Below, one piece after another: positions 1 through 64,000 of a stretch of 64,000 nucleotides of DNA. The position numbers were made by a program, and so were the translations under genes. Positions within the stretch are counted from its first letter, which is position 1, and every line of letters begins with the position of its first letter. The notes below the pieces were generated by a model. The model was not told the origin of the DNA. It saw only the letters and a program-made list of their open reading frames with translations, and searched no databases. Origin of the DNA: Candidatus Woesebacteria bacterium (GTDB lineage: Bacteria > Patescibacteriota > Microgenomatia > UBA8517); contig JAGUZK010000045.1 in assembly GCA_020060845.1 (NCBI GenBank), positions 8,685 through 72,684 on the forward strand, read 5' to 3'.

Positions 1-58
1 CAAAGGATCTATCTTAGCAGCTTAACCAAGCTAAAAGAGACGCTCAAGAAGGATAAAA

Positions 59-1372
59 TCATCTCTTAGTCTCTGCACCAAAAAATCTAATTCTGTCGCC
101 TTTGAAATAAAGGTTAATCTGCCTTAGCGGGCCGTTCCTGTGCTTTGCAATATCAAGGTGATAGCTTTGTGTGTCATCATCTGACTCCCTCCAAAGAAAC
201 ATGACAACATCCGCATCTTGTTCAATTGAACCTGATTCGCGAAGGTCCGCCAACTGAGGCTTCTTTTCGCCCCTTTGCTCAACTGCGCGTGAAAGCTGTG
301 ATAGGGCAAGGACAGGAACCTTCAACTCACGGGCAAGGTTCTTAAGCCCTTGCGATATTTCAGAGACCTCCTGTACCCGATTCTCCAAAAGCCGAGATTT
401 AGCAAGCTGAAGATAATCTACGACTATAAGATCAACTCCAGATTCCACCTGAAGCCTGCGAGCTTTAGTCCTCATCTCAAGGATGGATAAACCGGGGGTG
501 TCATCTATATAAATAGGAGCCTCCGCCAGCTCCCCCATGGCGTTACTAAGCTTGGTAAAATCCTCCTCTGAAAGCTTGCCTGTCTTTAGCCTCCACGCGT
601 CGATATCTGCCTGCGCCACCAAAAGTCTGTCAACGAGCTCCTCACGGCTCATCTCCAAAGAAAAAAAACCTACCGGACGCTTATACTTCAAAGCAACATT
701 TTGAGTGATGTTTAGTGCAAGTGATGTTTTACCAACCCCCGGTCTAGCAGCAAGAATTATAAGATTTGATCTTTGCATGCCTGCCAGGGCATCGTCTAAA
801 TCAGAAAAACCCGTAGGAATACCACGAATTCCTTCTGCCTGCTTGTGAAGCTCATCTAACCTATCAAACGAGTCTGCAAGTGCCTCCCTCACAGGCACAA
901 AGGCTCTTGCAACATTTTTTTGAGTAAGTGAAAATATCTCAGACTCAGCCCTATCCAATAACTCATCGGACGCAATCCCCTCGTCCATAGACATATCCAC
1001 CAATGTCGCTGCCACCCTCATAAGAGAACGCTTCGTAGAAGCATCCTTTACTATCTTTCCGTAATGCTCAACATGAGCCGCTGTGGGAACCTTATTTGCA
1101 AGGTCTGCTAGATATGCAACTCCGCCAACCTCTTTCAATGCCTTTTTCTTTTTTAGTTTTTCCGATATTGTCAATATATCCAAAGGGATTCTCTCATCAT
1201 AAAGCAAAAGTGCTGCTTCATAGATTAACTTGTGCCTTTCGTCGTAGAAATCCTCCGGCTTTAGAAATTCTGCGATAGCAATTATTGCATCTTTATCAAT
1301 TAGAAGTGCACCAAGGACTGATTCTTCAGCCTCTCTAGAATGTGGAGGAATTCTAAGGTTTTGATTAGCCAT
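59..1372 (-). CDS. dnaB: replicative DNA helicase DnaB
   Basis: 437 aa. Has the DnaB N-terminal domain, a Walker A (ARPGVGKTSLALN), and RecA-like C-terminal motifs, and ends ...HRNGP like DnaB. Confidence 0.9.
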   Translation of the reverse strand: MANQNLRIPPHSREAEESVLGALLIDKDAIIAIAEFLKPEDFYDERHKLIYEAALLLYDERIPLDILTISEKLKKKKALKEVGGVAYLADLANKVPTAAHVEHYGKIVKDASTKRSLMRVAATLVDMSMDEGIASDELLDRAESEIFSLTQKNVARAFVPVREALADSFDRLDELHKQAEGIRGIPTGFSDLDDALAGMQRSNLIILAARPGVGKTSLALNITQNVALKYKRPVGFFSLEMSREELVDRLLVAQADIDAWRLKTGKLSEEDFTKLSNAMGELAEAPIYIDDTPGLSILEMRTKARRLQVESGVDLIVVDYLQLAKSRLLENRVQEVSEISQGLKNLARELKVPVLALSQLSRAVEQRGEKKPQLADLRESGSIEQDADVVMFLWRESDDDTQSYHLDIAKHRNGPLRQINLYFKGDRIRFFGAETKR

Positions 1373-1470
1373 TGTTATTTTAAGGCAGTTTTAGCACTAC
1401 AAGACAATTCTGTAAAGATGAGGATTGGCGAATCTAATTTTTGCTTTATACCCCAAAAGCATCACTAACT

Positions 1471-2136
1471 CTAACGCACCTCCAAAATGACAGCCTTTTG
1501 CTCCTCAGCTATCTCAGGCTTCTTGACCGAATACTTTTGTAATCTTTCAGCAGGAACCGCCAACAACTTAACAAATTCATCAACCCCACTTAATTTTCCG
1601 AACACTTCTTGATTTAGAACTGGCGTGTTGTAGTGCATCGGTATGACCACATGCGGCTCTACACTTTGCACTACTTCAACAGCGACTCGTGGGTCTATGG
1701 TATAAAACCCACCAACAGGAATAAACAATATATCAATATCTCCTATCTCCTCCACCAGCTTATCATCCAACTTATGCCCCAAATCCCCCAAGTGCACAAG
1801 CCTTAGCTCATCCATCTCATAAACATAAACCGTATTTTTCCCTCTTTCTTCTCCCTTCTCATCATCATGAAATGTTGGATATCCAAGAACAGTTACTCCT
1901 TTCACTTCGTACTCACCTGGTCCTTTAATTATGTAAGGCGAGCCATCCACTAAATCTGCTCGATTGTGATCAGAATGGTCATGAGATATCGTTACCAGAT
2001 CAGCAGATACTCCCAGATACTTGATTCCAACTTGGTCTGGATCAAAAGGATCAGTCACAACAACACACGACTTCCCTTTTAACCTAAAACTGGCATGTCC
2101 TAAATAACTAATCTCCATTAATCCCAATATTAGCAA
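1471..2136 (-). CDS. metal-dependent hydrolase, MBL (beta-lactamase) fold, UPF0173-like
   Basis: 221 aa. HDHSDH metal-binding motif; overall similarity to the small MBL-fold hydrolases. Confidence 0.65.
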   Translation of the reverse strand: MLILGLMEISYLGHASFRLKGKSCVVVTDPFDPDQVGIKYLGVSADLVTISHDHSDHNRADLVDGSPYIIKGPGEYEVKGVTVLGYPTFHDDEKGEERGKNTVYVYEMDELRLVHLGDLGHKLDDKLVEEIGDIDILFIPVGGFYTIDPRVAVEVVQSVEPHVVIPMHYNTPVLNQEVFGKLSGVDEFVKLLAVPAERLQKYSVKKPEIAEEQKAVILEVR

Positions 2137-2231
2137 ATGAGTACAATCTAAACAATAGCCTACAATAAAGTAACTTGAAATAATCGTAAGTTGCGTATAT
2201 ATTACGTAGGAGGTTTATACAAGTAATCCAA

Positions 2232-2672
2232 ATGAGAAAAGAATTACTCATAGTGGTAACTATTGGAATTTTCTGCGGTGTCGTAATTGGGTTTGGTATA
2301 TGGAGAGCAAACAAAGCAATATCCCAAGATCAGGTTAGTGTCGAATCCCAAGTCAGCATATCCCCCACAGAGGCCAAGACAACTCCGTCAGTCCCTGCCA
2401 ATAACAAGATACCACCAGGAATCACCATCTCTACCCCCCAAGAATATGATGTTGTTGCCGAGCCAAAAGTAAAAATAATTGGACTCTCTGCTCCAAATAC
2501 AAACATTGCCATATCATCAGAAACAAATGACTATCTTGTTAAATCCACCCAATCGGGCGAATTTGAGGCAGAAGTTGAACTTATAGAAGGAATTAACCAA
2601 ATAATATTCAAGGAACTTGATTCGTCAGAAAACGAATACACTCTTAAAATTATTTACTCAAAAGATATTTAG
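2232..2672 (+). CDS. hypothetical N-terminally membrane-anchored protein
   Basis: 146 aa. N-terminal TM helix followed by Ser/Thr/Pro-rich and beta-rich sequence; no recognisable domain. Confidence 0.4.
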   Translation: MRKELLIVVTIGIFCGVVIGFGIWRANKAISQDQVSVESQVSISPTEAKTTPSVPANNKIPPGITISTPQEYDVVAEPKVKIIGLSAPNTNIAISSETNDYLVKSTQSGEFEAEVELIEGINQIIFKELDSSENEYTLKIIYSKDI

Positions 2673-2681
2673 CTTGACAAA

Positions 2682-3290
2682 ATGAAAAAAAGCAAATTAA
2701 TTATCCTTACAGTCCTTTGGATGGTTCTAGCAACCAAAAGCATATTTGCAGCCACCGCAACCACATCACCCACTCCGACATCTTCAACAATTGAGGCACA
2801 AGTAAAAAGACGAATTGATGATATCAAAAACTCCCCAAAAGCGTTTGTTGGAACAGTGACAGACAAGACCCAAAACACTCTTCAGATAAGGACCGAAAAA
2901 GAGGAGATTAAAATGGTGTCCGCAGATCCCGCAACAACTATTGTCAAAAAGGACCAAGACAAAAGCACGTCTTCAAAGTATGATGACGTAGCAATTGGAG
3001 ACTTCATAATTGCAATTGGATTTAGAAACGGAAATGACGTCTTAAACGCAAAGAAAATAATAATCACCGCAAACCCAACTGCTCCAAAAAGGAAAATAAT
3101 CAAAGCAAAGATTGCCTCAAACCTAAAAAACCAAATCAAGATTAGTGCTGCAGATAAAATTATTAATCTCAAGTTTCCAAAAAGATGGCAGGGACCTGAG
3201 AAAAAAGAGCTTCTTGAAGGAGACTTGGTGGTAGTATTTGGCGAATTCGAAGATAATAACATAAATCTTCGGTCTATTTTCAAGATATAA
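2682..3290 (+). CDS. hypothetical secreted protein (signal peptide)
   Basis: 202 aa. Lys-rich N-terminus with a hydrophobic signal-like segment and a TSPTPTSST linker. Confidence 0.4.
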   Translation: MKKSKLIILTVLWMVLATKSIFAATATTSPTPTSSTIEAQVKRRIDDIKNSPKAFVGTVTDKTQNTLQIRTEKEEIKMVSADPATTIVKKDQDKSTSSKYDDVAIGDFIIAIGFRNGNDVLNAKKIIITANPTAPKRKIIKAKIASNLKNQIKISAADKIINLKFPKRWQGPEKKELLEGDLVVVFGEFEDNNINLRSIFKI

Positions 3291-3333
3291 GACTTGGTTG
3301 ATATTACCAAGACCGAGTGAAATAATAACTTAT

Positions 3334-4584
3334 ATGAATCAAGTAATCTTGCAGCCATTAAAAGGATTCAGGGACTTCTTGCCTGACGAAGCAAGAAAAA
3401 GAAAATTGGTTATATCAAAAGTCTCCCAAATCTTTGAGCTATTCGGCTTTGAGCCTCTTGAAACCCCAGCTCTCGAATACCAGGAGCTTCTCCTGGGAAA
3501 ATATGGGCAGGAGGCAGAAAAACTTGTCTATAAATTCAAGGATAACGGCGGACGAGATGTAGCGCTTCGCTATGACCAAACAGTACCTACCGCCCGAATA
3601 CTAGCCATGTATCATCAAAAGCTTGCAATGCCATGGAGAAGATATCAAATCCAGCCCGTTTGGAGAGCTGACAAACCACAAAAAGGAAGATACAGAGAAA
3701 TTACACACTGTGACGCCGATATCTTTGGATCTAAATCAGCAATTTCCGATGCCGAGTGCATTGCCCTAGCTGACCAAATTTTCGCCCAATTAGGATTTGG
3801 CGAATATAAAATTTATCTTAATGATAGAAACATACTTTTTGATATCATTAATTTTGTAAGCATCCCTCAAGAACTTCAGTTTTCTGTCATCGCATCAATT
3901 GATAAGCTTGACAGGAAAACTAAGGAAGAAGTGGCCGATGAGCTTCGCCAAAAAGGAATAAACGAGCTTACAATTAAACATCTTTTCGACCATCTTGATA
4001 ACGCAACACCCACACAATCACTGCTTGCTGTCATGAAGCATTGTCAAGAGTTAGGAGTACCTAAAGACAAAATAATTTTTGAGGCAAGACTGGCGCGTGG
4101 TCTTGATTACTATACCAGTACTATCTTTGAAGTAAAAATTGACAATTATCTAGGAGGCTCTGTGCTTGGGGGAGGTAGATACGACCATCTAATCAAAAAA
4201 TTATGCGATGTAGATATTCCTGCTGTGGGTTTTGCCCTGGGGCTTGATCGGACAATTGATGCTATGAACCAGTTTGGACTATTTCCCCCGGATAAATCTG
4301 CAACGAAAGTACTAGTTAGTGTCTTTTCTAGAGACCTCATTGACGAATCAGCCATTGTTGTCGCAAATCTTCGTGAAAATAACATCAATGCTGAAATCTA
4401 TCCATCAGAAGATACCAGACTTGACAAACAGCTTAAATACGCAGACAAAAAGGGCATAAGATTTCTGGTGGTTATAGGCCCTGAAGAGGTGAAAAAAAAC
4501 AAGGTAATATTGAAAGATCTTCAGACAGGAAAACAAGAAGACACTCGTCTTATGGATCTTCCCAGCAAGATAAAATCTCTTTAG
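3334..4584 (+). CDS. hisS: histidine--tRNA ligase
   Basis: Class II HisRS motifs (LKGFRDFLP..., RYDQTVP) plus a C-terminal anticodon-binding domain. The ORF-track start at 3298 uses TTG; the in-frame ATG at 3334 (MNQVILQPLKG...) is the likelier start. Confidence 0.85.
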   Translation: MNQVILQPLKGFRDFLPDEARKRKLVISKVSQIFELFGFEPLETPALEYQELLLGKYGQEAEKLVYKFKDNGGRDVALRYDQTVPTARILAMYHQKLAMPWRRYQIQPVWRADKPQKGRYREITHCDADIFGSKSAISDAECIALADQIFAQLGFGEYKIYLNDRNILFDIINFVSIPQELQFSVIASIDKLDRKTKEEVADELRQKGINELTIKHLFDHLDNATPTQSLLAVMKHCQELGVPKDKIIFEARLARGLDYYTSTIFEVKIDNYLGGSVLGGGRYDHLIKKLCDVDIPAVGFALGLDRTIDAMNQFGLFPPDKSATKVLVSVFSRDLIDESAIVVANLRENNINAEIYPSEDTRLDKQLKYADKKGIRFLVVIGPEEVKKNKVILKDLQTGKQEDTRLMDLPSKIKSL

Positions 4585-4622
4585 CGACTTCACTCATAAA
4601 TATAATCTGTGTAAACTAATAT

Positions 4623-5546
4623 TTGATGAGTAAGTATCGCCTGCGTGCTTACTGGTATCTTTTAATATCTACTCTTATATGGGGATTGGCTTCTGTGGTA
4701 ATCAAGGCAACTTTAACAGAAATTGCCCCCTTACCGTTTCTGACATACAGGTTCCTTCTTTCCTCACTAATCGCAGTCTTTTTTGCCGGAAGAATTATAA
4801 CTCTTATCAAAAAACACGCTGAGGACTCTCTAGAGATAATCCTTCATTCCCTTTTCTCCTCAACAATCTCACTTGGCCTTTTATTTTGGGGGTTGGAAAG
4901 GTCAACAGTCTTAGATTTGGCGGTAATAACTCTGGTTGCACCCTTGCTCACTGAACTTGCTGGTGTTATCTTTCTTGGCGAGCACTTTACTAAACGGGAA
5001 AAAATAGGAACGCTAGTTGCTATAGTGGGCACAGTTTTTACGATATTTGAGCCACTAATAAATGATGGCAACGGCTGGGGAAGTTTCCTTGGAAACGCCT
5101 TAATTTTTTTATACCTTATTTTCGACATCGCAAGCGTGATAATCCTAAAAAGGCTACTTAGGAAGGATATCGACATCACCGCATTGACAAATCTCTCCTT
5201 TGTAATTGCCTTTCTAGCTTTCCTGCCATTCTTTATTCTTTTTGCAAACATAGACACTGTAACCGGGCTCATAAATCTGCCACTCAAATACCATCTGGGA
5301 GTTATGTATATGGCGTTTTTTTCCGGGACTGTTGCCTACTTTTTTCGCAATAAAGGACAAAAAACTATTGAGGTTGGCGAAGCAGGACTTTTTAGCTATC
5401 TTACCCAAGTCGTCTCGGCCCTACTTGCAGTCATCTTTTTGAAAGAAAAAGTCACTATCGGATTTTTGATCGGAGCAATCATCGTTACTGCAGGAGTTGT
5501 ATACGCCGAGATTAAACCGCGCGTTGCCTCCAGAAAACTAAGCTGA
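4623..5546 (+). CDS. EamA/DMT-family membrane transporter
   Basis: 307 aa and polytopic (about 10 TM helices), with the duplicated EamA-like architecture. Confidence 0.65.
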   Translation: MMSKYRLRAYWYLLISTLIWGLASVVIKATLTEIAPLPFLTYRFLLSSLIAVFFAGRIITLIKKHAEDSLEIILHSLFSSTISLGLLFWGLERSTVLDLAVITLVAPLLTELAGVIFLGEHFTKREKIGTLVAIVGTVFTIFEPLINDGNGWGSFLGNALIFLYLIFDIASVIILKRLLRKDIDITALTNLSFVIAFLAFLPFFILFANIDTVTGLINLPLKYHLGVMYMAFFSGTVAYFFRNKGQKTIEVGEAGLFSYLTQVVSALLAVIFLKEKVTIGFLIGAIIVTAGVVYAEIKPRVASRKLS

Positions 5547-5589
5547 TATAATACTCTTACCATCAATATCAATTCGATATTTTTAGATT

Positions 5590-5913
5590 ATGAAAGCACA
5601 AATCCATCCCAAATGGTTTGAAGAAACCAAAGTCACATGCGCCTGCGGCAATGTGTTTTATTTTGGATCTACCCTACCTGAGATTCAAGTTGAAGTCTGT
5701 TATAAATGCCATCCTTTCTACACTGGGCAAATGAAATATGTTGATACCGCGGGCCGAGTAGATGCATTTCTTGCTAAGAAGACAAAGGCAAAGACAAAAG
5801 TTATATCCAAAGCCCAAAAAAGGGCGCTTAAAAAACAAAAAAAGATCCAAAAGGAGCTGGAAAGACCAGAAACTTTGGAGGAGCTTCGTAGGTCCTCTCA
5901 GAAAAGAAAGTAA
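5590..5913 (+). CDS. rpmE: 50S ribosomal protein L31 with Lys-rich C-terminal extension
   Basis: MKAQIHPKWFEETKVTCACGN...CYKCHPFYTG is canonical L31. It carries an unusual ~37-aa basic tail. Confidence 0.85.
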   Translation: MKAQIHPKWFEETKVTCACGNVFYFGSTLPEIQVEVCYKCHPFYTGQMKYVDTAGRVDAFLAKKTKAKTKVISKAQKRALKKQKKIQKELERPETLEELRRSSQKRK

Positions 5914-5967
5914 AAGCATCTTGCTTTTTGTAACTGCACCAAATAAGACATACAATGTCTATATAAA

Positions 5968-6699
5968 ATGAACACTTTCCAATACCAAAATCACAGCCCT
6001 TCCCAATCCCAACAAAAAGCCTACATTGAGATTCGCGGTGCCACTGGCGGAGATGAAGCCAAGCTGTGGGGACTTGATCTCTTGCGCATGTATACAAGAT
6101 TTGCAAGCAAAAAAGGCTGGAGGGTAGATCGCGTGGATGACCTTACGCTACTTATTAGCGGAAACGGCGTATTTGACCTTTTGAAAAATGAAACCGGTGT
6201 CCATAGAGTACAAAGGATACCAATAACTGAGAAAAAGGGGCGAATTCACACTTCAACTGCAACTGTGGTCGTTCTCCCAGAGATAAAAGAAAATGAAATC
6301 CAGATCAGACCAGAAGAATTAGAAATCCAATTTTTCCGCTCAGGCGGACATGGAGGTCAAAATGTCAATAAGGTCTCAACGGCTGTAAGGCTCATCCATA
6401 AGCCAACTGGGATAGTAGTCACCGCTTCTCAAGAACGATTCCAAGAACAAAATAGAGCTATTGCTCTTTCGCTCTTAAGGTCACGCCTGTGGGAAAAGGA
6501 GGAACAGAAAAAAGAGCAGACAATCGCTGGTTACAGGTCAAGTATCGGAAGAGGTATGAGAGCTGAAAAGATCAGGACATATAACTATCCCCAAAACAGA
6601 GTAACAGATCATCGAATAAGCAAAAGCTGGAGTAATCTTGAAGATATAATTGATGGCGACCTGGAAAAAGTATTGCAATCCACAAAAGAGATTTCTTAA
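5968..6699 (+). CDS. prfA: peptide chain release factor 1 homologue, N-terminally truncated (domains 2-4 only)
   Basis: 243 aa. Has the GGQ motif ([12 protein letters not shown]) and an RF1-type PxT motif (RIPITE), and aligns to E. coli RF1 from about residue 105. It sits 55 bp downstream of rpmE, the canonical position. Confidence 0.8.
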
Positions 6700-6707
6700 A
6701 TATCCAA

Positions 6708-7892
6708 CTATTCTTCCATCTCGGACAAAGTTGCCTTTAGTTTGATAGTTTCCCCATTTCGCCAAATCTCCAATTCAACCTCCTGACCAGGCTTTTTCTT
6801 ACTAATTATCTCTACCAACCCATTTCCTTCTTCCTTGATCTCCTCTCCATCTATCTTTACAATAATATCTTCCTCCTGGATCCCAGCTTTTTCAGCCGGA
6901 GAGCCACTTACAATATTTAATACAAGTGCTCCCTGAGGAACTTCGTTCAATATTGCTGCTTGTTTAGAAATCATCTGATACTCCACTCCAAGAAATGGCC
7001 TAGATGCAAAACTCCCAGTTTGACTAAATGTCTTCAAAGCATCCTTTAATACGTTCACGGGAAGGGCAAACCCTATATTTTGTGCACCTGAAGCAACAGC
7101 GACATTAACTCCAATAACCTGACCAGCTGAATTAAGAAGCGGTCCACCTGAATTCCCAGGATTTATTGCTGCATCTGTTTGTATTACATCATCAAGTCTC
7201 TCAACATAACCTTCAAAAGGATTACCAGCTTCAATACCTCGACCTAATCCTGATATCACACCAGTTGTCACTGTGTGGCGAAATTCACCCAAAGCAGTAC
7301 CTATCGCGATTACAAATTGACCAACCTTAAGGCTATCTGAATCTCCAAGCTCAACAGGTTTTAAGCCGGAAGCATCAATCTTCAATACAGCTAAGTCATT
7401 AGATGGATCTCTACTTATATTCTTCACCTCATATTCCTTACCATCTTTGGTAATGACCTTATAAGATGAATTAGTATCCGCTACAACATGCTTATTGGTA
7501 ACAATTAAGCCATCGCTTGATACGACAAAACCCGTCCCTATATCTTGGGGCTTTCCTCCCTCGATTCTTGACCTAAAACCGCTGAAGGGATCAAACTCAA
7601 GAATCCTTCGCCTTGGAGTCTGTATCGATACAGTAACTACTGAAGGACTTACTCGTTCAGCAACCTCAATCACCACCGATTCTTCATTGACCACTCGAGA
7701 ACTATCTGTAGGAACTACTCTTAAAGATTTTTCAGATACCCTTTTAACAAAATAATCAAGCGGTTTAATAACAAATAGCCTATCAGCAATGGCCCCTCCC
7801 ACTGCCGAAGTGAGTATCAAAAGGCTGACAAAAAAACCAACTATAAACCCTTTTATCCTGTTAACTCGAATTATTGCCTTTGACTCATCCAT
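6708..7892 (-). CDS. htrA: HtrA/DegP-family serine protease with PDZ domain
   Basis: N-terminal TM helix, trypsin-like core (GNSGGPLLN) and a C-terminal PDZ domain. Confidence 0.85.
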   Translation of the reverse strand: MDESKAIIRVNRIKGFIVGFFVSLLILTSAVGGAIADRLFVIKPLDYFVKRVSEKSLRVVPTDSSRVVNEESVVIEVAERVSPSVVTVSIQTPRRRILEFDPFSGFRSRIEGGKPQDIGTGFVVSSDGLIVTNKHVVADTNSSYKVITKDGKEYEVKNISRDPSNDLAVLKIDASGLKPVELGDSDSLKVGQFVIAIGTALGEFRHTVTTGVISGLGRGIEAGNPFEGYVERLDDVIQTDAAINPGNSGGPLLNSAGQVIGVNVAVASGAQNIGFALPVNVLKDALKTFSQTGSFASRPFLGVEYQMISKQAAILNEVPQGALVLNIVSGSPAEKAGIQEEDIIVKIDGEEIKEEGNGLVEIISKKKPGQEVELEIWRNGETIKLKATLSEMEE

Positions 7893-7943
7893 AAATGCCT
7901 CCTATTGTAAAAATTTATATCTTAAAAAAAGCTTAAAAACAAG

Positions 7944-9209
7944 TCAAAGCATTTTTACCTGTTCTATGGCCTTAATCAACTGCTCGTCATCAGAGGTATT
8001 CTCGTCATCCCTGACAAGCACATCGGGCTCAAGCCCTTTTCCATCAACCCAATAACCCGACGGAGTAAGCCATCTTGCAATTGTAATATGAAGCGCAGAT
8101 CCACCATTTACTTGCTGGGGTTCTTGTATCGTTCCTTTTCCAAAACTTGTCTCACCAATCAGCTTAACCTTCTTGTTGTCCCTTAGTGCTCCGGCAAAAA
8201 TTTCTGACGCGGACGCTGACCCCTTGTTTATTAGTACAACAGTTTTATAATTGCGAAGCCGTCCTATCTTTGTAACCTTGGATTCTTCCTTGGTTCCTCT
8301 TGAATCCTCCTCAATGACTACCACATCCCCAGTCTCAAGAAAATCACTTGCAAGATCAACTGCCCCTTGCAAATACCCACCGGGGTTATTACGAACATCA
8401 ACAACAATCATTTTTGTTTCCTTCTCCAACAATACCCCCTCAACAGCCTTATTCCACTCTTCCAGTGTCTCACCTCCGAACTTCATTACCTTTATGTAAG
8501 CTAGTGATTTGTCATCTCCTCCCTTATCCAATGGTAAGAAAGAAAGCCTCACACTGGGGACCTCAATAGTCCTTCGTGTTACTTCTACCTCTATAGGGTC
8601 AGTCACTCCCTCTCGCAATAAAGTAAGCTTAATTCTTGTTCCAGCAGTGCCTCTTATTATGCCCACCGCATCGGGAATAGACATCCCAAATGTCCCAGTA
8701 TCAACATTCTTTGCTTCATCCTTTATGGCAACAATTAGATCCCCCGCCTTAATACCTGCCTCCTCAGCTGGTGATCCTGGAAGTGGAGCAATAACAGCCA
8801 GTTGCGATCCTATATAACCTATTTGAATCCCTATACCATCAAAGTTGCCCTTGAGATCCTCCTGCACTAGTTTATTATCATCCGGCGGCAAAAAAGCTGT
8901 GTATGGATCGCCAATTGCAGAAACCATCCCTTGGATTGCTCCATAGACCATCTTCCCCTCCACAATTCTTTTTTTATCGTAGTAACGCGACTCCAAAATA
9001 TCCCAAACTTTCCAAAAAAGATCAAAGTTCACATATTCCTTAGAAGGAGGCTTTGACCGTGTAATTATTGCCTTAGGGAAGGATTGCATCTGGGCCGTAT
9101 AGCCTTTAACACCTAACCAATAACCACTCAGAAATACCAAAGAGAAGACAAACGAGAAGATGATAACTGACCTCACAAAGTTTAAAGATCCCGTCCTCAG
9201 AAATTTCAT
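7944..9209 (-). CDS. ctpA: carboxyl-terminal processing protease (S41 family)
   Basis: PDZ domain plus the S41 catalytic region (VVLINKGSASASEIFAGAL...GKGTIQ), with an N-terminal TM anchor. Confidence 0.8.
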   Translation of the reverse strand: MKFLRTGSLNFVRSVIIFSFVFSLVFLSGYWLGVKGYTAQMQSFPKAIITRSKPPSKEYVNFDLFWKVWDILESRYYDKKRIVEGKMVYGAIQGMVSAIGDPYTAFLPPDDNKLVQEDLKGNFDGIGIQIGYIGSQLAVIAPLPGSPAEEAGIKAGDLIVAIKDEAKNVDTGTFGMSIPDAVGIIRGTAGTRIKLTLLREGVTDPIEVEVTRRTIEVPSVRLSFLPLDKGGDDKSLAYIKVMKFGGETLEEWNKAVEGVLLEKETKMIVVDVRNNPGGYLQGAVDLASDFLETGDVVVIEEDSRGTKEESKVTKIGRLRNYKTVVLINKGSASASEIFAGALRDNKKVKLIGETSFGKGTIQEPQQVNGGSALHITIARWLTPSGYWVDGKGLEPDVLVRDDENTSDDEQLIKAIEQVKML

Positions 9210-9271
9210 AGTTTCTAAAACAACACAAACATTGTACTACATTTTACAAAAAAAATAGCCCCCGAATAGGA

Positions 9272-9511
9272 TTAGACTGAGGCAACAAAAGGGAGAAAAC
9301 CTAAATGTCTAGCTCTCTTTATCGCAATAGTCAATTTCCTCTGGTGCTTAGAACAAAGACCAGATCTTGATCTTCCTATTATTTTGGCCCTCTCGCTTAA
9401 ATATTTTCTAAGCTCATCTGGATTCTTGTAAGACGGTTCAAATCCTTGTTTGCAAAAAGGACAGTTAACCGCAACCCTCTCAACTATTAAAACTCTTTTT
9501 TTACTTTTCAT
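9272..9511 (-). CDS. rpsR: 30S ribosomal protein S18
   Basis: 79 aa with conserved S18 motifs (CPFC, RKYLSERAKI, GLCSKHQRKLTIAIKRARHLG). Confidence 0.85.
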   Translation of the reverse strand: MKSKKRVLIVERVAVNCPFCKQGFEPSYKNPDELRKYLSERAKIIGRSRSGLCSKHQRKLTIAIKRARHLGFLPFVASV

Positions 9512-9547
9512 ACGCTCCCGGTAAAAACAAAAATCACAACACTAACA

Positions 9548-10039
9548 TTAAAAAGGAATATCTTCCTCTTCCGAAGGATTATCATTTTGACTGCTTCCTT
9601 TCTTTGCACCAGCATCTGCTTTCGAGGTCTTTGCCTCTACTTCTTCAATATCTGACGGAATATCCTCGATTGGAACTTCATCGACACTTACTTCCTCAGG
9701 AGCTCCTTTCGAATCTAGAATTATCATGTCAGAGATTACAACCTCGACAGAAGATCTTTCAGAACCGTCCTGTGCCTGCCATTTACGAGTCTGCAGTCTC
9801 CCCTCAACATAAACTTTTCTACCTTTTTTGAGAAGTTGAGCACATAATTCAGCAAGCTTGTTCCAAGCCACTATACGATGAAATTCGACTTCCTCCTTTT
9901 TCTCACCCGACTCAGTCACCCATTGTCTATTGGTAGCCAGACCAAAAGTACAAACGGCTGCACCTGCGGGAGTATAGCGAAGCTCTGGATCCCGAGTGAG
10001 ATTGCCTATCAGTGTAACTTTATTTAGACTACGTGCCAT
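9548..10039 (-). CDS. ssb: single-stranded DNA-binding protein
   Basis: OB-fold N-terminus (VTLIGNLTRDPELRYTPAGAAV), an acidic tail and C-terminal DIPF. Confidence 0.9.
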   Translation of the reverse strand: MARSLNKVTLIGNLTRDPELRYTPAGAAVCTFGLATNRQWVTESGEKKEEVEFHRIVAWNKLAELCAQLLKKGRKVYVEGRLQTRKWQAQDGSERSSVEVVISDMIILDSKGAPEEVSVDEVPIEDIPSDIEEVEAKTSKADAGAKKGSSQNDNPSEEEDIPF

Positions 10040-10042
10040 TTT

Positions 10043-10327
10043 CTACCCCTCTTTTACCAACAAGTGTCTAATAATACCTTCCTCAACCCTTATCTTTTCG
10101 TTTAAGATAGTGGCTAACTTTGGTTCTAATTCTAGCTCAAAATATAGATAAGTGCCAGATGTATTTTTCTTAATTGGATTAGCAAACTCCTTAACACCTA
10201 AGTCTTGGCTTACAACAACCTTGCCGCCGTTAACCTCTACTATTTTACTAATCATATCAACAACAGCCTTCTTACTTGAAGGGCTTGCCTTTTCCGGCAG
10301 TACAACTGTTAATTCATATATACCCAT
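10043..10327 (-). CDS. rpsF: 30S ribosomal protein S6
   Basis: 94 aa, starts MGIYELTVVL, and lies in the classic rpsF-ssb-rpsR operon order. Confidence 0.85.
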   Translation of the reverse strand: MGIYELTVVLPEKASPSSKKAVVDMISKIVEVNGGKVVVSQDLGVKEFANPIKKNTSGTYLYFELELEPKLATILNEKIRVEEGIIRHLLVKEG

Positions 10328-10383
10328 AAACTTCTGAAGTATATCACATAAAAAAAATGATTTTAAGAACTAGAAAGGATTTT

Positions 10384-11487
10384 TTAACTTCCAATCTTGA
10401 ATTCGACCACATCCCCATCCCTCATAACATAGTCTCGACCTTCGCTTCTTACCATCCCCTTCTCCCTTGCCCTGACCCAACCTTTCGCTTCTACAAACTT
10501 TTCAAAATCGACAACATCAGCCTTTATAAATTTCTTTTCAAAGTCACTATGGATTACTCCCGCTGCCACGCTTGCTTTTGTACCACTCCTGATAGTCCAT
10601 GCCCTTACCTCTTTTTCTCCAGCTGTCAAAAAAGTTATTAGCCCCAACGTCTTGAAAGCCTTTTTGATAAGCCTTTCAAGACCAGATTCTTTAATCCCTA
10701 TATCAGCCAGATAAGCTCTTTGGTCACTCTCAGATAAACTTGCAAGATCAGATTCAATTTTTGCGCATATTGCAACGACTTGAGACAATTCAAGATTAAA
10801 TTTCTTCGAATATTCAAACTCAATCTTGTTTGCATCGCGAAGATTTGACTCATCAACATTTAGGCAAACTATGATAGGTTTAACAGTAATTAGAGAAAGT
10901 AAATTAGCAACTTTGAGCTCCTTGTCCGATAAAACCATATCACGCACCGGCACACCACGAGACAAAGCATCCTTAAGTTTTGTCACTACTTCCCAAAAAG
11001 ACAGCGCTTCCTTATCTTGGGTATTACCAGGCGATTTTTGCTTCTCTAGCGTTTGAAGGTCTGCAAGCTTAAGCTCCGTCTCAACAGCCTCAAAATCTTC
11101 CTCCGGAGACGCTACTCCCTGTTTGACAACATCCGGATCCGAAAACATCCTTACAACATGGCAGATAGCCGAAGTCTCTCTTATATGCGCTAAAAACCTG
11201 TTACCCAGCCCCTCTCCCTTTGAAGCTCCAGCAATAAGACCTGCTATATCCACAAACTCAACAGTCGCGGGGATTTTGGGAGGCAGGTGGTCCATATTCT
11301 CCGAATCTTTTACCACCTCAGAAAGCTTATCCAACCGCCAATCGGGTACATCAACAATACCAACATTCGGTTCAATTGTAGCAAATGGAAAGTTTGCAAC
11401 ATACGCTTGCTGACGCTTCAAAAGCGCATTAAAAAGCGTTGACTTTCCTACATTTGGCAAACCAACAATTCCGACCGATAGGTTCAT
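10384..11487 (-). CDS. ychF: ribosome-binding ATPase YchF (Obg-family GTPase)
   Basis: G1 motif GIVGLPNVGKSTLFNAL, with C-terminal TGS domain. Confidence 0.9.
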   Translation of the reverse strand: MNLSVGIVGLPNVGKSTLFNALLKRQQAYVANFPFATIEPNVGIVDVPDWRLDKLSEVVKDSENMDHLPPKIPATVEFVDIAGLIAGASKGEGLGNRFLAHIRETSAICHVVRMFSDPDVVKQGVASPEEDFEAVETELKLADLQTLEKQKSPGNTQDKEALSFWEVVTKLKDALSRGVPVRDMVLSDKELKVANLLSLITVKPIIVCLNVDESNLRDANKIEFEYSKKFNLELSQVVAICAKIESDLASLSESDQRAYLADIGIKESGLERLIKKAFKTLGLITFLTAGEKEVRAWTIRSGTKASVAAGVIHSDFEKKFIKADVVDFEKFVEAKGWVRAREKGMVRSEGRDYVMRDGDVVEFKIGS

Positions 11488-13120
11488 GTCCCAACTTTTC
11501 GGTGGAAGTCAGAGCCAGTTGTGGTAGTGGTATGTGACATAAGACTTCTACCTCACTCCTTTCTTTTATAATTACTTTCTCTATTATATCTCGAATGAAG
11601 TTCTTTTTGTCATACAACTTAAGGCTTTTGAGAGTCTTTCTTGCTTCAGCACATAATTCATCAGCCTCAATGTTGACTACTTCGGGTGAGACTCTGGCTT
11701 TTAGCTCCTCTAATTGCCTTTGATATCCCTCTTTCTTTCGTCTGGCTGCCCTTACTAACTCCATATACTGGTCAAACTCCATCACACCTGAACCATAGGC
11801 TTTGGCGTAGCGATTGATTTCTTCTGTCAGTTTGTCGATTTGCTCCTGAATCTTTAATCTCTCTTGGGTATCTGCTGATCGGTTTGCCTGTTCTCGAATC
11901 CATTCCTCAGCGTGCTTTTTAAGGAGCTCTGAATTAGTTAAATGGTTTGTCAATTCTTTCCAGACCAATGCGTCTAAAACTCTGGCATTTACCCCTCCAA
12001 TGTGGCAACGGCGTTGTTCTTTGGGAAAATGGTGTAATCTTTCTTCACAGCGGTAGTAGTAGTGTCCGTTTCTGTTACAACCATCTCCTGCCCTACGGTT
12101 ACCACATCCACACCACAATACCTCTGAGAGAAGATAATCAAACTTTCTGTGCTTCTTAGCATATCTTCGGTTGTATTCCATAATCTCTTGGGCTTTATCG
12201 TATAAAAATCTGTCCTCCATAATTATCGGCACCTTGAAGGGATACCACTCCTCTTTGGGTCGAAGGCGACGGCTATTTTTCTTTACTTTACGATATTTAT
12301 CATTTTTAATCCTAGTTTTAGACTCTACAGCCTCATGCTTATTGTAATAAGCGATTCCTGTCCAGTAGGTTTCGCAACGAAGCATTCTTGTTATCGAACC
12401 TTTCGTCCAAAAATCACTTCTTCTTTTCCTAGGCTTAATACCCAAATCGTATAAACGCCTAATAATACCGTTTATGGATACTCTTTCGATCACAAACCAG
12501 TCAAAAACTAATTTTATTGTCCGTATTTCTTCTTCGTTTCTCTCCCAGTGAGCAGGCGTGGTATCGGTTCTCTTAACATAGTTGTAGCCATACAAGGCAC
12601 TCCCGCTTATGACAACGCCGTTTTTAGCTTTGTAGAGTTTACCTCTCCTGAAGCGCTCGGCTATCTTTACCCTCTCATAATCATGGAAACAGCCCAACAC
12701 ATTTCTCATAAGACCTTGTTCTTCATTTATTGGATTAATATCGTGGAGGGAAATAACTTTGATCCCCGCTTCTTCAAATTCTCTAAGGAGAACAAGCTGA
12801 TATGTAAAATCCCTCGATAGACGACCAATATCATAAACATACAGGACTTGAATTTCCTGTCTTTTAATTGAGTCACGAAGTGCGTCTAAACCTGGTCGAG
12901 CCAACATCGTGCCTGTCCAGCCATTATCAAGAAAGATGTGTTTTTGAGAAAGAATGTTGCCATCAGCTTCAATTCTGCATTTCGTCTCATCAATCTGAGA
13001 TTCTATTGTGGCTTCTTGTTCCTGGCGACCTGTTGAAACTCTAGCATACAAACCCGCAATCAACGATTGCTTAACTCCACCGTTACCTGTATGATTTGTG
13101 TTAGGCAGTAAATCTTCCAT
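11429..13120 (-). CDS. large serine recombinase (resolvase-domain integrase)
   Basis: 563 aa. N-terminal resolvase catalytic domain (YARVSTGRQE...YVYDIGRLSRD), a recombinase domain, Cys-rich zinc-ribbon region (CGCG...C..C) and a coiled-coil. Its last ~59 nt overlap ychF. Confidence 0.85.
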   Translation of the reverse strand: MEDLLPNTNHTGNGGVKQSLIAGLYARVSTGRQEQEATIESQIDETKCRIEADGNILSQKHIFLDNGWTGTMLARPGLDALRDSIKRQEIQVLYVYDIGRLSRDFTYQLVLLREFEEAGIKVISLHDINPINEEQGLMRNVLGCFHDYERVKIAERFRRGKLYKAKNGVVISGSALYGYNYVKRTDTTPAHWERNEEEIRTIKLVFDWFVIERVSINGIIRRLYDLGIKPRKRRSDFWTKGSITRMLRCETYWTGIAYYNKHEAVESKTRIKNDKYRKVKKNSRRLRPKEEWYPFKVPIIMEDRFLYDKAQEIMEYNRRYAKKHRKFDYLLSEVLWCGCGNRRAGDGCNRNGHYYYRCEERLHHFPKEQRRCHIGGVNARVLDALVWKELTNHLTNSELLKKHAEEWIREQANRSADTQERLKIQEQIDKLTEEINRYAKAYGSGVMEFDQYMELVRAARRKKEGYQRQLEELKARVSPEVVNIEADELCAEARKTLKSLKLYDKKNFIRDIIEKVIIKERSEVEVLCHIPLPQLALTSTEKLGHEPIGRNCWFAKCRKVNAF

Positions 13121-13142
13121 AGGTTTATTTGCTTATTAGGGG

Positions 13143-13170
13143 TCTGGCTTCGCTAGCGAAAGACCCCTAA
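13143..13170. repeat. compound palindrome: 8-bp inverted repeat (aggggtct/agacccct) enclosing a perfect 12-nt palindrome (ttcgctagcgaa)
   Basis: Read directly from the sequence. Followed on the + strand by aattttttataa; lies between the HTH gene and the recombinase start. Confidence 0.7.
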
Positions 13171-13180
13171 TTTTTTATAA

Positions 13181-13360
13181 TCAAGTTTTCGTCATAGGCT
13201 TCTCAAATAACTCTGCCAGCTTGACATTGCTGATTCTCCAGGCTTTGCCCAACTTAATAGCTGGCAATTGCCCTCGTCTTGCCATCCGATAAATGGTTAT
13301 CTTGGCAAGTTTGAGCTTTTCAGCTGCTTCGTTTATGGTTAGATATTCCTGGTTTTCCAT
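13181..13360 (-). CDS. excisionase-family HTH DNA-binding protein (AlpA/Xis-like, possible RDF)
   Basis: 59-aa ORF, below the ORF-track length cutoff: MENQEYLTINEAAEKLKLAKITIYRMARRGQLPAIKLGKAWRISNVKLAELFEKPMTKT. HTH pattern typical of the excisionase/MerR-like family. Confidence 0.55.
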   Translation of the reverse strand: MENQEYLTINEAAEKLKLAKITIYRMARRGQLPAIKLGKAWRISNVKLAELFEKPMTKT

Positions 13361-13394
13361 AAGGCTAATTGATATTGTTTGATATACTTACACA

Positions 13395-13619
13395 CTACCC
13401 AGAGGTTCTCTGTAAGTCAAGTGTGATCGTTAATGCTCCTTTATCCATCTTTTGTCTTTCTATAATATTCTGTCTTGCCAATGTAAAAAGGCGGTCATAA
13501 ACTAGTTTTAAGCGCTCGGCACTCTCTGGTTTATCCGCATAAATAAAGCTGATGTTAGGTGGCATTATCCTTCTCATGTTCGTATTTGGCATATTTCCCT
13601 GCGCCAATTTTCTTGTCAT
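13395..13619 (-). CDS. hypothetical small protein
   Basis: 74-aa ORF that overlaps the next ORF upstream; may be spurious or use an alternative start. Confidence 0.25.
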   Translation of the reverse strand: MTRKLAQGNMPNTNMRRIMPPNISFIYADKPESAERLKLVYDRLFTLARQNIIERQKMDKGALTITLDLQRTSG

Positions 13620-14169
13620 TCCAGTCCTTTATTACTTCACTGATTCTCTTACCCAATTCTTTTTCTTCTGGAGTCAGAGGTTTTTGCTCTATCTCTTCGA
13701 TGTAGTTCTTTGAAACTTCATATTTCCCAACAGATTCGCCCCACTCGATTCTTGTCATCTCCCAAAGCTGCCGAACTTCCTGGACAGTAGCTGGTTGACC
13801 TGCTTGCATCTGCTTTTTTAAAGCTTGAAGTTTGTTCCAAAACATCTCGGTGATAAGATAGGCTCTCTTTTGCCGAATCTGAGTTGTTTTCTTCTTAAGC
13901 ACCTCCAAATCTTCTGCTAATTTCTTATCTGCCCGCTCAACCCAGTGATATTTGACTGACCAGCGCTCTATTGTCCTTTCCGAGGGTAAATCGCCAAGTC
14001 TAGAGCCAAAAATCACCGACAACTCTCCTGCTGAACTCCGACTTATTTGTTGCCATGCCTGGATTAGTTTTGAGACGCTGCCAACTTCGCAATACAGCAA
14101 GAACGCCGAATATTGTTTCTCTGACTCCCCAGGCATTTTTGATGTTGTAAGTTTCTTTATCTTTTCCAT
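13555..14169 (-). CDS. hypothetical protein (phage-like module)
   Basis: 204 aa, helical and charged; no recognisable domain. Confidence 0.4.
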   Translation of the reverse strand: MEKIKKLTTSKMPGESEKQYSAFLLYCEVGSVSKLIQAWQQISRSSAGELSVIFGSRLGDLPSERTIERWSVKYHWVERADKKLAEDLEVLKKKTTQIRQKRAYLITEMFWNKLQALKKQMQAGQPATVQEVRQLWEMTRIEWGESVGKYEVSKNYIEEIEQKPLTPEEKELGKRISEVIKDWNDKKIGAGKYAKYEHEKDNAT

Positions 14170-14172
14170 AGG

Positions 14173-14541
14173 TTATTTTGCTTTTAGCATCGGCTTGCCA
14201 AGTTTCTTATAGATTCCTTCTCTAATTTTCTGCATTTGCTCTGGTGATAGCGGAATATAAGGTGCTTCAGTTGCTCGTTCTGGCAATTGCTTGGTATTTT
14301 TCAAAAATCTGCTTTTTCTATAAAACTCGGCGATATAAGGAATTGGTATTGCAAAGGAGTTAAAAACAATCGCTCCTCGCTCTCCTCTAGCTAGTGCTTC
14401 TTGAACAATTCGAGCCTGATTCTTACTTAGTTCGTATTCTCCCTTTGTGCTCATAATGACAACCCAAATCTCCTCATAATCTTCCTCATTAAATGCCAAG
14501 TTATTTGATATTTCTGGCATCGATGCCTCGTTTGCTGACAT
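14173..14541 (-). CDS. hypothetical protein
   Basis: 122-aa ORF tightly packed with its neighbours. Confidence 0.4.
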   Translation of the reverse strand: MSANEASMPEISNNLAFNEEDYEEIWVVIMSTKGEYELSKNQARIVQEALARGERGAIVFNSFAIPIPYIAEFYRKSRFLKNTKQLPERATEAPYIPLSPEQMQKIREGIYKKLGKPMLKAK

Positions 14542-15229
14542 GTTCGCTCGCCTCCTTTCTAATTTTTAATGCGTCACTTTTGACAAAATTCCTTAAAGCA
14601 GCCAGATAATTTTTATAGCGTTTGCCGTGTGCCTCGCAGTAATTAACCAGGCTGTCATAGCAACTCCTCACAAACGCCAGGGAAACTTGATAATCCTGGG
14701 CTACTTGCTGAAATTCATCTTCACCAAGACTGCTAATATCGGAATACTTTCCTTTAAGGGAGATTAAGTCTTTCTCTTTACTTGTGTTTATTTCTCTTTC
14801 AGTATCTGAAGAAATCTCTGAAGTATTATCTGAATTATATTGCTGATTTTCTGCAAATAGATTTGCTGAATCTCTACAAATTAAATTGCTGATTTTCTGC
14901 AAATTGAGCTTAAAGTGCCTTTTGGGAGGAACTCCTTTGAGTTCGACTTTCATTAAATTCAATCTCTTTATCTTTTTAATCGCACCTTCCTGTTCACTCC
15001 TTGATAGAGCAGTTTCTTCCTTAATTTCGTCAATAGTTTTATAAATTGATTCTGGGTCGTGTCCCTTTCCCCACCAATACAAAAGTTGTGAAAGTAGCAA
15101 CCCAGCCTTAACCGATCCTGTCAGTTTTGCCAATACTGGATTAAACGCTATTGGCTTAACGCTCAAAACTTCAAGAAGTTTCTTGTTGTAATTTATGTTT
15201 CTAGTCCTATTTTTATCCTGCTCTTCCAT
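14501..15229 (-). CDS. putative replication initiation/replisome-organizer protein (DnaD-like N-terminal winged helix)
   Basis: 242 aa. The N-terminal segment LAKLTGSVKAGLLLSQLLYWW...SRSEQEGAIKKIKRLNLM resembles phage replisome-organizer/DnaD N-terminal domains. This is a low-confidence family call. Confidence 0.35.
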   Translation of the reverse strand: MEEQDKNRTRNINYNKKLLEVLSVKPIAFNPVLAKLTGSVKAGLLLSQLLYWWGKGHDPESIYKTIDEIKEETALSRSEQEGAIKKIKRLNLMKVELKGVPPKRHFKLNLQKISNLICRDSANLFAENQQYNSDNTSEISSDTEREINTSKEKDLISLKGKYSDISSLGEDEFQQVAQDYQVSLAFVRSCYDSLVNYCEAHGKRYKNYLAALRNFVKSDALKIRKEASEHVSKRGIDARNIK

Positions 15230-15231
15230 AG

Positions 15232-15522
15232 TTATTTTTCCTGATACAATTTTTGCTTTAAATCTCGAATCACTGTTACCGCTCGTCTGAAATCAACGAG
15301 GCAACTGGGTGAATTTTCTGGCGCAAAATTGAAGGACTGGAGAAGTTCTTTTCGTTCTGGAGAATCTTTTAAGATAAAAACAGACCGCTTGGGATTAGAA
15401 GATGGTTCAACGCCTATAAGGTCAAAGCCTTTGAGGATTAAAAAGGCAACAGTATAGAAGCTGCCACATTTCCATTGTTTATCTTTATTGCGTTTTTCCA
15501 TATTGATTCTCCTTTGAGTCAT
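15232..15522 (-). CDS. hypothetical protein
   Basis: 96-aa ORF, first gene of the minus-strand phage-like block. Confidence 0.4.
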   Translation of the reverse strand: MTQRRINMEKRNKDKQWKCGSFYTVAFLILKGFDLIGVEPSSNPKRSVFILKDSPERKELLQSFNFAPENSPSCLVDFRRAVTVIRDLKQKLYQEK

Positions 15523-15789
15523 AAAAAAAGGGACTCTGTCTTGAGTCCCTATCTTGCTGGGAACACGCCGTAACCGCAGAAGTCGCAGTTACATCATGCT
15601 ATCTTTTCTGGAAAATCAATCAGGGGTGTTGCTTTCGAATAAAGTCGGAGGTGTGGCTGTCGTGCTATCGTTTCAATCCTAAGTCTTTTCAAGACTTTTC
15701 TTATATTATAAGTGTATATAGTCCTGAACCTCTTGTCAAGATTAAAAATGTAGTAAGATTATCTCCAAATTGATACAATATAAGTATAA

Positions 15790-15930
15790 AGCCTAAACCC
15801 GCAAGGGCATGGCTAAGAAAACCCATCACAGGCGGTAAGCTCCTCGTCAGAGCACCTGTGATGGGTCATATCCCGAAAGGGGTATGGGTAGCCGAAAGGC
15901 TATCGCTGGCGGGGAGCTTTTTGTTTGATT
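15790..15930 (+). ncRNA. candidate structured RNA / origin-like element
   Basis: + strand carries three GNRA-capped hairpins: cccGCAAggg (15798-15807), cccGAAAggg (15872-15881) and tagccGAAAggcta (15889-15902). A 12-bp perfect inverted repeat (acccatcacagg at 15821-15832, cctgtgatgggt at 15855-15866) is also present. A possible pseudoknot pairs gctcc (15839-15843) with ggagc (15913-15917), followed by a T-run. Confidence 0.3.
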
Positions 15931-15977
15931 TGACAATCTCCCCCAAGCGAAGTTAACATAGCCAACCATATCAAAAT

Positions 15978-16646
15978 ATGACAATAAAGATGAAAAATAA
16001 GGCTCGTATAGTCGTCCCGATCTTGTTTATTGCCCTTTTACTGCTTGCTGGTAGCTTATTTTGGTATAAGTCGTTTCAGGACAGGTTTGCTCCTCCTCGT
16101 AAAGACGCTCCTATGGTTAAGTTTCGAGTTGACAAACAAAACACTCTCATGGCTGTTACTGGCAATCTTCACTACTACGGTTTTGTCAAAGATGAGGAAG
16201 CACTTAAATATGCGCTTTTACATACCAAAGACAATAAGCTTGGCAAAGAAGGGGCGATCAAAGTTGGTAATAACACCATCGACACTGAGACCGCTTACGA
16301 TATTTCCCAATCGATGAGTGCTTGGGAGATAGCCAGAATTCTTCTCAATGAAGGCACACCAAGTATCAGAGATTGTGATCATGGTTGTGAGGAATATAAC
16401 CCTTTTACGCCAGCCATTTTGCCTGGTGGTGATATTGCTCCCACCTGGAAAGAACAAATGCAGGCAAAGTATAGCTGGGTAAAAAACTTTGATGATTGCC
16501 TTAAAGCCATCGGGCATGATGGCGGTCAAGTTACCAGCGAGGAGGCTTCTAAACGCACTGGTCATCCCAGGGTTTGTAATACCGCCGATGGTCGTTATTT
16601 TATTCAAGGAAAAGAAGGCTGGACTGATTATCCGCCTTATCCCTAA
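15978..16646 (+). CDS. hypothetical secreted/membrane-anchored protein
   Basis: 222 aa with an N-terminal TM/signal sequence (IVVPILFIALLLLAGSLFWY) and Cys-containing C-terminal domain. Confidence 0.5.
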   Translation: MTIKMKNKARIVVPILFIALLLLAGSLFWYKSFQDRFAPPRKDAPMVKFRVDKQNTLMAVTGNLHYYGFVKDEEALKYALLHTKDNKLGKEGAIKVGNNTIDTETAYDISQSMSAWEIARILLNEGTPSIRDCDHGCEEYNPFTPAILPGGDIAPTWKEQMQAKYSWVKNFDDCLKAIGHDGGQVTSEEASKRTGHPRVCNTADGRYFIQGKEGWTDYPPYP

Positions 16647-16655
16647 AGAAAGGAG

Positions 16656-17384
16656 GTGAAAAATATGAAGACTAAAATTATTATCGCTTTGGTTGTTCTT
16701 GTTCTCCTAGGAGCTTTAGTTTGGTGGAAAAAAGGCAGCAACTTACCAATACCTAATGTGACTACTAACAAAGAGACAGACTCTAAGACTGTTGAGATGG
16801 CTGCCATTAGGACATTTATGGCAGATCCTAATTTAGAATTCTCATTTGTTAATACTGACCTACCGATGCCATATTTTAGGGTTGGTAAGATTACTAAAAC
16901 CAAAGATGGAGAAAATATGGAGGCGGTTGAGAGATGGACAAGGAAAGTCAATGTCTATGAGGATACAAAACCATTAAATAATTCATGCGCCGTTTATCAA
17001 TATCATGTCGATCCTAAAAGCCATACCTTAACCCAAGCTGTAATAAGAAGCTTGCATCAAGATGAAATTGAAGCTCTCAAACAAAAAGGTACTCCTTGTG
17101 TATCAGTTGATCCTTTTGAAAACGCACCAGAATTAACTAAAGAAGAAGCTCAAAAGATTGCTTTTGGTTATTTAAGCCATGCCTTACCTAACTTTGAGGA
17201 GATTAAAGACCAATTTGTTTATTCTCAAGATCAAAAAGCTCACACCTGGCTTTGGGAAGATAAAAGTTATCAGTTACCAGAAGGATTAGAAGGAAGACCA
17301 TATTCCTATCCAATTATCCGCCTAACCGTTTATAGTCCTGGGCAGATTTTGTATTGGAACACTGTCCCGTTGTTTGAGAACTAA
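16656..17384 (+). CDS. hypothetical secreted protein
   Basis: 242 aa with an N-terminal signal/TM and a strong SD (aggaggtg) 8 nt upstream; 9-nt gap from previous gene. Confidence 0.5.
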   Translation: MKNMKTKIIIALVVLVLLGALVWWKKGSNLPIPNVTTNKETDSKTVEMAAIRTFMADPNLEFSFVNTDLPMPYFRVGKITKTKDGENMEAVERWTRKVNVYEDTKPLNNSCAVYQYHVDPKSHTLTQAVIRSLHQDEIEALKQKGTPCVSVDPFENAPELTKEEAQKIAFGYLSHALPNFEEIKDQFVYSQDQKAHTWLWEDKSYQLPEGLEGRPYSYPIIRLTVYSPGQILYWNTVPLFEN

Positions 17385-17506
17385 AACCACCACTGCCTAT
17401 TGGTTAAGATGCCCAACGAGGCTTTTGAAGCTAAATTAAGGTAAACTATGCCACTCCAGGCAGGAAAGTTCCATAAAAGTTAACACGGGAGGCTACTTTC
17501 GGTAAC

Positions 17507-20500
17507 TTATTTAATTCCTTTCTTCATAAGCTGGATGTTTTCATCTGCCCTTTGTTCCTCAAATTTAATGTTGTCATCTAAATACTTTTCATAGCCCTTA
17601 ATAAAAATCTGTAGGGTTGGATTCTTATCTTCCTTCCAGGGTTGAATCTCATCTTTTTTTCGCTTGTAGGCATCCTTCACTCCGTATTCTCCTGTTACTA
17701 CTCCTGTTTGAGAAAGAATGATAAACATTTCGCTTCGATATTCCCTATATAATTTGTTGCCTGTGTTTTGAAGAAATTTCTTAATGAAAGCCTTTGATAC
17801 TTCGTGGAGAAACGGTTCGCCTTTATAAGCTCTCAAAATTGAAAGAACTAAAAGTGCGTTGCGTTTACCACCCTGTTTTATTAAATCTAAAAGATAAGTT
17901 TCTAGCTTGCCGTTAAAAGAGGGAAAAATTGCTCTCAATAGATTACTTGCCTCAAAATGATACAGCCAATCTTTTTCCGAGAACCATTTTAATATCTCTG
18001 TAATTACGACTTTCTCAGATTGAGCCAAGTCTTCCCGAATTTCATGAAAATCTAGTGGAATAGCATCATATCTGTAGCGTTCTTGTGTTTTTAGATGATG
18101 AGTAACTCTCTCAAAGAAGAAACCTATTACTTTTTGAGGATATTTTTTTATAATTGGTTTTAAGATTTCTTCGACATGATAATCCACAGAAGAGTGGAGA
18201 ATTAAACTTTTTAGCACGGTATTGTAATCTTGACTCTTAAATGTCTCCAAAAGAGAATAATCTCTTACCCACAATCTTGTTGCCCAACTATCATCCTTGA
18301 TTTTAATTAACTCCTGCAGTGTTAAGATGAATATTTGCTTAAGTTGATTAGAATCACTATGCTTTTCCATGCAAACACGCAGGATGTTAAACATAGCATT
18401 TTTGTCTTTTGATCCAATTACCTTCTTAAATATCAGATTAAGCAGATCTAAATCTAGAGTATCGGTGTAGGTGAACAAATAACTCAACACAAAAAGGTGC
18501 CTACCTCTTTTTGACCATTCGATCGCCAACTTCTTAGCTAGGGGTTTTTTGCTACTTTCCCATATACCAGCCAGTAAGTGGATAAGGAAAAACTTCATTT
18601 CTTTTTCGTGTTTTGTCAGCAGTTCAATTGCAAATTCTGGTTTATCTTTACCCAGCCTGTGCAGGAAGATATTGAAGTATTGAAACTTGCCAGCATCCAC
18701 ATCTGTATATTCCTTGGCAATAGAGATAATCCTGTTTAACCATTCCTTCCGAGTTTCATCATTGATATTCTGAATAAACTTATTGATCTTGTTTTCTCGT
18801 TGTTCTTTTGCTTTTTTCCAATCCAATTCCTCATCAAACTTATAATCGTAGCCAAAAAAGACTTTGAACATGTTGTATTCTTTATCTGAAGCTATTCTTG
18901 TTTCTAACTCGCTTATCTTAGGAAGTCTATCCTTACCGTATCTTTTAACAAACCAGTGTGCCTGTTCTTCAATCTCTTTAATAAGTTGAGCATCGCTATC
19001 TGGAAATATCGACAAATAAAACTCTATAATTTTATTTGTATCATTTACTACTAAATCTTCTAACTCCTTGCTGTAATTACCTCTACTTGGCGTCCTAGTC
19101 GCCTCGTTTAATGACAGAAGTATTTCTTTTCTAACTTGAACATCTTTTGAGCTTGTATAAAGTTTCTTTAAGATTTCTATTGTGCGTCCCCTTATTTTTT
19201 GAAGTAATTCTGATGGCTTGAGAGAACCAAACGAAATTGTAAATGTCTTATAGTCAGACATTGAATGACCTTCATATTCTGGGTTTAACAACTCTTTGGC
19301 TATTATGTTAATTACTTCTTGATTTTTTATTTTTTTGCTATCGCTCCACTTTTCTAGTTCATCCAAGGTAGTGCCTTGAGCTAGATAACCAATATACTTT
19401 AAGGCATAAAGGTTATATTCAACTAAGGATTTAATCGCTTCGATTGCTTTTTTCCTATACTCTTCTTTCTCGGCAAGGTGCGTAAGCAAATCCAAAACTT
19501 CTTTAGGTTTGTGATATCTTACCTCTTTCAAGAGATCAATAACTTTAAGAATTACATCTTGATTCGATTTTCCCTTAAACTTCCCAAGTTTGCTTTTATA
19601 TTCTTTCTGGGGAAGGGGTTTTGCGTTTATGAGAGCCTTAGAAATCTTAATAACCTGGTCTGGAACTCGGAATGCGTATTGTTCAAGTATCTCTAAATTG
19701 GCACAAATATCATCATTGTTAGTCGGAGTTTTTGTAATAAAATTAAGTAATCCTATTGACTCTTTTTGTAAGAATTTGGTTGCCTGTTCTGTCTTAGCAA
19801 GTTGTTCTCGTATACGAGCCTTTTCCTCTTTCGAATCAAAGAAGCTATCTATATGCTCAGGTGAGGTATCGCTAATCAGTTCGAGGAGAGACTCCATGCC
19901 TATTTGTTCATTTTCAACAAGATACAAATTGGGTGTGCTGATAATTATCTCCTTATCTAATAATTTTTGGATAATTACGGTAATTTCTTCTTCTGATACT
20001 CTTAATATCTTGCTAAATATGGCAGCCACTTTTCCTTTAGGTATGGCTCTAATAAGATAAAGAAGCCCTACGCATTTAACTGTATTTTCTTCAAATGATC
20101 TCGCTAGGTCTGTTAGCGACTCACTCAACTCACGATAACTTTGACTCTTTGCAAATTGCTGCCATCGTCCATTTAGCTCACTGGAGTTATCTCCAATTTC
20201 CCTACCTGTCAAGTCAAGTGTCCTTCCTTTTGTGTCCGAGTGGAGTTTTAAGGATTTTTTTGTTTTCTCATCAAAAAAGAACCAATATGTTTTTTGAGCG
20301 GTTGTATCCACAACAAAAAGTAGGGTTGGAACACTGGAGTTAACAAGATAATCTATAACTGACCGCTTGCAGAAGTATTTGTTGTTCTTAATAGATTTTT
20401 TACTCTTTTGTTGGTAGTGGAGGTATTTCTCTAAATATCTTCCCCTGCCGTCCCTTAGGCGGATTTCTCCGTCAATATCTGGAGTTTTACCGTTAAACGG

Positions 20501-20590
20501 ATTTACTGAAAAATATGACTCGTCGAGAGAGGTCTGAAGAATTTTGCTACCCTTTTCATCAATCGTGTCTTGTTGAGTATATTTGCTCAT
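17507..20590 (-). CDS. large protein: DUF4365-like PD-(D/E)xK N-terminal domain + long alpha-helical (HEAT-like) repeat region; last gene of the Type III R-M operon
   Basis: 1027 aa. The N-terminal ~130 aa (PDIDGEIRLRDG...YLHYQQKS) match my recollection of the DUF4365 nuclease-fold pattern (DxD...QxK). The rest is helical with no NTPase motif. It starts 7 nt downstream of res. Confidence 0.6.
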   Translation of the reverse strand: MSKYTQQDTIDEKGSKILQTSLDESYFSVNPFNGKTPDIDGEIRLRDGRGRYLEKYLHYQQKSKKSIKNNKYFCKRSVIDYLVNSSVPTLLFVVDTTAQKTYWFFFDEKTKKSLKLHSDTKGRTLDLTGREIGDNSSELNGRWQQFAKSQSYRELSESLTDLARSFEENTVKCVGLLYLIRAIPKGKVAAIFSKILRVSEEEITVIIQKLLDKEIIISTPNLYLVENEQIGMESLLELISDTSPEHIDSFFDSKEEKARIREQLAKTEQATKFLQKESIGLLNFITKTPTNNDDICANLEILEQYAFRVPDQVIKISKALINAKPLPQKEYKSKLGKFKGKSNQDVILKVIDLLKEVRYHKPKEVLDLLTHLAEKEEYRKKAIEAIKSLVEYNLYALKYIGYLAQGTTLDELEKWSDSKKIKNQEVINIIAKELLNPEYEGHSMSDYKTFTISFGSLKPSELLQKIRGRTIEILKKLYTSSKDVQVRKEILLSLNEATRTPSRGNYSKELEDLVVNDTNKIIEFYLSIFPDSDAQLIKEIEEQAHWFVKRYGKDRLPKISELETRIASDKEYNMFKVFFGYDYKFDEELDWKKAKEQRENKINKFIQNINDETRKEWLNRIISIAKEYTDVDAGKFQYFNIFLHRLGKDKPEFAIELLTKHEKEMKFFLIHLLAGIWESSKKPLAKKLAIEWSKRGRHLFVLSYLFTYTDTLDLDLLNLIFKKVIGSKDKNAMFNILRVCMEKHSDSNQLKQIFILTLQELIKIKDDSWATRLWVRDYSLLETFKSQDYNTVLKSLILHSSVDYHVEEILKPIIKKYPQKVIGFFFERVTHHLKTQERYRYDAIPLDFHEIREDLAQSEKVVITEILKWFSEKDWLYHFEASNLLRAIFPSFNGKLETYLLDLIKQGGKRNALLVLSILRAYKGEPFLHEVSKAFIKKFLQNTGNKLYREYRSEMFIILSQTGVVTGEYGVKDAYKRKKDEIQPWKEDKNPTLQIFIKGYEKYLDDNIKFEEQRADENIQLMKKGIK

Positions 20591-20597
20591 TTCTCAT

Positions 20598-22916
20598 TCA
20601 ATTGACTGTATATGCGCTACTGATAATAGCGTCAAAACTGTTAATTCTGTTTACTGCCGTATGGGGCAAGAGTTTATAGATCCACTTCTTCTTAGTCGCT
20701 TCAGAGGCTATCTTGCACCATTCTTCTGCCTGCTTTGCCTTTTCCAAAACCTCTGGGTCTTTTTTGTCGAGTTTGCTTTTGTCTTTTACTTCTACCAAGT
20801 AATTGGCATCTTTTCTCTCGACAATAAAATCTGGGTTATAGTTGCCGTAAATATACTTAATTGGTAGTTGTCCGTTTCTAAGCCTTACCCAACTAATAAC
20901 TGTTTTGTCTTTCTCTAAGGAATCTGCTAGTAGTTTCTCTTGTGTCGAATCAAAAACATAAGCAGGGTAAACACTTTTGTTATAACCCTCGATGATATTG
21001 CCTCTAGACTCAGTTTCGCTTACTTCGTCTTTATTTAATGGCACTGCTGAGGCTTTTACCACTTTCATGTATGGCTCAAAAGGAATTTCTTCATCCACCA
21101 CTTGATACTCAATCCTTGTTTGCTCATCCAGCTTTTCTCGCAGCTGGGGTAAGATATCATTCAGAATTGTCTGCTCATGCAGTTTTACGAGTTCCGATAG
21201 TTCTTTCCCTTTAACTTGAAGTTGATCGAGATAATGTTTAACTAATCTTTGCAAGACAGCCTTGAAAGAAATATCAAATTCAGACATCTCAAGTAGAATG
21301 AGTCTAACAATCCTATTAACTGGATTAATTTCTTCCTTTACTTCGATGTCTCCTGCTTCTTCTGTTTGCCTGGAAACAATATCTGCTTTAATAAGTTTTG
21401 GTTTAATTTTCTTTAACTCCTCTAGGCGCAACTTTATTGGAAAGAACTCCAATTTATTGCTTGAATATACTCTTGCTTCAACAGATGGAATTTTAATCCA
21501 AAGTTTTTTGTTTTCAATTGGCTTAATTTCAACTGTTTTTAATTCCTCTTTCTTTTCTGCCTTTTTAACCCCAAGCCCTTCTGCTACTTCATGGGCAACT
21601 GCCACCACTCTGGCAAAATTGTCGTGAGAGATAATATCCAGGGAATCCAGCTCTTCAACGCCCGTTAGCTCGCCAAAGGGCAATCTAAGCCCCCTACCAA
21701 TGGTTTGCTCGATAAGAGTCCTACTGATTGAGGCCCTGAAGGGGATGATGGTATAGACATTTTTAACATCCCAGCCTTCTTTGAGTTTGTCCACATGAAT
21801 GACAATCTCATTTTTATTAACTGGGAATGGTTCTTCTAAACGGAGCAGTTGATGAATAGAGTCAACTTCACTTTCGCTAGTTACCAATAGTGTTTTATCC
21901 TTGTAATAGCCATCAAAGAAATCGTCACTTTCAACCATTGTTTTAACATCTTTGGCGTGTTGGATGTTTCTAGTCGTTATAAGGGTGATGGGCAATACAA
22001 AGGGGAGTTTGTTATTTTTACAGTATTCTTCGATTAAAGCCTTCTTTTCTCTGTGCCTTCTTATTCCATCCTCAAGTTTGACTAGTTCGAGGTCGCCTTT
22101 ATAGGTATAGTCATCGCTTCGAGCTATGACATAAGGAATTTTGATGTAACCGCCTTTAGCGCCGTTACCGTCATGTAAGCTCGCCAAAGCCTTTTTAGAA
22201 TCGTTTATAGCGTCTGCCAGTGTATAAGAATAGACAACATTGTTCTCGTTGGCTGGTGTAGCCGTGAACTCCAGTCCTAGTTCTGGTTTCAGATGGTTTA
22301 TTGCCTTGATTGACTTTACCCCTCGATAACGGTGACTTTCATCCATTAAAATAACTAGATCTTTTTGTTGGAGAAGTTCAGCAAAGCTCGATCCTAGAGT
22401 TTCTTGATAGCGGTGAAATCTAAACTCAACATCAGTTCGTTCATTGAAAATCTTTTGGATGTTGAAGACATAAATGTTAACCGCATCAAAAAGCTGGTTG
22501 CCAAAGTTAGCGTAGGTGTAATTTTCACCTGTGATTAAATTAAACATCGGAAAGTCGGTTAAACCGTCTAGGACATATTTTTTACTCGAAGGAGTAAAGT
22601 TGTCGATTGTTTTTGTATAAATTGTTTCTCCTGGAGTTAGAATAAAGAAATCTTTTAATCCCTTCGTGTAGTAAAGATAAGCGATCATTGCAGCCATTAG
22701 CCTGGTTTTGCCCACGCCTGTTGCTAGCGCAAATGTGAATGAAGGAAATTCAGTATCAAATTTGATATTACCAACTAATCTTGCCTCAATATCTTCAAGT
22801 TTATCTTTGCCGAGCTTTATTCCTGAGATGATTGAGTCAAGTTTAACAAGAGAAAGTTCTTGAGGCTTTCTTAAACTTAATTCCTTAGTTAATTTTTCGA
22901 TAATGTTCATACTCAT
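20598..22916 (-). CDS. res: Type III restriction enzyme Res subunit
   Basis: 772 aa. SF2 helicase motifs (ATGVGKTR, DEAH-like MDESHRY) and a C-terminal PD-(D/E)xK motif (PDFIV...LVEVKD). Confidence 0.85.
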   Translation of the reverse strand: MSMNIIEKLTKELSLRKPQELSLVKLDSIISGIKLGKDKLEDIEARLVGNIKFDTEFPSFTFALATGVGKTRLMAAMIAYLYYTKGLKDFFILTPGETIYTKTIDNFTPSSKKYVLDGLTDFPMFNLITGENYTYANFGNQLFDAVNIYVFNIQKIFNERTDVEFRFHRYQETLGSSFAELLQQKDLVILMDESHRYRGVKSIKAINHLKPELGLEFTATPANENNVVYSYTLADAINDSKKALASLHDGNGAKGGYIKIPYVIARSDDYTYKGDLELVKLEDGIRRHREKKALIEEYCKNNKLPFVLPITLITTRNIQHAKDVKTMVESDDFFDGYYKDKTLLVTSESEVDSIHQLLRLEEPFPVNKNEIVIHVDKLKEGWDVKNVYTIIPFRASISRTLIEQTIGRGLRLPFGELTGVEELDSLDIISHDNFARVVAVAHEVAEGLGVKKAEKKEELKTVEIKPIENKKLWIKIPSVEARVYSSNKLEFFPIKLRLEELKKIKPKLIKADIVSRQTEEAGDIEVKEEINPVNRIVRLILLEMSEFDISFKAVLQRLVKHYLDQLQVKGKELSELVKLHEQTILNDILPQLREKLDEQTRIEYQVVDEEIPFEPYMKVVKASAVPLNKDEVSETESRGNIIEGYNKSVYPAYVFDSTQEKLLADSLEKDKTVISWVRLRNGQLPIKYIYGNYNPDFIVERKDANYLVEVKDKSKLDKKDPEVLEKAKQAEEWCKIASEATKKKWIYKLLPHTAVNRINSFDAIISSAYTVN

Positions 22917-24580
22917 ACTTTAAACTTTTTTAATAAAACATCGGGAATTTTTCTAACTTCGACATTTTCTGGTAACTTAATTTTACTTGATATTGTTTTG
23001 GCATAGATAATAAGATAATCAGCTTTGTCGCCAACTTCTCGCACTATAGCATTTACATAATCCTGACTAAGATATTGTTCAGTTACATGGGCGATAGTTC
23101 TTCCTGAAATACCATGTAGGGCATTATCTGGATTAAGGAGTTTGAACCCTTCAACTTTCAGAACTGCCCGAATAAGATCTCCGTTGTAGACCTTTGGATT
23201 TAGAACCGTTAGCCTCAAATCATCATCGGCTACAAATAGACTGTCTCCCAGCTCAAAATATTTGAAACCGCCCCCACCTTTCCATCCAACTTCTTTACTG
23301 ATACCGCTTTGATCTTCTCCTGAAATCACTCTTTTCAAGCGGGGGATGATATGAGTTTTTGCATGCTCACCCAACTCTACCATTATCCATTTCCTACCCA
23401 TCTTATGAGCTACTGCACCCGTTGTGCCTGAACCTGCAAAACTATCCAAAACAATATCTCCTGGTTTTGTAGCCAATTCTATAATTAATTTGATTAAAGC
23501 CTCTGGTTTTTTGCTCTGCTTAAACTCAACTCCTCCTTCAAGGTGAAGAGCTGCATTTGGGAATTTCCATATGTTCGAAAGTCGCTGTTTTTTGATCAGT
23601 GTTCCATCTTTCTTTTTTTCAACAACTTCTTTTAACCAGGCGACTATACGCCCATTTAGAAAGTAAGTCTTGATAAGTTGCCCTGCATATTTTCCTTTTG
23701 TCGGGATATATTCGATGTAAGACAGTCCTTTTTGGGGTATCTCTGGTCGAATTTGTAAAATTGTCCCACCGCTTGGGTTATAGTCAGCAAAAACATTGTT
23801 AAAATGCTTGTAATAATCATCTATAGAGTCGCTCGTCCTAAACTTCTTGATCTCGTAATTCTCACATTTATATATCTTAATTTCTCCGATATTCAATCTT
23901 TGAATTGTTTTGATAAGTTTTGACTTGCCTGGATTTAATAAGGCTTTGTTATATCCTTTGACAAAACCTTCTATCTCCACTTCTGTCATCGTTTGTAAAG
24001 TACCTTCTTCTCTAAGAAGTTTATAGTCCTTGGCATAAACAAGGATGTATTCACTAACATCAAAAATTAAACTTTGTTGTCCTACTCCAGCCACATCTTT
24101 TACCTGAACTGTAATAAAGGATACAAAATTATCATCTCCAAACTTTTCATCCATAATCATTTTCAATCGAGCGAATTCCCTGGAATCAATATGCACAAAT
24201 ATAAGACCCCTTTTATTTAACAGTTTATGAAGTAAGTCGATTCTATCCCTCATCATTGTCAGCCAAATAGAGTGTTCTAAACCGTCATCATAAAATTCAA
24301 AAGCAGCACCAGTATTAAATGGGGGATCGATATAGATAAGTTTTATCTTTCCTTCATAATCGGGAAGAAGGGCTTTTAACGCTAAAAGATTGTCTCCTTT
24401 TATTAAGATGTTTTCTGTATTTTTATCACCATAGACTGCTTTCTCTAGAAGAATGCGAGGCTCTGAGACCCTGGGGTCTTTTTTATCTACCCATTGATAT
24501 TTTTTCTTTTCAGGATCATAGTAAAGACTTTTGTCTTTGTTATACCAGGTTAATTCTAATTTTTTACTTTTTTGAGACAT
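22913..24580 (-). CDS. mod: Type III DNA methyltransferase Mod subunit (N6-adenine)
   Basis: 555 aa with motif IV IYIDPPFNTG and a SAM-binding region; overlaps res by 4 nt. Confidence 0.85.
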   Translation of the reverse strand: MSQKSKKLELTWYNKDKSLYYDPEKKKYQWVDKKDPRVSEPRILLEKAVYGDKNTENILIKGDNLLALKALLPDYEGKIKLIYIDPPFNTGAAFEFYDDGLEHSIWLTMMRDRIDLLHKLLNKRGLIFVHIDSREFARLKMIMDEKFGDDNFVSFITVQVKDVAGVGQQSLIFDVSEYILVYAKDYKLLREEGTLQTMTEVEIEGFVKGYNKALLNPGKSKLIKTIQRLNIGEIKIYKCENYEIKKFRTSDSIDDYYKHFNNVFADYNPSGGTILQIRPEIPQKGLSYIEYIPTKGKYAGQLIKTYFLNGRIVAWLKEVVEKKKDGTLIKKQRLSNIWKFPNAALHLEGGVEFKQSKKPEALIKLIIELATKPGDIVLDSFAGSGTTGAVAHKMGRKWIMVELGEHAKTHIIPRLKRVISGEDQSGISKEVGWKGGGGFKYFELGDSLFVADDDLRLTVLNPKVYNGDLIRAVLKVEGFKLLNPDNALHGISGRTIAHVTEQYLSQDYVNAIVREVGDKADYLIIYAKTISSKIKLPENVEVRKIPDVLLKKFKV

Positions 24581-24581
24581 A

Positions 24582-25421
24582 TCAATCTTTTACTAAACTT
24601 AATGTTTTAACAAAATCAATGAATTTATAACCAAACTCTGTAAGGAATTCTACTTTGCTAGCACCTGAACCAATACCACCATCTTTTACTCCTACTCTAA
24701 ATATTCCAAGAGATAGAAGCTCACTTGATATTTCAGCATATTGGTTTTGTTTCTTCCGTTCTTCTTCAAACTGTGCCTTACTTAGGTTCTTGTCTTGGGA
24801 GATATTGGGAATTCTTGATTTAACAATCTCGCTATTAGGATTAAATTCTTCATAAATCCAGTGCATGATAACCTCAGAGTCTGGTTTCTGTCTCATAGTA
24901 AGTTCTTCCCACCACTCAACACTACCTTCATGCTTTCCTTTCATCTTAGCTACTTCTTCCTTTGCCCATTTTTCTTTCCTAGGGATAATAACCTCAGATA
25001 TAAACTTTAAATACTCAAGAGATTCTAATGAAATTTCCTGAGCCACTCGATAAAACCTTTCTAGATTTATTAGATGCCTATCTTCTGCTGAAACATAACC
25101 ATCTAGATAAATTTGCTGTATGAGTTTTCTTTTCTTTATTTCTCTGGTTCTTATTAATGCTTCAAAAGTTATTGCTAATGACTGTTGAAATTCTTGAGAG
25201 CTTAATATTTCTTCCTTAAGTTGGGGAACATGTTTTTTTAATAGATTCCAAAATTCTTTACCTTCATCTGGATATAAGTCAAAAAAAGACCAAACTGCAA
25301 CTTTGCAAAAAAATAAAGATCCTCTCGTGTAAGGATTAGGAGGAAGATTTTTCTCTATTTCATCCATTAAAGCTAAAAAAGTATTTTTTGTCACAGCTTT
25401 CAATGTTTTAGATATTTTCAT
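24582..25421 (-). CDS. hypothetical protein (operon member, unknown function)
   Basis: 279 aa, translationally coupled (1-nt gap to mod, 4-nt overlap with HTH gene). Confidence 0.5.
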   Translation of the reverse strand: MKISKTLKAVTKNTFLALMDEIEKNLPPNPYTRGSLFFCKVAVWSFFDLYPDEGKEFWNLLKKHVPQLKEEILSSQEFQQSLAITFEALIRTREIKKRKLIQQIYLDGYVSAEDRHLINLERFYRVAQEISLESLEYLKFISEVIIPRKEKWAKEEVAKMKGKHEGSVEWWEELTMRQKPDSEVIMHWIYEEFNPNSEIVKSRIPNISQDKNLSKAQFEEERKKQNQYAEISSELLSLGIFRVGVKDGGIGSGASKVEFLTEFGYKFIDFVKTLSLVKD

Positions 25422-25612
25422 TTTTTCTTTTTATTTAAAAAGATTTTTATTTTGTTAGGATCATATCTTCTATCTCCTCGTTTATTAATTCTAACAGCCT
25501 TGAGTTTGCCATCCTTATCCCATCTGCGTAAGGTTTCGGCATGCACATTTAAGATTTCTGCTGCTTGTTTTATGGTTAGGAGTTTTGGTAAATCAAATTT
25601 ATTTTTACTCAT
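25418..25612 (-). CDS. excisionase-family HTH DNA-binding protein
   Basis: 64 aa: LTIKQAAEILNVHAETLRRWDKDGKLKAVRI. Confidence 0.55.
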   Translation of the reverse strand: MSKNKFDLPKLLTIKQAAEILNVHAETLRRWDKDGKLKAVRINKRGDRRYDPNKIKIFLNKKKK

Positions 25613-25614
25613 AT

Positions 25615-27420
25615 TTAATGTTGACTATTTAATTTTGTTGCTATGGCTTCTTGTTCATCGTATAGAGCTTTGTCCTGATCAATCATTTTCTGCTCGGCTG
25701 CTGTTAGCCATTGATTAGACTCCATCCTTGTAACGATTGCCGAAATATTAGCGATTCTTGTCGATATTATCTCATTAATTCTATCAATATCGCTTTTATT
25801 TTTCTCATAAAATTCTTTGTATTCTTTTAACTTTGCCCAACCTGGTTGAATTTCTTTTAATCTTTCAAGTGAAGTTCTCCAACTATCTATTACTTCTTTT
25901 GAATAGTTGGGTGGTACATAACCTGCAAAATGCTGAACGATTACTTGAGTGGGGCAACCATTGATTTCTCCTTCTACCTCAGCGATGCCTACCTCTTGAT
26001 AGGTTTTATCTGTTAAAAATTTTTTGGATTCTGGAAACTGGAATTGGTTGTCAATTAACTCTTCTGCTTCGTAATAACCCTGTGTAGGTGCTTCACCCCA
26101 AACAATATTGGAGTAATTAGTCTCCCTCATAGCCTTTTCCATTGTGTAACCACTTCTTGTTGCCTCAAAGGAGAAATCGTCAAACTTTAAGATTGTCTCG
26201 CCTCTTTTTTGAGCCGACAGTTCAAGTTTTGGTTGGTATTTTAGTTCTCTTGCACCTGCCTCTTTTCGCTTTTCGTTAAGAAGTGTTAAGTATTTTTCTT
26301 TATCAAGTTTTATCTTTGAGGATTCATCAAAATCTCTTGAGGTATCTCGCCAGTATTTAGCAAGATCACCCTTTTGATCTTTAAGGGGCAAGACATGATT
26401 GACAGCGCTAATCTCAACAAACCCAATTTCTCTTGAATCTCCACTTCCTTTGCGATTGTCTCCCATTACAAAAATATGGTTTTCAGGGACAATCACTTTC
26501 TGACATTCCTTTAGAAAAGCCTCTCCAAATGTGGATCGAGGCTTTGCGGTATAAGGTTCTTTTAAGGGCTCGCCGTTAAGGTAAACAATTCCTTCTCGAA
26601 GTTCGATACTGTCGCCTGGCACACCAATTACTCTTTTAACCCACCCTGAAGGTTCACCATACATATTTTTGGTCATCTCCCTAATTTTGTCGTTTTCAAC
26701 AACAACAATGTCCCCCCTACCGATTTCATAATTAAAGTATCTTCTGCCCGCAATTACTAATCCGTTAGGGTAGCGTATCATGCCTGGGTAGCCAACAATT
26801 TGTTTTGCCAATTCTTTGGGGTCTTTTCCTTCGCCTTTGGGAAAGGTTGGAAACATTGACCCTGTCCCAGCTATAGCAATTGCTTCTGGGTCGTAACCTA
26901 AAGCCTCCTTAACCATTACCCCAACTAGTGCGTAACCACCAATCCAAATCGGCAAGATAATTGCACCAACAATTAAAAGTGCGATTATTTTTGTCATGAA
27001 AGGTTTGATACTAAACCCTTTAAGTAGCCCCTTGATGCCTGTATGTTTAAGTTTTTTGATAGCTTCAAGGGGTCTGAGGATATAAACCGCCAAATAAAGG
27101 GGTAAAACAGCAAGAATAAAGAAGAGCTTTATAAGAAAAACAAAGATATTTTGCTTTTTCTGAGACCTCTTAGCTATAAGTTGGGCAGTAAAACTAATAA
27201 TCCCCACTAAGAAAGCCAGACATCCTACTAAAACCAACCCTAAAACTAAGAAGGCATAGATATTGGGAGCTTTATCAAAAAGTTCTCTTCTGATACCTAC
27301 AACATAGCCGATCATTACTAACACACTTATGACGCAGGTTAGCCAAATCACAAATGAGATCTTAATGACTTTATTAAAGGGCGCTTTTTTCTCTTGTAGT
27401 TGTGACAGTTTTTTCGGCAT
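25615..27420 (-). CDS. signal peptidase I (S26)-domain membrane protein with extra ~250-aa C-terminal domain
   Basis: 601 aa. N-terminal multi-TM region, then catalytic motifs GSMFPTF (Ser), VKRVIGVPGD (Lys) and GDNRKGSGDSR, then an unassigned C-terminal domain. First gene of the six-gene operon. Confidence 0.7.
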   Translation of the reverse strand: MPKKLSQLQEKKAPFNKVIKISFVIWLTCVISVLVMIGYVVGIRRELFDKAPNIYAFLVLGLVLVGCLAFLVGIISFTAQLIAKRSQKKQNIFVFLIKLFFILAVLPLYLAVYILRPLEAIKKLKHTGIKGLLKGFSIKPFMTKIIALLIVGAIILPIWIGGYALVGVMVKEALGYDPEAIAIAGTGSMFPTFPKGEGKDPKELAKQIVGYPGMIRYPNGLVIAGRRYFNYEIGRGDIVVVENDKIREMTKNMYGEPSGWVKRVIGVPGDSIELREGIVYLNGEPLKEPYTAKPRSTFGEAFLKECQKVIVPENHIFVMGDNRKGSGDSREIGFVEISAVNHVLPLKDQKGDLAKYWRDTSRDFDESSKIKLDKEKYLTLLNEKRKEAGARELKYQPKLELSAQKRGETILKFDDFSFEATRSGYTMEKAMRETNYSNIVWGEAPTQGYYEAEELIDNQFQFPESKKFLTDKTYQEVGIAEVEGEINGCPTQVIVQHFAGYVPPNYSKEVIDSWRTSLERLKEIQPGWAKLKEYKEFYEKNKSDIDRINEIISTRIANISAIVTRMESNQWLTAAEQKMIDQDKALYDEQEAIATKLNSQH

Positions 27421-27474
27421 AACTCAACAAAATTATACAAAAATTAAAGAGAAATTGGTATACTGTTTGTTGCT

Positions 27475-28311
27475 ATGGCAGATAATTTAGAAGAAAGAAT
27501 TAGTGAACGCCTTAAAAAGCTTCAATCAAGAAAGGGATATTATTATCTCCTTACACATCTTGATTACCCATCAAATCAGAAGCGCCTGGACAAAAACGCT
27601 ATAAACGCTCAAATAAAAGTGATTGAGGACGCACTGCCAGAAATTAAAAAACTGATGAAGCAAATCAAAAGATATGTCCCCCATATTTGGGATCAGACTA
27701 AATATGCAGCAGCCTATCTGCTTCTTGGGAAGGCATTTAGTAATCTTGAAACGATAATTCTTCTTGCCCAGAAAGGACACAATCTTGAGATGGTAGATTT
27801 AGCACGCTCTGGAACGGAATCTATTGATTTAGCATTTCTTTTATCTGAAGATAGCCAAAACCAACAACTTGAAAAGTGGTTTAAGGGGAAAATTATCGAA
27901 AATGAAAAAGCCCGAAAGGCTCTTGATAGAGTAATTAACCAACTAAATCCTGCTTCCGTCAAACTACCCGTAGAGGAAATGAAAAAAGAAGTTTATAAAA
28001 CCTATTCCCTCTACACACATAGCAGTTATGCTGCTCTCCTAGATTCAATCGATGTCTTTCATGAAGATTTTGATTTTGAAAGATATGCAGGATTTCACTT
28101 CGCCAGAAGAAACCTACACGCTGTCCAAGACCTGGCTATCAAAATTCTATTACAGCTGAAAAACATCTATGTGCAATGTAAAAATCAAGATTGTCTAAAT
28201 GAAGTCGACGAATTACTAAAACAAATAGGACATATTGATATGACCCCAGGAGAAATCGCCAAAGTTATAAATGAGCATCTTGGTGATAGGAGTAAAAAAG
28301 ATAAAACATAA
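27475..28311 (+). CDS. hypothetical helical protein
   Basis: 278 aa, divergent from the six-gene operon across a 54-bp intergenic region. Confidence 0.5.
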   Translation: MADNLEERISERLKKLQSRKGYYYLLTHLDYPSNQKRLDKNAINAQIKVIEDALPEIKKLMKQIKRYVPHIWDQTKYAAAYLLLGKAFSNLETIILLAQKGHNLEMVDLARSGTESIDLAFLLSEDSQNQQLEKWFKGKIIENEKARKALDRVINQLNPASVKLPVEEMKKEVYKTYSLYTHSSYAALLDSIDVFHEDFDFERYAGFHFARRNLHAVQDLAIKILLQLKNIYVQCKNQDCLNEVDELLKQIGHIDMTPGEIAKVINEHLGDRSKKDKT

Positions 28312-28326
28312 ATTGTTCTGAATATT

Positions 28327-29421
28327 ATGGCTCATTATCGATATTTGAGGGACGAATCTTACTATAATGACCTTTACGATCTCCACACCATCGAGACCTG
28401 TCTTGATTACTACTGGAGCTTGAAAAGTGGCTTTGAAAAGCATCGGGGTGACAAGAGTTTCAAAAAATACTCCAAGAAAAAGTTCGATACCGAGGTTCAC
28501 AAAGTTGTCAGCTATACCATCAACGCTATTAAAATCGACAGGTTTCGGCATAAAAAGGACACCATCCTAAAGTGGATGGACGATGATCGCCAACGCCAGG
28601 ATCGATTAGACAATGCCGTCGAACCGAAGGATATTCTCTGCCATCAATGCAATAGCCCAATGCTCGCTACCACTAAAGACCTCATAGACCACCTAAATAA
28701 ACCCATGAGAGTTCTTTTCTTCTTTGAATGTCCAAACTGCAAGAAAAGACGAGGTGTTTATGATGATGGCTCAGAGTTTGTTTCAAAACCCCCACTCTGC
28801 CCTAAGTGCAAACACGAAGCCAGGCTAACCTACAAAAGAAAGGGGGAGGTAACAATCTGGACGACTTCCTGTTCTTCTTGTGGCTATAAAGAGGTTGACA
28901 AAGACGATTTTAATAAATGGGAAGTCGATAGAAAGAAAAAAGAAGAGCGAGATCGACTCCTACTTAAGGAATATCGTGCTGAGTTTTGTCTCTCTGATGA
29001 AGATGGTCAGGATTGCCTTTGGAGAATTGACCAGATGAAAAGGCTCGTAGACGAAATGGAAGAGCGGGAAAAACACAAAAAAGAATATGACGCAGTAGCC
29101 AACATTAAAAAACTGACTGTTGTCGAGCTTGAAAAGCTCATTAACGACACCATCAATTCTCAAGGTTATATCCGTCTTGAATTGTCCAAGCCTGAGTTTG
29201 GAAAGCAGCTTATCGTTGGTTTTACTGTCCAAGACAGTAACACCTCCCGCCAAGAGTATGACAGTCGCAATGGCTTCAGAAAGCTCGTTCAGGGGGCTTT
29301 ATCAGGCACAAACTGGCGCTTGATGGTCACCAGCCTTAGTTATCGATTGGGTTATCTTCAGGGTAGCCTCAGAGCCTACGAAACAGAGGAAGACATCCTC
29401 ACCCTTGTAAGGAAGAAGTAA
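28327..29421 (+). CDS. hypothetical protein with two zinc-ribbon-like CxxC pairs
   Basis: 364 aa with CHQC...CPNC and CPKC...CSSC; lies 15 nt after the previous gene. Confidence 0.5.
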   Translation: MAHYRYLRDESYYNDLYDLHTIETCLDYYWSLKSGFEKHRGDKSFKKYSKKKFDTEVHKVVSYTINAIKIDRFRHKKDTILKWMDDDRQRQDRLDNAVEPKDILCHQCNSPMLATTKDLIDHLNKPMRVLFFFECPNCKKRRGVYDDGSEFVSKPPLCPKCKHEARLTYKRKGEVTIWTTSCSSCGYKEVDKDDFNKWEVDRKKKEERDRLLLKEYRAEFCLSDEDGQDCLWRIDQMKRLVDEMEEREKHKKEYDAVANIKKLTVVELEKLINDTINSQGYIRLELSKPEFGKQLIVGFTVQDSNTSRQEYDSRNGFRKLVQGALSGTNWRLMVTSLSYRLGYLQGSLRAYETEEDILTLVRKK

Positions 29422-29974
29422 AAAATCTCATTAGTTTTTCAATCGCTATGTTAATTTCAGAGACAGATTGATCTAGTTCAGAGAGATCAACATCTTTTAT
29501 CGCTTTAGAGAAATTAAATGATCGTTGTGGTTTCAAGACCTTAGGTATGTTAATCTTGTGAGTTGTCGAGGGTATTCCCTCTTTTTCGTTCCCATATTGT
29601 ATAAACCACTGAGAATGGACTATATCATTCCTTGCTTTGCAACACTTCATAAGTAACTCTAGTATTTCCTCAAACTCTCTTGCTCTCTTTTTGCCACATC
29701 TTTCAACAACTAAAGACCTGAGTAGTTGAACCTTCTTCTCAAAACCTAAAGGCGAAGTAATTCTCCTTCCTATTTGTTGCTTTACTCCCGCATTTCCCTC
29801 AGCACCAATAAGTTCCCAAATCCAAAATTCAACCATCGCCTCCAAGTGGTTTAGGAGAACAACTACTTCCCCTATCTTTGCAAGATATTCTTTTGTTTTA
29901 GGGTCTTGATTATCAAGAATTTTCGCTGGCATATCCCAATTATAAGCTATTTGTGGGCATGGCAGGACTTTCAT
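29399..29974 (-). CDS. HEPN-like (Rx4H) protein, possible abortive-infection/RNase component
   Basis: 191 aa, all-helical, with KARNDIVH matching the HEPN Rx4-6H motif. Convergent with the previous gene and overlapping its 3' end. Confidence 0.3.
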   Translation of the reverse strand: MKVLPCPQIAYNWDMPAKILDNQDPKTKEYLAKIGEVVVLLNHLEAMVEFWIWELIGAEGNAGVKQQIGRRITSPLGFEKKVQLLRSLVVERCGKKRAREFEEILELLMKCCKARNDIVHSQWFIQYGNEKEGIPSTTHKINIPKVLKPQRSFNFSKAIKDVDLSELDQSVSEINIAIEKLMRFFTSSLQG

Positions 29975-30025
29975 AGCTGATAGGTGGCGGTGTAGAGCGT
30001 ATTATTCTTCCATAATCGTCTCTCT

Positions 30026-30130
30026 GGGTGATAATTCTGACAGTTCTTTTGTTTGGAAGTAAGAAGTTAAATCTGAAGTCTAAAGTTGTGGAATATCTTA
30101 TTCTATCCCTACAGAAAGATTTGACATCGG
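30026..30130. repeat. copy A of ~100-bp imperfect direct repeat (degenerate copy of the 5' end of the 35788..35991 ORF)
   Basis: Core tgaagtctaaagttgtgg...tcttat...cc..acagaaagatttgacat is about 80% identical to 35931-35988. Confidence 0.7.
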
Positions 30131-30280
30131 TTTAAAAAATCACTTAACAGTTAATTTTAGCAAAAATGAGGTTGTTTTGTTTAGGTTTTAGAAGCTTAAG
30201 TTCTAGTACAAAATCTCAAATACGAAATCCGAAGAGTTTAAAGTTATTCTAGAACTAGAACTATTTTATCATTAAGAAAA

Positions 30281-30724
30281 CTACTTACGAAGTGCTTCAA
30301 ATCCCTTCTGAATGTAGGTCTTTACATTGGGAGCAAATTCCATATCTTTTAAGTCTTCTTCAGAAACCCACTTTGTATCAATAGTATCCTCGAGTGGTTT
30401 TGCTTCCCCTTTTTTCCAATGGCAAAGAAAGATAAGTGCAACCACATGTTGTCCAGTTGAACGAATGAAAGTGTTGTTTGTTAAAAGTTCAGCGTGATCT
30501 TCTATTTCAACTCCAGTCTCCTCCTTTACTTCTTTCTTGAGAGTTTCCTCGATGACATTCCAAACATCACCCTTCGTCCTTTCCACCTTCCCACCAGGTA
30601 TCGTCCACTTTCCTGGTTCGTGAGTTTCTTCCCAACTTCTTTGAGAAACTAAAATCTTCCCGTCCTTTTCAACTACTGCGTTAACCAAAACTAGGTGTGT
30701 CTTATCTGTTGCTAAATCTGCCAT
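30281..30724 (-). CDS. NUDIX hydrolase
   Basis: Nudix box GGKVERTKGDVWNVIEETLKKEVKEETGVEIED. Confidence 0.8.
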   Translation of the reverse strand: MADLATDKTHLVLVNAVVEKDGKILVSQRSWEETHEPGKWTIPGGKVERTKGDVWNVIEETLKKEVKEETGVEIEDHAELLTNNTFIRSTGQHVVALIFLCHWKKGEAKPLEDTIDTKWVSEEDLKDMEFAPNVKTYIQKGFEALRK

Positions 30725-30774
30725 AACTAGCGTAATTCTACATCAAATTATCTTAAAGATCCACAACAAACGAC

Positions 30775-31434
30775 TCACTTCATCGCATAAGAACTTATTC
30801 CTTCTTTGTTCACCAGTCTTCCATAATAAACATTGACGAACTTCACTTTCCCGTAATAGCTCATTTCTTCTATTTCACACACACCTAATTTTCTCAGCTG
30901 TTCCTTGTTGCTATTTGCCGCCATGTGCATAGCTAAATTTTTTGTTACCAGTCTACTAACCTTTTCAAAAAGAATTGGTGTCGAAGGAATAGTCTTGGTA
31001 ATGTCGGGGGTTGTTTCAGACAGAGAAAGTCCCAAATCCTCTCTCCATTCAACATCCGAAACTACTACCTGAACACCATTCTTTCTAGCCTGAACAAGCA
31101 TCCCCTCATCTAAAGCATCCCTCACAACAAAAGTTATCTTATCTTCAACCCCAAATGTTCTAGCGTTTACTTTTGCTGCTCTTATCCTTTCTGGATTTAT
31201 ATCGACAGCGTAGATGTGGGGTAAATATTTAGCTAGAAAGACTGTCGTGCCTCCAACCCCGCAACACAACTCCAAGACTGGAACTTTCCCTAATTTTCGA
31301 AGGATGCGTTTTGCTGTATGCTCAGATGCTGATTGATAACTCGTTAAAAGTAAACCCTCTTTATCTCCAATAATAGGAAGGTTTGTTTTAAAACGATATC
31401 TTTTCCCTATTGTATCTATATCTGTGTATCTCAT
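30775..31434 (-). CDS. class I SAM-dependent methyltransferase
   Basis: Motif I VLELCCGVGGTTVFLA, a downstream acidic residue, and a DINPERI motif. Confidence 0.65.
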   Translation of the reverse strand: MRYTDIDTIGKRYRFKTNLPIIGDKEGLLLTSYQSASEHTAKRILRKLGKVPVLELCCGVGGTTVFLAKYLPHIYAVDINPERIRAAKVNARTFGVEDKITFVVRDALDEGMLVQARKNGVQVVVSDVEWREDLGLSLSETTPDITKTIPSTPILFEKVSRLVTKNLAMHMAANSNKEQLRKLGVCEIEEMSYYGKVKFVNVYYGRLVNKEGISSYAMK

Positions 31435-32291
31435 AATCGATATTTATCCTTTATTCTAACAACAACTTCTTTGGGAAGAACACCCCCTTTTAGCATGACA
31501 CAAGCTGCGCCCATCTCCGCACCTATTTGGACACATTCAACAATTGGTCTACCCCTCATATAACCAACCAAAAAACCAGCCTTAAAATTGTCTCCCGCTC
31601 CAGTAGGATCAACAACTCTCTCAACAGGAATTGTCGGAAGTTCCAAGATTGTAACACTCCCTCGATTTCTTTGATAAATTCTAGAACCTTCTGCGCCAAG
31701 AGTTACAATTAAAGCCAATAGCTTTTGATAGTCGTCTCCACTCAAAGTAAGATCTTCAAGATATGCAAGCGCAGCTTGATGTTCCTCTTTGTTCATGAAG
31801 ATAAAAGAACTAAGACCAGCAACAACTTTATCAAAATACCTCGGATCTTCAATTAACATTGGACCTGGTTCGTAAGACAATTCTACCCTTAACGAAGCTA
31901 ATCTTCTCGCCAAACCCGGTGGACAACTTACTAAATGAGCAACATCATAATCAGTTTCTAATCCATTAGGAACTTCCATCCTGTCCATGGTTGGATGACA
32001 TTGATTGTCATACCAAATACTACTTGAAATTGAATTGTCTCTAGATATAACTTCGCAAACAGGTAACTGCTCAACACTGTCAGAAGTTAAAGAAAGGTCT
32101 ATGTCATTTTGAATCAAAAATTCGCGATATCTCGCACTAAATTCGTCTTTTCCTAATACTGACATTATTCCAACCTGAATTCCCAAGCCCCTAGCAGCTA
32201 TTGCTAGATTGGCGGCTGATCCTCCATATTTTTCTTCTCCGTCAATGACATCTTTAGCCAGATTACCAACTATCAACAGTCTTTCTTTCAT
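31431..32291 (-). CDS. PfkB-family carbohydrate/nucleoside kinase
   Basis: C-terminal PfkB signature DPTGAGDNFKAGF and an N-terminal GG motif. Confidence 0.75.
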   Translation of the reverse strand: MKERLLIVGNLAKDVIDGEEKYGGSAANLAIAARGLGIQVGIMSVLGKDEFSARYREFLIQNDIDLSLTSDSVEQLPVCEVISRDNSISSSIWYDNQCHPTMDRMEVPNGLETDYDVAHLVSCPPGLARRLASLRVELSYEPGPMLIEDPRYFDKVVAGLSSFIFMNKEEHQAALAYLEDLTLSGDDYQKLLALIVTLGAEGSRIYQRNRGSVTILELPTIPVERVVDPTGAGDNFKAGFLVGYMRGRPIVECVQIGAEMGAACVMLKGGVLPKEVVVRIKDKYRL

Positions 32292-32911
32292 ATCAATCCC
32301 CTCTCTTTCAAATCCGAGACTATACTTTGAGCAATAAACTCTGTTATTAGTTCTTCTTCCAGTGTTGCATCGATGACTATAATTCTTGGCGAATGTCGCT
32401 CGGCTAAGTCCAAATATCTTCGCCTTTTTTCTCTTTGCCAGTCTAAATCCATGGAGTGAGAATGCAAAGAGTCTTGGCGAGTTTTGACAATTATCTCTGG
32501 ATCAAGATCTAGTAAAAATGTTCTTGTGGTCTCTGGTAAGCAAGCTACAGAACCCTCTGCCTCTTCAAGAGTCATATCTTTATTTGCAATTCTGTTAGAA
32601 TCTTTATATCTATCCCAAATTAAAACCCTATTTGTTCCCTCGTTATCTTTCAAGACAGCTATCATGTCCATAAGAAATAAGGCGTTGCGTTCCCAAGTTT
32701 TCAAACTTCCCATATTATGTCGTAAAAATTCACCCAATGGAGTAGAACTAGGACTTTTACCGACCTGAACAGGTATATTTCTTGAAAGCAGCTCTTTTTC
32801 TAATCTGATAACTTGCGTTGTTTTACCAACACCATCAATACCCTCAAGACTGAAATGGACTCTAGGGATTGGAATCTCAACCATTATAGCAGGGAATCTC
32901 TCTATTGCCAT
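32288..32911 (-). CDS. tmk: thymidylate (dTMP) kinase
   Basis: P-loop SLEGIDGVGKTTQ is the Tmk pattern. Confidence 0.75.
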   Translation of the reverse strand: MAIERFPAIMVEIPIPRVHFSLEGIDGVGKTTQVIRLEKELLSRNIPVQVGKSPSSTPLGEFLRHNMGSLKTWERNALFLMDMIAVLKDNEGTNRVLIWDRYKDSNRIANKDMTLEEAEGSVACLPETTRTFLLDLDPEIIVKTRQDSLHSHSMDLDWQREKRRRYLDLAERHSPRIIVIDATLEEELITEFIAQSIVSDLKERGLI

Positions 32912-34437
32912 TCTATTGTTGCAGGCGGTTTATCAGTAATATCATAGACAACCCTTCCAATATTAAGTTCATCTACAATCCTTTTAGATATCTCGGGTAA
33001 ATAAGGCATAGCGATTCTTGAAAAATTGGCAGTCATAGAATTATCTGACTCCACGATTCTTACCACCACCGCTTGTTCGTTTTTAACATGGTCATCACCC
33101 TTCACACCAAGGCTTGGAACATTTATTAAAATTGCAAAAGCCATCCAAATTTTATCTTTTATTTCAGATTGATAAATTATATCTTCTACAATCTTGGTAG
33201 CTTTTTTAACCAACTCTACCTTCGACGGCGTTACTTCGCCTTGAACCCTTATTGCAAATCCAGGTCCTGGAAATACTTTCCTTTTGACTACCCAATCAGG
33301 TAACCCCAATTCTTTAGATATCTCCCTCACTTGATTTTTAAATAATTCTCTCAATGGTTCCAATAATTTGAATTTAAATTTCTTCGGTAGAGCCGCAACA
33401 TTATGATGTGGCTTAATTCTTGAGGAAAACTTAGTAACTCCACTTTCGACGACATCCGACCAGATTGTTCCTTGCGCAAAATATCTAGCTCCAAAACTCT
33501 TTGCATAACCTTCAAACACTTCTATAAACCTCTTTCCAATTATCATCCCTTTTTCAGTTGGATCCTCTATCCCCTTTAGCGACTTAAAGAACACCTCTTT
33601 TGCATCTAAAATCTTTAGAGGAATGTCAAAATTCTTACAGAACGACTTGACCTCCACGAGCGTCTCATCTGGCATCAAACCAGTATCAACATACACTGCC
33701 TTTATTTGTTTTTTAGGGAATGCCTTGCGAAGAAGAACGCTCATTGTTAAAGAATCAACCCCGCCAGACAAACCGAAAATAATCTTCTCAGAACCAACTT
33801 CTTGTCTCAAATCTCCCACAATGGAATCGATAAAGTTTTTTGCCGTCCACCGCTTCCCTCGTTTTGCCCTACAAATAACCGAACAAAAATTATCTAGAAT
33901 TTTAGACCCATTCTCCGTATGCGATACTTCTGGATGAAATTGCACGCCATAAAACAACTTTTTATCATCCTTAATCGCAGCAACTTTAGAGTAATCACTA
34001 GAGGCTATAATTGAAAATCCTTTGGGCAACTTCTTTACGGAATCCCGATGACTCATCCAAACCACAAACTTCTTTGGCAAATCCTTAAAAATTCCGTCAG
34101 AACATTTCAGCTCTAATACAGATTTGCCAAACTCCGCTTTTCCAGCACCTACTTTACCGCCAATTCTGTCAGCCAGCAGCTGATGACCATAGCAGATACC
34201 CAAGATTGGAATTCCCAAATTTAGCCACTTTTTATCAAAATCAATCTTACCGTCATACACCGAAGATGCACCACCAGAAAGAATCAAACCCTCGAGATTT
34301 TTATTCTTATTCAATTTATTATAAAATTCCACTACTCTATAATCTCCCGCCAGAATGTGGGATTCGTATCCTAATTTAGACAATACGAACTTAATTAAAT
34401 GTGTATACTGGCTACCAAAATCTAGTATTAAAAACAT
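32902..34437 (-). CDS. guaA: GMP synthase (glutamine-hydrolysing)
   Basis: GATase domain (GICYGHQLL), ATP-PPase (SGGVDS) and a C-terminal dimerisation domain (...ATIEWQ). Confidence 0.9.
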   Translation of the reverse strand: MFLILDFGSQYTHLIKFVLSKLGYESHILAGDYRVVEFYNKLNKNKNLEGLILSGGASSVYDGKIDFDKKWLNLGIPILGICYGHQLLADRIGGKVGAGKAEFGKSVLELKCSDGIFKDLPKKFVVWMSHRDSVKKLPKGFSIIASSDYSKVAAIKDDKKLFYGVQFHPEVSHTENGSKILDNFCSVICRAKRGKRWTAKNFIDSIVGDLRQEVGSEKIIFGLSGGVDSLTMSVLLRKAFPKKQIKAVYVDTGLMPDETLVEVKSFCKNFDIPLKILDAKEVFFKSLKGIEDPTEKGMIIGKRFIEVFEGYAKSFGARYFAQGTIWSDVVESGVTKFSSRIKPHHNVAALPKKFKFKLLEPLRELFKNQVREISKELGLPDWVVKRKVFPGPGFAIRVQGEVTPSKVELVKKATKIVEDIIYQSEIKDKIWMAFAILINVPSLGVKGDDHVKNEQAVVVRIVESDNSMTANFSRIAMPYLPEISKRIVDELNIGRVVYDITDKPPATIEWQ

Positions 34438-34441
34438 GGGC

Positions 34442-35068
34442 TTAAATAGATTTCAAGTAATCTTTATAGGTGTTTACATGTTCTGTTAAGTAATTAATAT
34501 CCTCAGGCGTGAAGATTTTGAGCTTTTCGGCAACTTTACACAAACTCTTAAAATTGGAAATTGAGAAGACCTTAACACCCAATTTATCTCCGATTTCTTT
34601 GTCAAAACCATAACTAAAAATCGAATAGAGATTAACCCTACATCCTAAATCTTTGAAAAACTTAACCACCCCCGATACAGTCAAACCAGTCGCGAAAACA
34701 TCGTCTACCACTGCAACCAATGAACCTTTTGTTGGAGTCATACCGACAATCCTCCGTTTGTCGTTATATTTTTTGTTTTCTTTGCGATATAGAATTACAG
34801 GTCTTATGAGCGTATCCGCTATAGCTGAAGCATAATATGTTCCGCCACTCTCAATTCCACATATATAATCTGGTTCATCGCCAATCAGTTCTGACATTTT
34901 TCTCACCAAAAGATGTCTTACCTCATAGATCGGTAATGTGTTCTTGAGGTTTATGTAAATTGGTGAAAATATACCTGGTTTAACCTCAATTGGACAATCT
35001 TTTGAATAGATAACAACTCCTGGAGTTGACAAGAGTGCTGTTTCTACAATTTTATTCGTCTTAGCCAT
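34442..35068 (-). CDS. phosphoribosyltransferase (type I PRTase; orotate/purine PRT-like)
   Basis: PRPP-binding motif LVAVVDDVFATGLT. Confidence 0.7.
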   Translation of the reverse strand: MAKTNKIVETALLSTPGVVIYSKDCPIEVKPGIFSPIYINLKNTLPIYEVRHLLVRKMSELIGDEPDYICGIESGGTYYASAIADTLIRPVILYRKENKKYNDKRRIVGMTPTKGSLVAVVDDVFATGLTVSGVVKFFKDLGCRVNLYSIFSYGFDKEIGDKLGVKVFSISNFKSLCKVAEKLKIFTPEDINYLTEHVNTYKDYLKSI

Positions 35069-35074
35069 AGAGTT

Positions 35075-35135
35075 TACTCACCAGTGAGTAAGCAACAATA
35101 AAGAGGATTATAGTTTTAAAGAAATCTCTTGTCAA
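35075..35135 (-). promoter_or_regulatory. consensus sigma70-type promoter plus 5'-UTR hairpin for the PRTase-guaA-tmk-pfkB-MTase operon
   Basis: On the minus strand: TTGACA (+ strand 35130-35135), a 17-nt spacer, TATAAT (35107-35112), then an 8-bp stem hairpin ttactcac/gtgagtaa (35075-35094) before the start codon at 35068. Confidence 0.5.
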
Positions 35136-35159
35136 CCTTTCGTAAAAATAAATTAATAT

Positions 35160-35750
35160 CTAGGAAGAATACTCTGTATCCGCTTTCAACTTATCCTGGA
35201 GCAAATTTCGGACAACTTCAGATTTGGGAATACGATCCTTTTTAGATAAATACGAGAGATATTTATCAAGCTCGTATGGAATAAACATGTTAAACTTTAT
35301 CCTTGTCTTCGGGACATTTTTGAAAAACCGCCTTAAGATACCAGCGATGTTTTTAGGAGTATAGGACTGTTTAAACAACAACGGATTTTTATAATCTCTT
35401 ACCATCAATGGTAAATCTCCATTACCTCCTTTTTTGAAAAGGCACAAAACGGGTATTTTATTGCTCAGAGCATATTCAATTTGGATTCCCAGAGATGTCG
35501 AAGGAATCGTTATTTCGGCTACGACACAATCTGAATTAGATATTTTTTTTCTTAATGTCTCAAACACGTCGTCACCTTCTCCTACCCCGCCCTTATCTTC
35601 ACGACCACCTTCTTGAGATTCAAGCATAGCAGCATAATAAGGATTTGTAATTGTATGTTTGGAGGATTTAATCACCTGTAACACCTTTAGATAATTTTCC
35701 CTATCTTCCTTATGACTTCCTGAAGACGAAGCTGTAAAATACACTTTCAT
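35160..35750 (-). CDS. nucleoside 2-deoxyribosyltransferase-like domain fused to C-terminal ribbon-helix-helix (CopG-like) domain
   Basis: 196 aa. N-terminus MKVYFTAS... and PSTSLGIQIEYALSNKIPVL match the NDT-family pattern (SxGTxxExGyA..gKPV). The C-terminal IPYELDKYLSYLSKKDRIPKSEVVRNLL is RHH-like. Confidence 0.45.
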   Translation of the reverse strand: MKVYFTASSSGSHKEDRENYLKVLQVIKSSKHTITNPYYAAMLESQEGGREDKGGVGEGDDVFETLRKKISNSDCVVAEITIPSTSLGIQIEYALSNKIPVLCLFKKGGNGDLPLMVRDYKNPLLFKQSYTPKNIAGILRRFFKNVPKTRIKFNMFIPYELDKYLSYLSKKDRIPKSEVVRNLLQDKLKADTEYSS

Positions 35751-35787
35751 TTAACTGTATTATAACATGTAACAAAGATCCTGCGAA

Positions 35788-35991
35788 TTATCCCTGTAAA
35801 AGCCCGTATGAAGGTTTAGAAGGGTTCTCCAGGATTAATGGTGGTGGCACGGAGCGGATAATTCTCCCTAAGTTATCTCTTTCCTCAATAATCCGCCATT
35901 TTCTTGGGTGTGGGAGAATAAGCCCGAACTTGAAGTCTAATGTTGTGGTTGGGTATGTCTTATCCCGACAGAAAGACTTGACATTGAGCAA
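35788..35991 (-). CDS. small hypothetical ORF (67 aa) whose 5' end lies in repeat copy B
   Basis: The ORF is intact here; a degenerate pseudo-copy (MSNLSVGIE*) is found at 30105-30134. Confidence 0.3.
   Translation of the reverse strand: MLNVKSFCRDKTYPTTTLDFKFGLILPHPRKWRIIEERDNLGRIIRSVPPPLILENPSKPSYGLLQG
35857..35988. repeat. copy B of ~100-bp imperfect direct repeat
   Basis: See copy A; contains ttgacat and cagaaagacttgacat. Confidence 0.7.
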
Positions 35992-36753
35992 TTATAAATC
36001 AACTCTCACTAATATGGGACAGTGATCCGAGCCTTTTACATGATTTAAAATAGATGATTCTTTAATTTTTGATTTTAGGTCTTTTGCGATAAAGGCATAA
36101 TCTATTCTCCAACCCAAGTTTCTCTCTCTCGCATTATAACTATATGGAAACCATGAGTAAAAACCCGTTCCCTTGTTAAAAATCCTAAAACTGTCAACAA
36201 AACCAAGCGCTATTAATCTATCAAGCCACACTCTCTCCTCGGGTGTAAACATAGTATTGCCCATATTTTGCTTTGGTCTTGCCAAGTCAATTTCTTTGTG
36301 AGCAATATTAAAATCACCGATCAGGATTATATTTCTTGCCGTCATCTTTTTAATAAATCTCGCCAAATGTGAATAAGCTTTTAATTTAAACCCCATGTTT
36401 TCTTTCTGTCTTCCTCCGTGGGGCATATAGACATTTAGCAGGGAAAAATCAGAAAAACTGACTCCCAAAATTCTTCCTTGATTATCAAATTCTTCCAAAC
36501 CGATTTTGTTGATTATTTTCAAGGGCTCCAGCTTTGTAAAGACTGCCGTTCCCGCATATCCCCTTCTTTGATCACTGTTAAAGAAAGAAAAGTAGCCAAG
36601 GGGGCTTTTCAAATTAGAAGATAACTGACTAGTGCACGCTTTTATCTCCTGCAAGCAAACTATATCTGCATCTATTTTTTTAAGACTTTCTATAAAATTA
36701 TTTCTGGAGATTGCTCTTATGCCGTTGACGTTCCAAGAAAGAATTTTAAGCAT
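35992..36753 (-). CDS. xth: exodeoxyribonuclease III / AP endonuclease
   Basis: MLKILSWNVNGIRA...LQEIK...GDFN...DH, the EEP-fold Xth pattern. Confidence 0.85.
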   Translation of the reverse strand: MLKILSWNVNGIRAISRNNFIESLKKIDADIVCLQEIKACTSQLSSNLKSPLGYFSFFNSDQRRGYAGTAVFTKLEPLKIINKIGLEEFDNQGRILGVSFSDFSLLNVYMPHGGRQKENMGFKLKAYSHLARFIKKMTARNIILIGDFNIAHKEIDLARPKQNMGNTMFTPEERVWLDRLIALGFVDSFRIFNKGTGFYSWFPYSYNARERNLGWRIDYAFIAKDLKSKIKESSILNHVKGSDHCPILVRVDL

Positions 36754-36819
36754 TGCAGATGGTTTACTACAAGGTGTTTTTACATCCCCAATAGCTCAAC
36801 TAATATACATATAACCGCT

Positions 36820-37290
36820 TCACTTTCCAAATAACTTCCAAAAAATCTCTTTGAGCACTTCTTGTACTACTTTATCATCTTTCTCTAGCTTTTTAATAAA
36901 ACTTATCGGTAAAGAGATTGATATTGTTTGATTGCTTGAGAGACTCTTATACAAATCCTTGTACAATTTTTCCCTCACCTTTTTACCACGGGAGGTTAAA
37001 TTTCTTTTTAGATGAAAATCGTCAAGACTACAGGTAATAGACAGTATATCAGGATCGCAGTCCCAAGTTCCAAGCTGCAACATATGTAAAATACTCCCAA
37101 CTTCCAGCAAAACCCCCTCTTCTATCTTTCCTTTGAAATAATCCTTAAAAACTCTAACTAAGATTGCCCTTATCCTTGAAGGTGGATAATCTAACGCCTC
37201 AAACAAATTCTTAGCCTCATCCAAGGTTGCTAAATAGCTTTCTGTCTTACTTCCTAAGATGGTTAACTGTTTCACAGCCATATTATACAC
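36820..37290 (-). CDS. hypothetical protein
   Basis: 156-aa ORF; no domain recognised. Confidence 0.4.
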   Translation of the reverse strand: MYNMAVKQLTILGSKTESYLATLDEAKNLFEALDYPPSRIRAILVRVFKDYFKGKIEEGVLLEVGSILHMLQLGTWDCDPDILSITCSLDDFHLKRNLTSRGKKVREKLYKDLYKSLSSNQTISISLPISFIKKLEKDDKVVQEVLKEIFWKLFGK

Positions 37291-37312
37291 AAAGATCCAT
37301 CCACACTAGCTA

Positions 37313-37387
37313 GGAGTGAAACGGCTTTACAAATTCCAGAAGTGTCTATCTATTTCACTCCTGGAGTGTACATGTGTACATGTACAC
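37313..37387. promoter_or_regulatory. candidate operator: 10-bp inverted repeat (aggagtgaaa/tttcactcct) followed by TGTACA palindromic array (tgtacatgtgtacatgtaca)
   Basis: Read directly from the sequence, in the 5' region of the minus-strand gene starting at 37290. Confidence 0.4.
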
Positions 37388-37523
37388 ATAAGACAATAGA
37401 ACGGGATAAACATTTTGAAATCTCGAGGGCAGATAATTTACTACATTAAGCCAATCTCCAGCCTCACCTGCAGAATTTTACCCCACAGCTATATTCGCAT
37501 GCAACTGAGGATATAATTGCATT

Positions 37524-38078
37524 CTATTGATCCGAACCAGACTTATTTTCCTCCTTCATCTTCTTTGCGTTTTTTAAGGCTACCAATATATTAAGTAGTT
37601 CAAAAAATTGTTCTTTAGGTTCAAGTATCCTATATACTTCCCGCCTCTTATCATCTGGTTCACGTTCTACAGTCAACAAGTTTTCCACCAAACGTACTTC
37701 CCCATCTTTAGGCGACACTAATAGATACTTACGATTAGATATCCGCCATGCACCTACATTCATCCCTTTTCCACCATGACCTTCCCTCTTTTGATAAGAA
37801 ACCACGAAAACAACGTCCCCTTCTCTGAGATGAAAGGGCTTTTCTCCACCATCAGTCTTTTCAAAAAATTCATATTCTCCAAGATCATCTGGACGAAGAG
37901 CCATCACACTGCTCATGGAGATCACCACACCAGATTCAGTTAGACTAAAATATGCAGCACCCTCTGTATACCCTTCATTAACCAACCCTAAAACTTCCTT
38001 AAGATAAGTAGGAGCTAATGATTCTTTTACATTTTTTACACCTTTTGGTTCTGCTACTTCATTTATACCCCGGGCCAT
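37524..38078 (-). CDS. hypothetical protein
   Basis: 184-aa ORF. Confidence 0.4.
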   Translation of the reverse strand: MARGINEVAEPKGVKNVKESLAPTYLKEVLGLVNEGYTEGAAYFSLTESGVVISMSSVMALRPDDLGEYEFFEKTDGGEKPFHLREGDVVFVVSYQKREGHGGKGMNVGAWRISNRKYLLVSPKDGEVRLVENLLTVEREPDDKRREVYRILEPKEQFFELLNILVALKNAKKMKEENKSGSDQ

Positions 38079-38572
38079 AATAATTATAAAAAATTATAGC
38101 GGAATAATTCCCTCTTTGTCAAGAATCTCCCTTCTGGTAAGGTATAAGGTATGTAGTAAACAACCTCTATGTCTAAATGGCATATCAAATTTTAGGCATA
38201 AAAAGGCTCTCGTGTCATCCATCATATACATCTGTAATTAGTTCATCACGAGGGTCGAATAGTAGATCCACAAATAGAACATTCTCATGACAATTGGTGC
38301 ACTATAGGCCATAATTCACTCATAGAAGTGTAGAATATTACTATTATGGCTACGAAAGAGTCGTCACAACTAAAACTAACTGTTACTAGAGGAGATTTCT
38401 TAAGGTTGCAACCGTTGCTGTTGCAGGTTTATTTGCAACTTCTTGCGGGGTTAGGCGAGGTTCAGAAAGTAATCTTCCAAATACTGCTGAGGACGTCCTT
38501 TTTCTACATGCAGAAAATACAGTAGAAAAGTTATTCATTCAAAGAAAGATTCTAGCTTTCGAGAAAAAAACG

Positions 38573-38989
38573 TTGCATCCTGAGAATCGGGATGGCGTGG
38601 AGAGCATCACCGTGCTTGACGTAGCGTTTCACTATCTTCTAGATCGCGAGGATGACAACTCTCACATCATCATACGTATTATCCAAAATGCTAGAGATGA
38701 ATACGTAGACTCCAAAGCAATCGTTAAAGGACCAAATAACAAAGATGTCGTTGCAAGTTTTTTCTATAGACATAGGGACAACAAACTTAAATTTTATTAT
38801 GTTCATCCAAGATCAAAGGAAGATCCCAATCGTGTCACAGATAACATTGTAGTTCACGGGCTTGGACTAGCACCTGTTACAGCACAAGGTTATGTTGTTG
38901 GCGTGTTCCTCCCTGACAAGCAATGTAAAGATTTAATCAATACACTAGCAGGCAACCCTCCCCCAGAGGAAACCTTCTCTACCAGATAA
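38573..38989 (+). CDS. hypothetical protein
   Basis: 138-aa ORF preceded by a long AT-rich intergenic region. Confidence 0.4.
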   Translation: MHPENRDGVESITVLDVAFHYLLDREDDNSHIIIRIIQNARDEYVDSKAIVKGPNNKDVVASFFYRHRDNKLKFYYVHPRSKEDPNRVTDNIVVHGLGLAPVTAQGYVVGVFLPDKQCKDLINTLAGNPPPEETFSTR

Positions 38990-39034
38990 CAACTGGAGTC
39001 AAAAAAGAATATTGTTGGGACAACAGCAATCAGT

Positions 39035-39358
39035 TCACAAATTTTGTAGTTTTGTCCTCCCAAAAACCTTCCTTAATTCTACCTTTGCTTGCTCTAGAAT
39101 AGCCTTTTTTGACGGATCAAGCTTTTTCCCTGCTCGGTTAATATAAAAATTAAGCATACTCATAGCAGATTGAAATGGTGTTTTTGCCTTTCTTCTTTGT
39201 GAGTTCTCAGCCGACGCTTTAAGGGACAAAGCAATTTTTTTGGGATCCTTCCATGTAAATATCCCTTCCTCAAGGTCTAGTGCAAATGAAGTCTTTGTAA
39301 CCTTGTAAACCCAGCTATCTTTTGCTCTCTTCTGAGTGTTACCTGCCATCTCAGTCAA
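39035..39358 (-). CDS. hypothetical protein
   Basis: 107-aa ORF overlapping the start of the next gene by 4 nt. Confidence 0.4.
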   Translation of the reverse strand: MTEMAGNTQKRAKDSWVYKVTKTSFALDLEEGIFTWKDPKKIALSLKASAENSQRRKAKTPFQSAMSMLNFYINRAGKKLDPSKKAILEQAKVELRKVFGRTKLQNL

Positions 39359-40494
39359 AGTACTTCCGGATCAACCATCAATATCTTATCATCCCCCACT
39401 TTGGGCCTTCCCCTCCCATCTTGATTGCTTGTGGTGATATACAATCTACCATCGGGGCCCAAAATAACCTCCCTTAGCCTTCCATATTCGCCCTTCAACA
39501 ATTCCTTGATCTTTGGTACGCCAGAAAGATCATAAACAAAGTACAAAGTCTCTCCTCTTAAGCCTGCAAAAAATAATTTATCCTTATAGTAGGCAATCCC
39601 AGCGGGTGCCCACGTGTTTTTCTCACCTGATTCCAAGACGGGCACCAGCATCCCGCTTCTTGATCTTTTTCCTCTAATTGCCGGCCAGCCATAATTTCCA
39701 CCTAAAACGATCTTGTTTAATTCATCGTTACCAGTTTCAGCTCCAGATGGGCCATGCTCAGTTGCCCAAAGATTTCCTTCATCGTCCCAAACTATACCTT
39801 GTGGATTTCTATGCCCATAAGAATAAACTTCATTTCCAAACGGGTTTCCCGGGGCGGGTTTTCCCTCATCTGTGACCCGTAAAATCTTTCCAGCAAGGGC
39901 GTTTTTATCTTGCGCCAAAGATGGATTTTGGGCATCACCTGTTGTTATATAAAGCATCCTATCAGGACCAAATTTTATCCTCCCACCGTTATGATTTAGT
40001 GATCCCGGAATTGAATCAACAATAATCTTTTCATCAACAAGCTTACGGTCTTCATATCGCATCCTAACAACTCTATTGAAGGTATTTCCATCCGAATTCG
40101 AATACGTGTAGTAAAGATAGACAAATTTATTTGAGAAAAAATCAGGGTGTATTGCAATTCCTAGAAGCCCTCCCTCCCCCACCTCGCGCACTGATGAGAC
40201 GGTTGCTATAGTATCCATCTTGGTTACTCCATTTATCCGATCTATTAGACGAACACTTCCGCCTCTTTCAGTTACAAGCATTCCTCCCTCGGGAAGAAAT
40301 GCTATAGCCCAGGGAGTGTCCAAATTTTGAGTAATTATACTCACCTTTCGACTCTCTTCCTCAGTAACAGTTTCCTTCCTTGCATCGCTAGAACCCTCGC
40401 GGGGGGTAATATTATCTTTCCTTTTGGGACCTCTCGCTACCACTGCAATAGCAATGGCAGCTACTACCACCAAAAGAAAAATATGCTTCTTCAT
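39355..40494 (-). CDS. PQQ-dependent soluble sugar (glucose/sorbosone) dehydrogenase, beta-propeller
   Basis: N-terminal TM anchor and GSDH-family motifs (HNGGRIKFGPDRMLYITTGD, GHRNPQGIVWD...LWATEHGP). Confidence 0.75.
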   Translation of the reverse strand: MKKHIFLLVVVAAIAIAVVARGPKRKDNITPREGSSDARKETVTEEESRKVSIITQNLDTPWAIAFLPEGGMLVTERGGSVRLIDRINGVTKMDTIATVSSVREVGEGGLLGIAIHPDFFSNKFVYLYYTYSNSDGNTFNRVVRMRYEDRKLVDEKIIVDSIPGSLNHNGGRIKFGPDRMLYITTGDAQNPSLAQDKNALAGKILRVTDEGKPAPGNPFGNEVYSYGHRNPQGIVWDDEGNLWATEHGPSGAETGNDELNKIVLGGNYGWPAIRGKRSRSGMLVPVLESGEKNTWAPAGIAYYKDKLFFAGLRGETLYFVYDLSGVPKIKELLKGEYGRLREVILGPDGRLYITTSNQDGRGRPKVGDDKILMVDPEVL

Positions 40495-40587
40495 CGGTAG
40501 AAATACTTTACTGGACTATACCATATCCTATGCAGGAAAAAAACCAAAAGTGGCCAACATATTGCCGACAAAATTGGCAATGAAGTT

Positions 40588-41976
40588 CTAGCATTTTTTA
40601 TCCTCGGTTATCTCACCTGCGGGGTTAATTTTTATTTTCCTGCATTGTCCGTTTGTTGTTATCTTAAACTCCAACCTTCCATCATCTTCGTACTTCATCT
40701 CTCCCTTTAGAACGGCATCGGGATAACGCTGGAGGACAACGGCCGGTATCTGAGACTGCGAGCCCGTAGGCATTGTAGTCGTGGTCGGGGTTGGAGTCGG
40801 TGTAGTATTGGTTGGAACACTCTGCCCAAGGTCCCCAATATAATACCCTGCCAGCAAGTTTCTTGCGTTGTTTGAGTGAGTGCCCCTCCCGCCGCGAGTA
40901 TCAAAAGCGATTGTTCCATCCTTCCCACAATAGTCTAAAATTGCCTGCTGTCCACCCGGATGGCGTGCAATATAGGCAGTCAGATTGTAGATCTTATTGG
41001 ATATTACCATCCAGCAATCCTGCAATGTGTTATGGGATGATACCTGTGCCATTGTCAATGTAATGTTTTGTCCTCCCCCGCCGGGAGTTGAACTTGGGGT
41101 TGGGGTAGCATTCTGCGGAGAAGATGTTGGAGTTGGCATATTAGCAGTGGAAGGAACAGTTGTAGGCACAACTGATGCAGTGGATCCAATCCTCCCTATC
41201 AAATAAGAATTAAGCTGGCTTGCCGCAAAACTTGAATGTGCAGAGGGAGGATTTTTGTCTTTGGTGTTAAACGCATTTGTTGCGTCCCTACCACAGTATG
41301 GGGTTATAGCACCCGCCCCACCAGGATGCGCATTCAAATAGGAGGATACTGCATATACATTTCCTGAAATAATTATCCAGCAATCCGAAGGAGTTGAATG
41401 CAAAGACACAGATTGAGTTGTTAAAATGTTGTTACTGCCAGTTCCACTAGCCGGTGCTGTTGTTGGCCTGCCTGCAAATGTCGGGGTAAAGGTCGGTGAG
41501 ACTGTAACCGTATTTTGGGAGGGAGTTATAGTCGCGCCAAAGTTTGATCCCAATTTGCCTAAGTAATATTGGTTGAGAAGATCTCTTGCAAATTGCGAAT
41601 GGGCAGTGGGGGGATTTTTGTCTTTGGTGTTATAGGCGTTCGTCGCATCCTTACCACAATAAGGCAACATAGACGCTGCGCTACCAGGGTGCAAGTCAAG
41701 GAACTTGGTGAAATCATAGACATTGCCTTCGATTATCATCCAACAGTCATCCCGAGAGGAATGATTGGCCACTATATCTACCGTGATACCTCCAAGCTGA
41801 GGGTCTGCTTGGACTGATGGGTTATTATCAGTAACCGCAGAGTTCGTGGCAGCAATTTTTTGTCCCAAGTCTGCAGATTTTTTTTGCTCATATAGCACAA
41901 GCCCAGCAACTCCAATTGACGAGACAATTATTACAAACAACAGAACAGAAATACCAACAATTATCTTAATCTTCAT
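40588..41976 (-). CDS. extracytoplasmic protein with three tandem cytochrome b5-like heme-binding domains
   Basis: N-terminal TM helix followed by three ~70-aa repeats, each DCW.I..G.VY....Y...HPGG....YCG.DAT.A......P.AHS.FA, with Thr/Pro-rich linkers. Confidence 0.7.
   Translation of the reverse strand: MKIKIIVGISVLLFVIIVSSIGVAGLVLYEQKKSADLGQKIAATNSAVTDNNPSVQADPQLGGITVDIVANHSSRDDCWMIIEGNVYDFTKFLDLHPGSAASMLPYCGKDATNAYNTKDKNPPTAHSQFARDLLNQYYLGKLGSNFGATITPSQNTVTVSPTFTPTFAGRPTTAPASGTGSNNILTTQSVSLHSTPSDCWIIISGNVYAVSSYLNAHPGGAGAITPYCGRDATNAFNTKDKNPPSAHSSFAASQLNSYLIGRIGSTASVVPTTVPSTANMPTPTSSPQNATPTPSSTPGGGGQNITLTMAQVSSHNTLQDCWMVISNKIYNLTAYIARHPGGQQAILDYCGKDGTIAFDTRGGRGTHSNNARNLLAGYYIGDLGQSVPTNTTPTPTPTTTTMPTGSQSQIPAVVLQRYPDAVLKGEMKYEDDGRLEFKITTNGQCRKIKINPAGEITEDKKC
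40825..41793 (-). repeat. 3x internal tandem repeat (cyt b5-like domains) within CDS; coordinates approximate
   Basis: Seen in the translated protein sequence. Confidence 0.6.
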
Positions 41977-42635
41977 TACTTCAAGACCACTTTCGTTATA
42001 GTAATATCCTCAAGTGGGATCTCAAAGACAGAGACAGGGGCTGACACTATCCTCTCAACAGTATCATATCCTTTCTTTACCCAACCAAGTATGGTGTGCT
42101 TGCCATTTAGCCACTCAGCGTCAGCAGCTAAAATAAAAAGCTGACTTGAATTTGTGTTTGGGCCATTGTTCACAAAGGCAACAACTCCTTTAATCATCCT
42201 GTCTGTTGGGAGGATTTCATCAGCAAATGTATATCCTGCTCCTCCGTTCCCCCACTTTGACTTTAGCTCAACAGACCTTGTGAGCGGATCTCCTATCTCA
42301 AGGAGGACACCTGGCACTACCCGATGTACCCTTAGACCATCATAAAAACCGGATTCGCTAAGCCTGACAAAATTTGATATCGCAATCGGAGCCTTCTCAT
42401 TAAACTCAATCTCAATTGATCCCCTATCAGTTATAATTACTGCTCCCTTATGAAGCCCTTGTGCTTTTGGATAAGTAACACGATTGGAGTAAAGGTTCAG
42501 GGCAGTAAATACAGAAACTACAGCTCCAACCAATAGGACAAAGAGGCTAAGGTACAGCTTAATATCATTTGAAGCAAGAAATTTTTCTATCTTTCCCATC
42601 CACGGATAGTAAAAGTATAATGTTAATAAAAGCAT
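41976..42635 (-). CDS. cyclophilin-type peptidyl-prolyl cis-trans isomerase, membrane-anchored
   Basis: N-terminal TM helix, then cyclophilin motifs (GFYDGLRVHRVVPG, HTILGWVKKG). Confidence 0.8.
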   Translation of the reverse strand: MLLLTLYFYYPWMGKIEKFLASNDIKLYLSLFVLLVGAVVSVFTALNLYSNRVTYPKAQGLHKGAVIITDRGSIEIEFNEKAPIAISNFVRLSESGFYDGLRVHRVVPGVLLEIGDPLTRSVELKSKWGNGGAGYTFADEILPTDRMIKGVVAFVNNGPNTNSSQLFILAADAEWLNGKHTILGWVKKGYDTVERIVSAPVSVFEIPLEDITITKVVLK

Positions 42636-43938
42636 GAAAACTATTCAAGCGTCAAGACTCAATATTGGCATCATCCTCATAATTTTGGCATCTTTAATTC
42701 CAATACTTCTCTGGTTTGAATCTACCAATGCAAGAAACCAAAGCAGTATATTTCTAGCATCAGGGCAGGTCCTTGGCCTGGTGGGGAGTGTACTATTCTC
42801 TATCAATTTTCTATTATCAGCTAGGTTCCGATTTCTTGAAAACCTTTTTGGCGGATTAAATAGGGTCTATATCATACATCACCTTGTTGGGGCTGTATCA
42901 TTTATCCTTCTCTTATATCATCCTGTAATGATTTCACTTCATTACGTGCCAATCTCTGTTGTAGCGGCGGCAAAGATTCTTTTTTCATCCTATTCGAATT
43001 TTCCAATTTTCTCAGGAATAATTGCGCTTGCAGTTATGATCATTACCCTTGCACTTACATTTTTCATCAAACTCCCCTATCAAATATGGAAAGTGTCACA
43101 CAAATTCTTGGGACTTGCGCTTTTCTTTGCCTCGCTTCATATATACCTTATTCCAAGCACTGTCTCATCAAACATTCCCCTCAGAATCTACATCCTCTCA
43201 TTTAGCTTCGCAGGAATAGCTGCTTTTCTCTACAAAAGCGTTTTTGAGAGGTTCACTATCAAAAAATACCACTATAAAGTCACTGATGTTAAACTCCTCG
43301 GCAATGATATAACAGAAGTGATTCTAGCTCCCTTGTCAAAAACAATGTTTTATCTCCCGGGACAATTCGTCTTTGTTAGTTTCACATCCTTGGGTATCAC
43401 TAAGGAGGCTCATCCTTTCTCGCTTACTTCCTCACCGGATCAGGAATTTTTATCCTTTGGCATCAAAAGCTCTGGCGACTATACCGAGACCATAAAGCTA
43501 CTTAAAAAGGATGCAATAGCTCAAATCGAAGGACCATATGGATATTTCACTTTCTATCGTTATGGAACAAAAAGACAAATATGGATCGCGGGCGGAATCG
43601 GAATTACGCCATTTTTATCAATGGCAAGAAGCCTCACAACACCTAATCCTTATAAGATCGACCTTTATTATGTTGTTAGCACAAAAGATGAGGCCGTATT
43701 CCTTGACGAACTCCAAAAAATCGAGTCCTCAACTGAAAATTTTAAAGTGATTCCTCACTTCTCAAAGGAAATGGGGAGACTAAATTCGGATACTATAATG
43801 CAAAAATCACCAGATGCAGTAAATTCAGATATTCTTCTCTGCGGTCCGCCGCCAATGATGAAATCACTAAAAACTCAGCTTAAGAAACTTGGAATCAAGG
43901 GCTACAGAATACATTCCGAAGAGTTTTCAATCGATTAA
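42634..43938 (+). CDS. ferric-reductase-like transmembrane domain fused to FAD/NAD(P)-binding oxidoreductase (NOX/FRE-like)
   Basis: 6-TM region with conserved His pairs, FAD-binding HPFSLTSSP and NAD-binding GGIGITPF...CGPPPM. Confidence 0.7.
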   Translation: MKTIQASRLNIGIILIILASLIPILLWFESTNARNQSSIFLASGQVLGLVGSVLFSINFLLSARFRFLENLFGGLNRVYIIHHLVGAVSFILLLYHPVMISLHYVPISVVAAAKILFSSYSNFPIFSGIIALAVMIITLALTFFIKLPYQIWKVSHKFLGLALFFASLHIYLIPSTVSSNIPLRIYILSFSFAGIAAFLYKSVFERFTIKKYHYKVTDVKLLGNDITEVILAPLSKTMFYLPGQFVFVSFTSLGITKEAHPFSLTSSPDQEFLSFGIKSSGDYTETIKLLKKDAIAQIEGPYGYFTFYRYGTKRQIWIAGGIGITPFLSMARSLTTPNPYKIDLYYVVSTKDEAVFLDELQKIESSTENFKVIPHFSKEMGRLNSDTIMQKSPDAVNSDILLCGPPPMMKSLKTQLKKLGIKGYRIHSEEFSID

Positions 43939-45342
43939 ACTTTGTTGCAACAACTTTAGTATTACTGCTGTATTGGGACGCATAAGCAATTTCGAACTCC
44001 ACTTACCATCTCTTATAAGAATAGGAAAATCTACACTTTTACCTAAAAACTCTGTCAGTTTATATGCATACTCACCATCAGGCAAACCATAAACATTAAT
44101 AGGAACATTCTCATAATGCTTGCCTGACGGATCGTAATTGACAATTAATATTGTTAGACCGTCACCACCAAGAACCCCAATCGCCTTCACAAAATCACCC
44201 TCTCCCGTAATATCAATTGCAATACCAGGCACGTCAATATCATTCAAAAACCCGAATGCCTTAAAACGAGGCTTCTCCTCGGGCACTCCCCACTTGGGAT
44301 TAGTTAAAATGCCCCACCTTCCCCAGTGCATCTTATCTCCCTCACCATCAATGACCTCAAAGGTGAACATCTTGTCTACACGGCCAAAATTTTCAGCAAT
44401 AACGGCAATTGTATGAACTGCTGAAAAATAGGTATCATAGCCATCGTCATTTTTTGGAGTATGTCCAAATTCAGTTACAACAAGCTCAAGACTTCTCAAC
44501 CTCGGAAGGTCATTGCCCCACAAAGATAAATTCTCCAAGTCAGATTCATAATCTCTAAGGTACAAGGAATACCTGTGCCACGAATAGAAATCCATTCTAA
44601 GTCCCATTCTTTCCACAAAACTAATAAGATCATATACCCATGACTTATACAAAGCTGTAGTAGCAGGACCGCCAAATTTGAATGCTAATACGTTCTTGGC
44701 AGATTGAGCTCCACGGGATGCATAAAGATACAAGTTAAGATAACTTTTCTCTCCCTTCAGATTGAAATCTCCAAAAAGATCAGGTTCGTTCCAAACCTCA
44801 TAGTAGACATCCTCAATTGCCAATTCGTTTTTGCCACTTATATGCTCGATTGTAGCTCTAACCACATCCTCCCACTCAGCCCAGTTTCTTGGTATATCAA
44901 CCTCGCTGCCTGAGGAAATTGCTGGCGGCATGTAAGAAAGTGAGATAAACGGCTTGGCCCCCATATCTCTTATCGCCTTAATCTCTAAATCCAGTTTTTG
45001 CCAATTATAAACCAACCGACCTTCTGAATTTCTTGCGACAGGCTCATAAAAGTCGTAGACATGGTCAATACGAATATATCTAGGGCCTATTTTCTTCATG
45101 CTGGAGATAGAGTGAGACAGCATCCCCTCAGAGCTTTCCCCTCCCTGGGAAAAATACCTCCAGTTTTCCCGAAACACTTCCCCTTTCTTTGACAAATCAA
45201 TAACAAGATTAGCCTCTTTGCCAGCAATATCCAAATATGCCTTATTAAGAAAGTGGGTATTTTGTCCCACCAAAAAGACACTAAGCGGCAGAAAAAGAAA
45301 AATAAAAAAATAAACAAAACTTCGCAAGATCTTTCTTGACAT
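43927..45342 (-). CDS. secreted glycoside hydrolase (clan GH-A, GH39/GH5-like)
   Basis: N-terminal signal/TM and a YYEVWNEPDL catalytic acid/base-like motif. The family assignment is tentative. Confidence 0.5.
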   Translation of the reverse strand: MSRKILRSFVYFFIFLFLPLSVFLVGQNTHFLNKAYLDIAGKEANLVIDLSKKGEVFRENWRYFSQGGESSEGMLSHSISSMKKIGPRYIRIDHVYDFYEPVARNSEGRLVYNWQKLDLEIKAIRDMGAKPFISLSYMPPAISSGSEVDIPRNWAEWEDVVRATIEHISGKNELAIEDVYYEVWNEPDLFGDFNLKGEKSYLNLYLYASRGAQSAKNVLAFKFGGPATTALYKSWVYDLISFVERMGLRMDFYSWHRYSLYLRDYESDLENLSLWGNDLPRLRSLELVVTEFGHTPKNDDGYDTYFSAVHTIAVIAENFGRVDKMFTFEVIDGEGDKMHWGRWGILTNPKWGVPEEKPRFKAFGFLNDIDVPGIAIDITGEGDFVKAIGVLGGDGLTILIVNYDPSGKHYENVPINVYGLPDGEYAYKLTEFLGKSVDFPILIRDGKWSSKLLMRPNTAVILKLLQQSLID

Positions 45343-45348
45343 AGCCCG

Positions 45349-46026
45349 CTAATATTCAATCTCAGTAATTATCTTCATCCTTGCACTCTCAATAACAGTG
45401 GTATCCGACGTCAAGGATTTAACTTGAAGTCTGTACTTGTTATTTCCTCTCCAAATGCTAATTTTCCCGGAAGTTACAGCCGTTGATGTTTGACTAGTAG
45501 TCGTTACCTCACTGCCATCAACTGCCCGCGAATTTGTTATATCATAGAGCCTTGCGTATGCTGCTCCATTTCCATTGAAAAGCTTCATATTCACCTCCAG
45601 ATAAGCCTCCTTAAAACCACTAAAATCAGAAATGTTTAGATAAAATTCGCTTCCGGCAACATCTGTCCACTGAGTATTGGTAGTACTTCCCGATCCCGGG
45701 ATTGGATAATAGAACGCGTTTCTAGCAACACTTTTTTTGGCCAGAGAAGGCGTTGGTGTTATTACTGTACTTGCTGGAATAATGATTTTCTGGACCTCTT
45801 CTTGAATTACCTTTTTGCATTCATCATCGCAGATCAAACTAGTCTTCTCAAACCCTTTATCCATAACACCCTCGTCTTTCACCAATTCAACCTCTTTCTT
45901 ACCAGAGACAAGATCGGGGTCATTGTTTGAAACCCACCCGTACAGGAAATAGAGAAAAAAAATATTAAGTACTACTACGTCCAAAACTGCTATTGCAAGA
46001 AACACTCTCTTGAGTACCATGCCCAT
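45349..46026 (-). CDS. hypothetical secreted protein
   Basis: 225 aa with an N-terminal TM helix. Confidence 0.4.
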   Translation of the reverse strand: MGMVLKRVFLAIAVLDVVVLNIFFLYFLYGWVSNNDPDLVSGKKEVELVKDEGVMDKGFEKTSLICDDECKKVIQEEVQKIIIPASTVITPTPSLAKKSVARNAFYYPIPGSGSTTNTQWTDVAGSEFYLNISDFSGFKEAYLEVNMKLFNGNGAAYARLYDITNSRAVDGSEVTTTSQTSTAVTSGKISIWRGNNKYRLQVKSLTSDTTVIESARMKIITEIEY

Positions 46027-46079
46027 CTATTCTGAAGCAAATCAAAACCAATTAGCAAGTGGATCCTTTCAGAAGCAGA

Positions 46080-48074
46080 TTATTTCAAATCTAAGCTCTT
46101 TATCAGCTCCCAATCATCTTGATCGTAGACATCAATACTTCTGTCGCCAAAAATATAAAAGAAATTATTTATATAGGCAGCTCTTTTTGGTGCATACAAA
46201 GAAACCGCTTTCTCAAGCTGTAGTGTGTTTTTGTATGAGAAGATATACCCTCCTTGCCCTCCAGGAATAAAAAATATTTGTCTTTCTGGGTCACTTAGGA
46301 ACGCATGGTGGTTATTCTGCACTTCAGTCCAATATTCATTAAGAGTATATTTTCCAACCTCAACGGGTCTTCCGGCATCTGAAACATCAAATACTGACAG
46401 CTTTACCTGTGAACCCTCCTGTCCAACTCCCAATATCAGATCATCCTTAAGCGGGTGAAGATAGGATGAGTAACCGGGAATCTTTAGCTCTCCAACTTTT
46501 TTAGGACGAGACGGGTTAGAAAGGTCAATTACATAAAATGGGTCAGTTTGCCTAAATGTAACTACATATCCGCTTTTACCAATAAATCTCACAGAATAAA
46601 TTCTTTCCCCGACTCCTAAATCAACTACCTCACCAACCTTCCTAAGCCCGTTGTCAAGAACATAAACGTCATTAACTGAGGATGACGCCATCCCCATCCA
46701 ACTACCACCGCTTGTTGTTGCAATCCTTAAATAGCCGTTAAATTCATCAATGCTAAACTGATTAAGGATCTTTCCCGCAACACTCCCTGTCGCCTCGATC
46801 CCAAAATTGTCGACGTTGATCTTTACAATTCCGGTTCTCTCGAGATCACGTGCACGCTCCTTGATAAAAAGAGATAGCCTGTTGTTTAGTTCATTTTCAA
46901 ATCGAAGCCTTTCGTCTTTCCCCAAAGAGGACTTATATTGGTCTATAACCCTTTGAATCTCACTAACTTTTGAGGATAAAGAGATGTCATATTCCCCAAT
47001 CTTTCTGACTTTCTCTACGACAAATTCAGGCACAAGATCACTGGCTTGACTTCTTAGAAAGTCGTACATCATCAAGGAGTAATCAGAATTGTAAGCGTAA
47101 GTCACATACAAGTTTTTGCTGGACATATAAGTTACTGTAGATTCAGAAGAGATAAACGATACTTTCTTCTCTACAGCACCATCATTAGGATCAACCACCA
47201 TCGCAGTCGTAAGCAGATCCGCAGAAATTATGATATCAGGCCTATAGATGTCTTTGCAGGTAATAACTACACCTGTAGACAAGGGTATATCACATGGAGA
47301 AAACTCATCTATATAATTTTGGGTGACAAGATAAAGTTTTCCATCCATAAGCCTGGATGCAATAATCCTCGCAGAACTTTTACTAAAATTCAGTTCCCAT
47401 TTTTTCGACGGGCTATCAGACCCGACATCATAAGAAACAACCCCCTCCGAAGTAAAAATCATCAAATTATTAGAGGAAAGAAGCATCTCCCCAGCCTCTG
47501 ATATCTCAGAAATTTTAGCTATCTGGCTGGGAGGGAGTGCTGAAATTATTTTTATCTTAGACTGATCAATTGGCGGTGCGGGTTCTCGAAATGAATCTTT
47601 AATATCCATTTCAACAGGTCGCTCGGGCAGATTAATACCAAAAGAAACTCCCTGTGCCCAATAATAAAACCTTTTTCCGTCAGTCTTTAAGATATCCGGT
47701 TCGTCAACCCCGGGAGTCTGAATATTCGTCTGGGAGTAACGCTCCACCTTTGTGGTGGCTAAACCGGTAGGTTCCTCCATTGTAGCCCTCGGCGCAATCA
47801 TCACATCACTAGTAACCCTCCCCATTTGTGACATGTCCTTTGCTTGGGATAGATATTCTCTAAACTCAGCCTCACTTGCAAACTTTTCAATCTTCTCGGG
47901 GATACCATTCTTGCTTCCAGGGTAAAAAGGAGTATCACTAACACCCTTCTTCACCCTAGCAGTCCAAACAGCAACAACCAAAACTAATAATGAGAAGAAT
48001 ACTATTCCCAGGAGGACAATATTTACTTTAGGCTTTACTGGCGGCAAACTGTCGCTGGCATCTTTTTCCATCAT
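46080..48074 (-). CDS. secreted beta-propeller-domain protein (PF09826-like)
   Basis: 664 aa with an N-terminal TM helix. The C-terminal segment (GERIYSVRFIGKSGYVVTFRQTDPFYVIDLS...GELKIPGYSSYLHP) matches my recollection of this family. Confidence 0.45.
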   Translation of the reverse strand: MMEKDASDSLPPVKPKVNIVLLGIVFFSLLVLVVAVWTARVKKGVSDTPFYPGSKNGIPEKIEKFASEAEFREYLSQAKDMSQMGRVTSDVMIAPRATMEEPTGLATTKVERYSQTNIQTPGVDEPDILKTDGKRFYYWAQGVSFGINLPERPVEMDIKDSFREPAPPIDQSKIKIISALPPSQIAKISEISEAGEMLLSSNNLMIFTSEGVVSYDVGSDSPSKKWELNFSKSSARIIASRLMDGKLYLVTQNYIDEFSPCDIPLSTGVVITCKDIYRPDIIISADLLTTAMVVDPNDGAVEKKVSFISSESTVTYMSSKNLYVTYAYNSDYSLMMYDFLRSQASDLVPEFVVEKVRKIGEYDISLSSKVSEIQRVIDQYKSSLGKDERLRFENELNNRLSLFIKERARDLERTGIVKINVDNFGIEATGSVAGKILNQFSIDEFNGYLRIATTSGGSWMGMASSSVNDVYVLDNGLRKVGEVVDLGVGERIYSVRFIGKSGYVVTFRQTDPFYVIDLSNPSRPKKVGELKIPGYSSYLHPLKDDLILGVGQEGSQVKLSVFDVSDAGRPVEVGKYTLNEYWTEVQNNHHAFLSDPERQIFFIPGGQGGYIFSYKNTLQLEKAVSLYAPKRAAYINNFFYIFGDRSIDVYDQDDWELIKSLDLK

Positions 48075-48130
48075 TGGCAGGTAAATGATAACATCTCTAA
48101 AAAGATATTCACAACAAGATCTTTTTACAA

Positions 48131-49189
48131 TTAATTCATTCGCTCATTCATTTCATACAAGGCTACAATAAAAAGCGATTCACTCCATCCAAGAGGAGTA
48201 TTTTCATTATATTCCGGGCTATTCGAGAAATAAAGCTCTGGAAGTCCCTCAGGTGTATCAATAGCAATGAGATCCTTTATTAGTTCATTTGCTTTTTCGC
48301 GATCACCCAGCTTTTCATAAATTATTGCCAGCCAAGCAAGTCCGAATGTCCACTCAGCCTCCTCGCTTACTTGATCCTCGTTCTTATTGTAGTATCGATC
48401 GCCCTTGTAGCGAATAACACCTCTTTCTCTTAGAAGATGATATTCAACATTTTCTAGTATCTGATCACGCTGATTCTCACTCACCACATCATACGGCCAG
48501 ATTAAAGACAAAAGCGCAAGATCAACAAACTTACTCTTTGATTCGCGTGGAAGTAGCTCATTTAACGAATCCTCACCCTTTTTAATAAGACTAATTGGCA
48601 CCGATATCTGAGGCACTCTGGAGATTGATCTTAACCCTGCAACACATGCCCCTACACTTGATGCATGCAGTTCTTCATTCTCCTCCCATACCCCCGAATC
48701 TGGATCCTTCCAGTACTCAATAGCCTCAAGATATCTAACTAGCTTGTTAACAATGCGAAAATGATCAACAGTCTTAAGAATGGATCTTTTTTGGTTTATC
48801 TCAAGCTCGCCCAATCTAAATAGGATACAGCCAATAGCATCATTTTGCTTATTTCCCCACTCTTCCCAAAATTCATCAAAAGTATCTGGATGAAAACGAG
48901 CGTGAATTCTCTTAAAGGACTCTTTTGGGTGCTCGGCAATGGCCCAGTCAATTTTATCCTCATAGCGCAAAAAAATATTCAATATCGCCTTGTATGTTCT
49001 CTCCACAGTCTTCCAATCACCCAATACCTCAAAAGCAATTGTTTCATAAAAATTATCCCTTAGCCAAGATTTATCGTAGCCAGTTGAGACTCCCTTCTTT
49101 GAAGCTAAAAAAAGACCCGATTTTGACTTAAGACCACGCAATATCTGAACATGCTTTTTGATTAGCTGATCGTATGTGAGTCTTGCCAT
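48131..49189 (-). CDS. GH15-related (glucoamylase/six-hairpin glycosidase-like) protein
   Basis: 352 aa with a WLRDN motif near the N-terminus. It is short for GH15, so the call is tentative. Confidence 0.4.
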   Translation of the reverse strand: MARLTYDQLIKKHVQILRGLKSKSGLFLASKKGVSTGYDKSWLRDNFYETIAFEVLGDWKTVERTYKAILNIFLRYEDKIDWAIAEHPKESFKRIHARFHPDTFDEFWEEWGNKQNDAIGCILFRLGELEINQKRSILKTVDHFRIVNKLVRYLEAIEYWKDPDSGVWEENEELHASSVGACVAGLRSISRVPQISVPISLIKKGEDSLNELLPRESKSKFVDLALLSLIWPYDVVSENQRDQILENVEYHLLRERGVIRYKGDRYYNKNEDQVSEEAEWTFGLAWLAIIYEKLGDREKANELIKDLIAIDTPEGLPELYFSNSPEYNENTPLGWSESLFIVALYEMNERMN

Positions 49190-49235
49190 CTAAGATAAAA
49201 AACATCTAATTCATTTTTATATTACCACAGCAAGC

Positions 49236-49853
49236 TTATGAAGAATGCAGAGATCTCTTGAAACGATTTTCAACCTCCTCCCAGTTAACCACATTCCACC
49301 AAGCATCAATATATTCAGCACGCCTATTTTGATATTTCAAGTAATATGCATGTTCCCAGACATCGATTCCTAATATGGGGATATTTCCATGTGAGATTGG
49401 GCTATTTTGAAACGAGTGACGTTTAAGAGACAACCTCCGCTCAGGGGTAACTATCAGAAAAGCCCATCCACTGCCAAAAACTCCCATCGCTTTTTGGGTA
49501 AACTGTTCCTTAAATGCCAATAGACTCCCAAAGGTAGAGTTTATCGCGTCCAAGAGCGCACCTTCAGGCTGTTTTTTTGGATTTGGTGCCATAATCTCCC
49601 AGAACAAGCTGTGGTTTGCATGGCCTCCTCCATTGTTGATAACCGCCATCCTAATATCCTCAGGGACAGCTTCTAAATCAGATAAAATTTCCTCAATGGG
49701 TTTCTTATAAAAATCTGGATACTTCTCAAGCGCCTTGTTGAGGTTATCAACATATGCCTGATGGTGCTTGGTGTGGTGGATCCTCATTGTTGCTTCATCA
49801 ATATACGGCTCAAGAGAGTTATATTGATATCTTAGTACCGGAAGAGTAAACAT
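49236..49853 (-). CDS. sodA: Fe/Mn superoxide dismutase
   Basis: HHTKHHQAYVDNLN, DVWEHAYY. Confidence 0.9.
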   Translation of the reverse strand: MFTLPVLRYQYNSLEPYIDEATMRIHHTKHHQAYVDNLNKALEKYPDFYKKPIEEILSDLEAVPEDIRMAVINNGGGHANHSLFWEIMAPNPKKQPEGALLDAINSTFGSLLAFKEQFTQKAMGVFGSGWAFLIVTPERRLSLKRHSFQNSPISHGNIPILGIDVWEHAYYLKYQNRRAEYIDAWWNVVNWEEVENRFKRSLHSS

Positions 49854-49928
49854 ACCTTTACTATAATACGTTTATCCCATGCTAGTAGTCAATCCACAAC
49901 TTACTAATAGGGTCAATATGGCTGGACT

Positions 49929-50891
49929 TTATGCGTATTCAATCCTTATCATCCTATTAAAAAATTTTTCTTGTGTAGGAAAATTGTTTACTGCCCTTCT
50001 TGCCAACACCTCATCGTCGTCAAAATATAGATAGTGGATCATGTCTGAAGCAGACAGCGATGGCAGAAGCTGAAACAAAGACCTGAGGACTATTTCTCTT
50101 TTAACATCTGCTCTTCTTTCCCGAAGTAGATCCATTAGACCAACTCCTCTTTTTTCCGACATCAATTTGTATTTCCATGACAACAGCACTGAAATTGATA
50201 GGGCATTAATTAACCACTGTATCGCCATAGTTTCAAGCATCCTTTCAGCGATGCTCTCCCTTTTGCCAGATGCAAAATAAATCAGATGAGCAGTCTCATG
50301 GTCCCATACCCTTCTTAAATTCACAACACCACCATTGGCCAATACTTGCCCGGTATTTATATAAATAACAGGTTTTTCACCCAGAAAATACATTCCTTCG
50401 AGTTTAAATAAGGAAGGCACTGAACCTAATAGATCTATAAGAATTTTAGAGATAACATCATTATCATTATTACCACGAACCCGATCTTTATCTTCCATCA
50501 TCATTCTTACTTCGGAGTATGGCCTTGCGCCTAGACTTATTACCAATCCTTTATCTATAAGTCTTTCAACTCTAGGGTAGTATGCTGGAGAGACCATACG
50601 ATCCGCCCTTGAAAGGATATTTTCTTTAACTTTGATCACATCTACAACAACATTCACTTTTCGACCATCACTCTCAATGCCAACATTATCAATTATCTCA
50701 ATTCCAGTTTCTGCCACTCCCTCATCTTTTCCTGGATATCCCCCTTCGTGGCCACAAGAAGCGGTCTGGAAATCTCCAACAACACCTTCACCTATCCTTT
50801 GTATCCCATTCGGTAAGAAAGCTAGAGCACTTAATTCTAAAACCTCCAAAAACTCTCTTCTGCTAAGTTGTTTTGGCAATCGTTCTCTCAT
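49929..50891 (-). CDS. hypothetical protein with HExxH motif (possible zinc metallopeptidase-like)
   Basis: 320 aa; HETAH is present but not confirmed in a peptidase context. Confidence 0.35.
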   Translation of the reverse strand: MRERLPKQLSRREFLEVLELSALAFLPNGIQRIGEGVVGDFQTASCGHEGGYPGKDEGVAETGIEIIDNVGIESDGRKVNVVVDVIKVKENILSRADRMVSPAYYPRVERLIDKGLVISLGARPYSEVRMMMEDKDRVRGNNDNDVISKILIDLLGSVPSLFKLEGMYFLGEKPVIYINTGQVLANGGVVNLRRVWDHETAHLIYFASGKRESIAERMLETMAIQWLINALSISVLLSWKYKLMSEKRGVGLMDLLRERRADVKREIVLRSLFQLLPSLSASDMIHYLYFDDDEVLARRAVNNFPTQEKFFNRMIRIEYA

Positions 50892-50968
50892 AACAGCATG
50901 CTATTATAAAGCAACTTCATGGATCTTCAAAATCGCACGCTTCCTGCATTTGAATTCTTTAGAGAGAT

Positions 50969-51307
50969 TTGTATACTAAACACATGACACGATATAAAGA
51001 TTACTTCGACAAGATGCTTTCTGAGAACAAAGACTTATTCGATGAATTTTCAAGACTCCATGATAGATACGCACTTAACAAGTCCGCTCTGCAGGAAGAA
51101 TTTAATAAGATAGGACAGAAAGTTCTTGAAATCGTCCACGAATATGAAAACCGGCTTTGCGCAAATACTGAACGCGGAATATACAGTAATTTTTCAGCTA
51201 CCCTAGCTGAAAAATTTCAGAACGAAGTGAGACAAGCCTTTCCATTGATCGACCATATCGGATTAAAGGCCGATGGGTTTACTATCAAAAAGATTAACCT
51301 CTCCTAA
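50969..51307 (+). CDS. hypothetical protein
   Basis: 112-aa ORF. Confidence 0.35.
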   Translation: MYTKHMTRYKDYFDKMLSENKDLFDEFSRLHDRYALNKSALQEEFNKIGQKVLEIVHEYENRLCANTERGIYSNFSATLAEKFQNEVRQAFPLIDHIGLKADGFTIKKINLS

Positions 51308-51324
51308 GTAAGGACCACTTTGCT

Positions 51325-51942
51325 TTATTTAAGAAAGTCTATGTTTTCATCAAGTTGAGGAGTTGAGATCGAAGAATCCTCTAAACTTTTTTCGATAATT
51401 TCATTAAGAAGAACCTTTGCATCCTCCTCAATCTTTAATATCTCTGCATCATCAGCATACAAAGAAGGTTCCGTCCTCTGAAAGGGAGGTACAGTGGGAG
51501 CTTTGGATGGAACAAAAGTTCCTTGATCTTTGCTATTCCCAAGATACTTGTTCAACCGTACGACCACAAAAAAGATTATCAAACCAAAAAAAACTACCAT
51601 AAACAGATTGACCACTTTTCTAGTAAAACTAACATCCACTACATTCTTTGCGTAAGACAATCCTTTTTGCCCAAGCATCTTTCTTTTTTCAGCACTGGGA
51701 GCCGTTCTAGACAAAATCTCGAGGGCAACTTTTTGGATCATGCCCCTTGCCTTCTTGAAATCCTCTTTGACGCTATCCTCTTCAATCTGTGCGGGTTCAA
51801 CTTTCGGCTCCTGCTTAACACTTTCTGGGATTTTTCTCACCGGCCTACCCATAAGCATTGAAAACCAGGTATTGATAGCACTAGATAAGACCTCAAATAC
51901 ACTCTTTTTGGACCCTTTTTCTTGTAAATTATCGTCGGCCAT
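51325..51942 (-). CDS. hypothetical membrane protein
   Basis: 205 aa with a single internal TM helix. Confidence 0.4.
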   Translation of the reverse strand: MADDNLQEKGSKKSVFEVLSSAINTWFSMLMGRPVRKIPESVKQEPKVEPAQIEEDSVKEDFKKARGMIQKVALEILSRTAPSAEKRKMLGQKGLSYAKNVVDVSFTRKVVNLFMVVFFGLIIFFVVVRLNKYLGNSKDQGTFVPSKAPTVPPFQRTEPSLYADDAEILKIEEDAKVLLNEIIEKSLEDSSISTPQLDENIDFLK

Positions 51943-51948
51943 AGTAAT

Positions 51949-52803
51949 CTAGATTACATCTTTTGTCTTGATTTCGTTTATTGCCTCAATGAACTTAAAA
52001 ATCGCGTCCTTCTGATAGCCTGTGGATTCTGCCAATGACTTTATTATCCCATTGTATGCTGATACATCCTTCACTTTTCCCTTCAATATTTCCCCATAGA
52101 CACTGGCTCTCTTGTCGTTACTTCTTTTAATGATAACTTCAACCTCAGCGAGATACCTATCAATTACCTGAACCTTCCTAACATCAAGCGCAAAACCTTC
52201 CCTTGTATCAGCCCGTATTACATCAAACCTTTTTCTAAACCCCCAAAACAGGTTCTCAAGGCGATCCGCATAATCTTGGGTCTTTGCATATGATATGTTA
52301 AGAAGGATTTCATAGATCAATGGATCCGTTAGAGTCCTTTTTCTTGTCTGAGCCTCTTTGGAATCCTCAGTTAAATCCTCCAGGCTAGCTGCACTGGGTA
52401 ATGACAGAATATGGGTTTCATACCATTTAACCTCTTCATCTACCTTTGTCTGTAATCTGCCTGCAGTTTCGTCATTAAATCCATCAGTATCCTTGTACTT
52501 CTTCATTAGCATATCAAGGTAATAGATTATTACCTCGTCCCTTAGCTTTAGAATCGATTGACCGGCGTCAATAAGTGCGCTTTCCGACTTTGGTGTGCGA
52601 CTGCGCAAATGCTGTGCCTTTGCTGTCACATACAGGTCATACACTTTCTTATATTCTTCGAGTTTACTAAGATATTGGCTGTAAGATTTATCAAAGCTGG
52701 CTCTTGCTGAAGAAGCTGGATCCTCAACCTCTTGCGCAACAACAAATTTTACACCTACCCAAAAATAAACAAGGATTAGAAATAAAAATAAAGCCTTTCT
52801 CAT
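51949..52803 (-). CDS. hypothetical secreted protein
   Basis: 284 aa with an N-terminal signal sequence. Confidence 0.4.
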   Translation of the reverse strand: MRKALFLFLILVYFWVGVKFVVAQEVEDPASSARASFDKSYSQYLSKLEEYKKVYDLYVTAKAQHLRSRTPKSESALIDAGQSILKLRDEVIIYYLDMLMKKYKDTDGFNDETAGRLQTKVDEEVKWYETHILSLPSAASLEDLTEDSKEAQTRKRTLTDPLIYEILLNISYAKTQDYADRLENLFWGFRKRFDVIRADTREGFALDVRKVQVIDRYLAEVEVIIKRSNDKRASVYGEILKGKVKDVSAYNGIIKSLAESTGYQKDAIFKFIEAINEIKTKDVI

Positions 52804-52852
52804 ACTTTTAATTTACCCTTATTTTTAGTCCCTTACAATACCGTCCTATCCT

Positions 52853-53497
52853 TCATATAAACAATCCAACAGGAACTGAAGAAAAATCCTCAACTACTAA
52901 GTCTGCGCGGTCAAACACTGGGTGGTCAAAATTATTATGGAGGATAACACCGACCTTCATACCAGCTTTTTTTGCTGCAATAACCCCACTTGATGCATCC
53001 TCGAATACAAAACATTCAAATGGATGCACTTTTAATTTCCTGGCACACAACAAAAAAATTTCCGGATCTGGCTTTTTATTCTCAACATCCTCCCCTGTGA
53101 CAATTGCATCAAATAAATTATCAATCTCCAGCAGTTTCCCTATTTTATAAACAATTCCTCTACTATTGGAGGTGGCCAAAGCAAGTTTAATCCCACCTTT
53201 TTTTAATTTGATGGCAAATTCCCTAAATCCAGGAGTAAGCCTTGATTGGTCAATCATTCTTTCGAACTCATCTTGAGTTTCTTGGGCAAGGTCGGAGGGT
53301 GTTTTGTCGGTCTGTAAATCAAATCTCCGGAAAAAATTCTCCCAGTTTTCTACAATACCGATACCTCGCTCATGGCAGAACTCATGGCTTGGATTTACGC
53401 CGTACCTTGCTAGAACTATCTTAAAAGCCTTCTCATAGACTAACTCATGATCAGCAACGGTACCATCTTGGTCAAAAATCACAGCCTTAAATCTCAT
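52853..53497 (-). CDS. HAD-family hydrolase (beta-phosphoglucomutase-like)
   Basis: Motif I AVIFDQDGTV, then motifs II and III. Confidence 0.75.
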   Translation of the reverse strand: MRFKAVIFDQDGTVADHELVYEKAFKIVLARYGVNPSHEFCHERGIGIVENWENFFRRFDLQTDKTPSDLAQETQDEFERMIDQSRLTPGFREFAIKLKKGGIKLALATSNSRGIVYKIGKLLEIDNLFDAIVTGEDVENKKPDPEIFLLCARKLKVHPFECFVFEDASSGVIAAKKAGMKVGVILHNNFDHPVFDRADLVVEDFSSVPVGLFI

Positions 53498-54966
53498 TTT
53501 TCAATCCTTGATTTACGGGGAGTCACCCTTATCCCAGCTGCCGTATCTTCAACACGAAATCCCATTGATTCTATCCTTTCTCTTAGCTCGTCAGCAGCCT
53601 TAAAGTCGCCAGCCTTCCTTAAAGACTCTCTTTTCCGAATCAGATCCTCAACTTCTTTGGGAATTTCAAATAACTCAGATTCAAGACTAGAAAGACCCAA
53701 CCCCAATACCTCGTCAAAGGTCAATACCAGATCATACTTGTCCTCAGAAGGGATATTACTTTTAAGTGCCTGCCAAAGAACTGCCAGTGCTTTTGATGTA
53801 TTTAGATCATCCTCCACAGCATCTCTAAAGCTGGTGGAAAAATCATTAATTTTCCTCTCTTTCTCACTTGAGAGAATGGTCCTATTCTTGTCAGTTTTTG
53901 CAGATAAGACCAGGTCTCGAAGATTATCCAGTGACTTTTGTGCAGCATCAATACTTCTCCATGTAAAGTTAAGTGTATCCCTATAGTGCGCGCCAAGGTA
54001 TAGATAGCGCAGTGCCAAAGGTTCATAACCTTTATCCTCAATATCATGCAAAGTATATGCGTTTCCAAGGGACTTCCCCATTCTTCTGCCATCAACCTTC
54101 AAAAATTCTCCATGCATCCAGTACTTTGCTGGAATCTTCCCTGTTGCGGCAAGTGACTGAGCAATTTCATTTGTATGGTGGATCGCTATGTGGTCAACCC
54201 CGCCGGTATGAATATCAAATTGTTCACCCAAATACTTCATACTCATCGCTGAACATTCTATATGCCAACCTGGAAAGCCAACTCCCCATGGTGAGTCCCA
54301 TTCCATATGACGCCGATTTGACGGATCATCGGTCTGTGGATTAAAGCTTCTGCCACCAACATAGGAGAATTTCCACAAGGCAAAATCGAAGGGATTTCTT
54401 TTTTGGGGATCCTCCTTTAGTTCCTCCCTAGTTGCAACCCTTTTGTCTATCATCTTCTGGCCTCCCAGTATCCCATAACTGGGTAATTTGGAAACATCAA
54501 AATATACTCCAAGGTCAGTCACATAGGTAAACCCCTTTTCCTCAATTTTTTTTATAAGAGCAATCTGGTCTCCTATATGATCTGTAGCTGAGACAAAATG
54601 TGTGGGAGGCAAGATATTTAACTTAGTTCTGCTTTCCACAAAGTCTTTAGTATAAAATCGGGCTACCTCCCAAGCAGTTTTTCCTTCCTGCTTGGCAGCT
54701 TTTTCTATCCTATCCTCACCAACATCAGCATCACCAACATTATCACCGGTTAGATGACCAACATCGGTAATATTCATAACATGCACCACATCGTATCCCA
54801 AAAAAATAAGCGCTCTTCTTAGGACATCCTCAAAAACAAATGTCCGCCAATTTCCAATATGGGGATAGTAATAGACAGTGGGGCCACATGTATAAAGACC
54901 AACACGAGGAGGCTTAATGGGTGAAAAATCCTCCAGCCTGCGGGTAAGCGTGTTATAGATTCTCAT
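53494..54966 (-). CDS. cysS: cysteine--tRNA ligase
   Basis: HIGN (CGPTVYYYPHIGN) and KMSKS (RMGKSLGN) motifs with zinc-binding Cys residues. The ORF track begins at 54984; MRIYNTL at 54966 is the likelier start. Confidence 0.9.
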   Translation of the reverse strand: MRIYNTLTRRLEDFSPIKPPRVGLYTCGPTVYYYPHIGNWRTFVFEDVLRRALIFLGYDVVHVMNITDVGHLTGDNVGDADVGEDRIEKAAKQEGKTAWEVARFYTKDFVESRTKLNILPPTHFVSATDHIGDQIALIKKIEEKGFTYVTDLGVYFDVSKLPSYGILGGQKMIDKRVATREELKEDPQKRNPFDFALWKFSYVGGRSFNPQTDDPSNRRHMEWDSPWGVGFPGWHIECSAMSMKYLGEQFDIHTGGVDHIAIHHTNEIAQSLAATGKIPAKYWMHGEFLKVDGRRMGKSLGNAYTLHDIEDKGYEPLALRYLYLGAHYRDTLNFTWRSIDAAQKSLDNLRDLVLSAKTDKNRTILSSEKERKINDFSTSFRDAVEDDLNTSKALAVLWQALKSNIPSEDKYDLVLTFDEVLGLGLSSLESELFEIPKEVEDLIRKRESLRKAGDFKAADELRERIESMGFRVEDTAAGIRVTPRKSRIEK

Positions 54967-54973
54967 CTGAAAT

Positions 54974-55774
54974 CTAGATATCAAAATTCATGTACTTAGA
55001 ACTATATTTCTTATCCAAATCAACTTTATAGTACCACTCAAAGTGATTTTTAGAAAGAAAAAGCCAAAGAGGAAATCTCAATTTGATTTGTGCAAATCGT
55101 TGGCTTCTGTGGCACTTTACAGCCATCCACTTTCTCACCCATGCTATACCAATATCTAGATAATGTGTCGGGGTACAAAAAAACTGAGAAACCTCGCTAG
55201 GCACAAACATTCTTTTTAATCTTCTGTCCAACGATACCCAAAAAAGACTAAATTCATCTTTTGCGCGTGTGTTAAGATATCTTGCAATCTTTAGTGTCTC
55301 CTTTGACAAAGCAATATGGTCGGGGTGTCCAGTTAACCCGGAATGGTCATAAGTAATAATCATCGAGGGTCTCTCCTTAAAGATAGTTTTTTTAAGCCAA
55401 GAAGACCAGCTATTCCTTTCATTCTTCAACTTTCCATCACTAAAGTCCCCGATTATAAGTCTATTTACTCCAAGACGGGAACACGCCATCCTCAACTCAT
55501 GTTCTCTAACTTGTGCTAATGATTTGCCTTTAGGATGAATATGAATTTTACCGGCGCCACCCCTGGTAAGTGTAACTACCACTGTATAAATCCCCATCCT
55601 CCCAGCTATATATAATAATCCCCCAGTCATCATCGATTCATCATCTGGATGAGGAAATACAACCATAATCTTTTTTCCTTTTAACCTCTCCAGATGCCCT
55701 GTCAGACTTTCCATAAAAAAATAAAAAAACCAAGCCAAAGCTCGGTCTTGATCAACTTGCACGCAGCCTGCCAA
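54974..55774 (-). CDS. PIG-L/LmbE-family N-acetylglucosaminyl deacetylase
   Basis: VVFPHPDDE motif and a downstream HxxH. Confidence 0.7.
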   Translation of the reverse strand: MAGCVQVDQDRALAWFFYFFMESLTGHLERLKGKKIMVVFPHPDDESMMTGGLLYIAGRMGIYTVVVTLTRGGAGKIHIHPKGKSLAQVREHELRMACSRLGVNRLIIGDFSDGKLKNERNSWSSWLKKTIFKERPSMIITYDHSGLTGHPDHIALSKETLKIARYLNTRAKDEFSLFWVSLDRRLKRMFVPSEVSQFFCTPTHYLDIGIAWVRKWMAVKCHRSQRFAQIKLRFPLWLFLSKNHFEWYYKVDLDKKYSSKYMNFDI

Positions 55775-55869
55775 AACAAGCTACGGCAAGAGGGAAAAAC
55801 AACAATCAAAACTTATACTGTTCTTATTCATATTTCCATAGCATACCACAGAAAAAATTGTTTGCCAAC

Positions 55870-56316
55870 CTACCTTCCTCCCTTGAGCCATTCACCTGTC
55901 CCTTTTGGACGCTTAAAAATACCTGGCAATCCTATCTTTCTTTTGGGTGGAGTAATTATCTCCGAGATCTTTTTCCTCTTTTTTTCCTCATCTCTCCTTT
56001 GCTCCTCCATAACCCTTGCCTCCTTGGCACGGCGTTCTTCCTCACGAGCTAATTTCAACTTTTCTAACTCCCTCTCTAAATAGTCAAGTCTGACTTGAGT
56101 AGCTTTACTATAATCCTCTGCAGGTACTGCGTCTTCTTTTTGGACTGAGCTTGCGGGCCCTTTTGATTTCATCTCACTCCCGGCAGGCTTTAAGCCGGCT
56201 GCCTCGGACACCGCCTGTTTCGGGATCTCAATAAGCTCCCCAGCTATCTGCTTTGCGGTCTGGACGGCCGCCTGCTTGGCCACATTTCCTGCGGACTTCA
56301 TTGCTGTCTTAATCAT
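55870..56316 (-). CDS. hypothetical charged/coiled-coil protein
   Basis: 148-aa ORF. Confidence 0.35.
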   Translation of the reverse strand: MIKTAMKSAGNVAKQAAVQTAKQIAGELIEIPKQAVSEAAGLKPAGSEMKSKGPASSVQKEDAVPAEDYSKATQVRLDYLERELEKLKLAREEERRAKEARVMEEQRRDEEKKRKKISEIITPPKRKIGLPGIFKRPKGTGEWLKGGR

Positions 56317-56513
56317 TTTTCTTTTTTAGGTTCTCCTTGTCTCTCCACTATCCCAATCACGCTATTATTTTTCTCCCGTCTTTCCCCAATAATCCCAGAT
56401 ACCCACTTCTAAAATTTTGCCAATTCCAACCCAACATTCGTTGGCGGAAACTTATTACCAAAAGTTGCTTCTCCCCTTTCCCTATCAAAATTTTCCATGC
56501 TAATCACCTCCTG

Positions 56514-57122
56514 TCACATCTGCCTTCTTCCCTCGATAGCCTGTGTCAGAGTCATCTCATCAGCATACTCCAAATCAGCTCCCGTTGGTATTCCCATACC
56601 AAGCCTCGAAATTTTAACCTCCACACCTGAATTTCTAATCAGTCTTGCGATATACATTGCAGTTGCGTCTCCTTCCATGTTTGGATTGGTAGCAATAATA
56701 ACCTCCCGAATACCTTTATCCCAATCCTTGATCCTCAACAAAAGCTCTTTAATAAAGATTTCATCTGGGCCAATATCTTCCAACGGATTTATAGCACCAT
56801 GCAAAACATGATACAAACCTTTGTACTTTGATGTCTTCTCAATCGCCAGTGTATCAAGAGGGTGCTCTACCACCATTATCTTTTCTCTATCTCGATTACT
56901 ATCAGTACAAACACTGCAAGGGTCGCCTTCTGATACATTTTTACATATAGAGCACAGGAGGGTATTTTTTTTGAGATTTTCAAGACTTTTTGCAAAATCC
57001 GAAAGCTGAGCCTGGGGGACATGCAAAAGATAATAAGCCAGACGCTGTGCCGTCTTGGGACCAATCCCCGGAAGCCTTTCAAACGACTCGATTAAATCAG
57101 TCAATGCCTGTGGAACCTTCAT
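56514..57122 (-). CDS. recR: recombination protein RecR
   Basis: HhH (LPGIGPKTAQRLA), C4 zinc finger and Toprim domain. Confidence 0.9.
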   Translation of the reverse strand: MKVPQALTDLIESFERLPGIGPKTAQRLAYYLLHVPQAQLSDFAKSLENLKKNTLLCSICKNVSEGDPCSVCTDSNRDREKIMVVEHPLDTLAIEKTSKYKGLYHVLHGAINPLEDIGPDEIFIKELLLRIKDWDKGIREVIIATNPNMEGDATAMYIARLIRNSGVEVKISRLGMGIPTGADLEYADEMTLTQAIEGRRQM

Positions 57123-57184
57123 ACCTTGTAATTCTAAACTTAGACTGCACCCTGTACAAGGAGAATGTGTGCAGTTCGACCTCC

Positions 57185-57469
57185 TTATCCAAGACCACCC
57201 AGAAGACTGCCTAATCCACCACCTTCGTCCATCAACTTTTTAGCAACTTTTTTTTGGACCTCTTTCATTGCCCTATTAATAATCTTGACAAGGTCACTTC
57301 TCTCCTGCCCATCAATTTCTATCCACAAGACTTCTTGCGCACCATTTACTTTTACTCTTACTCCATTTTCTTCTTCAACATGCTCAACCTGCTCAAACTT
57401 CTTCTTCAGCTGAGCAGCTTGCTGGCGCGCCTGCAAGATCTGTTTTCCTTGTCTTAACTTATCAAACAT
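57185..57469 (-). CDS. ybaB: nucleoid-associated protein YbaB/EbfC
   Basis: 94 aa, in the canonical dnaX-ybaB-recR arrangement. Confidence 0.85.
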   Translation of the reverse strand: MFDKLRQGKQILQARQQAAQLKKKFEQVEHVEEENGVRVKVNGAQEVLWIEIDGQERSDLVKIINRAMKEVQKKVAKKLMDEGGGLGSLLGGLG

Positions 57470-57522
57470 AAAAAGTAATAATCAATAATACATCTATCCC
57501 CTTGGGTTTGCAATACAGTTAG

Positions 57523-59112
57523 TCAAAATTTATTTTGACCTTGGTTAAAAATCTTCTCAGCAACTTTGACAATGTCATCATCTTCCTCGCTCAGTACTGC
57601 CTCGCTAGTGTGGCTTCCATCTTTGATTTCTCCGTTTCCATCCTCAGCTCCATCGGCTTTGCCCAAAGTCTTCGAGGCAAACCCATTCTGGGGAGGTGAA
57701 CCTAGCTTGCAGGCAACAATTATATCCTTCCCCAAAACTTGCGAGATAGATTTTTCCAGAATGGTCCTGTGAGGATTCGATTCAAGACGCTCTTTATGGA
57801 AAGAATAATACACCCTAAGTGTTAGAAGCCGTCCATCAAAATTGACAGGCTTTGCAGCTCTTAGCAAGGCTTCAGTTGAAGCATTTTTCTGCCTAACGAT
57901 AGATAATGCTTTTGTCCAACTATCCCCACTTATTGCCTTAATATCTTCACTTTCTCCATTATCTTCTAGATTGAGTTTGCGCCCCTTGGAATCCTTTTCA
58001 TTATTCTCCTTTTCAAAAATCCCAGAGCGCTCATCAGTGCTAGAGCCAACTTGCGGCTTATTTGATTCATTATCGCCGACACCACCGAAAATACTAAAAC
58101 ACCAATCCGCAATAGCAATCTCAAGTGGAATCTGCTCCAGGGTCGCATATCCAATCTTAGCCAAAGAACCTATAAATAGATCCAATAGCTTTATAACATC
58201 CTCCCTTGATAGTGGAAGTGTCCCTTTTTCTTGAGTTACCTGGATTATTAATTCTTCCCTAAGCCTCTTTATCAAAAGGTCAGTAATATTTTTCACTGAG
58301 GCTCCTTTAGAGACCACACTATCAAGATAAGCTAAAGCCCGACTTGCATCTCTTGCAGCAATCATTTCAAGAAATGATTGAGTATCAAATCCGGCAGTTT
58401 TGGATAGATATCCCCTTATCTCCTCTGGAGTCATCTTAATATTCTCATTAACAAGCATTTCTAAAAGTTTTACTGCATCACGGAAAGAGCCATCTGAGAA
58501 TTCTCCAATCACTCTCAATGCATCATCGCCTATCTTCAACTTTTCTAGCTTTGCAATTCTTTTTAGGGCCCTTAGGTACTCCTCTTCAGTCGGCTTGGTA
58601 AATCCTACAGAAACCACTCGAGACAATATTGTCGGGATAAGCTTCTCAGGATTAGTGGTAGCAAGAATAAAAAAAACATGTTCTGGAGGCTCCTCTAGGG
58701 TTTTAAGGAGAGCATTGCTTGCCTCAGGTGTTAACATATGAGCTTCGTCAATAATGTAGACTTTCTTATCAAGGCGGGAAGGTGCAAGTTTAACAGCCTC
58801 CCTAAGGGATCTAATATCTTCAATCCCCCTGTGGCTTGCAGCATCCATCTCAATGACATCAATATTAACCCCTTTTGAGATACTGCTACATATCTCACAT
58901 TCGTTGCAGGGCTCAATACCTTTTTTATTCTTGCAATTTAAGGACTTTGCTAAAATTCTTGCCGCAGATGTTTTCCCAGTTCCTTTTGGACCATAGAAAA
59001 GAAAAGCATGCGGGATGTTGCCACTTGCCACAATTTTCCTCAAAGTCTCCCTCACGCTTGTAATATCCAGCTCATCAAAACTTTTGGCTCGATACTTAAG
59101 ATAAAATGTCAT
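57523..59112 (-). CDS. dnaX: DNA polymerase III subunit gamma/tau
   Basis: AAA+ domain (FYGPKGTGKTS), a zinc module (C..C..C) and sensor motifs. Confidence 0.85.
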   Translation of the reverse strand: MTFYLKYRAKSFDELDITSVRETLRKIVASGNIPHAFLFYGPKGTGKTSAARILAKSLNCKNKKGIEPCNECEICSSISKGVNIDVIEMDAASHRGIEDIRSLREAVKLAPSRLDKKVYIIDEAHMLTPEASNALLKTLEEPPEHVFFILATTNPEKLIPTILSRVVSVGFTKPTEEEYLRALKRIAKLEKLKIGDDALRVIGEFSDGSFRDAVKLLEMLVNENIKMTPEEIRGYLSKTAGFDTQSFLEMIAARDASRALAYLDSVVSKGASVKNITDLLIKRLREELIIQVTQEKGTLPLSREDVIKLLDLFIGSLAKIGYATLEQIPLEIAIADWCFSIFGGVGDNESNKPQVGSSTDERSGIFEKENNEKDSKGRKLNLEDNGESEDIKAISGDSWTKALSIVRQKNASTEALLRAAKPVNFDGRLLTLRVYYSFHKERLESNPHRTILEKSISQVLGKDIIVACKLGSPPQNGFASKTLGKADGAEDGNGEIKDGSHTSEAVLSEEDDDIVKVAEKIFNQGQNKF

Positions 59113-59139
59113 AAAAAAATCACAGGGCAGACCACTTTT

Positions 59140-59529
59140 TTACTCGTGATGAAACCCCAAAAGGTGCATAGCTGAATGCCTAATCAATTCAAGAGCTTTT
59201 TGCTCAATTAGAACCCCTTCATCTTTTGCCTCTTTGAATATCTTTGGGTAACAAAGAACTATCTCTCCAAGTCTTATAAATCCATCATCGGGATAAATAA
59301 ATTCTCCTCTAACTTCACTCTCAGGGAAAGATAGTACATCATGAACCATATCTTTTTCACCAAGGTGCCTACGGGCTAACTCAACCATTGCCTTTTCGCC
59401 CACGAGTGATACCTCTACAAGGCTGTCAGAAACAATACCATGCGATTTGAAAAATTCCTGCAAAGTCTTTCTAATCTTCCAATTGCTAATAGGATAGTGG
59501 GACTGTTTTTTGATAAGTACCTTGATCAT
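59140..59529 (-). CDS. ybeY: rRNA maturation endoribonuclease YbeY
   Basis: H..MHLLGFHHE metal-binding motif. Confidence 0.7.
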   Translation of the reverse strand: MIKVLIKKQSHYPISNWKIRKTLQEFFKSHGIVSDSLVEVSLVGEKAMVELARRHLGEKDMVHDVLSFPESEVRGEFIYPDDGFIRLGEIVLCYPKIFKEAKDEGVLIEQKALELIRHSAMHLLGFHHE

Positions 59530-59586
59530 GACATGATATTGGGAACTTTATAATTTGACAGGCAAACTCACCAGAACTTGGAACCC

Positions 59587-60063
59587 CTAGCCATTTAGTT
59601 TGGTTTTAACCATTTGAGAGACACGCTCACCTTCCACCCTTCCGGCAAGTTTACCCATAACTTCCCCCATAACTCTTCCAAATTGTGAGACAGAATTTAC
59701 TCCTAATCTTGCAATTACTTCATCTATAATCCTGGAAAGCTCAGCGTCATCAATTTCCTCAGGTAAAAATTCTTGCAAAATTTCAATTTCTTTTTTTTCC
59801 TTATTAATCCTTTCGTCAATATCCTCAGGAGAATGATCAGTCTTTTTTTGCTTGGCCTGTTCATAAGACTGAATCGCATCTTTTCTCTTCCTTATCTCTC
59901 TTCTTACAACCATTACTACTTCATCAGAAGTCAATTCCCCCCGCTTTGCAATCTTCTCGTAATTTAGGGAAGATAAAAGCTGCCTCAAAACAGACACCCG
60001 CAATTTATTATCCGCCAAGAGAGCTTCCTTTATTTTTGCAGTTAAATCTTTTTGGTAGTCCAT
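59587..60063 (-). CDS. GatB/YqeY-domain protein
   Basis: 158-aa ORF with the YqeY-like pattern. Confidence 0.7.
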   Translation of the reverse strand: MDYQKDLTAKIKEALLADNKLRVSVLRQLLSSLNYEKIAKRGELTSDEVVMVVRREIRKRKDAIQSYEQAKQKKTDHSPEDIDERINKEKKEIEILQEFLPEEIDDAELSRIIDEVIARLGVNSVSQFGRVMGEVMGKLAGRVEGERVSQMVKTKLNG

Positions 60064-60066
60064 TTT

Positions 60067-60456
60067 TTATATATTCGCTTTTATCTTTTCTGCAATTTCC
60101 TCCATCTCTTTTCCGCTTAAGGTTTTTCGCTCTCTAGAGTCAATAAAATTCTCATTTGAATAAATCGGGACAACCCATATATGTGCATGGTGCACATCCA
60201 TCCCGTGAGTCAAAAATTCAACCATATTTGCGCCAAGCCCCTTCATCTGTGCCTTGGCAACACTTCTTGCTGCTTCCCAATATTCTCCAAAATTTGGAAC
60301 GTCCCACGTCCAACGGTAATGAATCTTTGGAATTACAAGTGTATGCCCGGGATTAAGTGGGGCTATATCCAAAAAACCCATAAAATCGGGGTCTTCATAA
60401 ACAACATTGGCTGGAATCTCCTTTTTGGCTATCCTGCAAAAAACACATCCTTCCAC
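60067..60456 (-). CDS. HIT-family (histidine triad) protein
   Basis: CVFCRI...; HHAHIWVVP histidine triad. Confidence 0.8.
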   Translation of the reverse strand: MEGCVFCRIAKKEIPANVVYEDPDFMGFLDIAPLNPGHTLVIPKIHYRWTWDVPNFGEYWEAARSVAKAQMKGLGANMVEFLTHGMDVHHAHIWVVPIYSNENFIDSRERKTLSGKEMEEIAEKIKANI

Positions 60457-60503
60457 AACTTAAAGTATAAAACTTATAGCCAATCTATACAACATCCTTA
60501 TAT

Positions 60504-61532
60504 CTAAAGAAGGGATACTATTTTGCGCGCCAATTTATCTGAATCATGGCGAATAAGACTTCTTGTAAGCTTATCTCCTTTTGATTTCTCGTAAACCCTT
60601 TCAGAAACAAAATCTCCCCTTATCACAAGTGGCTTTTGTAAATTCTCCAGGTCATCCACAACGGGAAATGCCTGCTCCTGTTCATATCTCTTAAGAACCT
60701 CTCGAGGATACTTATTCTTATTGTTTACCAGCACAACATCAATCACTGGCCCAATATACTTTTGTAGCTCATCAAGATGCCGTCCAGCAGTAAAACCATC
60801 AGTTTGACCGTGGCGAGTCATCAGATTAACAACATAGACCTTCTTTGCCCGCGACCTCCTTACTGCAGCCTTTATACCCTTTACTAAGAAGTTGGGAAGT
60901 ATGCTCGTATATAGATCCCCCGGCCCAATAACAATAATGTCAGCAGACTTAATTGCCAAAATAGCTTTTTTGTTCGCATGTGCAGGTGGAAATAATTCAA
61001 CCTCAACAATCCTGTGCTTCACGAGTTCCCCATCTGGCTCATCAATCGCGTGCTCTCCCAATACTTGTTTGCCGTTTGAATAACGTGCCACTAGGTGCGA
61101 ATTATCATAAGTAACCGGAATAATACTTCCCTTTACCCCTAAGATTTCGCATGTTTTGCTGATTGCTTTTTCCTGATTGCCGCCATAGATATCAGTTAAA
61201 GCTGCCATAAACAAATTCCCAAAAGTCATTCCCGTTATTCCTGTTCCTAGACTATATCTATAAGTAAAAAGCTTGCGCAAAGTTTGATCAGCATTTTCAG
61301 AAGAAAGAGCCACCATACACTGGCGTATATCAGAAGTTGGCAATAGTCCAAACTCATCCCTTATCACACGATTGCTTCCGCCGGAATCCATCATCGAAAC
61401 AACAACCGAAAGATTAAGAGGAAACTTCTTAAGCCCCAAAAGAACTGTATAAGTACCAGTTCCTCCTCCAATAACTACTACCTTCTTTTCCATAAAAGCC
61501 TTTTTCCCATTAATTTCTCTGTTCGGACCCAC
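60504..61532 (-). CDS. yvcK: YvcK/CofD-family gluconeogenesis factor (UPF0052)
   Basis: VVIGGGTGTYTVLLGLK...MMDSGGS. Confidence 0.8.
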   Translation of the reverse strand: MGPNREINGKKAFMEKKVVVIGGGTGTYTVLLGLKKFPLNLSVVVSMMDSGGSNRVIRDEFGLLPTSDIRQCMVALSSENADQTLRKLFTYRYSLGTGITGMTFGNLFMAALTDIYGGNQEKAISKTCEILGVKGSIIPVTYDNSHLVARYSNGKQVLGEHAIDEPDGELVKHRIVEVELFPPAHANKKAILAIKSADIIVIGPGDLYTSILPNFLVKGIKAAVRRSRAKKVYVVNLMTRHGQTDGFTAGRHLDELQKYIGPVIDVVLVNNKNKYPREVLKRYEQEQAFPVVDDLENLQKPLVIRGDFVSERVYEKSKGDKLTRSLIRHDSDKLARKIVSLL

Positions 61533-61803
61533 CTCTTCCCATCAGTGCATTCCAAACTTCTCGGTCTTTAATTTTTGCCGCCACAACCTCCAAAAGTACT
61601 CTAAGTCTACCAGCCAATTCTCCATCTTGTGGTTTTTTTTCCAATCTATCCTTGATTGCCAATTCCAAGCTTTGGAGCTCCGGGATCTGTAAGCCGGTGA
61701 TACCAAGATCAAAAGGGTCACCAAGTTTTTCTTCTCTGGCTTTTTCCATTCTGGACAGCACCTCTCCCAAAATGCCCTGTTGGCTGGTAGATTTTTTCAT
61801 CAT
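61510..61803 (-). CDS. hypothetical protein
   Basis: 97-aa ORF overlapping both neighbours. Confidence 0.3.
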   Translation of the reverse strand: MMKKSTSQQGILGEVLSRMEKAREEKLGDPFDLGITGLQIPELQSLELAIKDRLEKKPQDGELAGRLRVLLEVVAAKIKDREVWNALMGRGGSEQRN

Positions 61804-63041
61804 TTACCATCAAACATATTTATCAAACCCTCAAAAGTCAACCTATGGGTCACTTCACTTTCTCTCTCTTTATACTCAAGGTCGTTCTTCCCGTCCGACA
61901 CGACCAGACGAATAGGAATTCCAATAAGATCACTGTCCGCAAACTTTTCACCAGCCGACAAATCCCTATCATCCCACAAGACATCAACTCCTAATTTGGT
62001 TAATTTTTTGTAAACATCTTGAGCCTTTTTTCTTGTGGAGCCGCCGTGGCCCAACTCCAACAAGTGGACATCAAATGGTGCGATCGCACGACTCCAGATA
62101 ATTCCCTTATCGTCATGGCTTACCTCTGCCCATGCTCCTATAATCCGAGTCGTCCCAATTCCGTAGGACCCAAAAAAGGGTGGCTTCTTGCTACCGTCAG
62201 AATCTGTAAAATAGATCCTCATTAGTTCACTGTAATAGGTTCCAAAAGGAAAAATGTTTCCCACCTCAATAGATTTGCTACTAACTATTTCTCCCTTCCC
62301 ACATTTAGGGCAAACATCTCCAACCTTTCCATCAAATATCTCTTGATTTTGCCCCCAATCACAACTATTGCAATAATAAATCAAATCTTCTCCGCCGTCT
62401 GAAATCACCTGAAACTCATGCGTCTTGTTTTGGGTAAAGACTCCCCCACCAGCCTCAATAATCCTAAAATTAAAACCAATTCTCCTGAAAATCTCAGAGT
62501 AAGCGCCTTTGACTAATTCATAAAAGCTCCAAAAATCATTCTCGTCTCGATGAATACTATAAAGATCCTTCATCAGAAACTCCCTACCTCGAAGGATTCC
62601 CGACCTGGCCCGTGGTTCATTCCTAAACTTTGTAGAAAAATGATAAAGTGCGATAGGCAAATCCTGATAACTTCTTACAAACTTCCGCGTTAGGTCCAGG
62701 AATATCTCCTCATGAGTAAACGACAGGGCATACTCCCTTCCACGGCTGTCCTCAAACTGATACATCACCTCACGTGCCGAATCCCATCTTCCTGTCTCAT
62801 TCCAAATGTTTTTTGGATGCAGAAGGGGCATAAGAATTTCCTGACATCCAATCTTATTTAATTCCTCACGAATGATATTGTTGACTTTGGAAACGACCCT
62901 TTGCCCCATCGGAAGAAGAGTCCAGCTCCCAGCCATAAGCTGATCTATAAAGCCTGCACGTACCAATAACTTGTGGTTTATACTTACAGCATCCCTTGGA
63001 GCTTCTTTTTTTGTTTCCGGAAAAAGTCTACTTTGCAACAT
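61800..63041 (-). CDS. proS: proline--tRNA ligase lacking the INS editing domain, with small Zn-ribbon insertion
   Basis: Bacterial-type N-terminus (AVSINHKLLVRAGFI...WTLLP), class II motifs and a C-terminal anticodon-binding domain; CNSC...CPKC lies in the insertion position. 413 aa. Confidence 0.85.
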   Translation of the reverse strand: MLQSRLFPETKKEAPRDAVSINHKLLVRAGFIDQLMAGSWTLLPMGQRVVSKVNNIIREELNKIGCQEILMPLLHPKNIWNETGRWDSAREVMYQFEDSRGREYALSFTHEEIFLDLTRKFVRSYQDLPIALYHFSTKFRNEPRARSGILRGREFLMKDLYSIHRDENDFWSFYELVKGAYSEIFRRIGFNFRIIEAGGGVFTQNKTHEFQVISDGGEDLIYYCNSCDWGQNQEIFDGKVGDVCPKCGKGEIVSSKSIEVGNIFPFGTYYSELMRIYFTDSDGSKKPPFFGSYGIGTTRIIGAWAEVSHDDKGIIWSRAIAPFDVHLLELGHGGSTRKKAQDVYKKLTKLGVDVLWDDRDLSAGEKFADSDLIGIPIRLVVSDGKNDLEYKERESEVTHRLTFEGLINMFDGK

Positions 63042-63117
63042 AGCTTACCAGATCATATCAAAATACCGCCAAAAATTCCATTAAACTCCCCCCATCCCAA
63101 AAAATATACGCTTGAAG

Positions 63118-64000
63118 CTACTTCACCAGATTTTTCAAAAATCCGTCCACACTCCCTGCTAAGACTAGACGCCGGATATCAGCAAAGGTGACAGCAAAAA
63201 GAAGAAGCATAAGAATTGCCATGCCAGCAGCATGAATAATATTTTCCACCCTTGGAATAACCCTTCTACCCAAAAACCTCTCGATAACTATAAAGAGCAT
63301 CCTTCCTCCATCCAAAGCTGGAAATGGTAAGACGTTAAGGATCGCAAGGTTTACAGAAAGAACCCCAACAAAATTAACAAGAGCCAAAACTCCCAGACTT
63401 GCCGCCTGTGATGTCAAAGCATAAATACCAACCGGACCAGCCACATCTTTTGGGACAACTCCTCTGAACAATCCCACTATCATGTTTATTAGCCCTGCTG
63501 TAATCATTCCCGTCCAAAAAAGCGCTTCCCTGAAGCCATAATAAATTCCAACAAAAGGCCTTTGCCATAAAGGTGGGTAAAAGATAGATGTCGTACTCAC
63601 AACAACTCCCAAGGCACCTTGACCCTGGGGCGGATTTTCTCTTGGAATAGCTTTGATTTCAATTATCTTTTCACCCCTTCTTAGCGAAAAAACAGCCTCT
63701 TTGCCTATTGTATCCTTCACAGCCGATAGAAAATCCTCATTGCTTAAGACTTCTCTGCCATTCACTTTAGTGATTACATCTCCCGTCTCAAATCCAGCAA
63801 TATCTGCTGGAGACCCTTGTGCAACCTCAATCACAGAGACGTCCTTAGTATCTTTTGGAATTCCGGACACGCTATAAACAACAGCAAATGCAATAACAGC
63901 AAGGACAAAATTCATAATAACTCCAGCCAAAATCACAATCGCCCTTGTCTTTTTAGACTTATTTAAGAAAGCCCTTTTTGGGTAAGCAATACCATCGCTA
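63118..64000 (-). CDS. rseP: RIP/site-2 zinc metalloprotease RseP-like (PDZ + TM), 5' end outside window
   Basis: PDZ domain and C-terminal TM helices. The reading frame stays open to the window edge, and the HExxH-bearing N-terminus is not in the window. Confidence 0.6.
   Translation of the reverse strand, partial: SDGIAYPKRAFLNKSKKTRAIVILAGVIMNFVLAVIAFAVVYSVSGIPKDTKDVSVIEVAQGSPADIAGFETGDVITKVNGREVLSNEDFLSAVKDTIGKEAVFSLRRGEKIIEIKAIPRENPPQGQGALGVVVSTTSIFYPPLWQRPFVGIYYGFREALFWTGMITAGLINMIVGLFRGVVPKDVAGPVGIYALTSQAASLGVLALVNFVGVLSVNLAILNVLPFPALDGGRMLFIVIERFLGRRVIPRVENIIHAAGMAILMLLLFAVTFADIRRLVLAGSVDGFLKNLVK

Follow-up and report, generated by a model that had tools for sequence, protein, structure and literature searches.

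A signal peptidase I with a CAP-fold extension in Microgenomates bacteria and its possible role as a docking point for exchangeable defence cassettes

In a Candidatus Woesebacteria genome, a gene with the catalytic motifs of signal peptidase I (SPase I) lies directly in front of a helix-turn-helix (HTH) gene and a restriction-modification (R-M) system. We wanted to know whether this peptidase takes part in defence, serves the mobile DNA around it or is the working signal peptidase of the cell. A sequence-only reading of the locus had placed it at the head of a defence operon inside an integrated element, as a TraF-like or effector-processing peptidase or as a membrane sensor. We analysed the window, that is, the whole stretch of 64,000 nt that contains the locus, together with related loci. 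The gene and its parts are the following.

25615..27420, minus strand: gene of the 601-aa SPase I-CAP fusion, SPase-CAP (ORF, Peptidase_S26, TIGR02227, homologues, AF2)
27421..27474, minus strand: promoter, 5' UTR and SD region of the SPase gene (conserved with locus L005; in strain L100 fused directly to the HTH17 CDS)
26896..27420, minus strand: N-terminal membrane region, aa 1-175, four hydrophobic helices (AF2 secondary structure, loop charges)
26386..26895, minus strand: S26 catalytic domain, aa 176-345, with the Ser188/Lys262 dyad and box E at 320-330 (invariant residues, Foldseek)
25906..26313, minus strand: CAP/SCP/PR-1-fold domain, aa ~370-505 (AF2 and Foldseek)
25618..25905, minus strand: three-helix tail, aa 506-601 (AF2)

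The protein matched Peptidase_S26 of Pfam (E 2e-27; PF10502, 96.5 bits vs a cutoff of 22.9) and passed the NCBIfam model TIGR02227, sigpep_I_bact (92.6 bits vs 47). Since these scores come together with over 850 homologues that match along the full length at 58-80% identity, the SPase identity of the ORF is not a matter of chance. At 601 aa the protein is about double the usual LepB, and the three motifs that had been read as an intact Ser/Lys dyad are all present: GSMFPTF (residues 187-193), VKRVIGVPGD (261-270) and GDNRKGSGDSR (320-330). Among 27 aligned homologues, S188, K262 and the GDNRK.S.DSR box showed no variation. Box B (S-M-x-P-T), with the nucleophile Ser, reads G-T-G-S188-M-F-P-T and is invariant; box D (K-R-[LIV]-x-G-x-P-G-D), with the general-base Lys, reads V-K262-R-V-I-G-V-P-G-D, with K262 and R263 invariant; and box E (G-D-N-x-x-x-S-x-D-S-R) reads G320-D-N-R-K-G-S-G-D-S-R330 and is invariant or near-invariant. 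The AF2 model of the full protein had a pLDDT of 78, with low values in parts of the catalytic domain (291-305 and 324-327), and Foldseek recognized the S26 fold in this domain (SpsB 4wvg, E 1.6e-5; E. faecalis SPase 4me8, EF3073, TMt 0.60). A TraF-like peptidase maturing a pilin or a conjugation component would also belong to the S26 family and suit a mobile setting, and weak TraF matches were detected (E 3.5e-6). However, the TraF models failed by a wide distance (TIGR02771, 26.7 vs 100.25 bits; NF010412, 16.5 vs 186; NF010459, 15.7 vs 156), whereas the SPase I equivalog passes. Moreover, TraF proteins are about 170-180 aa long and have no CAP domain, and no T4SS, pilin or relaxase domains were found among the neighbours in the window region or in the surveyed loci. 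Judged by its family scores, the protein is of the SPase I type and not of the TraF type; we consider the TraF-like role extremely improbable, and the proposal of a TraF-like peptidase is not borne out.

Four or five transmembrane (TM) helices had been proposed at the N-terminus, and four hydrophobic helices were seen in the AF2 model, at about 21-43, 55-82, 92-115 and 143-170. The third is kinked at the invariant P107, a K-rich amphipathic helix (117-134) comes before the last hydrophobic helix, and this last one leads straight into the catalytic domain. Averaged over 27 homologues, the net charges were +4.7 for the N-terminus, +0.1 for loop 1, +3.0 for loop 2, +6.3 for loop 3 and -1.3 after TM4, a positive-inside tally that favours the catalytic side being outside. 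The model and the charges point to an N-in anchor with three TM segments and one re-entrant hairpin: two TM helices would be followed by the kinked hairpin, the amphipathic helix would lie in the cytoplasm, and the final TM helix would put the Ser188/Lys262 domain on the outer face of the membrane, where Sec signal peptides would be removed. The C-terminal part would then reach further outward, a location that fits because the CAP domains of the matched structures belong to extracellular proteins.

This C-terminal extension of 256 aa (residues ~346-601) had been taken for a domain of unknown function of about 250 aa. Modelled alone, it gave a pLDDT of 88.8, and AF2 and Foldseek now resolve it into a CAP/SCP fold and a three-helix tail. 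Its alpha-beta-alpha sandwich matched BB0689 (4d53, TMt 0.76, E 6e-6, probability 1.0); B. anthracis SCP 4ifa, SAV1118, 4h0a and GAPR-1 also matched (4ifa, 4h0a and GAPR-1 at probability 1.0), and the CAP domain of PrgA was among the fold matches. At the sequence level, the CAP profiles remained below cutoff (PF00188, 18.6 vs 21.1 bits; TIGR02909, 23.4 vs 171) and the YkwD match was weak (E 4e-5). E443, E454 and H497 are invariant in the 27 aligned homologues. The tail helices span 508-533, 542-567 and 574-599, and of the 25 other loci compared, which include both SPase subtypes, 24 have a tail of 59-80% identity. SPase-CAP thus shares its sandwich fold with BB0689, YkwD-type proteins, SAV1118 and PrgA, and resembles enterococcal PrgA in combining a CAP domain with long helices on a protein that is surface-exposed (here by prediction). 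Contrary to the CAP surface proteins, its CAP domain shares one polypeptide with a protease and a polytopic anchor, and its sequence scores below the Pfam gathering score; contrary to PrgA, the helices come after the CAP domain and do not form a stalk beneath it. CAP domain and tail may have an accessory role, in binding an envelope component, a ligand or a substrate. With LepB, SipS and SpsB (MEROPS S26A) the protein shares the dyad, boxes B, D and E, TIGR02227, the fold and an anchor directly before the catalytic domain; it differs from them by three extra N-terminal hydrophobic helices before this anchor, by an insert of roughly 40 residues after the Ser box and by the C-terminal extension. 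Our literature search found nothing relevant on a fusion of SPase I with a CAP domain, on a Microgenomates signal peptidase or on the genome Ch104a, which is considered below.

Is this protein the signal peptidase of the cell, or a second one? It could be an accessory paralogue that temperate phages or satellites bring along and that serves the element, with a canonical lepB elsewhere in the genome, a possibility that we hold to be real yet doubtful. SPase-CAP carriers comprise at least 410 GTDB species, all of CPR type and most with a Microgenomates label. Each contig has one such locus, even at 0.5-1.6 Mb, and no large contig has two, which speaks against a paralogue. In the same direction, no second S26 ORF was present in 1.66 Mb of related loci plus the window, and no short lepB in the sampled Microgenomates DNA. 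The sequences obtained from an S26-domain search of a representative library, from cluster look-ups and from a homology search with the 202-aa P0173 were either from Firmicutes or rare and unnamed, and say nothing for or against a paralogue. Full-length conservation comes close to that of RpoD, also unlike what an accessory gene would suggest. The neighbours of the SPase gene are almost never conserved between loci. In four lineages, however, dnaG-rpoD lies 2-8 kb upstream, and phage or recombinase markers occurred in only 15 of 80 loci, leaving about 80% without mobile markers. The sequence-only reading would have given way had the protein proved to be the only lepB with orthologues in housekeeping contexts; as far as context goes, the loci are indeed mostly non-mobile and show the dnaG-rpoD synteny. 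On the side of the accessory paralogue, the spread of SPase subtypes 1 and 2 follows neither taxon labels nor RpoD identity, and the PrgA match would suit a surface function.

Behind the SPase gene, we found the following cassette.

25418..25612, minus strand: HTH_17/MerR-type gene of 64 aa, mad1-like, leader of the cassette (Pfam, NCBIfam, PADLOC)
24582..25421, minus strand: 279-aa ORF with no family match (Pfam, NCBIfam, PADLOC and PHROGs all blank)
22913..24580, minus strand: type III R-M Mod methyltransferase (N6_N4_Mtase, E 6e-41; PADLOC MTase_III, E 2e-120)
20598..22916, minus strand: type III R-M Res subunit (ResIII and endonuclease domain; PADLOC REase_III, E 6e-86)
17507..20590, minus strand: 1027-aa protein with an N-terminal DUF4365/Aga-REase-like domain, last cargo gene (DUF4365, E 1e-9; PDLC02398, E 1.4e-9)
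17412..17491, minus strand: conserved DNA element of ~80 nt at the distal end of HTH17-led cassettes (nhmmer)

The HTH gene starts 2 nt after the SPase stop codon (TAA-AT-ATG), and the 279-aa ORF, Mod, Res and the DUF4365 gene follow in this order, either overlapping by 4 nt or separated by 1-7 nt. Mod and Res are adjacent with a 4-nt overlap, making the type III pair complete. The minus strand from 27420 to 17507 contained no terminator-like site, although the counts of the promoter/terminator scan were at or below shuffle expectation and thus carry no weight as evidence. The SPase gene is thus the first gene of a tight, co-directional HTH and R-M array, as had been said. The HTH protein matched the PADLOC mad1 model (E 2.8e-12), with no further mad model match in the nine other proteins scanned around it. 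The locus therefore resembles MADS in that a 64-aa HTH gene leads a methyltransferase-containing defence locus, and differs from it in that only the HTH matches and the cargo is a classical type III Mod/Res pair.

The array could mean that the SPase works within the defence operon, acting either as a sensor in the membrane or as a processing protease, and so activates or regulates the HTH gene and R-M system; the 2-nt spacing, the common direction and the lack of a terminator-like site would suit this. So would its recurrence, since an HTH_17 start lies 1-2 nt past the SPase stop in 8 of the 71 evaluable GTDB species, with both SPase subtypes. On the contrary, the other 63 (about 89%) have the SPase with no HTH or R-M genes behind it. 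The cargo is also unrelated from locus to locus: we found type III R-M, a Ppl-like protein with type II R-M, and an 860-aa helicase-like protein with DUF3800 and a methyltransferase, and different genes occupy the position of the 1027-aa DUF4365 gene in other strains. Across loci, residues 1-50 of the HTH leader are 76-92% identical and its last 14 aa vary with the cargo. In locus L035, the whole cassette is located away from the SPase 3' end and has its own SD, and tblastn detected no SPase 3' fragment beside this inverted cassette. Finally, the predicted place of the catalytic and CAP domains is outside the cell, away from a defence that acts on DNA.

The distal end of the cassettes is marked by the ~80-nt element, which nhmmer detected with E values of 1e-16 to 1e-24 in the window, L005, L007, L022, L024, L026, L041, L074 and L035, that is, in the cassette-bearing loci whose sequence reaches the cassette end. 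Two direct copies were present in Ch104a. RNAalifold gave 0 compensatory pairs and Rfam no match there, which speaks against a structured RNA, and we therefore treat the element as a DNA site. Its 22-nt core had three matches in IMG/VR, all inside unrelated coding sequence; they were rejected because a rough estimate puts the number expected by chance at three or more.

A natural deletion bears directly on the defence question. Strain L100/L104 matches the window with 98.96% identity on one flank and 99.84% on the other and has the same Mod555/Res772/DUF4365-1027 genes, and its SPase ORF is precisely deleted. In L100, assembly GCA_041890195.1, the SPase SD/ATG runs directly into the HTH gene, which is now preceded by the region 27421..27474; from this junction, we read that the SPase 5' region drives the HTH gene in this SPase-less sister strain. 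A HEPN_AbiU2 gene occupies the position of the window's 279-aa ORF. As neither the 279-aa protein and AbiU2 nor the 278-aa and 208-aa ORFs showed any similarity, the swapped segments are non-homologous. Beside flanks that are 99% window-like, the c14 segment of L100 is 90% identical to Shapirobacteria L005. Because the same R-M system exists in a near-identical strain without the SPase, and because 63 of 71 evaluable species have the SPase without the cassette, the SPase is not part of the R-M system. Its link to defence is positional and not functional; the idea of a defence membrane sensor does not stand, and a working part in the operon, very improbable in our view, is largely refuted. The same deletion favours the accessory paralogue, since an SPase that is both the only one and essential would scarcely be lost, as it is in L100, from a genome with no other copy.

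Beyond the cassette, the window contains a phage-like flank.

11429..13120, minus strand: large serine recombinase (integrase) of 563 aa at the island end, abutting ychF (Resolvase, Recombinase and Zn_ribbon_recom; phrog_95, E 6e-77)
13181..13360, minus strand: excisionase/RDF-like HTH gene (PHROGs excisionase families)
13555..14169, minus strand: terS-like gene (phrog_6299, E 4e-14)
within 13181..15522, minus strand: 122-aa ORF, listed between the replication initiator and terS-like genes
14501..15229, minus strand: replication initiator O/DnaD-like gene (PHROGs)
15232..15522, minus strand: DUF5659-like gene, in the phage-like module 13181..15522
15790..15904, plus strand: LOOT RNA, RF03000 (85.7 bits vs a gathering score of 46.4)
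15978..17384, plus strand: two ORFs of 222 and 242 aa, on the strand opposite to the cassette (homologues at the same position in L022 and L007)

The phage-like module also matched phrog_9773 (E 3.5e-26), and in L005 its homologues adjoin a GpA terminase. The LOOT RNA is at the same position in L022 and L026, and the 222- and 242-aa ORFs had no family match in the profile scans, PADLOC and PHROGs included. With its serine recombinase and its excisionase-like, terS-like and replication-initiator-like genes at 11429..15229, the flank supports the view that the locus lies inside an integrated element. Compared with a PICI-like satellite or a cryptic prophage, the integrase, excisionase-like, rep and terS genes are present, whereas no capsid, portal or tail gene was matched among the flank ORFs (Pfam) or eight of them (PHROGs), and a direct-repeat search for att sites in the window from 8 to 31 kb gave only short, chance-like pairs. 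One of these pairs turned out to reflect a second HTH_17-like gene, at ~13.3 kb. A mosaic setting of this kind is what an accessory paralogue would be expected to have.

Movement of the SPase gene itself was seen in alignments that include the DNA upstream of it.

27475..30194: block co-transferred with the SPase gene, with ORFs of 278 aa (plus strand), 364 aa (Zn-ribbon, plus strand) and 191 aa (minus strand) (blastn)

By blastn, positions 25455 to 30194 of the window are 98.8-99.2% identical to L007/L093/L094, in three different upstream contexts, and an identical SPase protein was found in three upstream chromosomal contexts. The complete genome of Ch104a, CP055308.1, has a 4.7-kb block that is 99% identical to the window, with identity ending at about 30194, and its GuaA and that of the window fall into different 90% clusters; on these sequence comparisons, the SPase block is shared at 99% with a different species. 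A strain with an empty site was sought by exact look-up of the NUDIX protein and rejected, as every contig has the 191-aa gene beside it. Two viral IMG/VR contigs of 55-59 kb, IMGVR_UViG_3300038436_000160 and 3300009690_001209, have the SPase gene between portal and capsid genes, and in the L003/L028 prophages its position is likewise between portal and MCP, where the cargo is variable. The three upstream contexts and the two viral contigs make an accessory, mobile role possible, for which the plasmid-borne SipP of Bacillus is a precedent. Such a paralogue might act on a secreted substrate of its own, for instance a surface protein or an endolysin exported by Sec, or its CAP domain, held on a stalk, might alter the cell surface for superinfection exclusion. 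Against this, related phages are usually without the gene, which is therefore optional phage cargo; between L003 and L090 the SPase is 85.5% identical, below the phage portal (94%) and MCP (99.7%); and BFVD gave no viral S26 match. S26 peptidases on mobile DNA are known, namely SipP on Bacillus plasmids, which are ordinary short SPases, and TraF of IncP/Ti plasmids. SPase-CAP is similar to them in that a mobile element carries its gene or takes it along, and differs in that the carrier is a phage- or satellite-like region and the gene is common outside mobile contexts too.

Taking these observations together, we lean, with modest confidence, towards an active, Microgenomates-specific SPase I with a CAP domain that has no part in defence, probably acts as the working SPase I of the cell, and would be a docking point for swappable cassettes in a mosaic phage- or satellite-like region. 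Its promoter and stop codon would form this docking point, the cassette running from the mad1-like HTH_17 leader, 1-2 nt past the stop, through variable cargo to the ~80-nt element. Docked in this way, the cassette would be read through from the SPase promoter and co-transcribed with the SPase gene. The surrounding region, with its regulators, LOOT RNA, replication initiator, terS, excisionase-like gene and serine recombinase, would be a mosaic of temperate-phage or satellite-like character; because it recombines and moves between lineages, the SPase gene would travel with it and be captured by some phages. A further reading, which we find unlikely, combines the SPase-CAP gene, the HTH_17 leader and the ~80-nt element into an undescribed cassette-exchange hotspot, in which SPase-CAP is a mobile, phage-carried surface protease rather than simply the host LepB. 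Defence systems would be swapped between the leader gene and the DNA site and expressed from the SPase promoter, and a lysogen might benefit, for example from processing of phage or host secreted proteins or from surface exclusion by the CAP-plus-helix module.

Defence hotspots flanked by conserved genes are known from P2/P4 prophages, PICI accessory regions and Pseudomonas core hotspots. As in these, a fixed site bounded by conserved sequence holds different defence systems according to strain or species, and the site lies on the margin of a phage-like element that has int, xis-like, rep and terS genes. The present site differs in its left boundary, the HTH_17 leader 1-2 nt past the SPase stop, in its right boundary, the non-coding ~80-nt element, in its CPR host, and in that no att sites or helper phage were identified.

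These results give an identity to the extra half of a protein labelled only 'signal peptidase I' in databases, namely a CAP/SCP domain followed by a helical tail, in a protein that has a polytopic anchor. Its conservation across a major CPR lineage bears on how ultra-small, probably episymbiotic cells build their surface and change it. What looked like the head of a defence operon would be a docking arrangement for exchangeable cassettes, and the SPase-HTH junction with the ~80-nt element offers a searchable landmark for new defence systems in CPR genomes. The locus also provides rare evidence of recent gene flow and of phage capture of a secretion-pathway gene in these bacteria. If SPase-CAP proves to be their only SPase I, its mobility and its loss at the strain level would be a puzzle.

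The 601-aa ORF matched Peptidase_S26 in Pfam (E 2e-27) and scored 92.6 bits against a cutoff of 47 with TIGR02227, the NCBIfam equivalog for bacterial signal peptidase I (SPase), confirming the S26 signal peptidase recognized by the sequence-only reading; all the catalytic motifs quoted there were found in the ORF. S188, K262, and the GDNRK.S.DSR box were invariant when 26 full-length homologues were aligned with the protein, and the catalytic part resembled the S. aureus SpsB and E. faecalis SPase folds when an AlphaFold2 model was searched against the PDB with Foldseek. The signal peptidase I annotation of this gene was already in place before the present analysis. A TraF-like peptidase had also been proposed; three TraF models reached only 15.7-26.7 bits, far below their cutoffs of 100-186, while TIGR02227 passes, and this option is effectively excluded.

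AlphaFold2 run on the family alignment gave a full-length model with a pLDDT of 78, and residues 344-601 modelled separately reached 88.8. N-terminal helices were predicted at 10-43, 53-85, and 92-104/106-115, the last kinked at the invariant P107; a K-rich amphipathic helix (117-134) and a helix at 138-174 precede the S26 beta domain, which is followed by an alpha-beta-alpha domain (374-500) and three long helices within 508-599. The C-terminal part, previously described as a domain of unknown function, is a CAP domain with a helical tail, since it matched the CAP/SCP/PR-1 fold in Foldseek (Borrelia BB0689, TMt 0.76; also B. anthracis 4ifa, S. aureus SAV1118, GAPR-1, and the PrgA CAP domain); at the sequence level (Pfam, NCBIfam), this similarity is weak. 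Mean net charges over 27 homologues were +4.7 at the N-terminus, +0.1, +3.0, and +6.3 in loops 1, 2, and 3, and -1.3 after the last membrane helix. The S26 and CAP domains should lie outside the cell, and we therefore infer an N-in protein as the best fit: two TM helices come first, followed by a kinked hairpin that re-enters the membrane, an amphipathic helix on the cytoplasmic side, and the last TM helix.

A homology search returned more than 850 full-length homologues (58-80% identity), whose named sources were all Patescibacteria/Microgenomates. In a scan with one genome per GTDB species, 410 species had a relative; Woese-, Shapiro-, Roizman-, Gottesman-, Levy-, Davies-, Ames-, Collier-, Beckwith-, and Pacebacteria are among them, and no contig had more than one locus, even at lengths of 0.5-1.6 Mb. 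The window and 1.66 Mb of related loci yielded no second S26 ORF. Some members are single-TM proteins of 445-490 aa, but the CAP domain and tail are present throughout. The family includes two subtypes, distinguished chiefly by their CAP domains; the occurrence of these subtypes is out of step with taxon labels. Neighbouring genes are almost never conserved, except for dnaG-rpoD, 2-8 kb upstream in four lineages (DnaG 38-44%, SPase 44-66%, RpoD 63-82% identity in genome pairs). Phage or recombinase markers, from a set chosen in this analysis, occurred at only 15 of 80 GTDB loci. The single-copy pattern, the broad distribution, and the mostly non-mobile contexts all speak against the main rival explanation, that of an element-borne accessory paralogue dedicated to a particular role.

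The window was found to be organized as follows.

Features of the window
25615..27420, minus strand: SPase ORF, 601 aa
Starting 2 nt after the SPase stop, minus strand: HTH_17/MerR-type gene, 64 aa
Second gene downstream of the SPase, minus strand: ORF without family match, 279 aa
Third gene downstream, minus strand: type III Mod
Fourth gene downstream, minus strand: type III Res
17507..20590, minus strand: DUF4365/Aga-REase-like protein, 1027 aa, last cargo gene
17412..17491: conserved non-coding element of ~80 nt, distal end of the cassette
Beyond the cassette: two opposite-strand ORFs
15790..15904, plus strand: LOOT RNA (Rfam RF03000; 78-86 bits across the window and related loci L022 and L026)
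Flank beyond the cassette: DUF5659-like gene, O/DnaD-like replication initiator, terS-like gene, excisionase-like HTH
Flank: large serine recombinase, 563 aa, abutting ychF

The tight co-directional array described earlier, with the SPase followed by the HTH and R-M genes, holds: junctions are 4-nt overlaps or 1-7 nt gaps. Besides the window, an HTH_17 gene lies 1-2 nt past the SPase stop in 8 of 71 evaluable GTDB loci. This leader matches the PADLOC mad1 model; its residues 1-50 are 76-92% identical across cassette-bearing loci, while its final 14 residues vary with the cargo.

Cargo of the cassettes
Window and L024: type III R-M
L005 (Shapirobacteria) and L022: Ppl-like ATPase and type II R-M
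Ch104a (Ca. Woesebacteria complete genome CP055308.1; L007/L093), L026, L041, and L074: 860-aa helicase-like protein (c16) and methyltransferase, with an additional DUF3800 protein in Ch104a

L035 has the entire cassette, from HTH to ~80-nt element, in inverted orientation upstream of the SPase and equipped with a Shine-Dalgarno sequence of its own. The last cargo gene varies among near-identical strains: the 1027-aa gene of the window and L104 is replaced in L092 (16864-19878) by three genes, one with a NucS_C domain. Between the window (22913..24580) and L098 (20193-20887), strains otherwise 99.7% identical, ~700 nt in the middle of Mod are unmatched and 88% identity follows, which looks like a target-recognition domain swap. 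R-M genes placed immediately after a signal peptidase were met in a second case: on a CPR-like contig, a rare 202-aa single-TM SPase (P0173; L108 10001-15238) adjoins rpoB/rpoC and has a small ORF and two N6_N4 methyltransferase genes behind it.

The L100/L104 locus, the decisive case, is 98.96% identical to the window over 28324..35996 and 99.84% over 20775..24581, and shares its Mod, Res, and DUF4365 genes. The stretch from the 364-aa gene to Mod lacks the SPase and contains instead a 208-aa gene together with genes for an HTH_17 protein and HEPN_AbiU2. Since the same R-M thus occurs without it, the SPase is not a defence component, and the earlier membrane-sensor or defence option is effectively excluded; the deletion variant also favours an accessory paralogue. 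The HTH coding sequence there is joined straight onto the intergenic region, SD, and ATG of the L005 SPase, and we infer from this that the SPase promoter region drives the cassette. The L100 c14 segment is 90% identical to the Shapirobacteria locus, beside flanks 99% window-like.

The ~80-nt element closes every HTH-led cassette whose sequence extends to the distal end; it showed no RNA covariation and is a possible recombination site. The palindrome GCTTCAGAAGC lies within the element, which is strongly conserved, with a run of invariant core columns, though the SPases of these loci are only 54-76% identical to that of the window. In Ch104a, two direct copies (L007 6993-7072 and 20718-20799) bracket the 191/364/278/SPase/HTH/cargo segment.

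The serine recombinase, excisionase-like HTH, terS-like, and replication initiator genes in the flank support the integrated-element setting proposed from sequence; in L005, the same gene order runs on into a GpA terminase. The LOOT RNA lies between regulator-like ORFs and the DUF5659/replication/terS genes, with equivalents in L022 (19156-19263) and L026 (20124-20234), and a link of this orphan family to Microgenomates phages or satellites is suggested. Genes are nearly all minus-strand, and GC skew is negative across 1..64000 in all but two 2-kb windows (15-18 kb, about +0.04 and 0.00), a strand disparity resembling that reported for a thermal-aquifer Microgenomates genome (PMC7143001). The identical SPase protein was seen with three different sets of upstream genes (NUDIX/GuaA, KsgA/SHMT, and a third), again as expected of an accessory paralogue. 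A 4.7-kb block (25455..30194) is ~99% identical to Ch104a; neither the GuaA cluster of the window nor its exact RecR protein was found on the 802-kb Ch104a contig, which indicates a recent exchange between species. The 364-aa protein (28327..29421, plus strand) has four CxxC zinc-ribbon motifs, matches no known family, and travels with the SPase (homologues at L005 8217-9320 and L022 6754-8442); between window and L005, it is better conserved (73% nt) than the SPase (66% nt).

Phage carriage likewise favours the paralogue explanation. In two IMG/VR contigs and in the L003/L028 prophages, the SPase lies between portal-like and scaffold/major head genes, in the orientation of the late genes. The SPase is optional cargo in these phages, because relatives hold different cargo there and its identity between L003 and L090 (85.5%) is below that of the portal (94%) and MCP (99.7%). 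Tail, lysin, capsid, portal, and SNF2/PLD genes are common to the 54-62 kb phage contig family (L111/L090/L120, IMGVR_UViG_3300038436_000160, positions 1-41465, and relatives L112-L123), whose variable cargo between portal and scaffold/capsid includes a C5 methylase with DUF87 and a 727-aa protein, a 1407-aa protein, and the SPase with a methyltransferase. BFVD holds phage CAP-domain proteins and no viral S26 match.

No description of an SPase I-CAP fusion was found in the searchable literature, and we know of none of an HTH-led cassette arranged behind an SPase. With evidence on both sides, a dedicated accessory paralogue appears rather unlikely, and we lean, with modest confidence, towards a composite reading. 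The protein would be the Microgenomates form of SPase I, predicted to work as a Sec signal peptidase and bearing an additional CAP module at the cell surface. Interchangeable HTH-led defence cassettes may dock at the promoter and 3' end of its gene, which would sit in, and sometimes move with, mosaic temperate-phage or satellite DNA.

What the first reader, a model, noticed from the sequence alone, without database searches (positions are those of the whole stretch)
27475..29974. Divergent module of three unknown proteins including Zn-ribbon and HEPN-like (Rx4H) genes
Directly across a 54-bp divergent promoter region from the defence operon lie a 278-aa helical protein and a 364-aa protein with two CxxC...CxxC pairs, 15 nt apart. 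They converge on, and overlap by 23 nt, a 191-aa helical protein carrying ARNDIVH (HEPN Rx4H). HEPN proteins are frequent toxin or Abi effectors. The arrangement suggests a second defence or toxin-antitoxin-like module.
Basis: partly seen in the sequence, partly recalled or inferred. Interest (0 to 1): 0.5.

Follow-up and report, generated by a model that had tools for sequence, protein, structure and literature searches.

The report
Unlinked accessory genes in defence island
The three genes are real, and one carries a well-conserved HEPN-type RNase signature, but they are not a fixed three-gene system: they are independently distributed accessory genes at one edge of a variable, restriction-modification-rich island in a tiny Woesebacteria (CPR) genome.

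Summary
All three ORFs, the 15-nt gap, the 23-nt convergent overlap and the motifs are present as described. The 191-aa ORF most likely starts at Met15 (177 aa).

- **A (278 aa)** is a divergent DUF5677 protein.
- **B (364 aa)** has two conserved Zn-ribbons. It belongs to a large Patescibacteria family found next to RM systems, CBASS and OLD-like nucleases.
- **C** belongs to a family of at least 894 sequence clusters that no Pfam model covers. It has invariant R, N/D and H (RNxxxH) and an invariant upstream acidic residue. This is the HEPN signature, but fold evidence is only weak.

Linkage mostly fails:
- 0 of 10 other A loci carry B or C.
- 1 of 88 B loci carries A, and none carries C.
- Other C loci lack A and B, apart from a B remnant in L001/L002.

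In close relatives C sits directly beside ychF. Here about 18 kb lies between them, holding a serine recombinase, type III RM, a signal peptidase, A and B.

One arrangement does recur: B, then a variable nuclease-like gene converging on it, then a conserved small ORF that is conserved in two reading frames. C is one of several genes filling that slot.

Verdict: defence-island accessory genes, with a probable stand-alone HEPN RNase. It is not a three-gene or toxin-antitoxin module. Moderate interest.

The parts
27475..28311 (+). Gene A, 278 aa: a divergent DUF5677-family protein. It occupies a variable slot upstream of B.
   Evidence: ORF. The protein matches Pfam DUF5677 at E 0.0033, below the cutoff. 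24 of 42 homologues match DUF5677, best 1.8e-5. Invariant residues include R111, E115, R147, Y174, S178, H182, D193 and D200. No B or C lies near 10 other A loci.
28327..29421 (+). Gene B, 364 aa: a double Zn-ribbon protein of a large Patescibacteria family. Layout: helical hairpin, two Zn-ribbons, coiled coil, ferredoxin-like C-terminal domain.
   Evidence: ORF. 118 homologue clusters and at least 393 metagenome matches. Four conserved CxxC motifs. AF2 model has pLDDT 91.6. No specific PDB fold or sequence match. Neighbours are RM, CBASS, OLD-like and DUF2779 genes.
29399..29932 (-). Gene C, 177 aa from Met15 (the ORF is open to 29974, 191 aa): a small all-alpha protein with the HEPN-type RNDxxH motif.
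29940..30131 (-). Conserved small ORF ('sORF') directly upstream of C. The ATG at 30127 opens frame A (MSNLSVGIE*). The longer conserved peptide (…TTLDFRF…RIITQRDDYGRIIRSTPPP…NSL*) is in the -1 frame, has no canonical start, and ends 7 nt before C's ATG.
   Evidence: codon-position variation 28/47, 20/48, 40/47. (13 copies, with Ser TCN/AGY and Leu CTN/TTR codon switches in frame A). No RNA consensus structure. No Rfam or Pfam match.
27421..27474 (.). 54-bp divergent intergenic region between the signal peptidase gene and A. It contains TGGTATACT about 9 nt before A's ATG.
   Evidence: Sequence. The consensus promoter scan lists no + strand site here.
25615..27420 (-). 601-aa membrane signal peptidase I (S26) with a CAP-like C-terminal domain. 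It is syntenic with B in two lineages.
   Evidence: Pfam Peptidase_S26 at 2.1e-27 and NCBIfam sigpep_I_bact at 2.2e-26. L016 carries HTH, SigPep (60% id), then divergently a 208-aa gene and B (70% id).
25418..25612 (-). 64-aa MerR/HTH_17 (excisionase-like) protein. The left breakpoint of the block shared with CP055308.1 lies inside this gene (25455).
20598..24580 (-). Type III restriction-modification genes: Res (772 aa, 20598..22916) and Mod (555 aa, 22913..24580). This cassette is replaced by a different RM cassette in other strains.
   Evidence: CP055308.1 and L105 carry an 860-aa ResIII protein, DUF3800 and a 589-aa methylase instead.
11429..13120 (-). 563-aa large serine recombinase at the ychF-proximal end of the roughly 18-kb variable region.
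   Evidence: Pfam Resolvase 1.4e-27, Recombinase and Zn_ribbon_recom. Same arrangement in L110.
10384..11487 (-). ychF, followed by rpsF and ssb: the conserved flank. It lies directly beside C in relatives that lack the island.
35788..35991 (-). Second copy of the sORF (67 aa, TTG start). It lies upstream of a 196-aa gene with a sub-threshold nucleoside 2-deoxyribosyltransferase match.

Best explanation
A, B and C are three separate accessory genes at the C-proximal edge of a mosaic, roughly 18-kb variable island. The island spans window ~11.4-29.4 kb. It carries a large serine recombinase, small HTH genes, a DUF4365 nuclease-like protein, type III RM, a signal peptidase paralogue, A and B. 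It lies between ychF and gene C of a Candidatus Woesebacteria genome.

C is the member with a readable mechanism. It belongs to an unannotated family of small all-alpha proteins with the HEPN catalytic signature: an acidic residue in an N-terminal helix, and R-N/D-x3-H near the end of a long helix. It most likely acts as a metal-independent RNase that works as a dimer. That would make it a stand-alone abortive-infection or toxin-type effector like AbiU2, ApeA or AbiV. RNase activity and dimerisation are inferred, not shown.

C is transcribed with, and probably translationally coupled to, a conserved small upstream ORF.

B is a Patescibacteria-specific double-Zn-ribbon protein. It recurs beside many different defence systems without a fixed partner. 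It is most likely a nucleic-acid-binding accessory or regulatory protein of defence islands (inferred, low confidence).

A is a divergent DUF5677 protein, also island-borne, of unknown activity.

A and C fill variable slots on either side of B rather than forming an obligate complex with it.
For: Independence of the genes:
- A loci L006-L015 have no B or C and no shared neighbour.
- 80 metagenomic and 8 IMG/VR B loci yield A once (L049) and C never.
- C homologues L003/L004 lie directly before ychF-rpsF-ssb.
- L096-L102 lie next to integrases, a resolvase, an AbiJ-like gene or a methylase, without A or B.

Island:
- ychF is at 10384..11487 and C at 29.4 kb.
- The serine recombinase abuts ychF.
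- L001/L002 keep only the last 82 codons of B between C and ychF.
- The RM cassette and the right flank differ between strains that share a 99.2% identical SigPep-A-B-C block.

Slots around B:
- In the 65-70% B-homologue loci, the gene upstream of B is A, a 208-aa gene, a 397-aa gene or absent.
- The convergent gene is C, a 250-aa protein with RDIVEH, or a 154-156-aa gene plus a Zn-ribbon/RNase H gene.

HEPN signature:
- Conservation counts are; the definition is in PMC3710099.
- HEPN models are the only recurrent weak Pfam hits.

Defence context of B:
- Type III RM, HEPN_AbiU2 and DUF3644.
- Type I RM, OLD-TOPRIM/AAA, Eco57I and DUF2779.
- In L027 a SAVED effector and a CD-NTase sit immediately upstream of B.
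Against: - A-then-B adjacency recurs in one distant locus (L049: B 40% id, A 45% id). This is more than random placement predicts, so a loose functional tie is not excluded.
- SigPep-A-B-C is kept 99% identical across strains whose flanks differ. That could mean the block is selected as a unit.
- No HEPN Pfam model reaches its cutoff.
- Foldseek finds no significant PDB match.
- The C model is mediocre (pLDDT 70).
- DUF5677 gave no phage protection in the one published test (PMC12632615).
- No function for A or B is shown by anything here.
Confidence: 0.6

Rival explanations
1. A, B and C form one defence or toxin-antitoxin-like module, with the HEPN protein C as toxin or effector and A and/or B as its sensor or antitoxin.
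For: - A and B are 15 nt apart, and B and C overlap convergently by 23 nt.
- The block is 99% conserved among strains with different flanks.
- A-B adjacency recurs in L049.
- A B remnant still abuts C in L001/L002.
Against: - 0 of 10 A loci have B or C.
- 1 of 88 B loci has A and 0 of 88 has C.
- C is maintained without A or B in L003/L004 and L096-L102, and beside a truncated B in L001. A toxin that depended on them should not tolerate this.
- There are no PADLOC hits.
Confidence: 0.08
2. A modular system built on B and the small ORF. B and the conserved sORF are the constant parts. Between them lies an exchangeable effector slot filled by C (HEPN), a 250-aa RDIVEH protein, a Zn-ribbon/RNase H pair or others. 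Effector expression is gated by the unusual two-frame translation of the sORF.
For: - The arrangement B, convergent cargo, sORF recurs in the window lineage, L016/L037, L017/L018, L028, L033 and L080.
- Cargo genes start 3-58 nt after the sORF stop.
- Several cargo genes look like nucleases.
- The sORF is found in 9 of 88 B loci and 0 of 10 A loci.
Against: - Most B loci (about 90%) have no detectable sORF.
- The sORF also precedes a LexA-like gene (L027) and a 196-aa gene 6 kb from B (window 35.8 kb).
- B and the cargo are convergent, separate transcription units.
- Two conserved genes flanking a recombination hot spot would give the same picture.
- C homologues exist without an intact sORF (L003, L096).
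Confidence: 0.15
3. Not defence at all. C is a non-catalytic helical protein whose RNxxxH motif serves another role. A and B are lineage-specific housekeeping or regulatory proteins that happen to lie beside a recombination hot spot.
For: - No curated family, PADLOC or PDB match exists for any of the three.
- In close relatives C sits next to ychF-rpsF-ssb.
- B is very widespread in Patescibacteria.
- Fold evidence for HEPN is weak.
Against: - R, N/D, H and an acidic residue are invariant across 94 divergent sequences. This fits a catalytic site.
- B pseudogenes and remnants show it is dispensable (L021/L022, L001).
- Neighbours of A, B and C are repeatedly RM systems, CBASS, OLD-like nucleases, Abi-like genes, integrases and resolvases.
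Confidence: 0.15

Closest known systems
Stand-alone HEPN abortive-infection or RM-embedded HEPN proteins (AbiU2, AbiV, ApeA, integron-cassette HEPN; Anantharaman et al. 2013, PMC3710099)
   Same: - A small all-alpha protein.
- Invariant Rx4H with N/D after the R, and a conserved upstream acidic residue.
- Single gene without a fixed partner.
- Sits in RM-rich, integrase- or recombinase-bearing islands.
- A bona fide HEPN_AbiU2 gene occupies a comparable island position in L017.
   Different: - No HEPN Pfam model reaches significance.
- No profile similarity to the AbiU2 homologue in L017.
- A roughly 35-residue, poorly modelled beta-containing insert lies between the motif helix and the last helix.
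- Activity is untested.
HEPN-MNT type II/VII toxin-antitoxin pairs (e.g. SO_3166/SO_3165; PDB 5yep, 7ae2, 8xdj)
   Same: - The same motif type.
   Different: - No MNT nucleotidyltransferase or any other conserved partner sits next to C in any context.
- C is larger (177 aa versus about 130-140 aa).
- The upstream sORF is not an MNT and is absent or decayed in some C loci.
Pfam DUF5677 (PF18928)
   Same: 24 of 42 A-family members match the model over its N-terminal half. Two were already tagged PF18928 in the database. DUF5677 is enriched near serine-recombinase-marked defence loci in Bacillota (PMC12632615), and A also lies in an island with a serine recombinase.
   Different: The window protein scores below the gathering cutoff (18 versus 27.1 bits). 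The family has no known function, and the tested DUF5677 gene was not among those giving phage resistance.
Defence-island-associated regulators that accompany many unrelated systems (BrxR/WYL, CapH-CapP); comparison from my own knowledge of these families
   Same: - B occurs beside type I and III RM, CBASS, OLD-like and DUF2779 nucleases without a fixed partner.
- It has Zn-ribbons. Long forms add a C-terminal Cys-rich segment whose fold was not examined.
   Different: - No sequence or fold similarity to those families.
- DNA binding and any regulatory role are untested.
- B is usually the last gene of an operon rather than divergently placed.

Membership tests
HEPN superfamily (for C) | Rx4-6H motif, with a polar residue (N, D or H) right after the R | tested here: met
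   R115 94/94, N116 90/94 with D in the other 4, H120 93/94 in 94 divergent relatives. Definition from PMC3710099.
HEPN superfamily (for C) | Second conserved acidic residue in an N-terminal helix | tested here: met
   E45 82/94 plus D 12/94, so acidic in 94/94. It lies in modelled helix 25-57. The usual Ex3[KR] context is not present. Spatial proximity to the motif was not measured.
HEPN superfamily (for C) | Four-helix up-down bundle, with the motif at the end of helix 3 before the link to helix 4 | tested here: inconclusive
   [not shown]
HEPN superfamily (for C) | Significant profile match to a curated HEPN family | tested here: not met
   The window protein has no Pfam, NCBIfam, PADLOC or PHROG hit. 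Relatives give only sub-threshold hits: RiboL-PSP 8e-4, Apea 1e-3, Cthe2314 2.5e-4. PDB profile searches are negative.
HEPN superfamily (for C) | Metal-independent RNase activity dependent on the R and H | not testable with these tools
   Needs biochemistry.
HEPN-MNT or other type II toxin-antitoxin pair (for C with a neighbour) | Conserved adjacent antitoxin gene that co-occurs with the toxin | tested here: not met
   Neighbours of C differ in every independent context. A and B are absent from them. The sORF is truncated in L003 and absent upstream of C in L096.
Conserved three-gene defence system A-B-C | Co-occurrence and conserved order of the three genes in unrelated genomes | tested here: not met
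   0 of 10 A loci have B or C. 1 of 88 B loci has A and 0 of 88 has C. All three occur together only in near-identical strains.
Pfam DUF5677 (for A) | Match to PF18928 above the gathering score | tested here: inconclusive
   Window protein: 18 bits against a 27.1 cutoff, E 0.0033, covering profile positions 2-78 of 166. 24 of 42 family members match at E<=0.1, best 1.8e-5. Two database homologues carry a precomputed PF18928 tag.
Zn-ribbon proteins (for B) | Two pairs of CxxC ligands on beta-hairpins | tested here: met
   Four CxxC motifs are invariant or at least 90% conserved. The model places them on beta-strands 113-194. Weak matches to ZPR1 and RPB9 ribbons cover residues 152-191 only. This defines a fold element, not a function.
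Known anti-phage defence systems (PADLOC-DB 2.0) | Match of any of A, B or C to a PADLOC model | tested here: not met
   No family at E<=1 for A, B or C.

The most novel reading that the evidence does not exclude
B and the two-frame small ORF are the constant parts of a Patescibacteria-specific, cassette-like defence locus. Alternative nuclease effectors are swapped into the slot between them: the HEPN-like C, a 250-aa RDIVEH protein, or a Zn-ribbon/RNase H pair. Effector translation is coupled to a conserved recoding event in the leaderless small ORF. That event could be a -1/+2 frameshift, or a bypass at the invariant TTTAGA 20 nt after the MSLSVG(I/T) codons.
Probability: 0.12. Interest if true: 0.75.

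Novelty: new member of a known kind. Interest (0 to 1): 0.42.

Why it matters
Defence repertoires of CPR/Patescibacteria are poorly charted because standard models (PADLOC, Pfam) miss them.

- C defines a sizeable family (at least 894 clusters at 50% identity) with a clean HEPN catalytic signature that no Pfam model covers.
- B is an abundant CPR-specific protein that tracks RM, CBASS and OLD-like systems. It is a good guilt-by-association candidate for a new defence accessory or regulator.

The analysis also shows that tight spacing and overlap in these compact genomes do not imply a functional module. Finally, the small ORF conserved in two reading frames is a cheap, testable candidate for translational recoding in an uncultured phylum.

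Tried and rejected
- **Family scans.** Pfam, NCBIfam, PHROGs and PADLOC scans of A, B and C gave only weak DUF5677 and Zn-ribbon hits.
- **PDB sequence searches.** Profiles of all three families, and the wider C profile, gave no meaningful hit.
- **Profile-profile comparisons.** C versus A, C versus the AbiU2 homologue of L017, and C versus the 250-aa cargo were all negative.
- **Window 279-aa gene versus L017 AbiU2.** Unrelated.
- **Foldseek of the C model against PDB.** Nothing significant. The afdb50 library was unavailable.
- **tblastn against annotated records.** B was searched against phages, and A and C against plasmids. There was no match.
- **A family in IMG/VR.** None found. The C profile was too diverse to scan.
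- **The 8 'viral' B contigs.** They turned out to be RM/OLD defence islands, not phages.
- **att-like repeats.** A search across 11.3-30.3 kb gave only short chance-level repeats.
- **Upstream-of-C element as a structured RNA.** No Rfam hit and a consensus fold of -0.77 kcal/mol, so the RNA idea was dropped in favour of coding. Its peptide has no Pfam match, and an exact-pattern scan of IMG/VR found no copy.
- **Promoter and terminator scan.** At background level.
Full report
**1. Observation**

- A: 27475..28311 (+), 278 aa.
- B: 28327..29421 (+), 364 aa.
- C: 29399..29974 (-), 191 aa.
- A and B are 15 nt apart. B and C converge and overlap by 23 nt. A 54-bp gap separates A from the divergent upstream ORF.

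B has four CxxC motifs, at C105/C108, C135/C138, C158/C161 and C182/C185. All are invariant or at least 90% conserved in 55 homologues. C contains ARNDIVH.

All three have full-length homologues: 15 clusters for C, 54 for A and 118 for B. They are real genes.

Two corrections are needed.
- All C homologues begin at the equivalent of Met15. A gene caller called 177 aa in L106. A conserved upstream small ORF ends 7 nt before that ATG. C is therefore most likely 29399..29932.
- The gene across the 54-bp gap is a 601-aa membrane signal peptidase I with a CAP-like domain, not a recognisable defence gene. The type III Mod and Res genes lie beyond it, a MerR/HTH_17 gene and a 279-aa unknown.

**2. 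Source and large-scale context**

The window is from a Candidatus Woesebacteria genome close to CP055308.1 (802 kb).

In relatives carrying C at 70% identity (L003/L004), C is followed directly by ychF-rpsF-ssb. In the window those genes are at 9.5-11.5 kb and C is at 29.4 kb.

The intervening ~18 kb holds, in order:
- a large serine recombinase abutting ychF (11429..13120);
- several unknown ORFs;
- a 1027-aa DUF4365/Aga-REase-like protein;
- type III Res and Mod;
- a 279-aa unknown and an HTH gene;
- the signal peptidase, A and B.

A relative with C at 82% identity (L001/L002) keeps only the last 82 codons of B between C and ychF. I read this as a deletion scar.

Strains carrying an identical B share a 4.7-kb block (25455..30159) at 99.2% identity. 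It covers part of the HTH gene, SigPep, A, B, C and the upstream element. These strains carry a different RM cassette on the left and at least four different right flanks.

So this is a mosaic, recombinase-bearing defence island with hot spots on both sides of the block. No att-like repeats were detected.

**3. Are A, B and C linked elsewhere?**

- For A, ten other genomes with A homologues (37-49% id) have no B or C within 8 kb and no shared neighbour. Their neighbours are island-like: a type III Res homologue plus a P-loop ATPase-like protein in L015 (read from sequence), a protein with a DUF262-like motif in L009 (also from sequence), and integrase-like genes in L011, L012 and L014.
- For B, 80 metagenomic loci contain A once (L049, in the same A-then-B order) and C never. 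Eight IMG/VR loci contain neither. A wider C profile finds nothing either.
- For C, the other contexts are L003/L004, L096/L097 (integrase immediately upstream, resolvase, AbiJ-like), L098/L099 (HATPase_c_3), L100/L101 (integrase) and L102 (integrase, HTH, D12-type methylase). All lack A and B.

The residual signal is the second A-B adjacency in L049, where B is 40% and A 45% identical to the window proteins. Both A and B are also repeatedly found beside type III RM.

**4. What each protein is**

*A.* The window protein matches Pfam DUF5677 below threshold (E 0.0033). However, 24 of 42 family members match it (best 1.8e-5), and two database homologues already carry the tag. A is a divergent DUF5677 protein. 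DUF5677 was reported as enriched near serine-recombinase-marked defence loci in Bacillota, but it was not among the genes that gave phage resistance when tested (PMC12632615). A has no Rx4-6H motif and no profile similarity to C.

*B.* The AF2 model is confident (pLDDT 91.6). Its layout is:
- an N-terminal helical hairpin (10-96);
- two Zn-ribbon beta units (about 100-194);
- a coiled coil (195-258);
- an alpha/beta C-terminal domain (265-364).

The family is large (at least 393 metagenome matches) and, where named, comes from Patescibacteria.

B is usually the downstream gene of an operon: a co-oriented gene lies within 60 nt upstream in 38 of 70 loci. The partner varies. Its surroundings are rich in defence genes:
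- type III RM with Res 90-92% identical to the window's, HEPN_AbiU2 and DUF3644;
- type I RM, OLD-TOPRIM/AAA, Eco57I-type, DUF2779/PD-(D/E)XK and SMODS;
- in L027, a SAVED effector and a CD-NTase end 6 nt before B.

B pseudogenes and remnants exist (L021/L022, L001), so it is dispensable.

*C.* A profile search of 1.84 billion representatives finds 894 clusters at E<=1e-3, nearly all 150-190 aa. In 94 divergent members:
- R115 is 94/94;
- N116 is 90/94, with D in the other 4;
- H120 is 93/94;
- S121 is 84/94 and W123 is 82/94;
- E45 is acidic in 94/94.

This is the HEPN signature described by Anantharaman et al. (PMC3710099): Rx4-6H with a polar N/D/H after the R, plus an upstream acidic residue.

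No Pfam model reaches significance. Yet HEPN models (RiboL-PSP, Apea, Cthe2314, Swt1) supply several of the few sub-threshold hits. That is unlikely by chance, because HEPN models are a very small share of Pfam's 24,736 (my estimate, a few dozen).

I rate HEPN-superfamily membership at about 0.65. RNase activity is inferred.

**5. A conserved architecture that was not in the finding**

The ~190 nt upstream of C has a second copy in the window (35788..35991). It also recurs upstream of whichever gene converges on B in the 65-70% B-homologue loci:
- a 250-aa protein with an RDIVEH motif (L016/L037);
- a Zn-ribbon/RNase H protein followed by a 154-156-aa protein (L017/L018).

At the peptide level it is also found in L027 (before a LexA-like gene heading a CBASS operon that ends with B), L028, L031, L033 and L080.

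It has no consensus RNA structure and no Rfam hit. Its substitution pattern is that of coding sequence: 28/47, 20/48 and 40/47 variable sites at codon positions 1, 2 and 3.

Conservation lies in two frames.
- In several copies a TATAAT-like box lies just upstream of the ATG (GTG in L080). That codon opens M-(S/N)-L-S-(V/I/C)-G-(I/T).
- This stretch shows Ser TCN/AGY and Leu CTN/TTR codon switches and codon-sized indels.
- Exactly 20 nt later in 12 of 13 copies there is a near-invariant TTTAGA. It forms a stop in that frame.
- Conservation then continues in the -1 frame: ...LDF(R/K)F..P.PRK.RII.(Q/E)RD..GRI.(H/R)S.PP... This frame ends 3-58 nt before the cargo gene.
- The second frame lacks a canonical start upstream of its conserved part in most copies.

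This may be programmed recoding, or a leader peptide followed by reinitiation. I could not decide between them.

For the finding, it means C occupies a variable cargo slot between this sORF and B. A occupies a variable slot on the other side of B: A, a 208-aa gene, a 397-aa gene, or nothing.

**6. Mechanism, committed**

The most likely reading (0.6) is this.
- C is a stand-alone HEPN-type RNase effector of the Abi or toxin kind. It is expressed from the sORF promoter and translationally coupled to the sORF.
- B is a nucleic-acid-binding accessory or regulator that travels with many defence systems.
- A is an island-borne DUF5677 protein of unknown activity.
- The three are neighbours because they share a recombination-prone island, not because they form a complex.

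Shown:
- gene reality;
- motif conservation;
- lack of linkage in the loci sampled;
- island mosaicism;
- defence-rich neighbourhoods.

Inferred:
- RNase activity and dimerisation of C;
- any role of A or B;
- coupling to the sORF.

**7. Comparison, novelty and score**

C works like the RM-embedded or integron-borne stand-alone HEPN proteins. It cannot be filed in any curated HEPN family, so it is best described as a new family-level member of the HEPN superfamily. It is not a HEPN-MNT toxin, because it has no conserved partner. A is a DUF5677 relative. B has no known relative beyond its Zn-ribbons.

Overall this is a new member of a known kind: defence-island accessory genes with a HEPN effector. 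Interest is 0.42. The main claim of a three-gene module fails. However, the uncovered HEPN-like family, the CPR-wide defence-associated protein B and the two-frame sORF are each worth a follow-up.

Noticed in passing
window 29940..30131 (-) and 35788..35991 (-); also L001 1335-1535, L016 7854-8060, L017 6934-7104, L018 8190-8381, L027 2461-2619, L028 9024-9206, L033 3432-3587, L080 3421-3582: A conserved small gene precedes variable cargo genes. A leaderless-looking ATG opens MSxLSVG(I/T). After exactly 20 nt (12 of 13 copies) an invariant TTTAGA gives a stop in that frame. Conservation then continues in the -1 frame (LDFxF..P.PRK.RII.QRD..GRI.HS.PP), which has no canonical start in most copies. 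This is a candidate for recoding or reinitiation. There is no Rfam hit, no Pfam hit and no consensus RNA fold.
   Followed up: partly
window 20598..25455 versus L104/L105 (CP055308.1) 1877-7286: Strains sharing a 99.2% identical SigPep-A-B-C block carry different RM cassettes to the left of the HTH gene. The window has type III Mod, Res and a 279-aa gene. The others have a 589-aa methylase, DUF3800 and an 860-aa ResIII/TnsA-like protein. The breakpoint lies inside the HTH gene, at about 25455.
   Followed up: partly
window 30160 onwards versus L104, L105 and L106: The right flank also differs among strains, immediately upstream of the sORF. It is NUDIX etc. in the window and L103, an RrnaAD methyltransferase etc. 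in CP055308.1, and other genes in L105 and L106. The two direct sORF copies in the window bracket 30.2-35.8 kb (NUDIX to the 196-aa gene).
   Followed up: no
window 11429..13120 (-): A 563-aa large serine recombinase gene overlaps the annotated start of ychF by 59 nt. In L110 a small HTH_17 gene sits next to it. It is probably the integration module of the ~18-kb island. The att sites were not found.
   Followed up: partly
window 17507..20590 (-): A 1027-aa protein has an N-terminal DUF4365 domain and matches PADLOC model Aga_REase-PNTD1-PNTD2 (1.4e-9). It lies next to the type III RM genes. Another strain (L110/L103) has three genes here instead, one with a NucS_C domain.
   Followed up: no
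L027 2461-7077: One co-oriented gene string: sORF, LexA-like repressor, SAVED-domain protein, CD-NTase, B. This is a CBASS-type operon in a Patescibacteria contig with B as its last gene.
   Followed up: partly
L016 7094-7846 (-) and L037 641-1393 (-): A 250-aa protein in the same slot as C carries FDRRDIVEHP, an Rx4H-type motif. It may be another HEPN-like effector. It shows no profile similarity to the C family.
   Followed up: partly
L021 5575-6690 and L022 322-1437; L001 2056-2292: B occurs as a pseudogene, split by an in-frame stop into 118- and 252-aa pieces, and as an 82-codon remnant. B is therefore dispensable.
   Followed up: no
window 25615..27420 (-): A signal peptidase I is fused to several N-terminal TM segments and a CAP/SCP-like domain. 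It stays syntenic with HTH and B in L016 (60% id). The deletion in L001 suggests it is an accessory paralogue rather than the housekeeping LepB.
   Followed up: no
whole window: ARAGORN finds no tRNA gene in the 64 kb. GC skew is negative throughout, and nearly all genes are on the minus strand except A, B and a few island ORFs.
   Followed up: no
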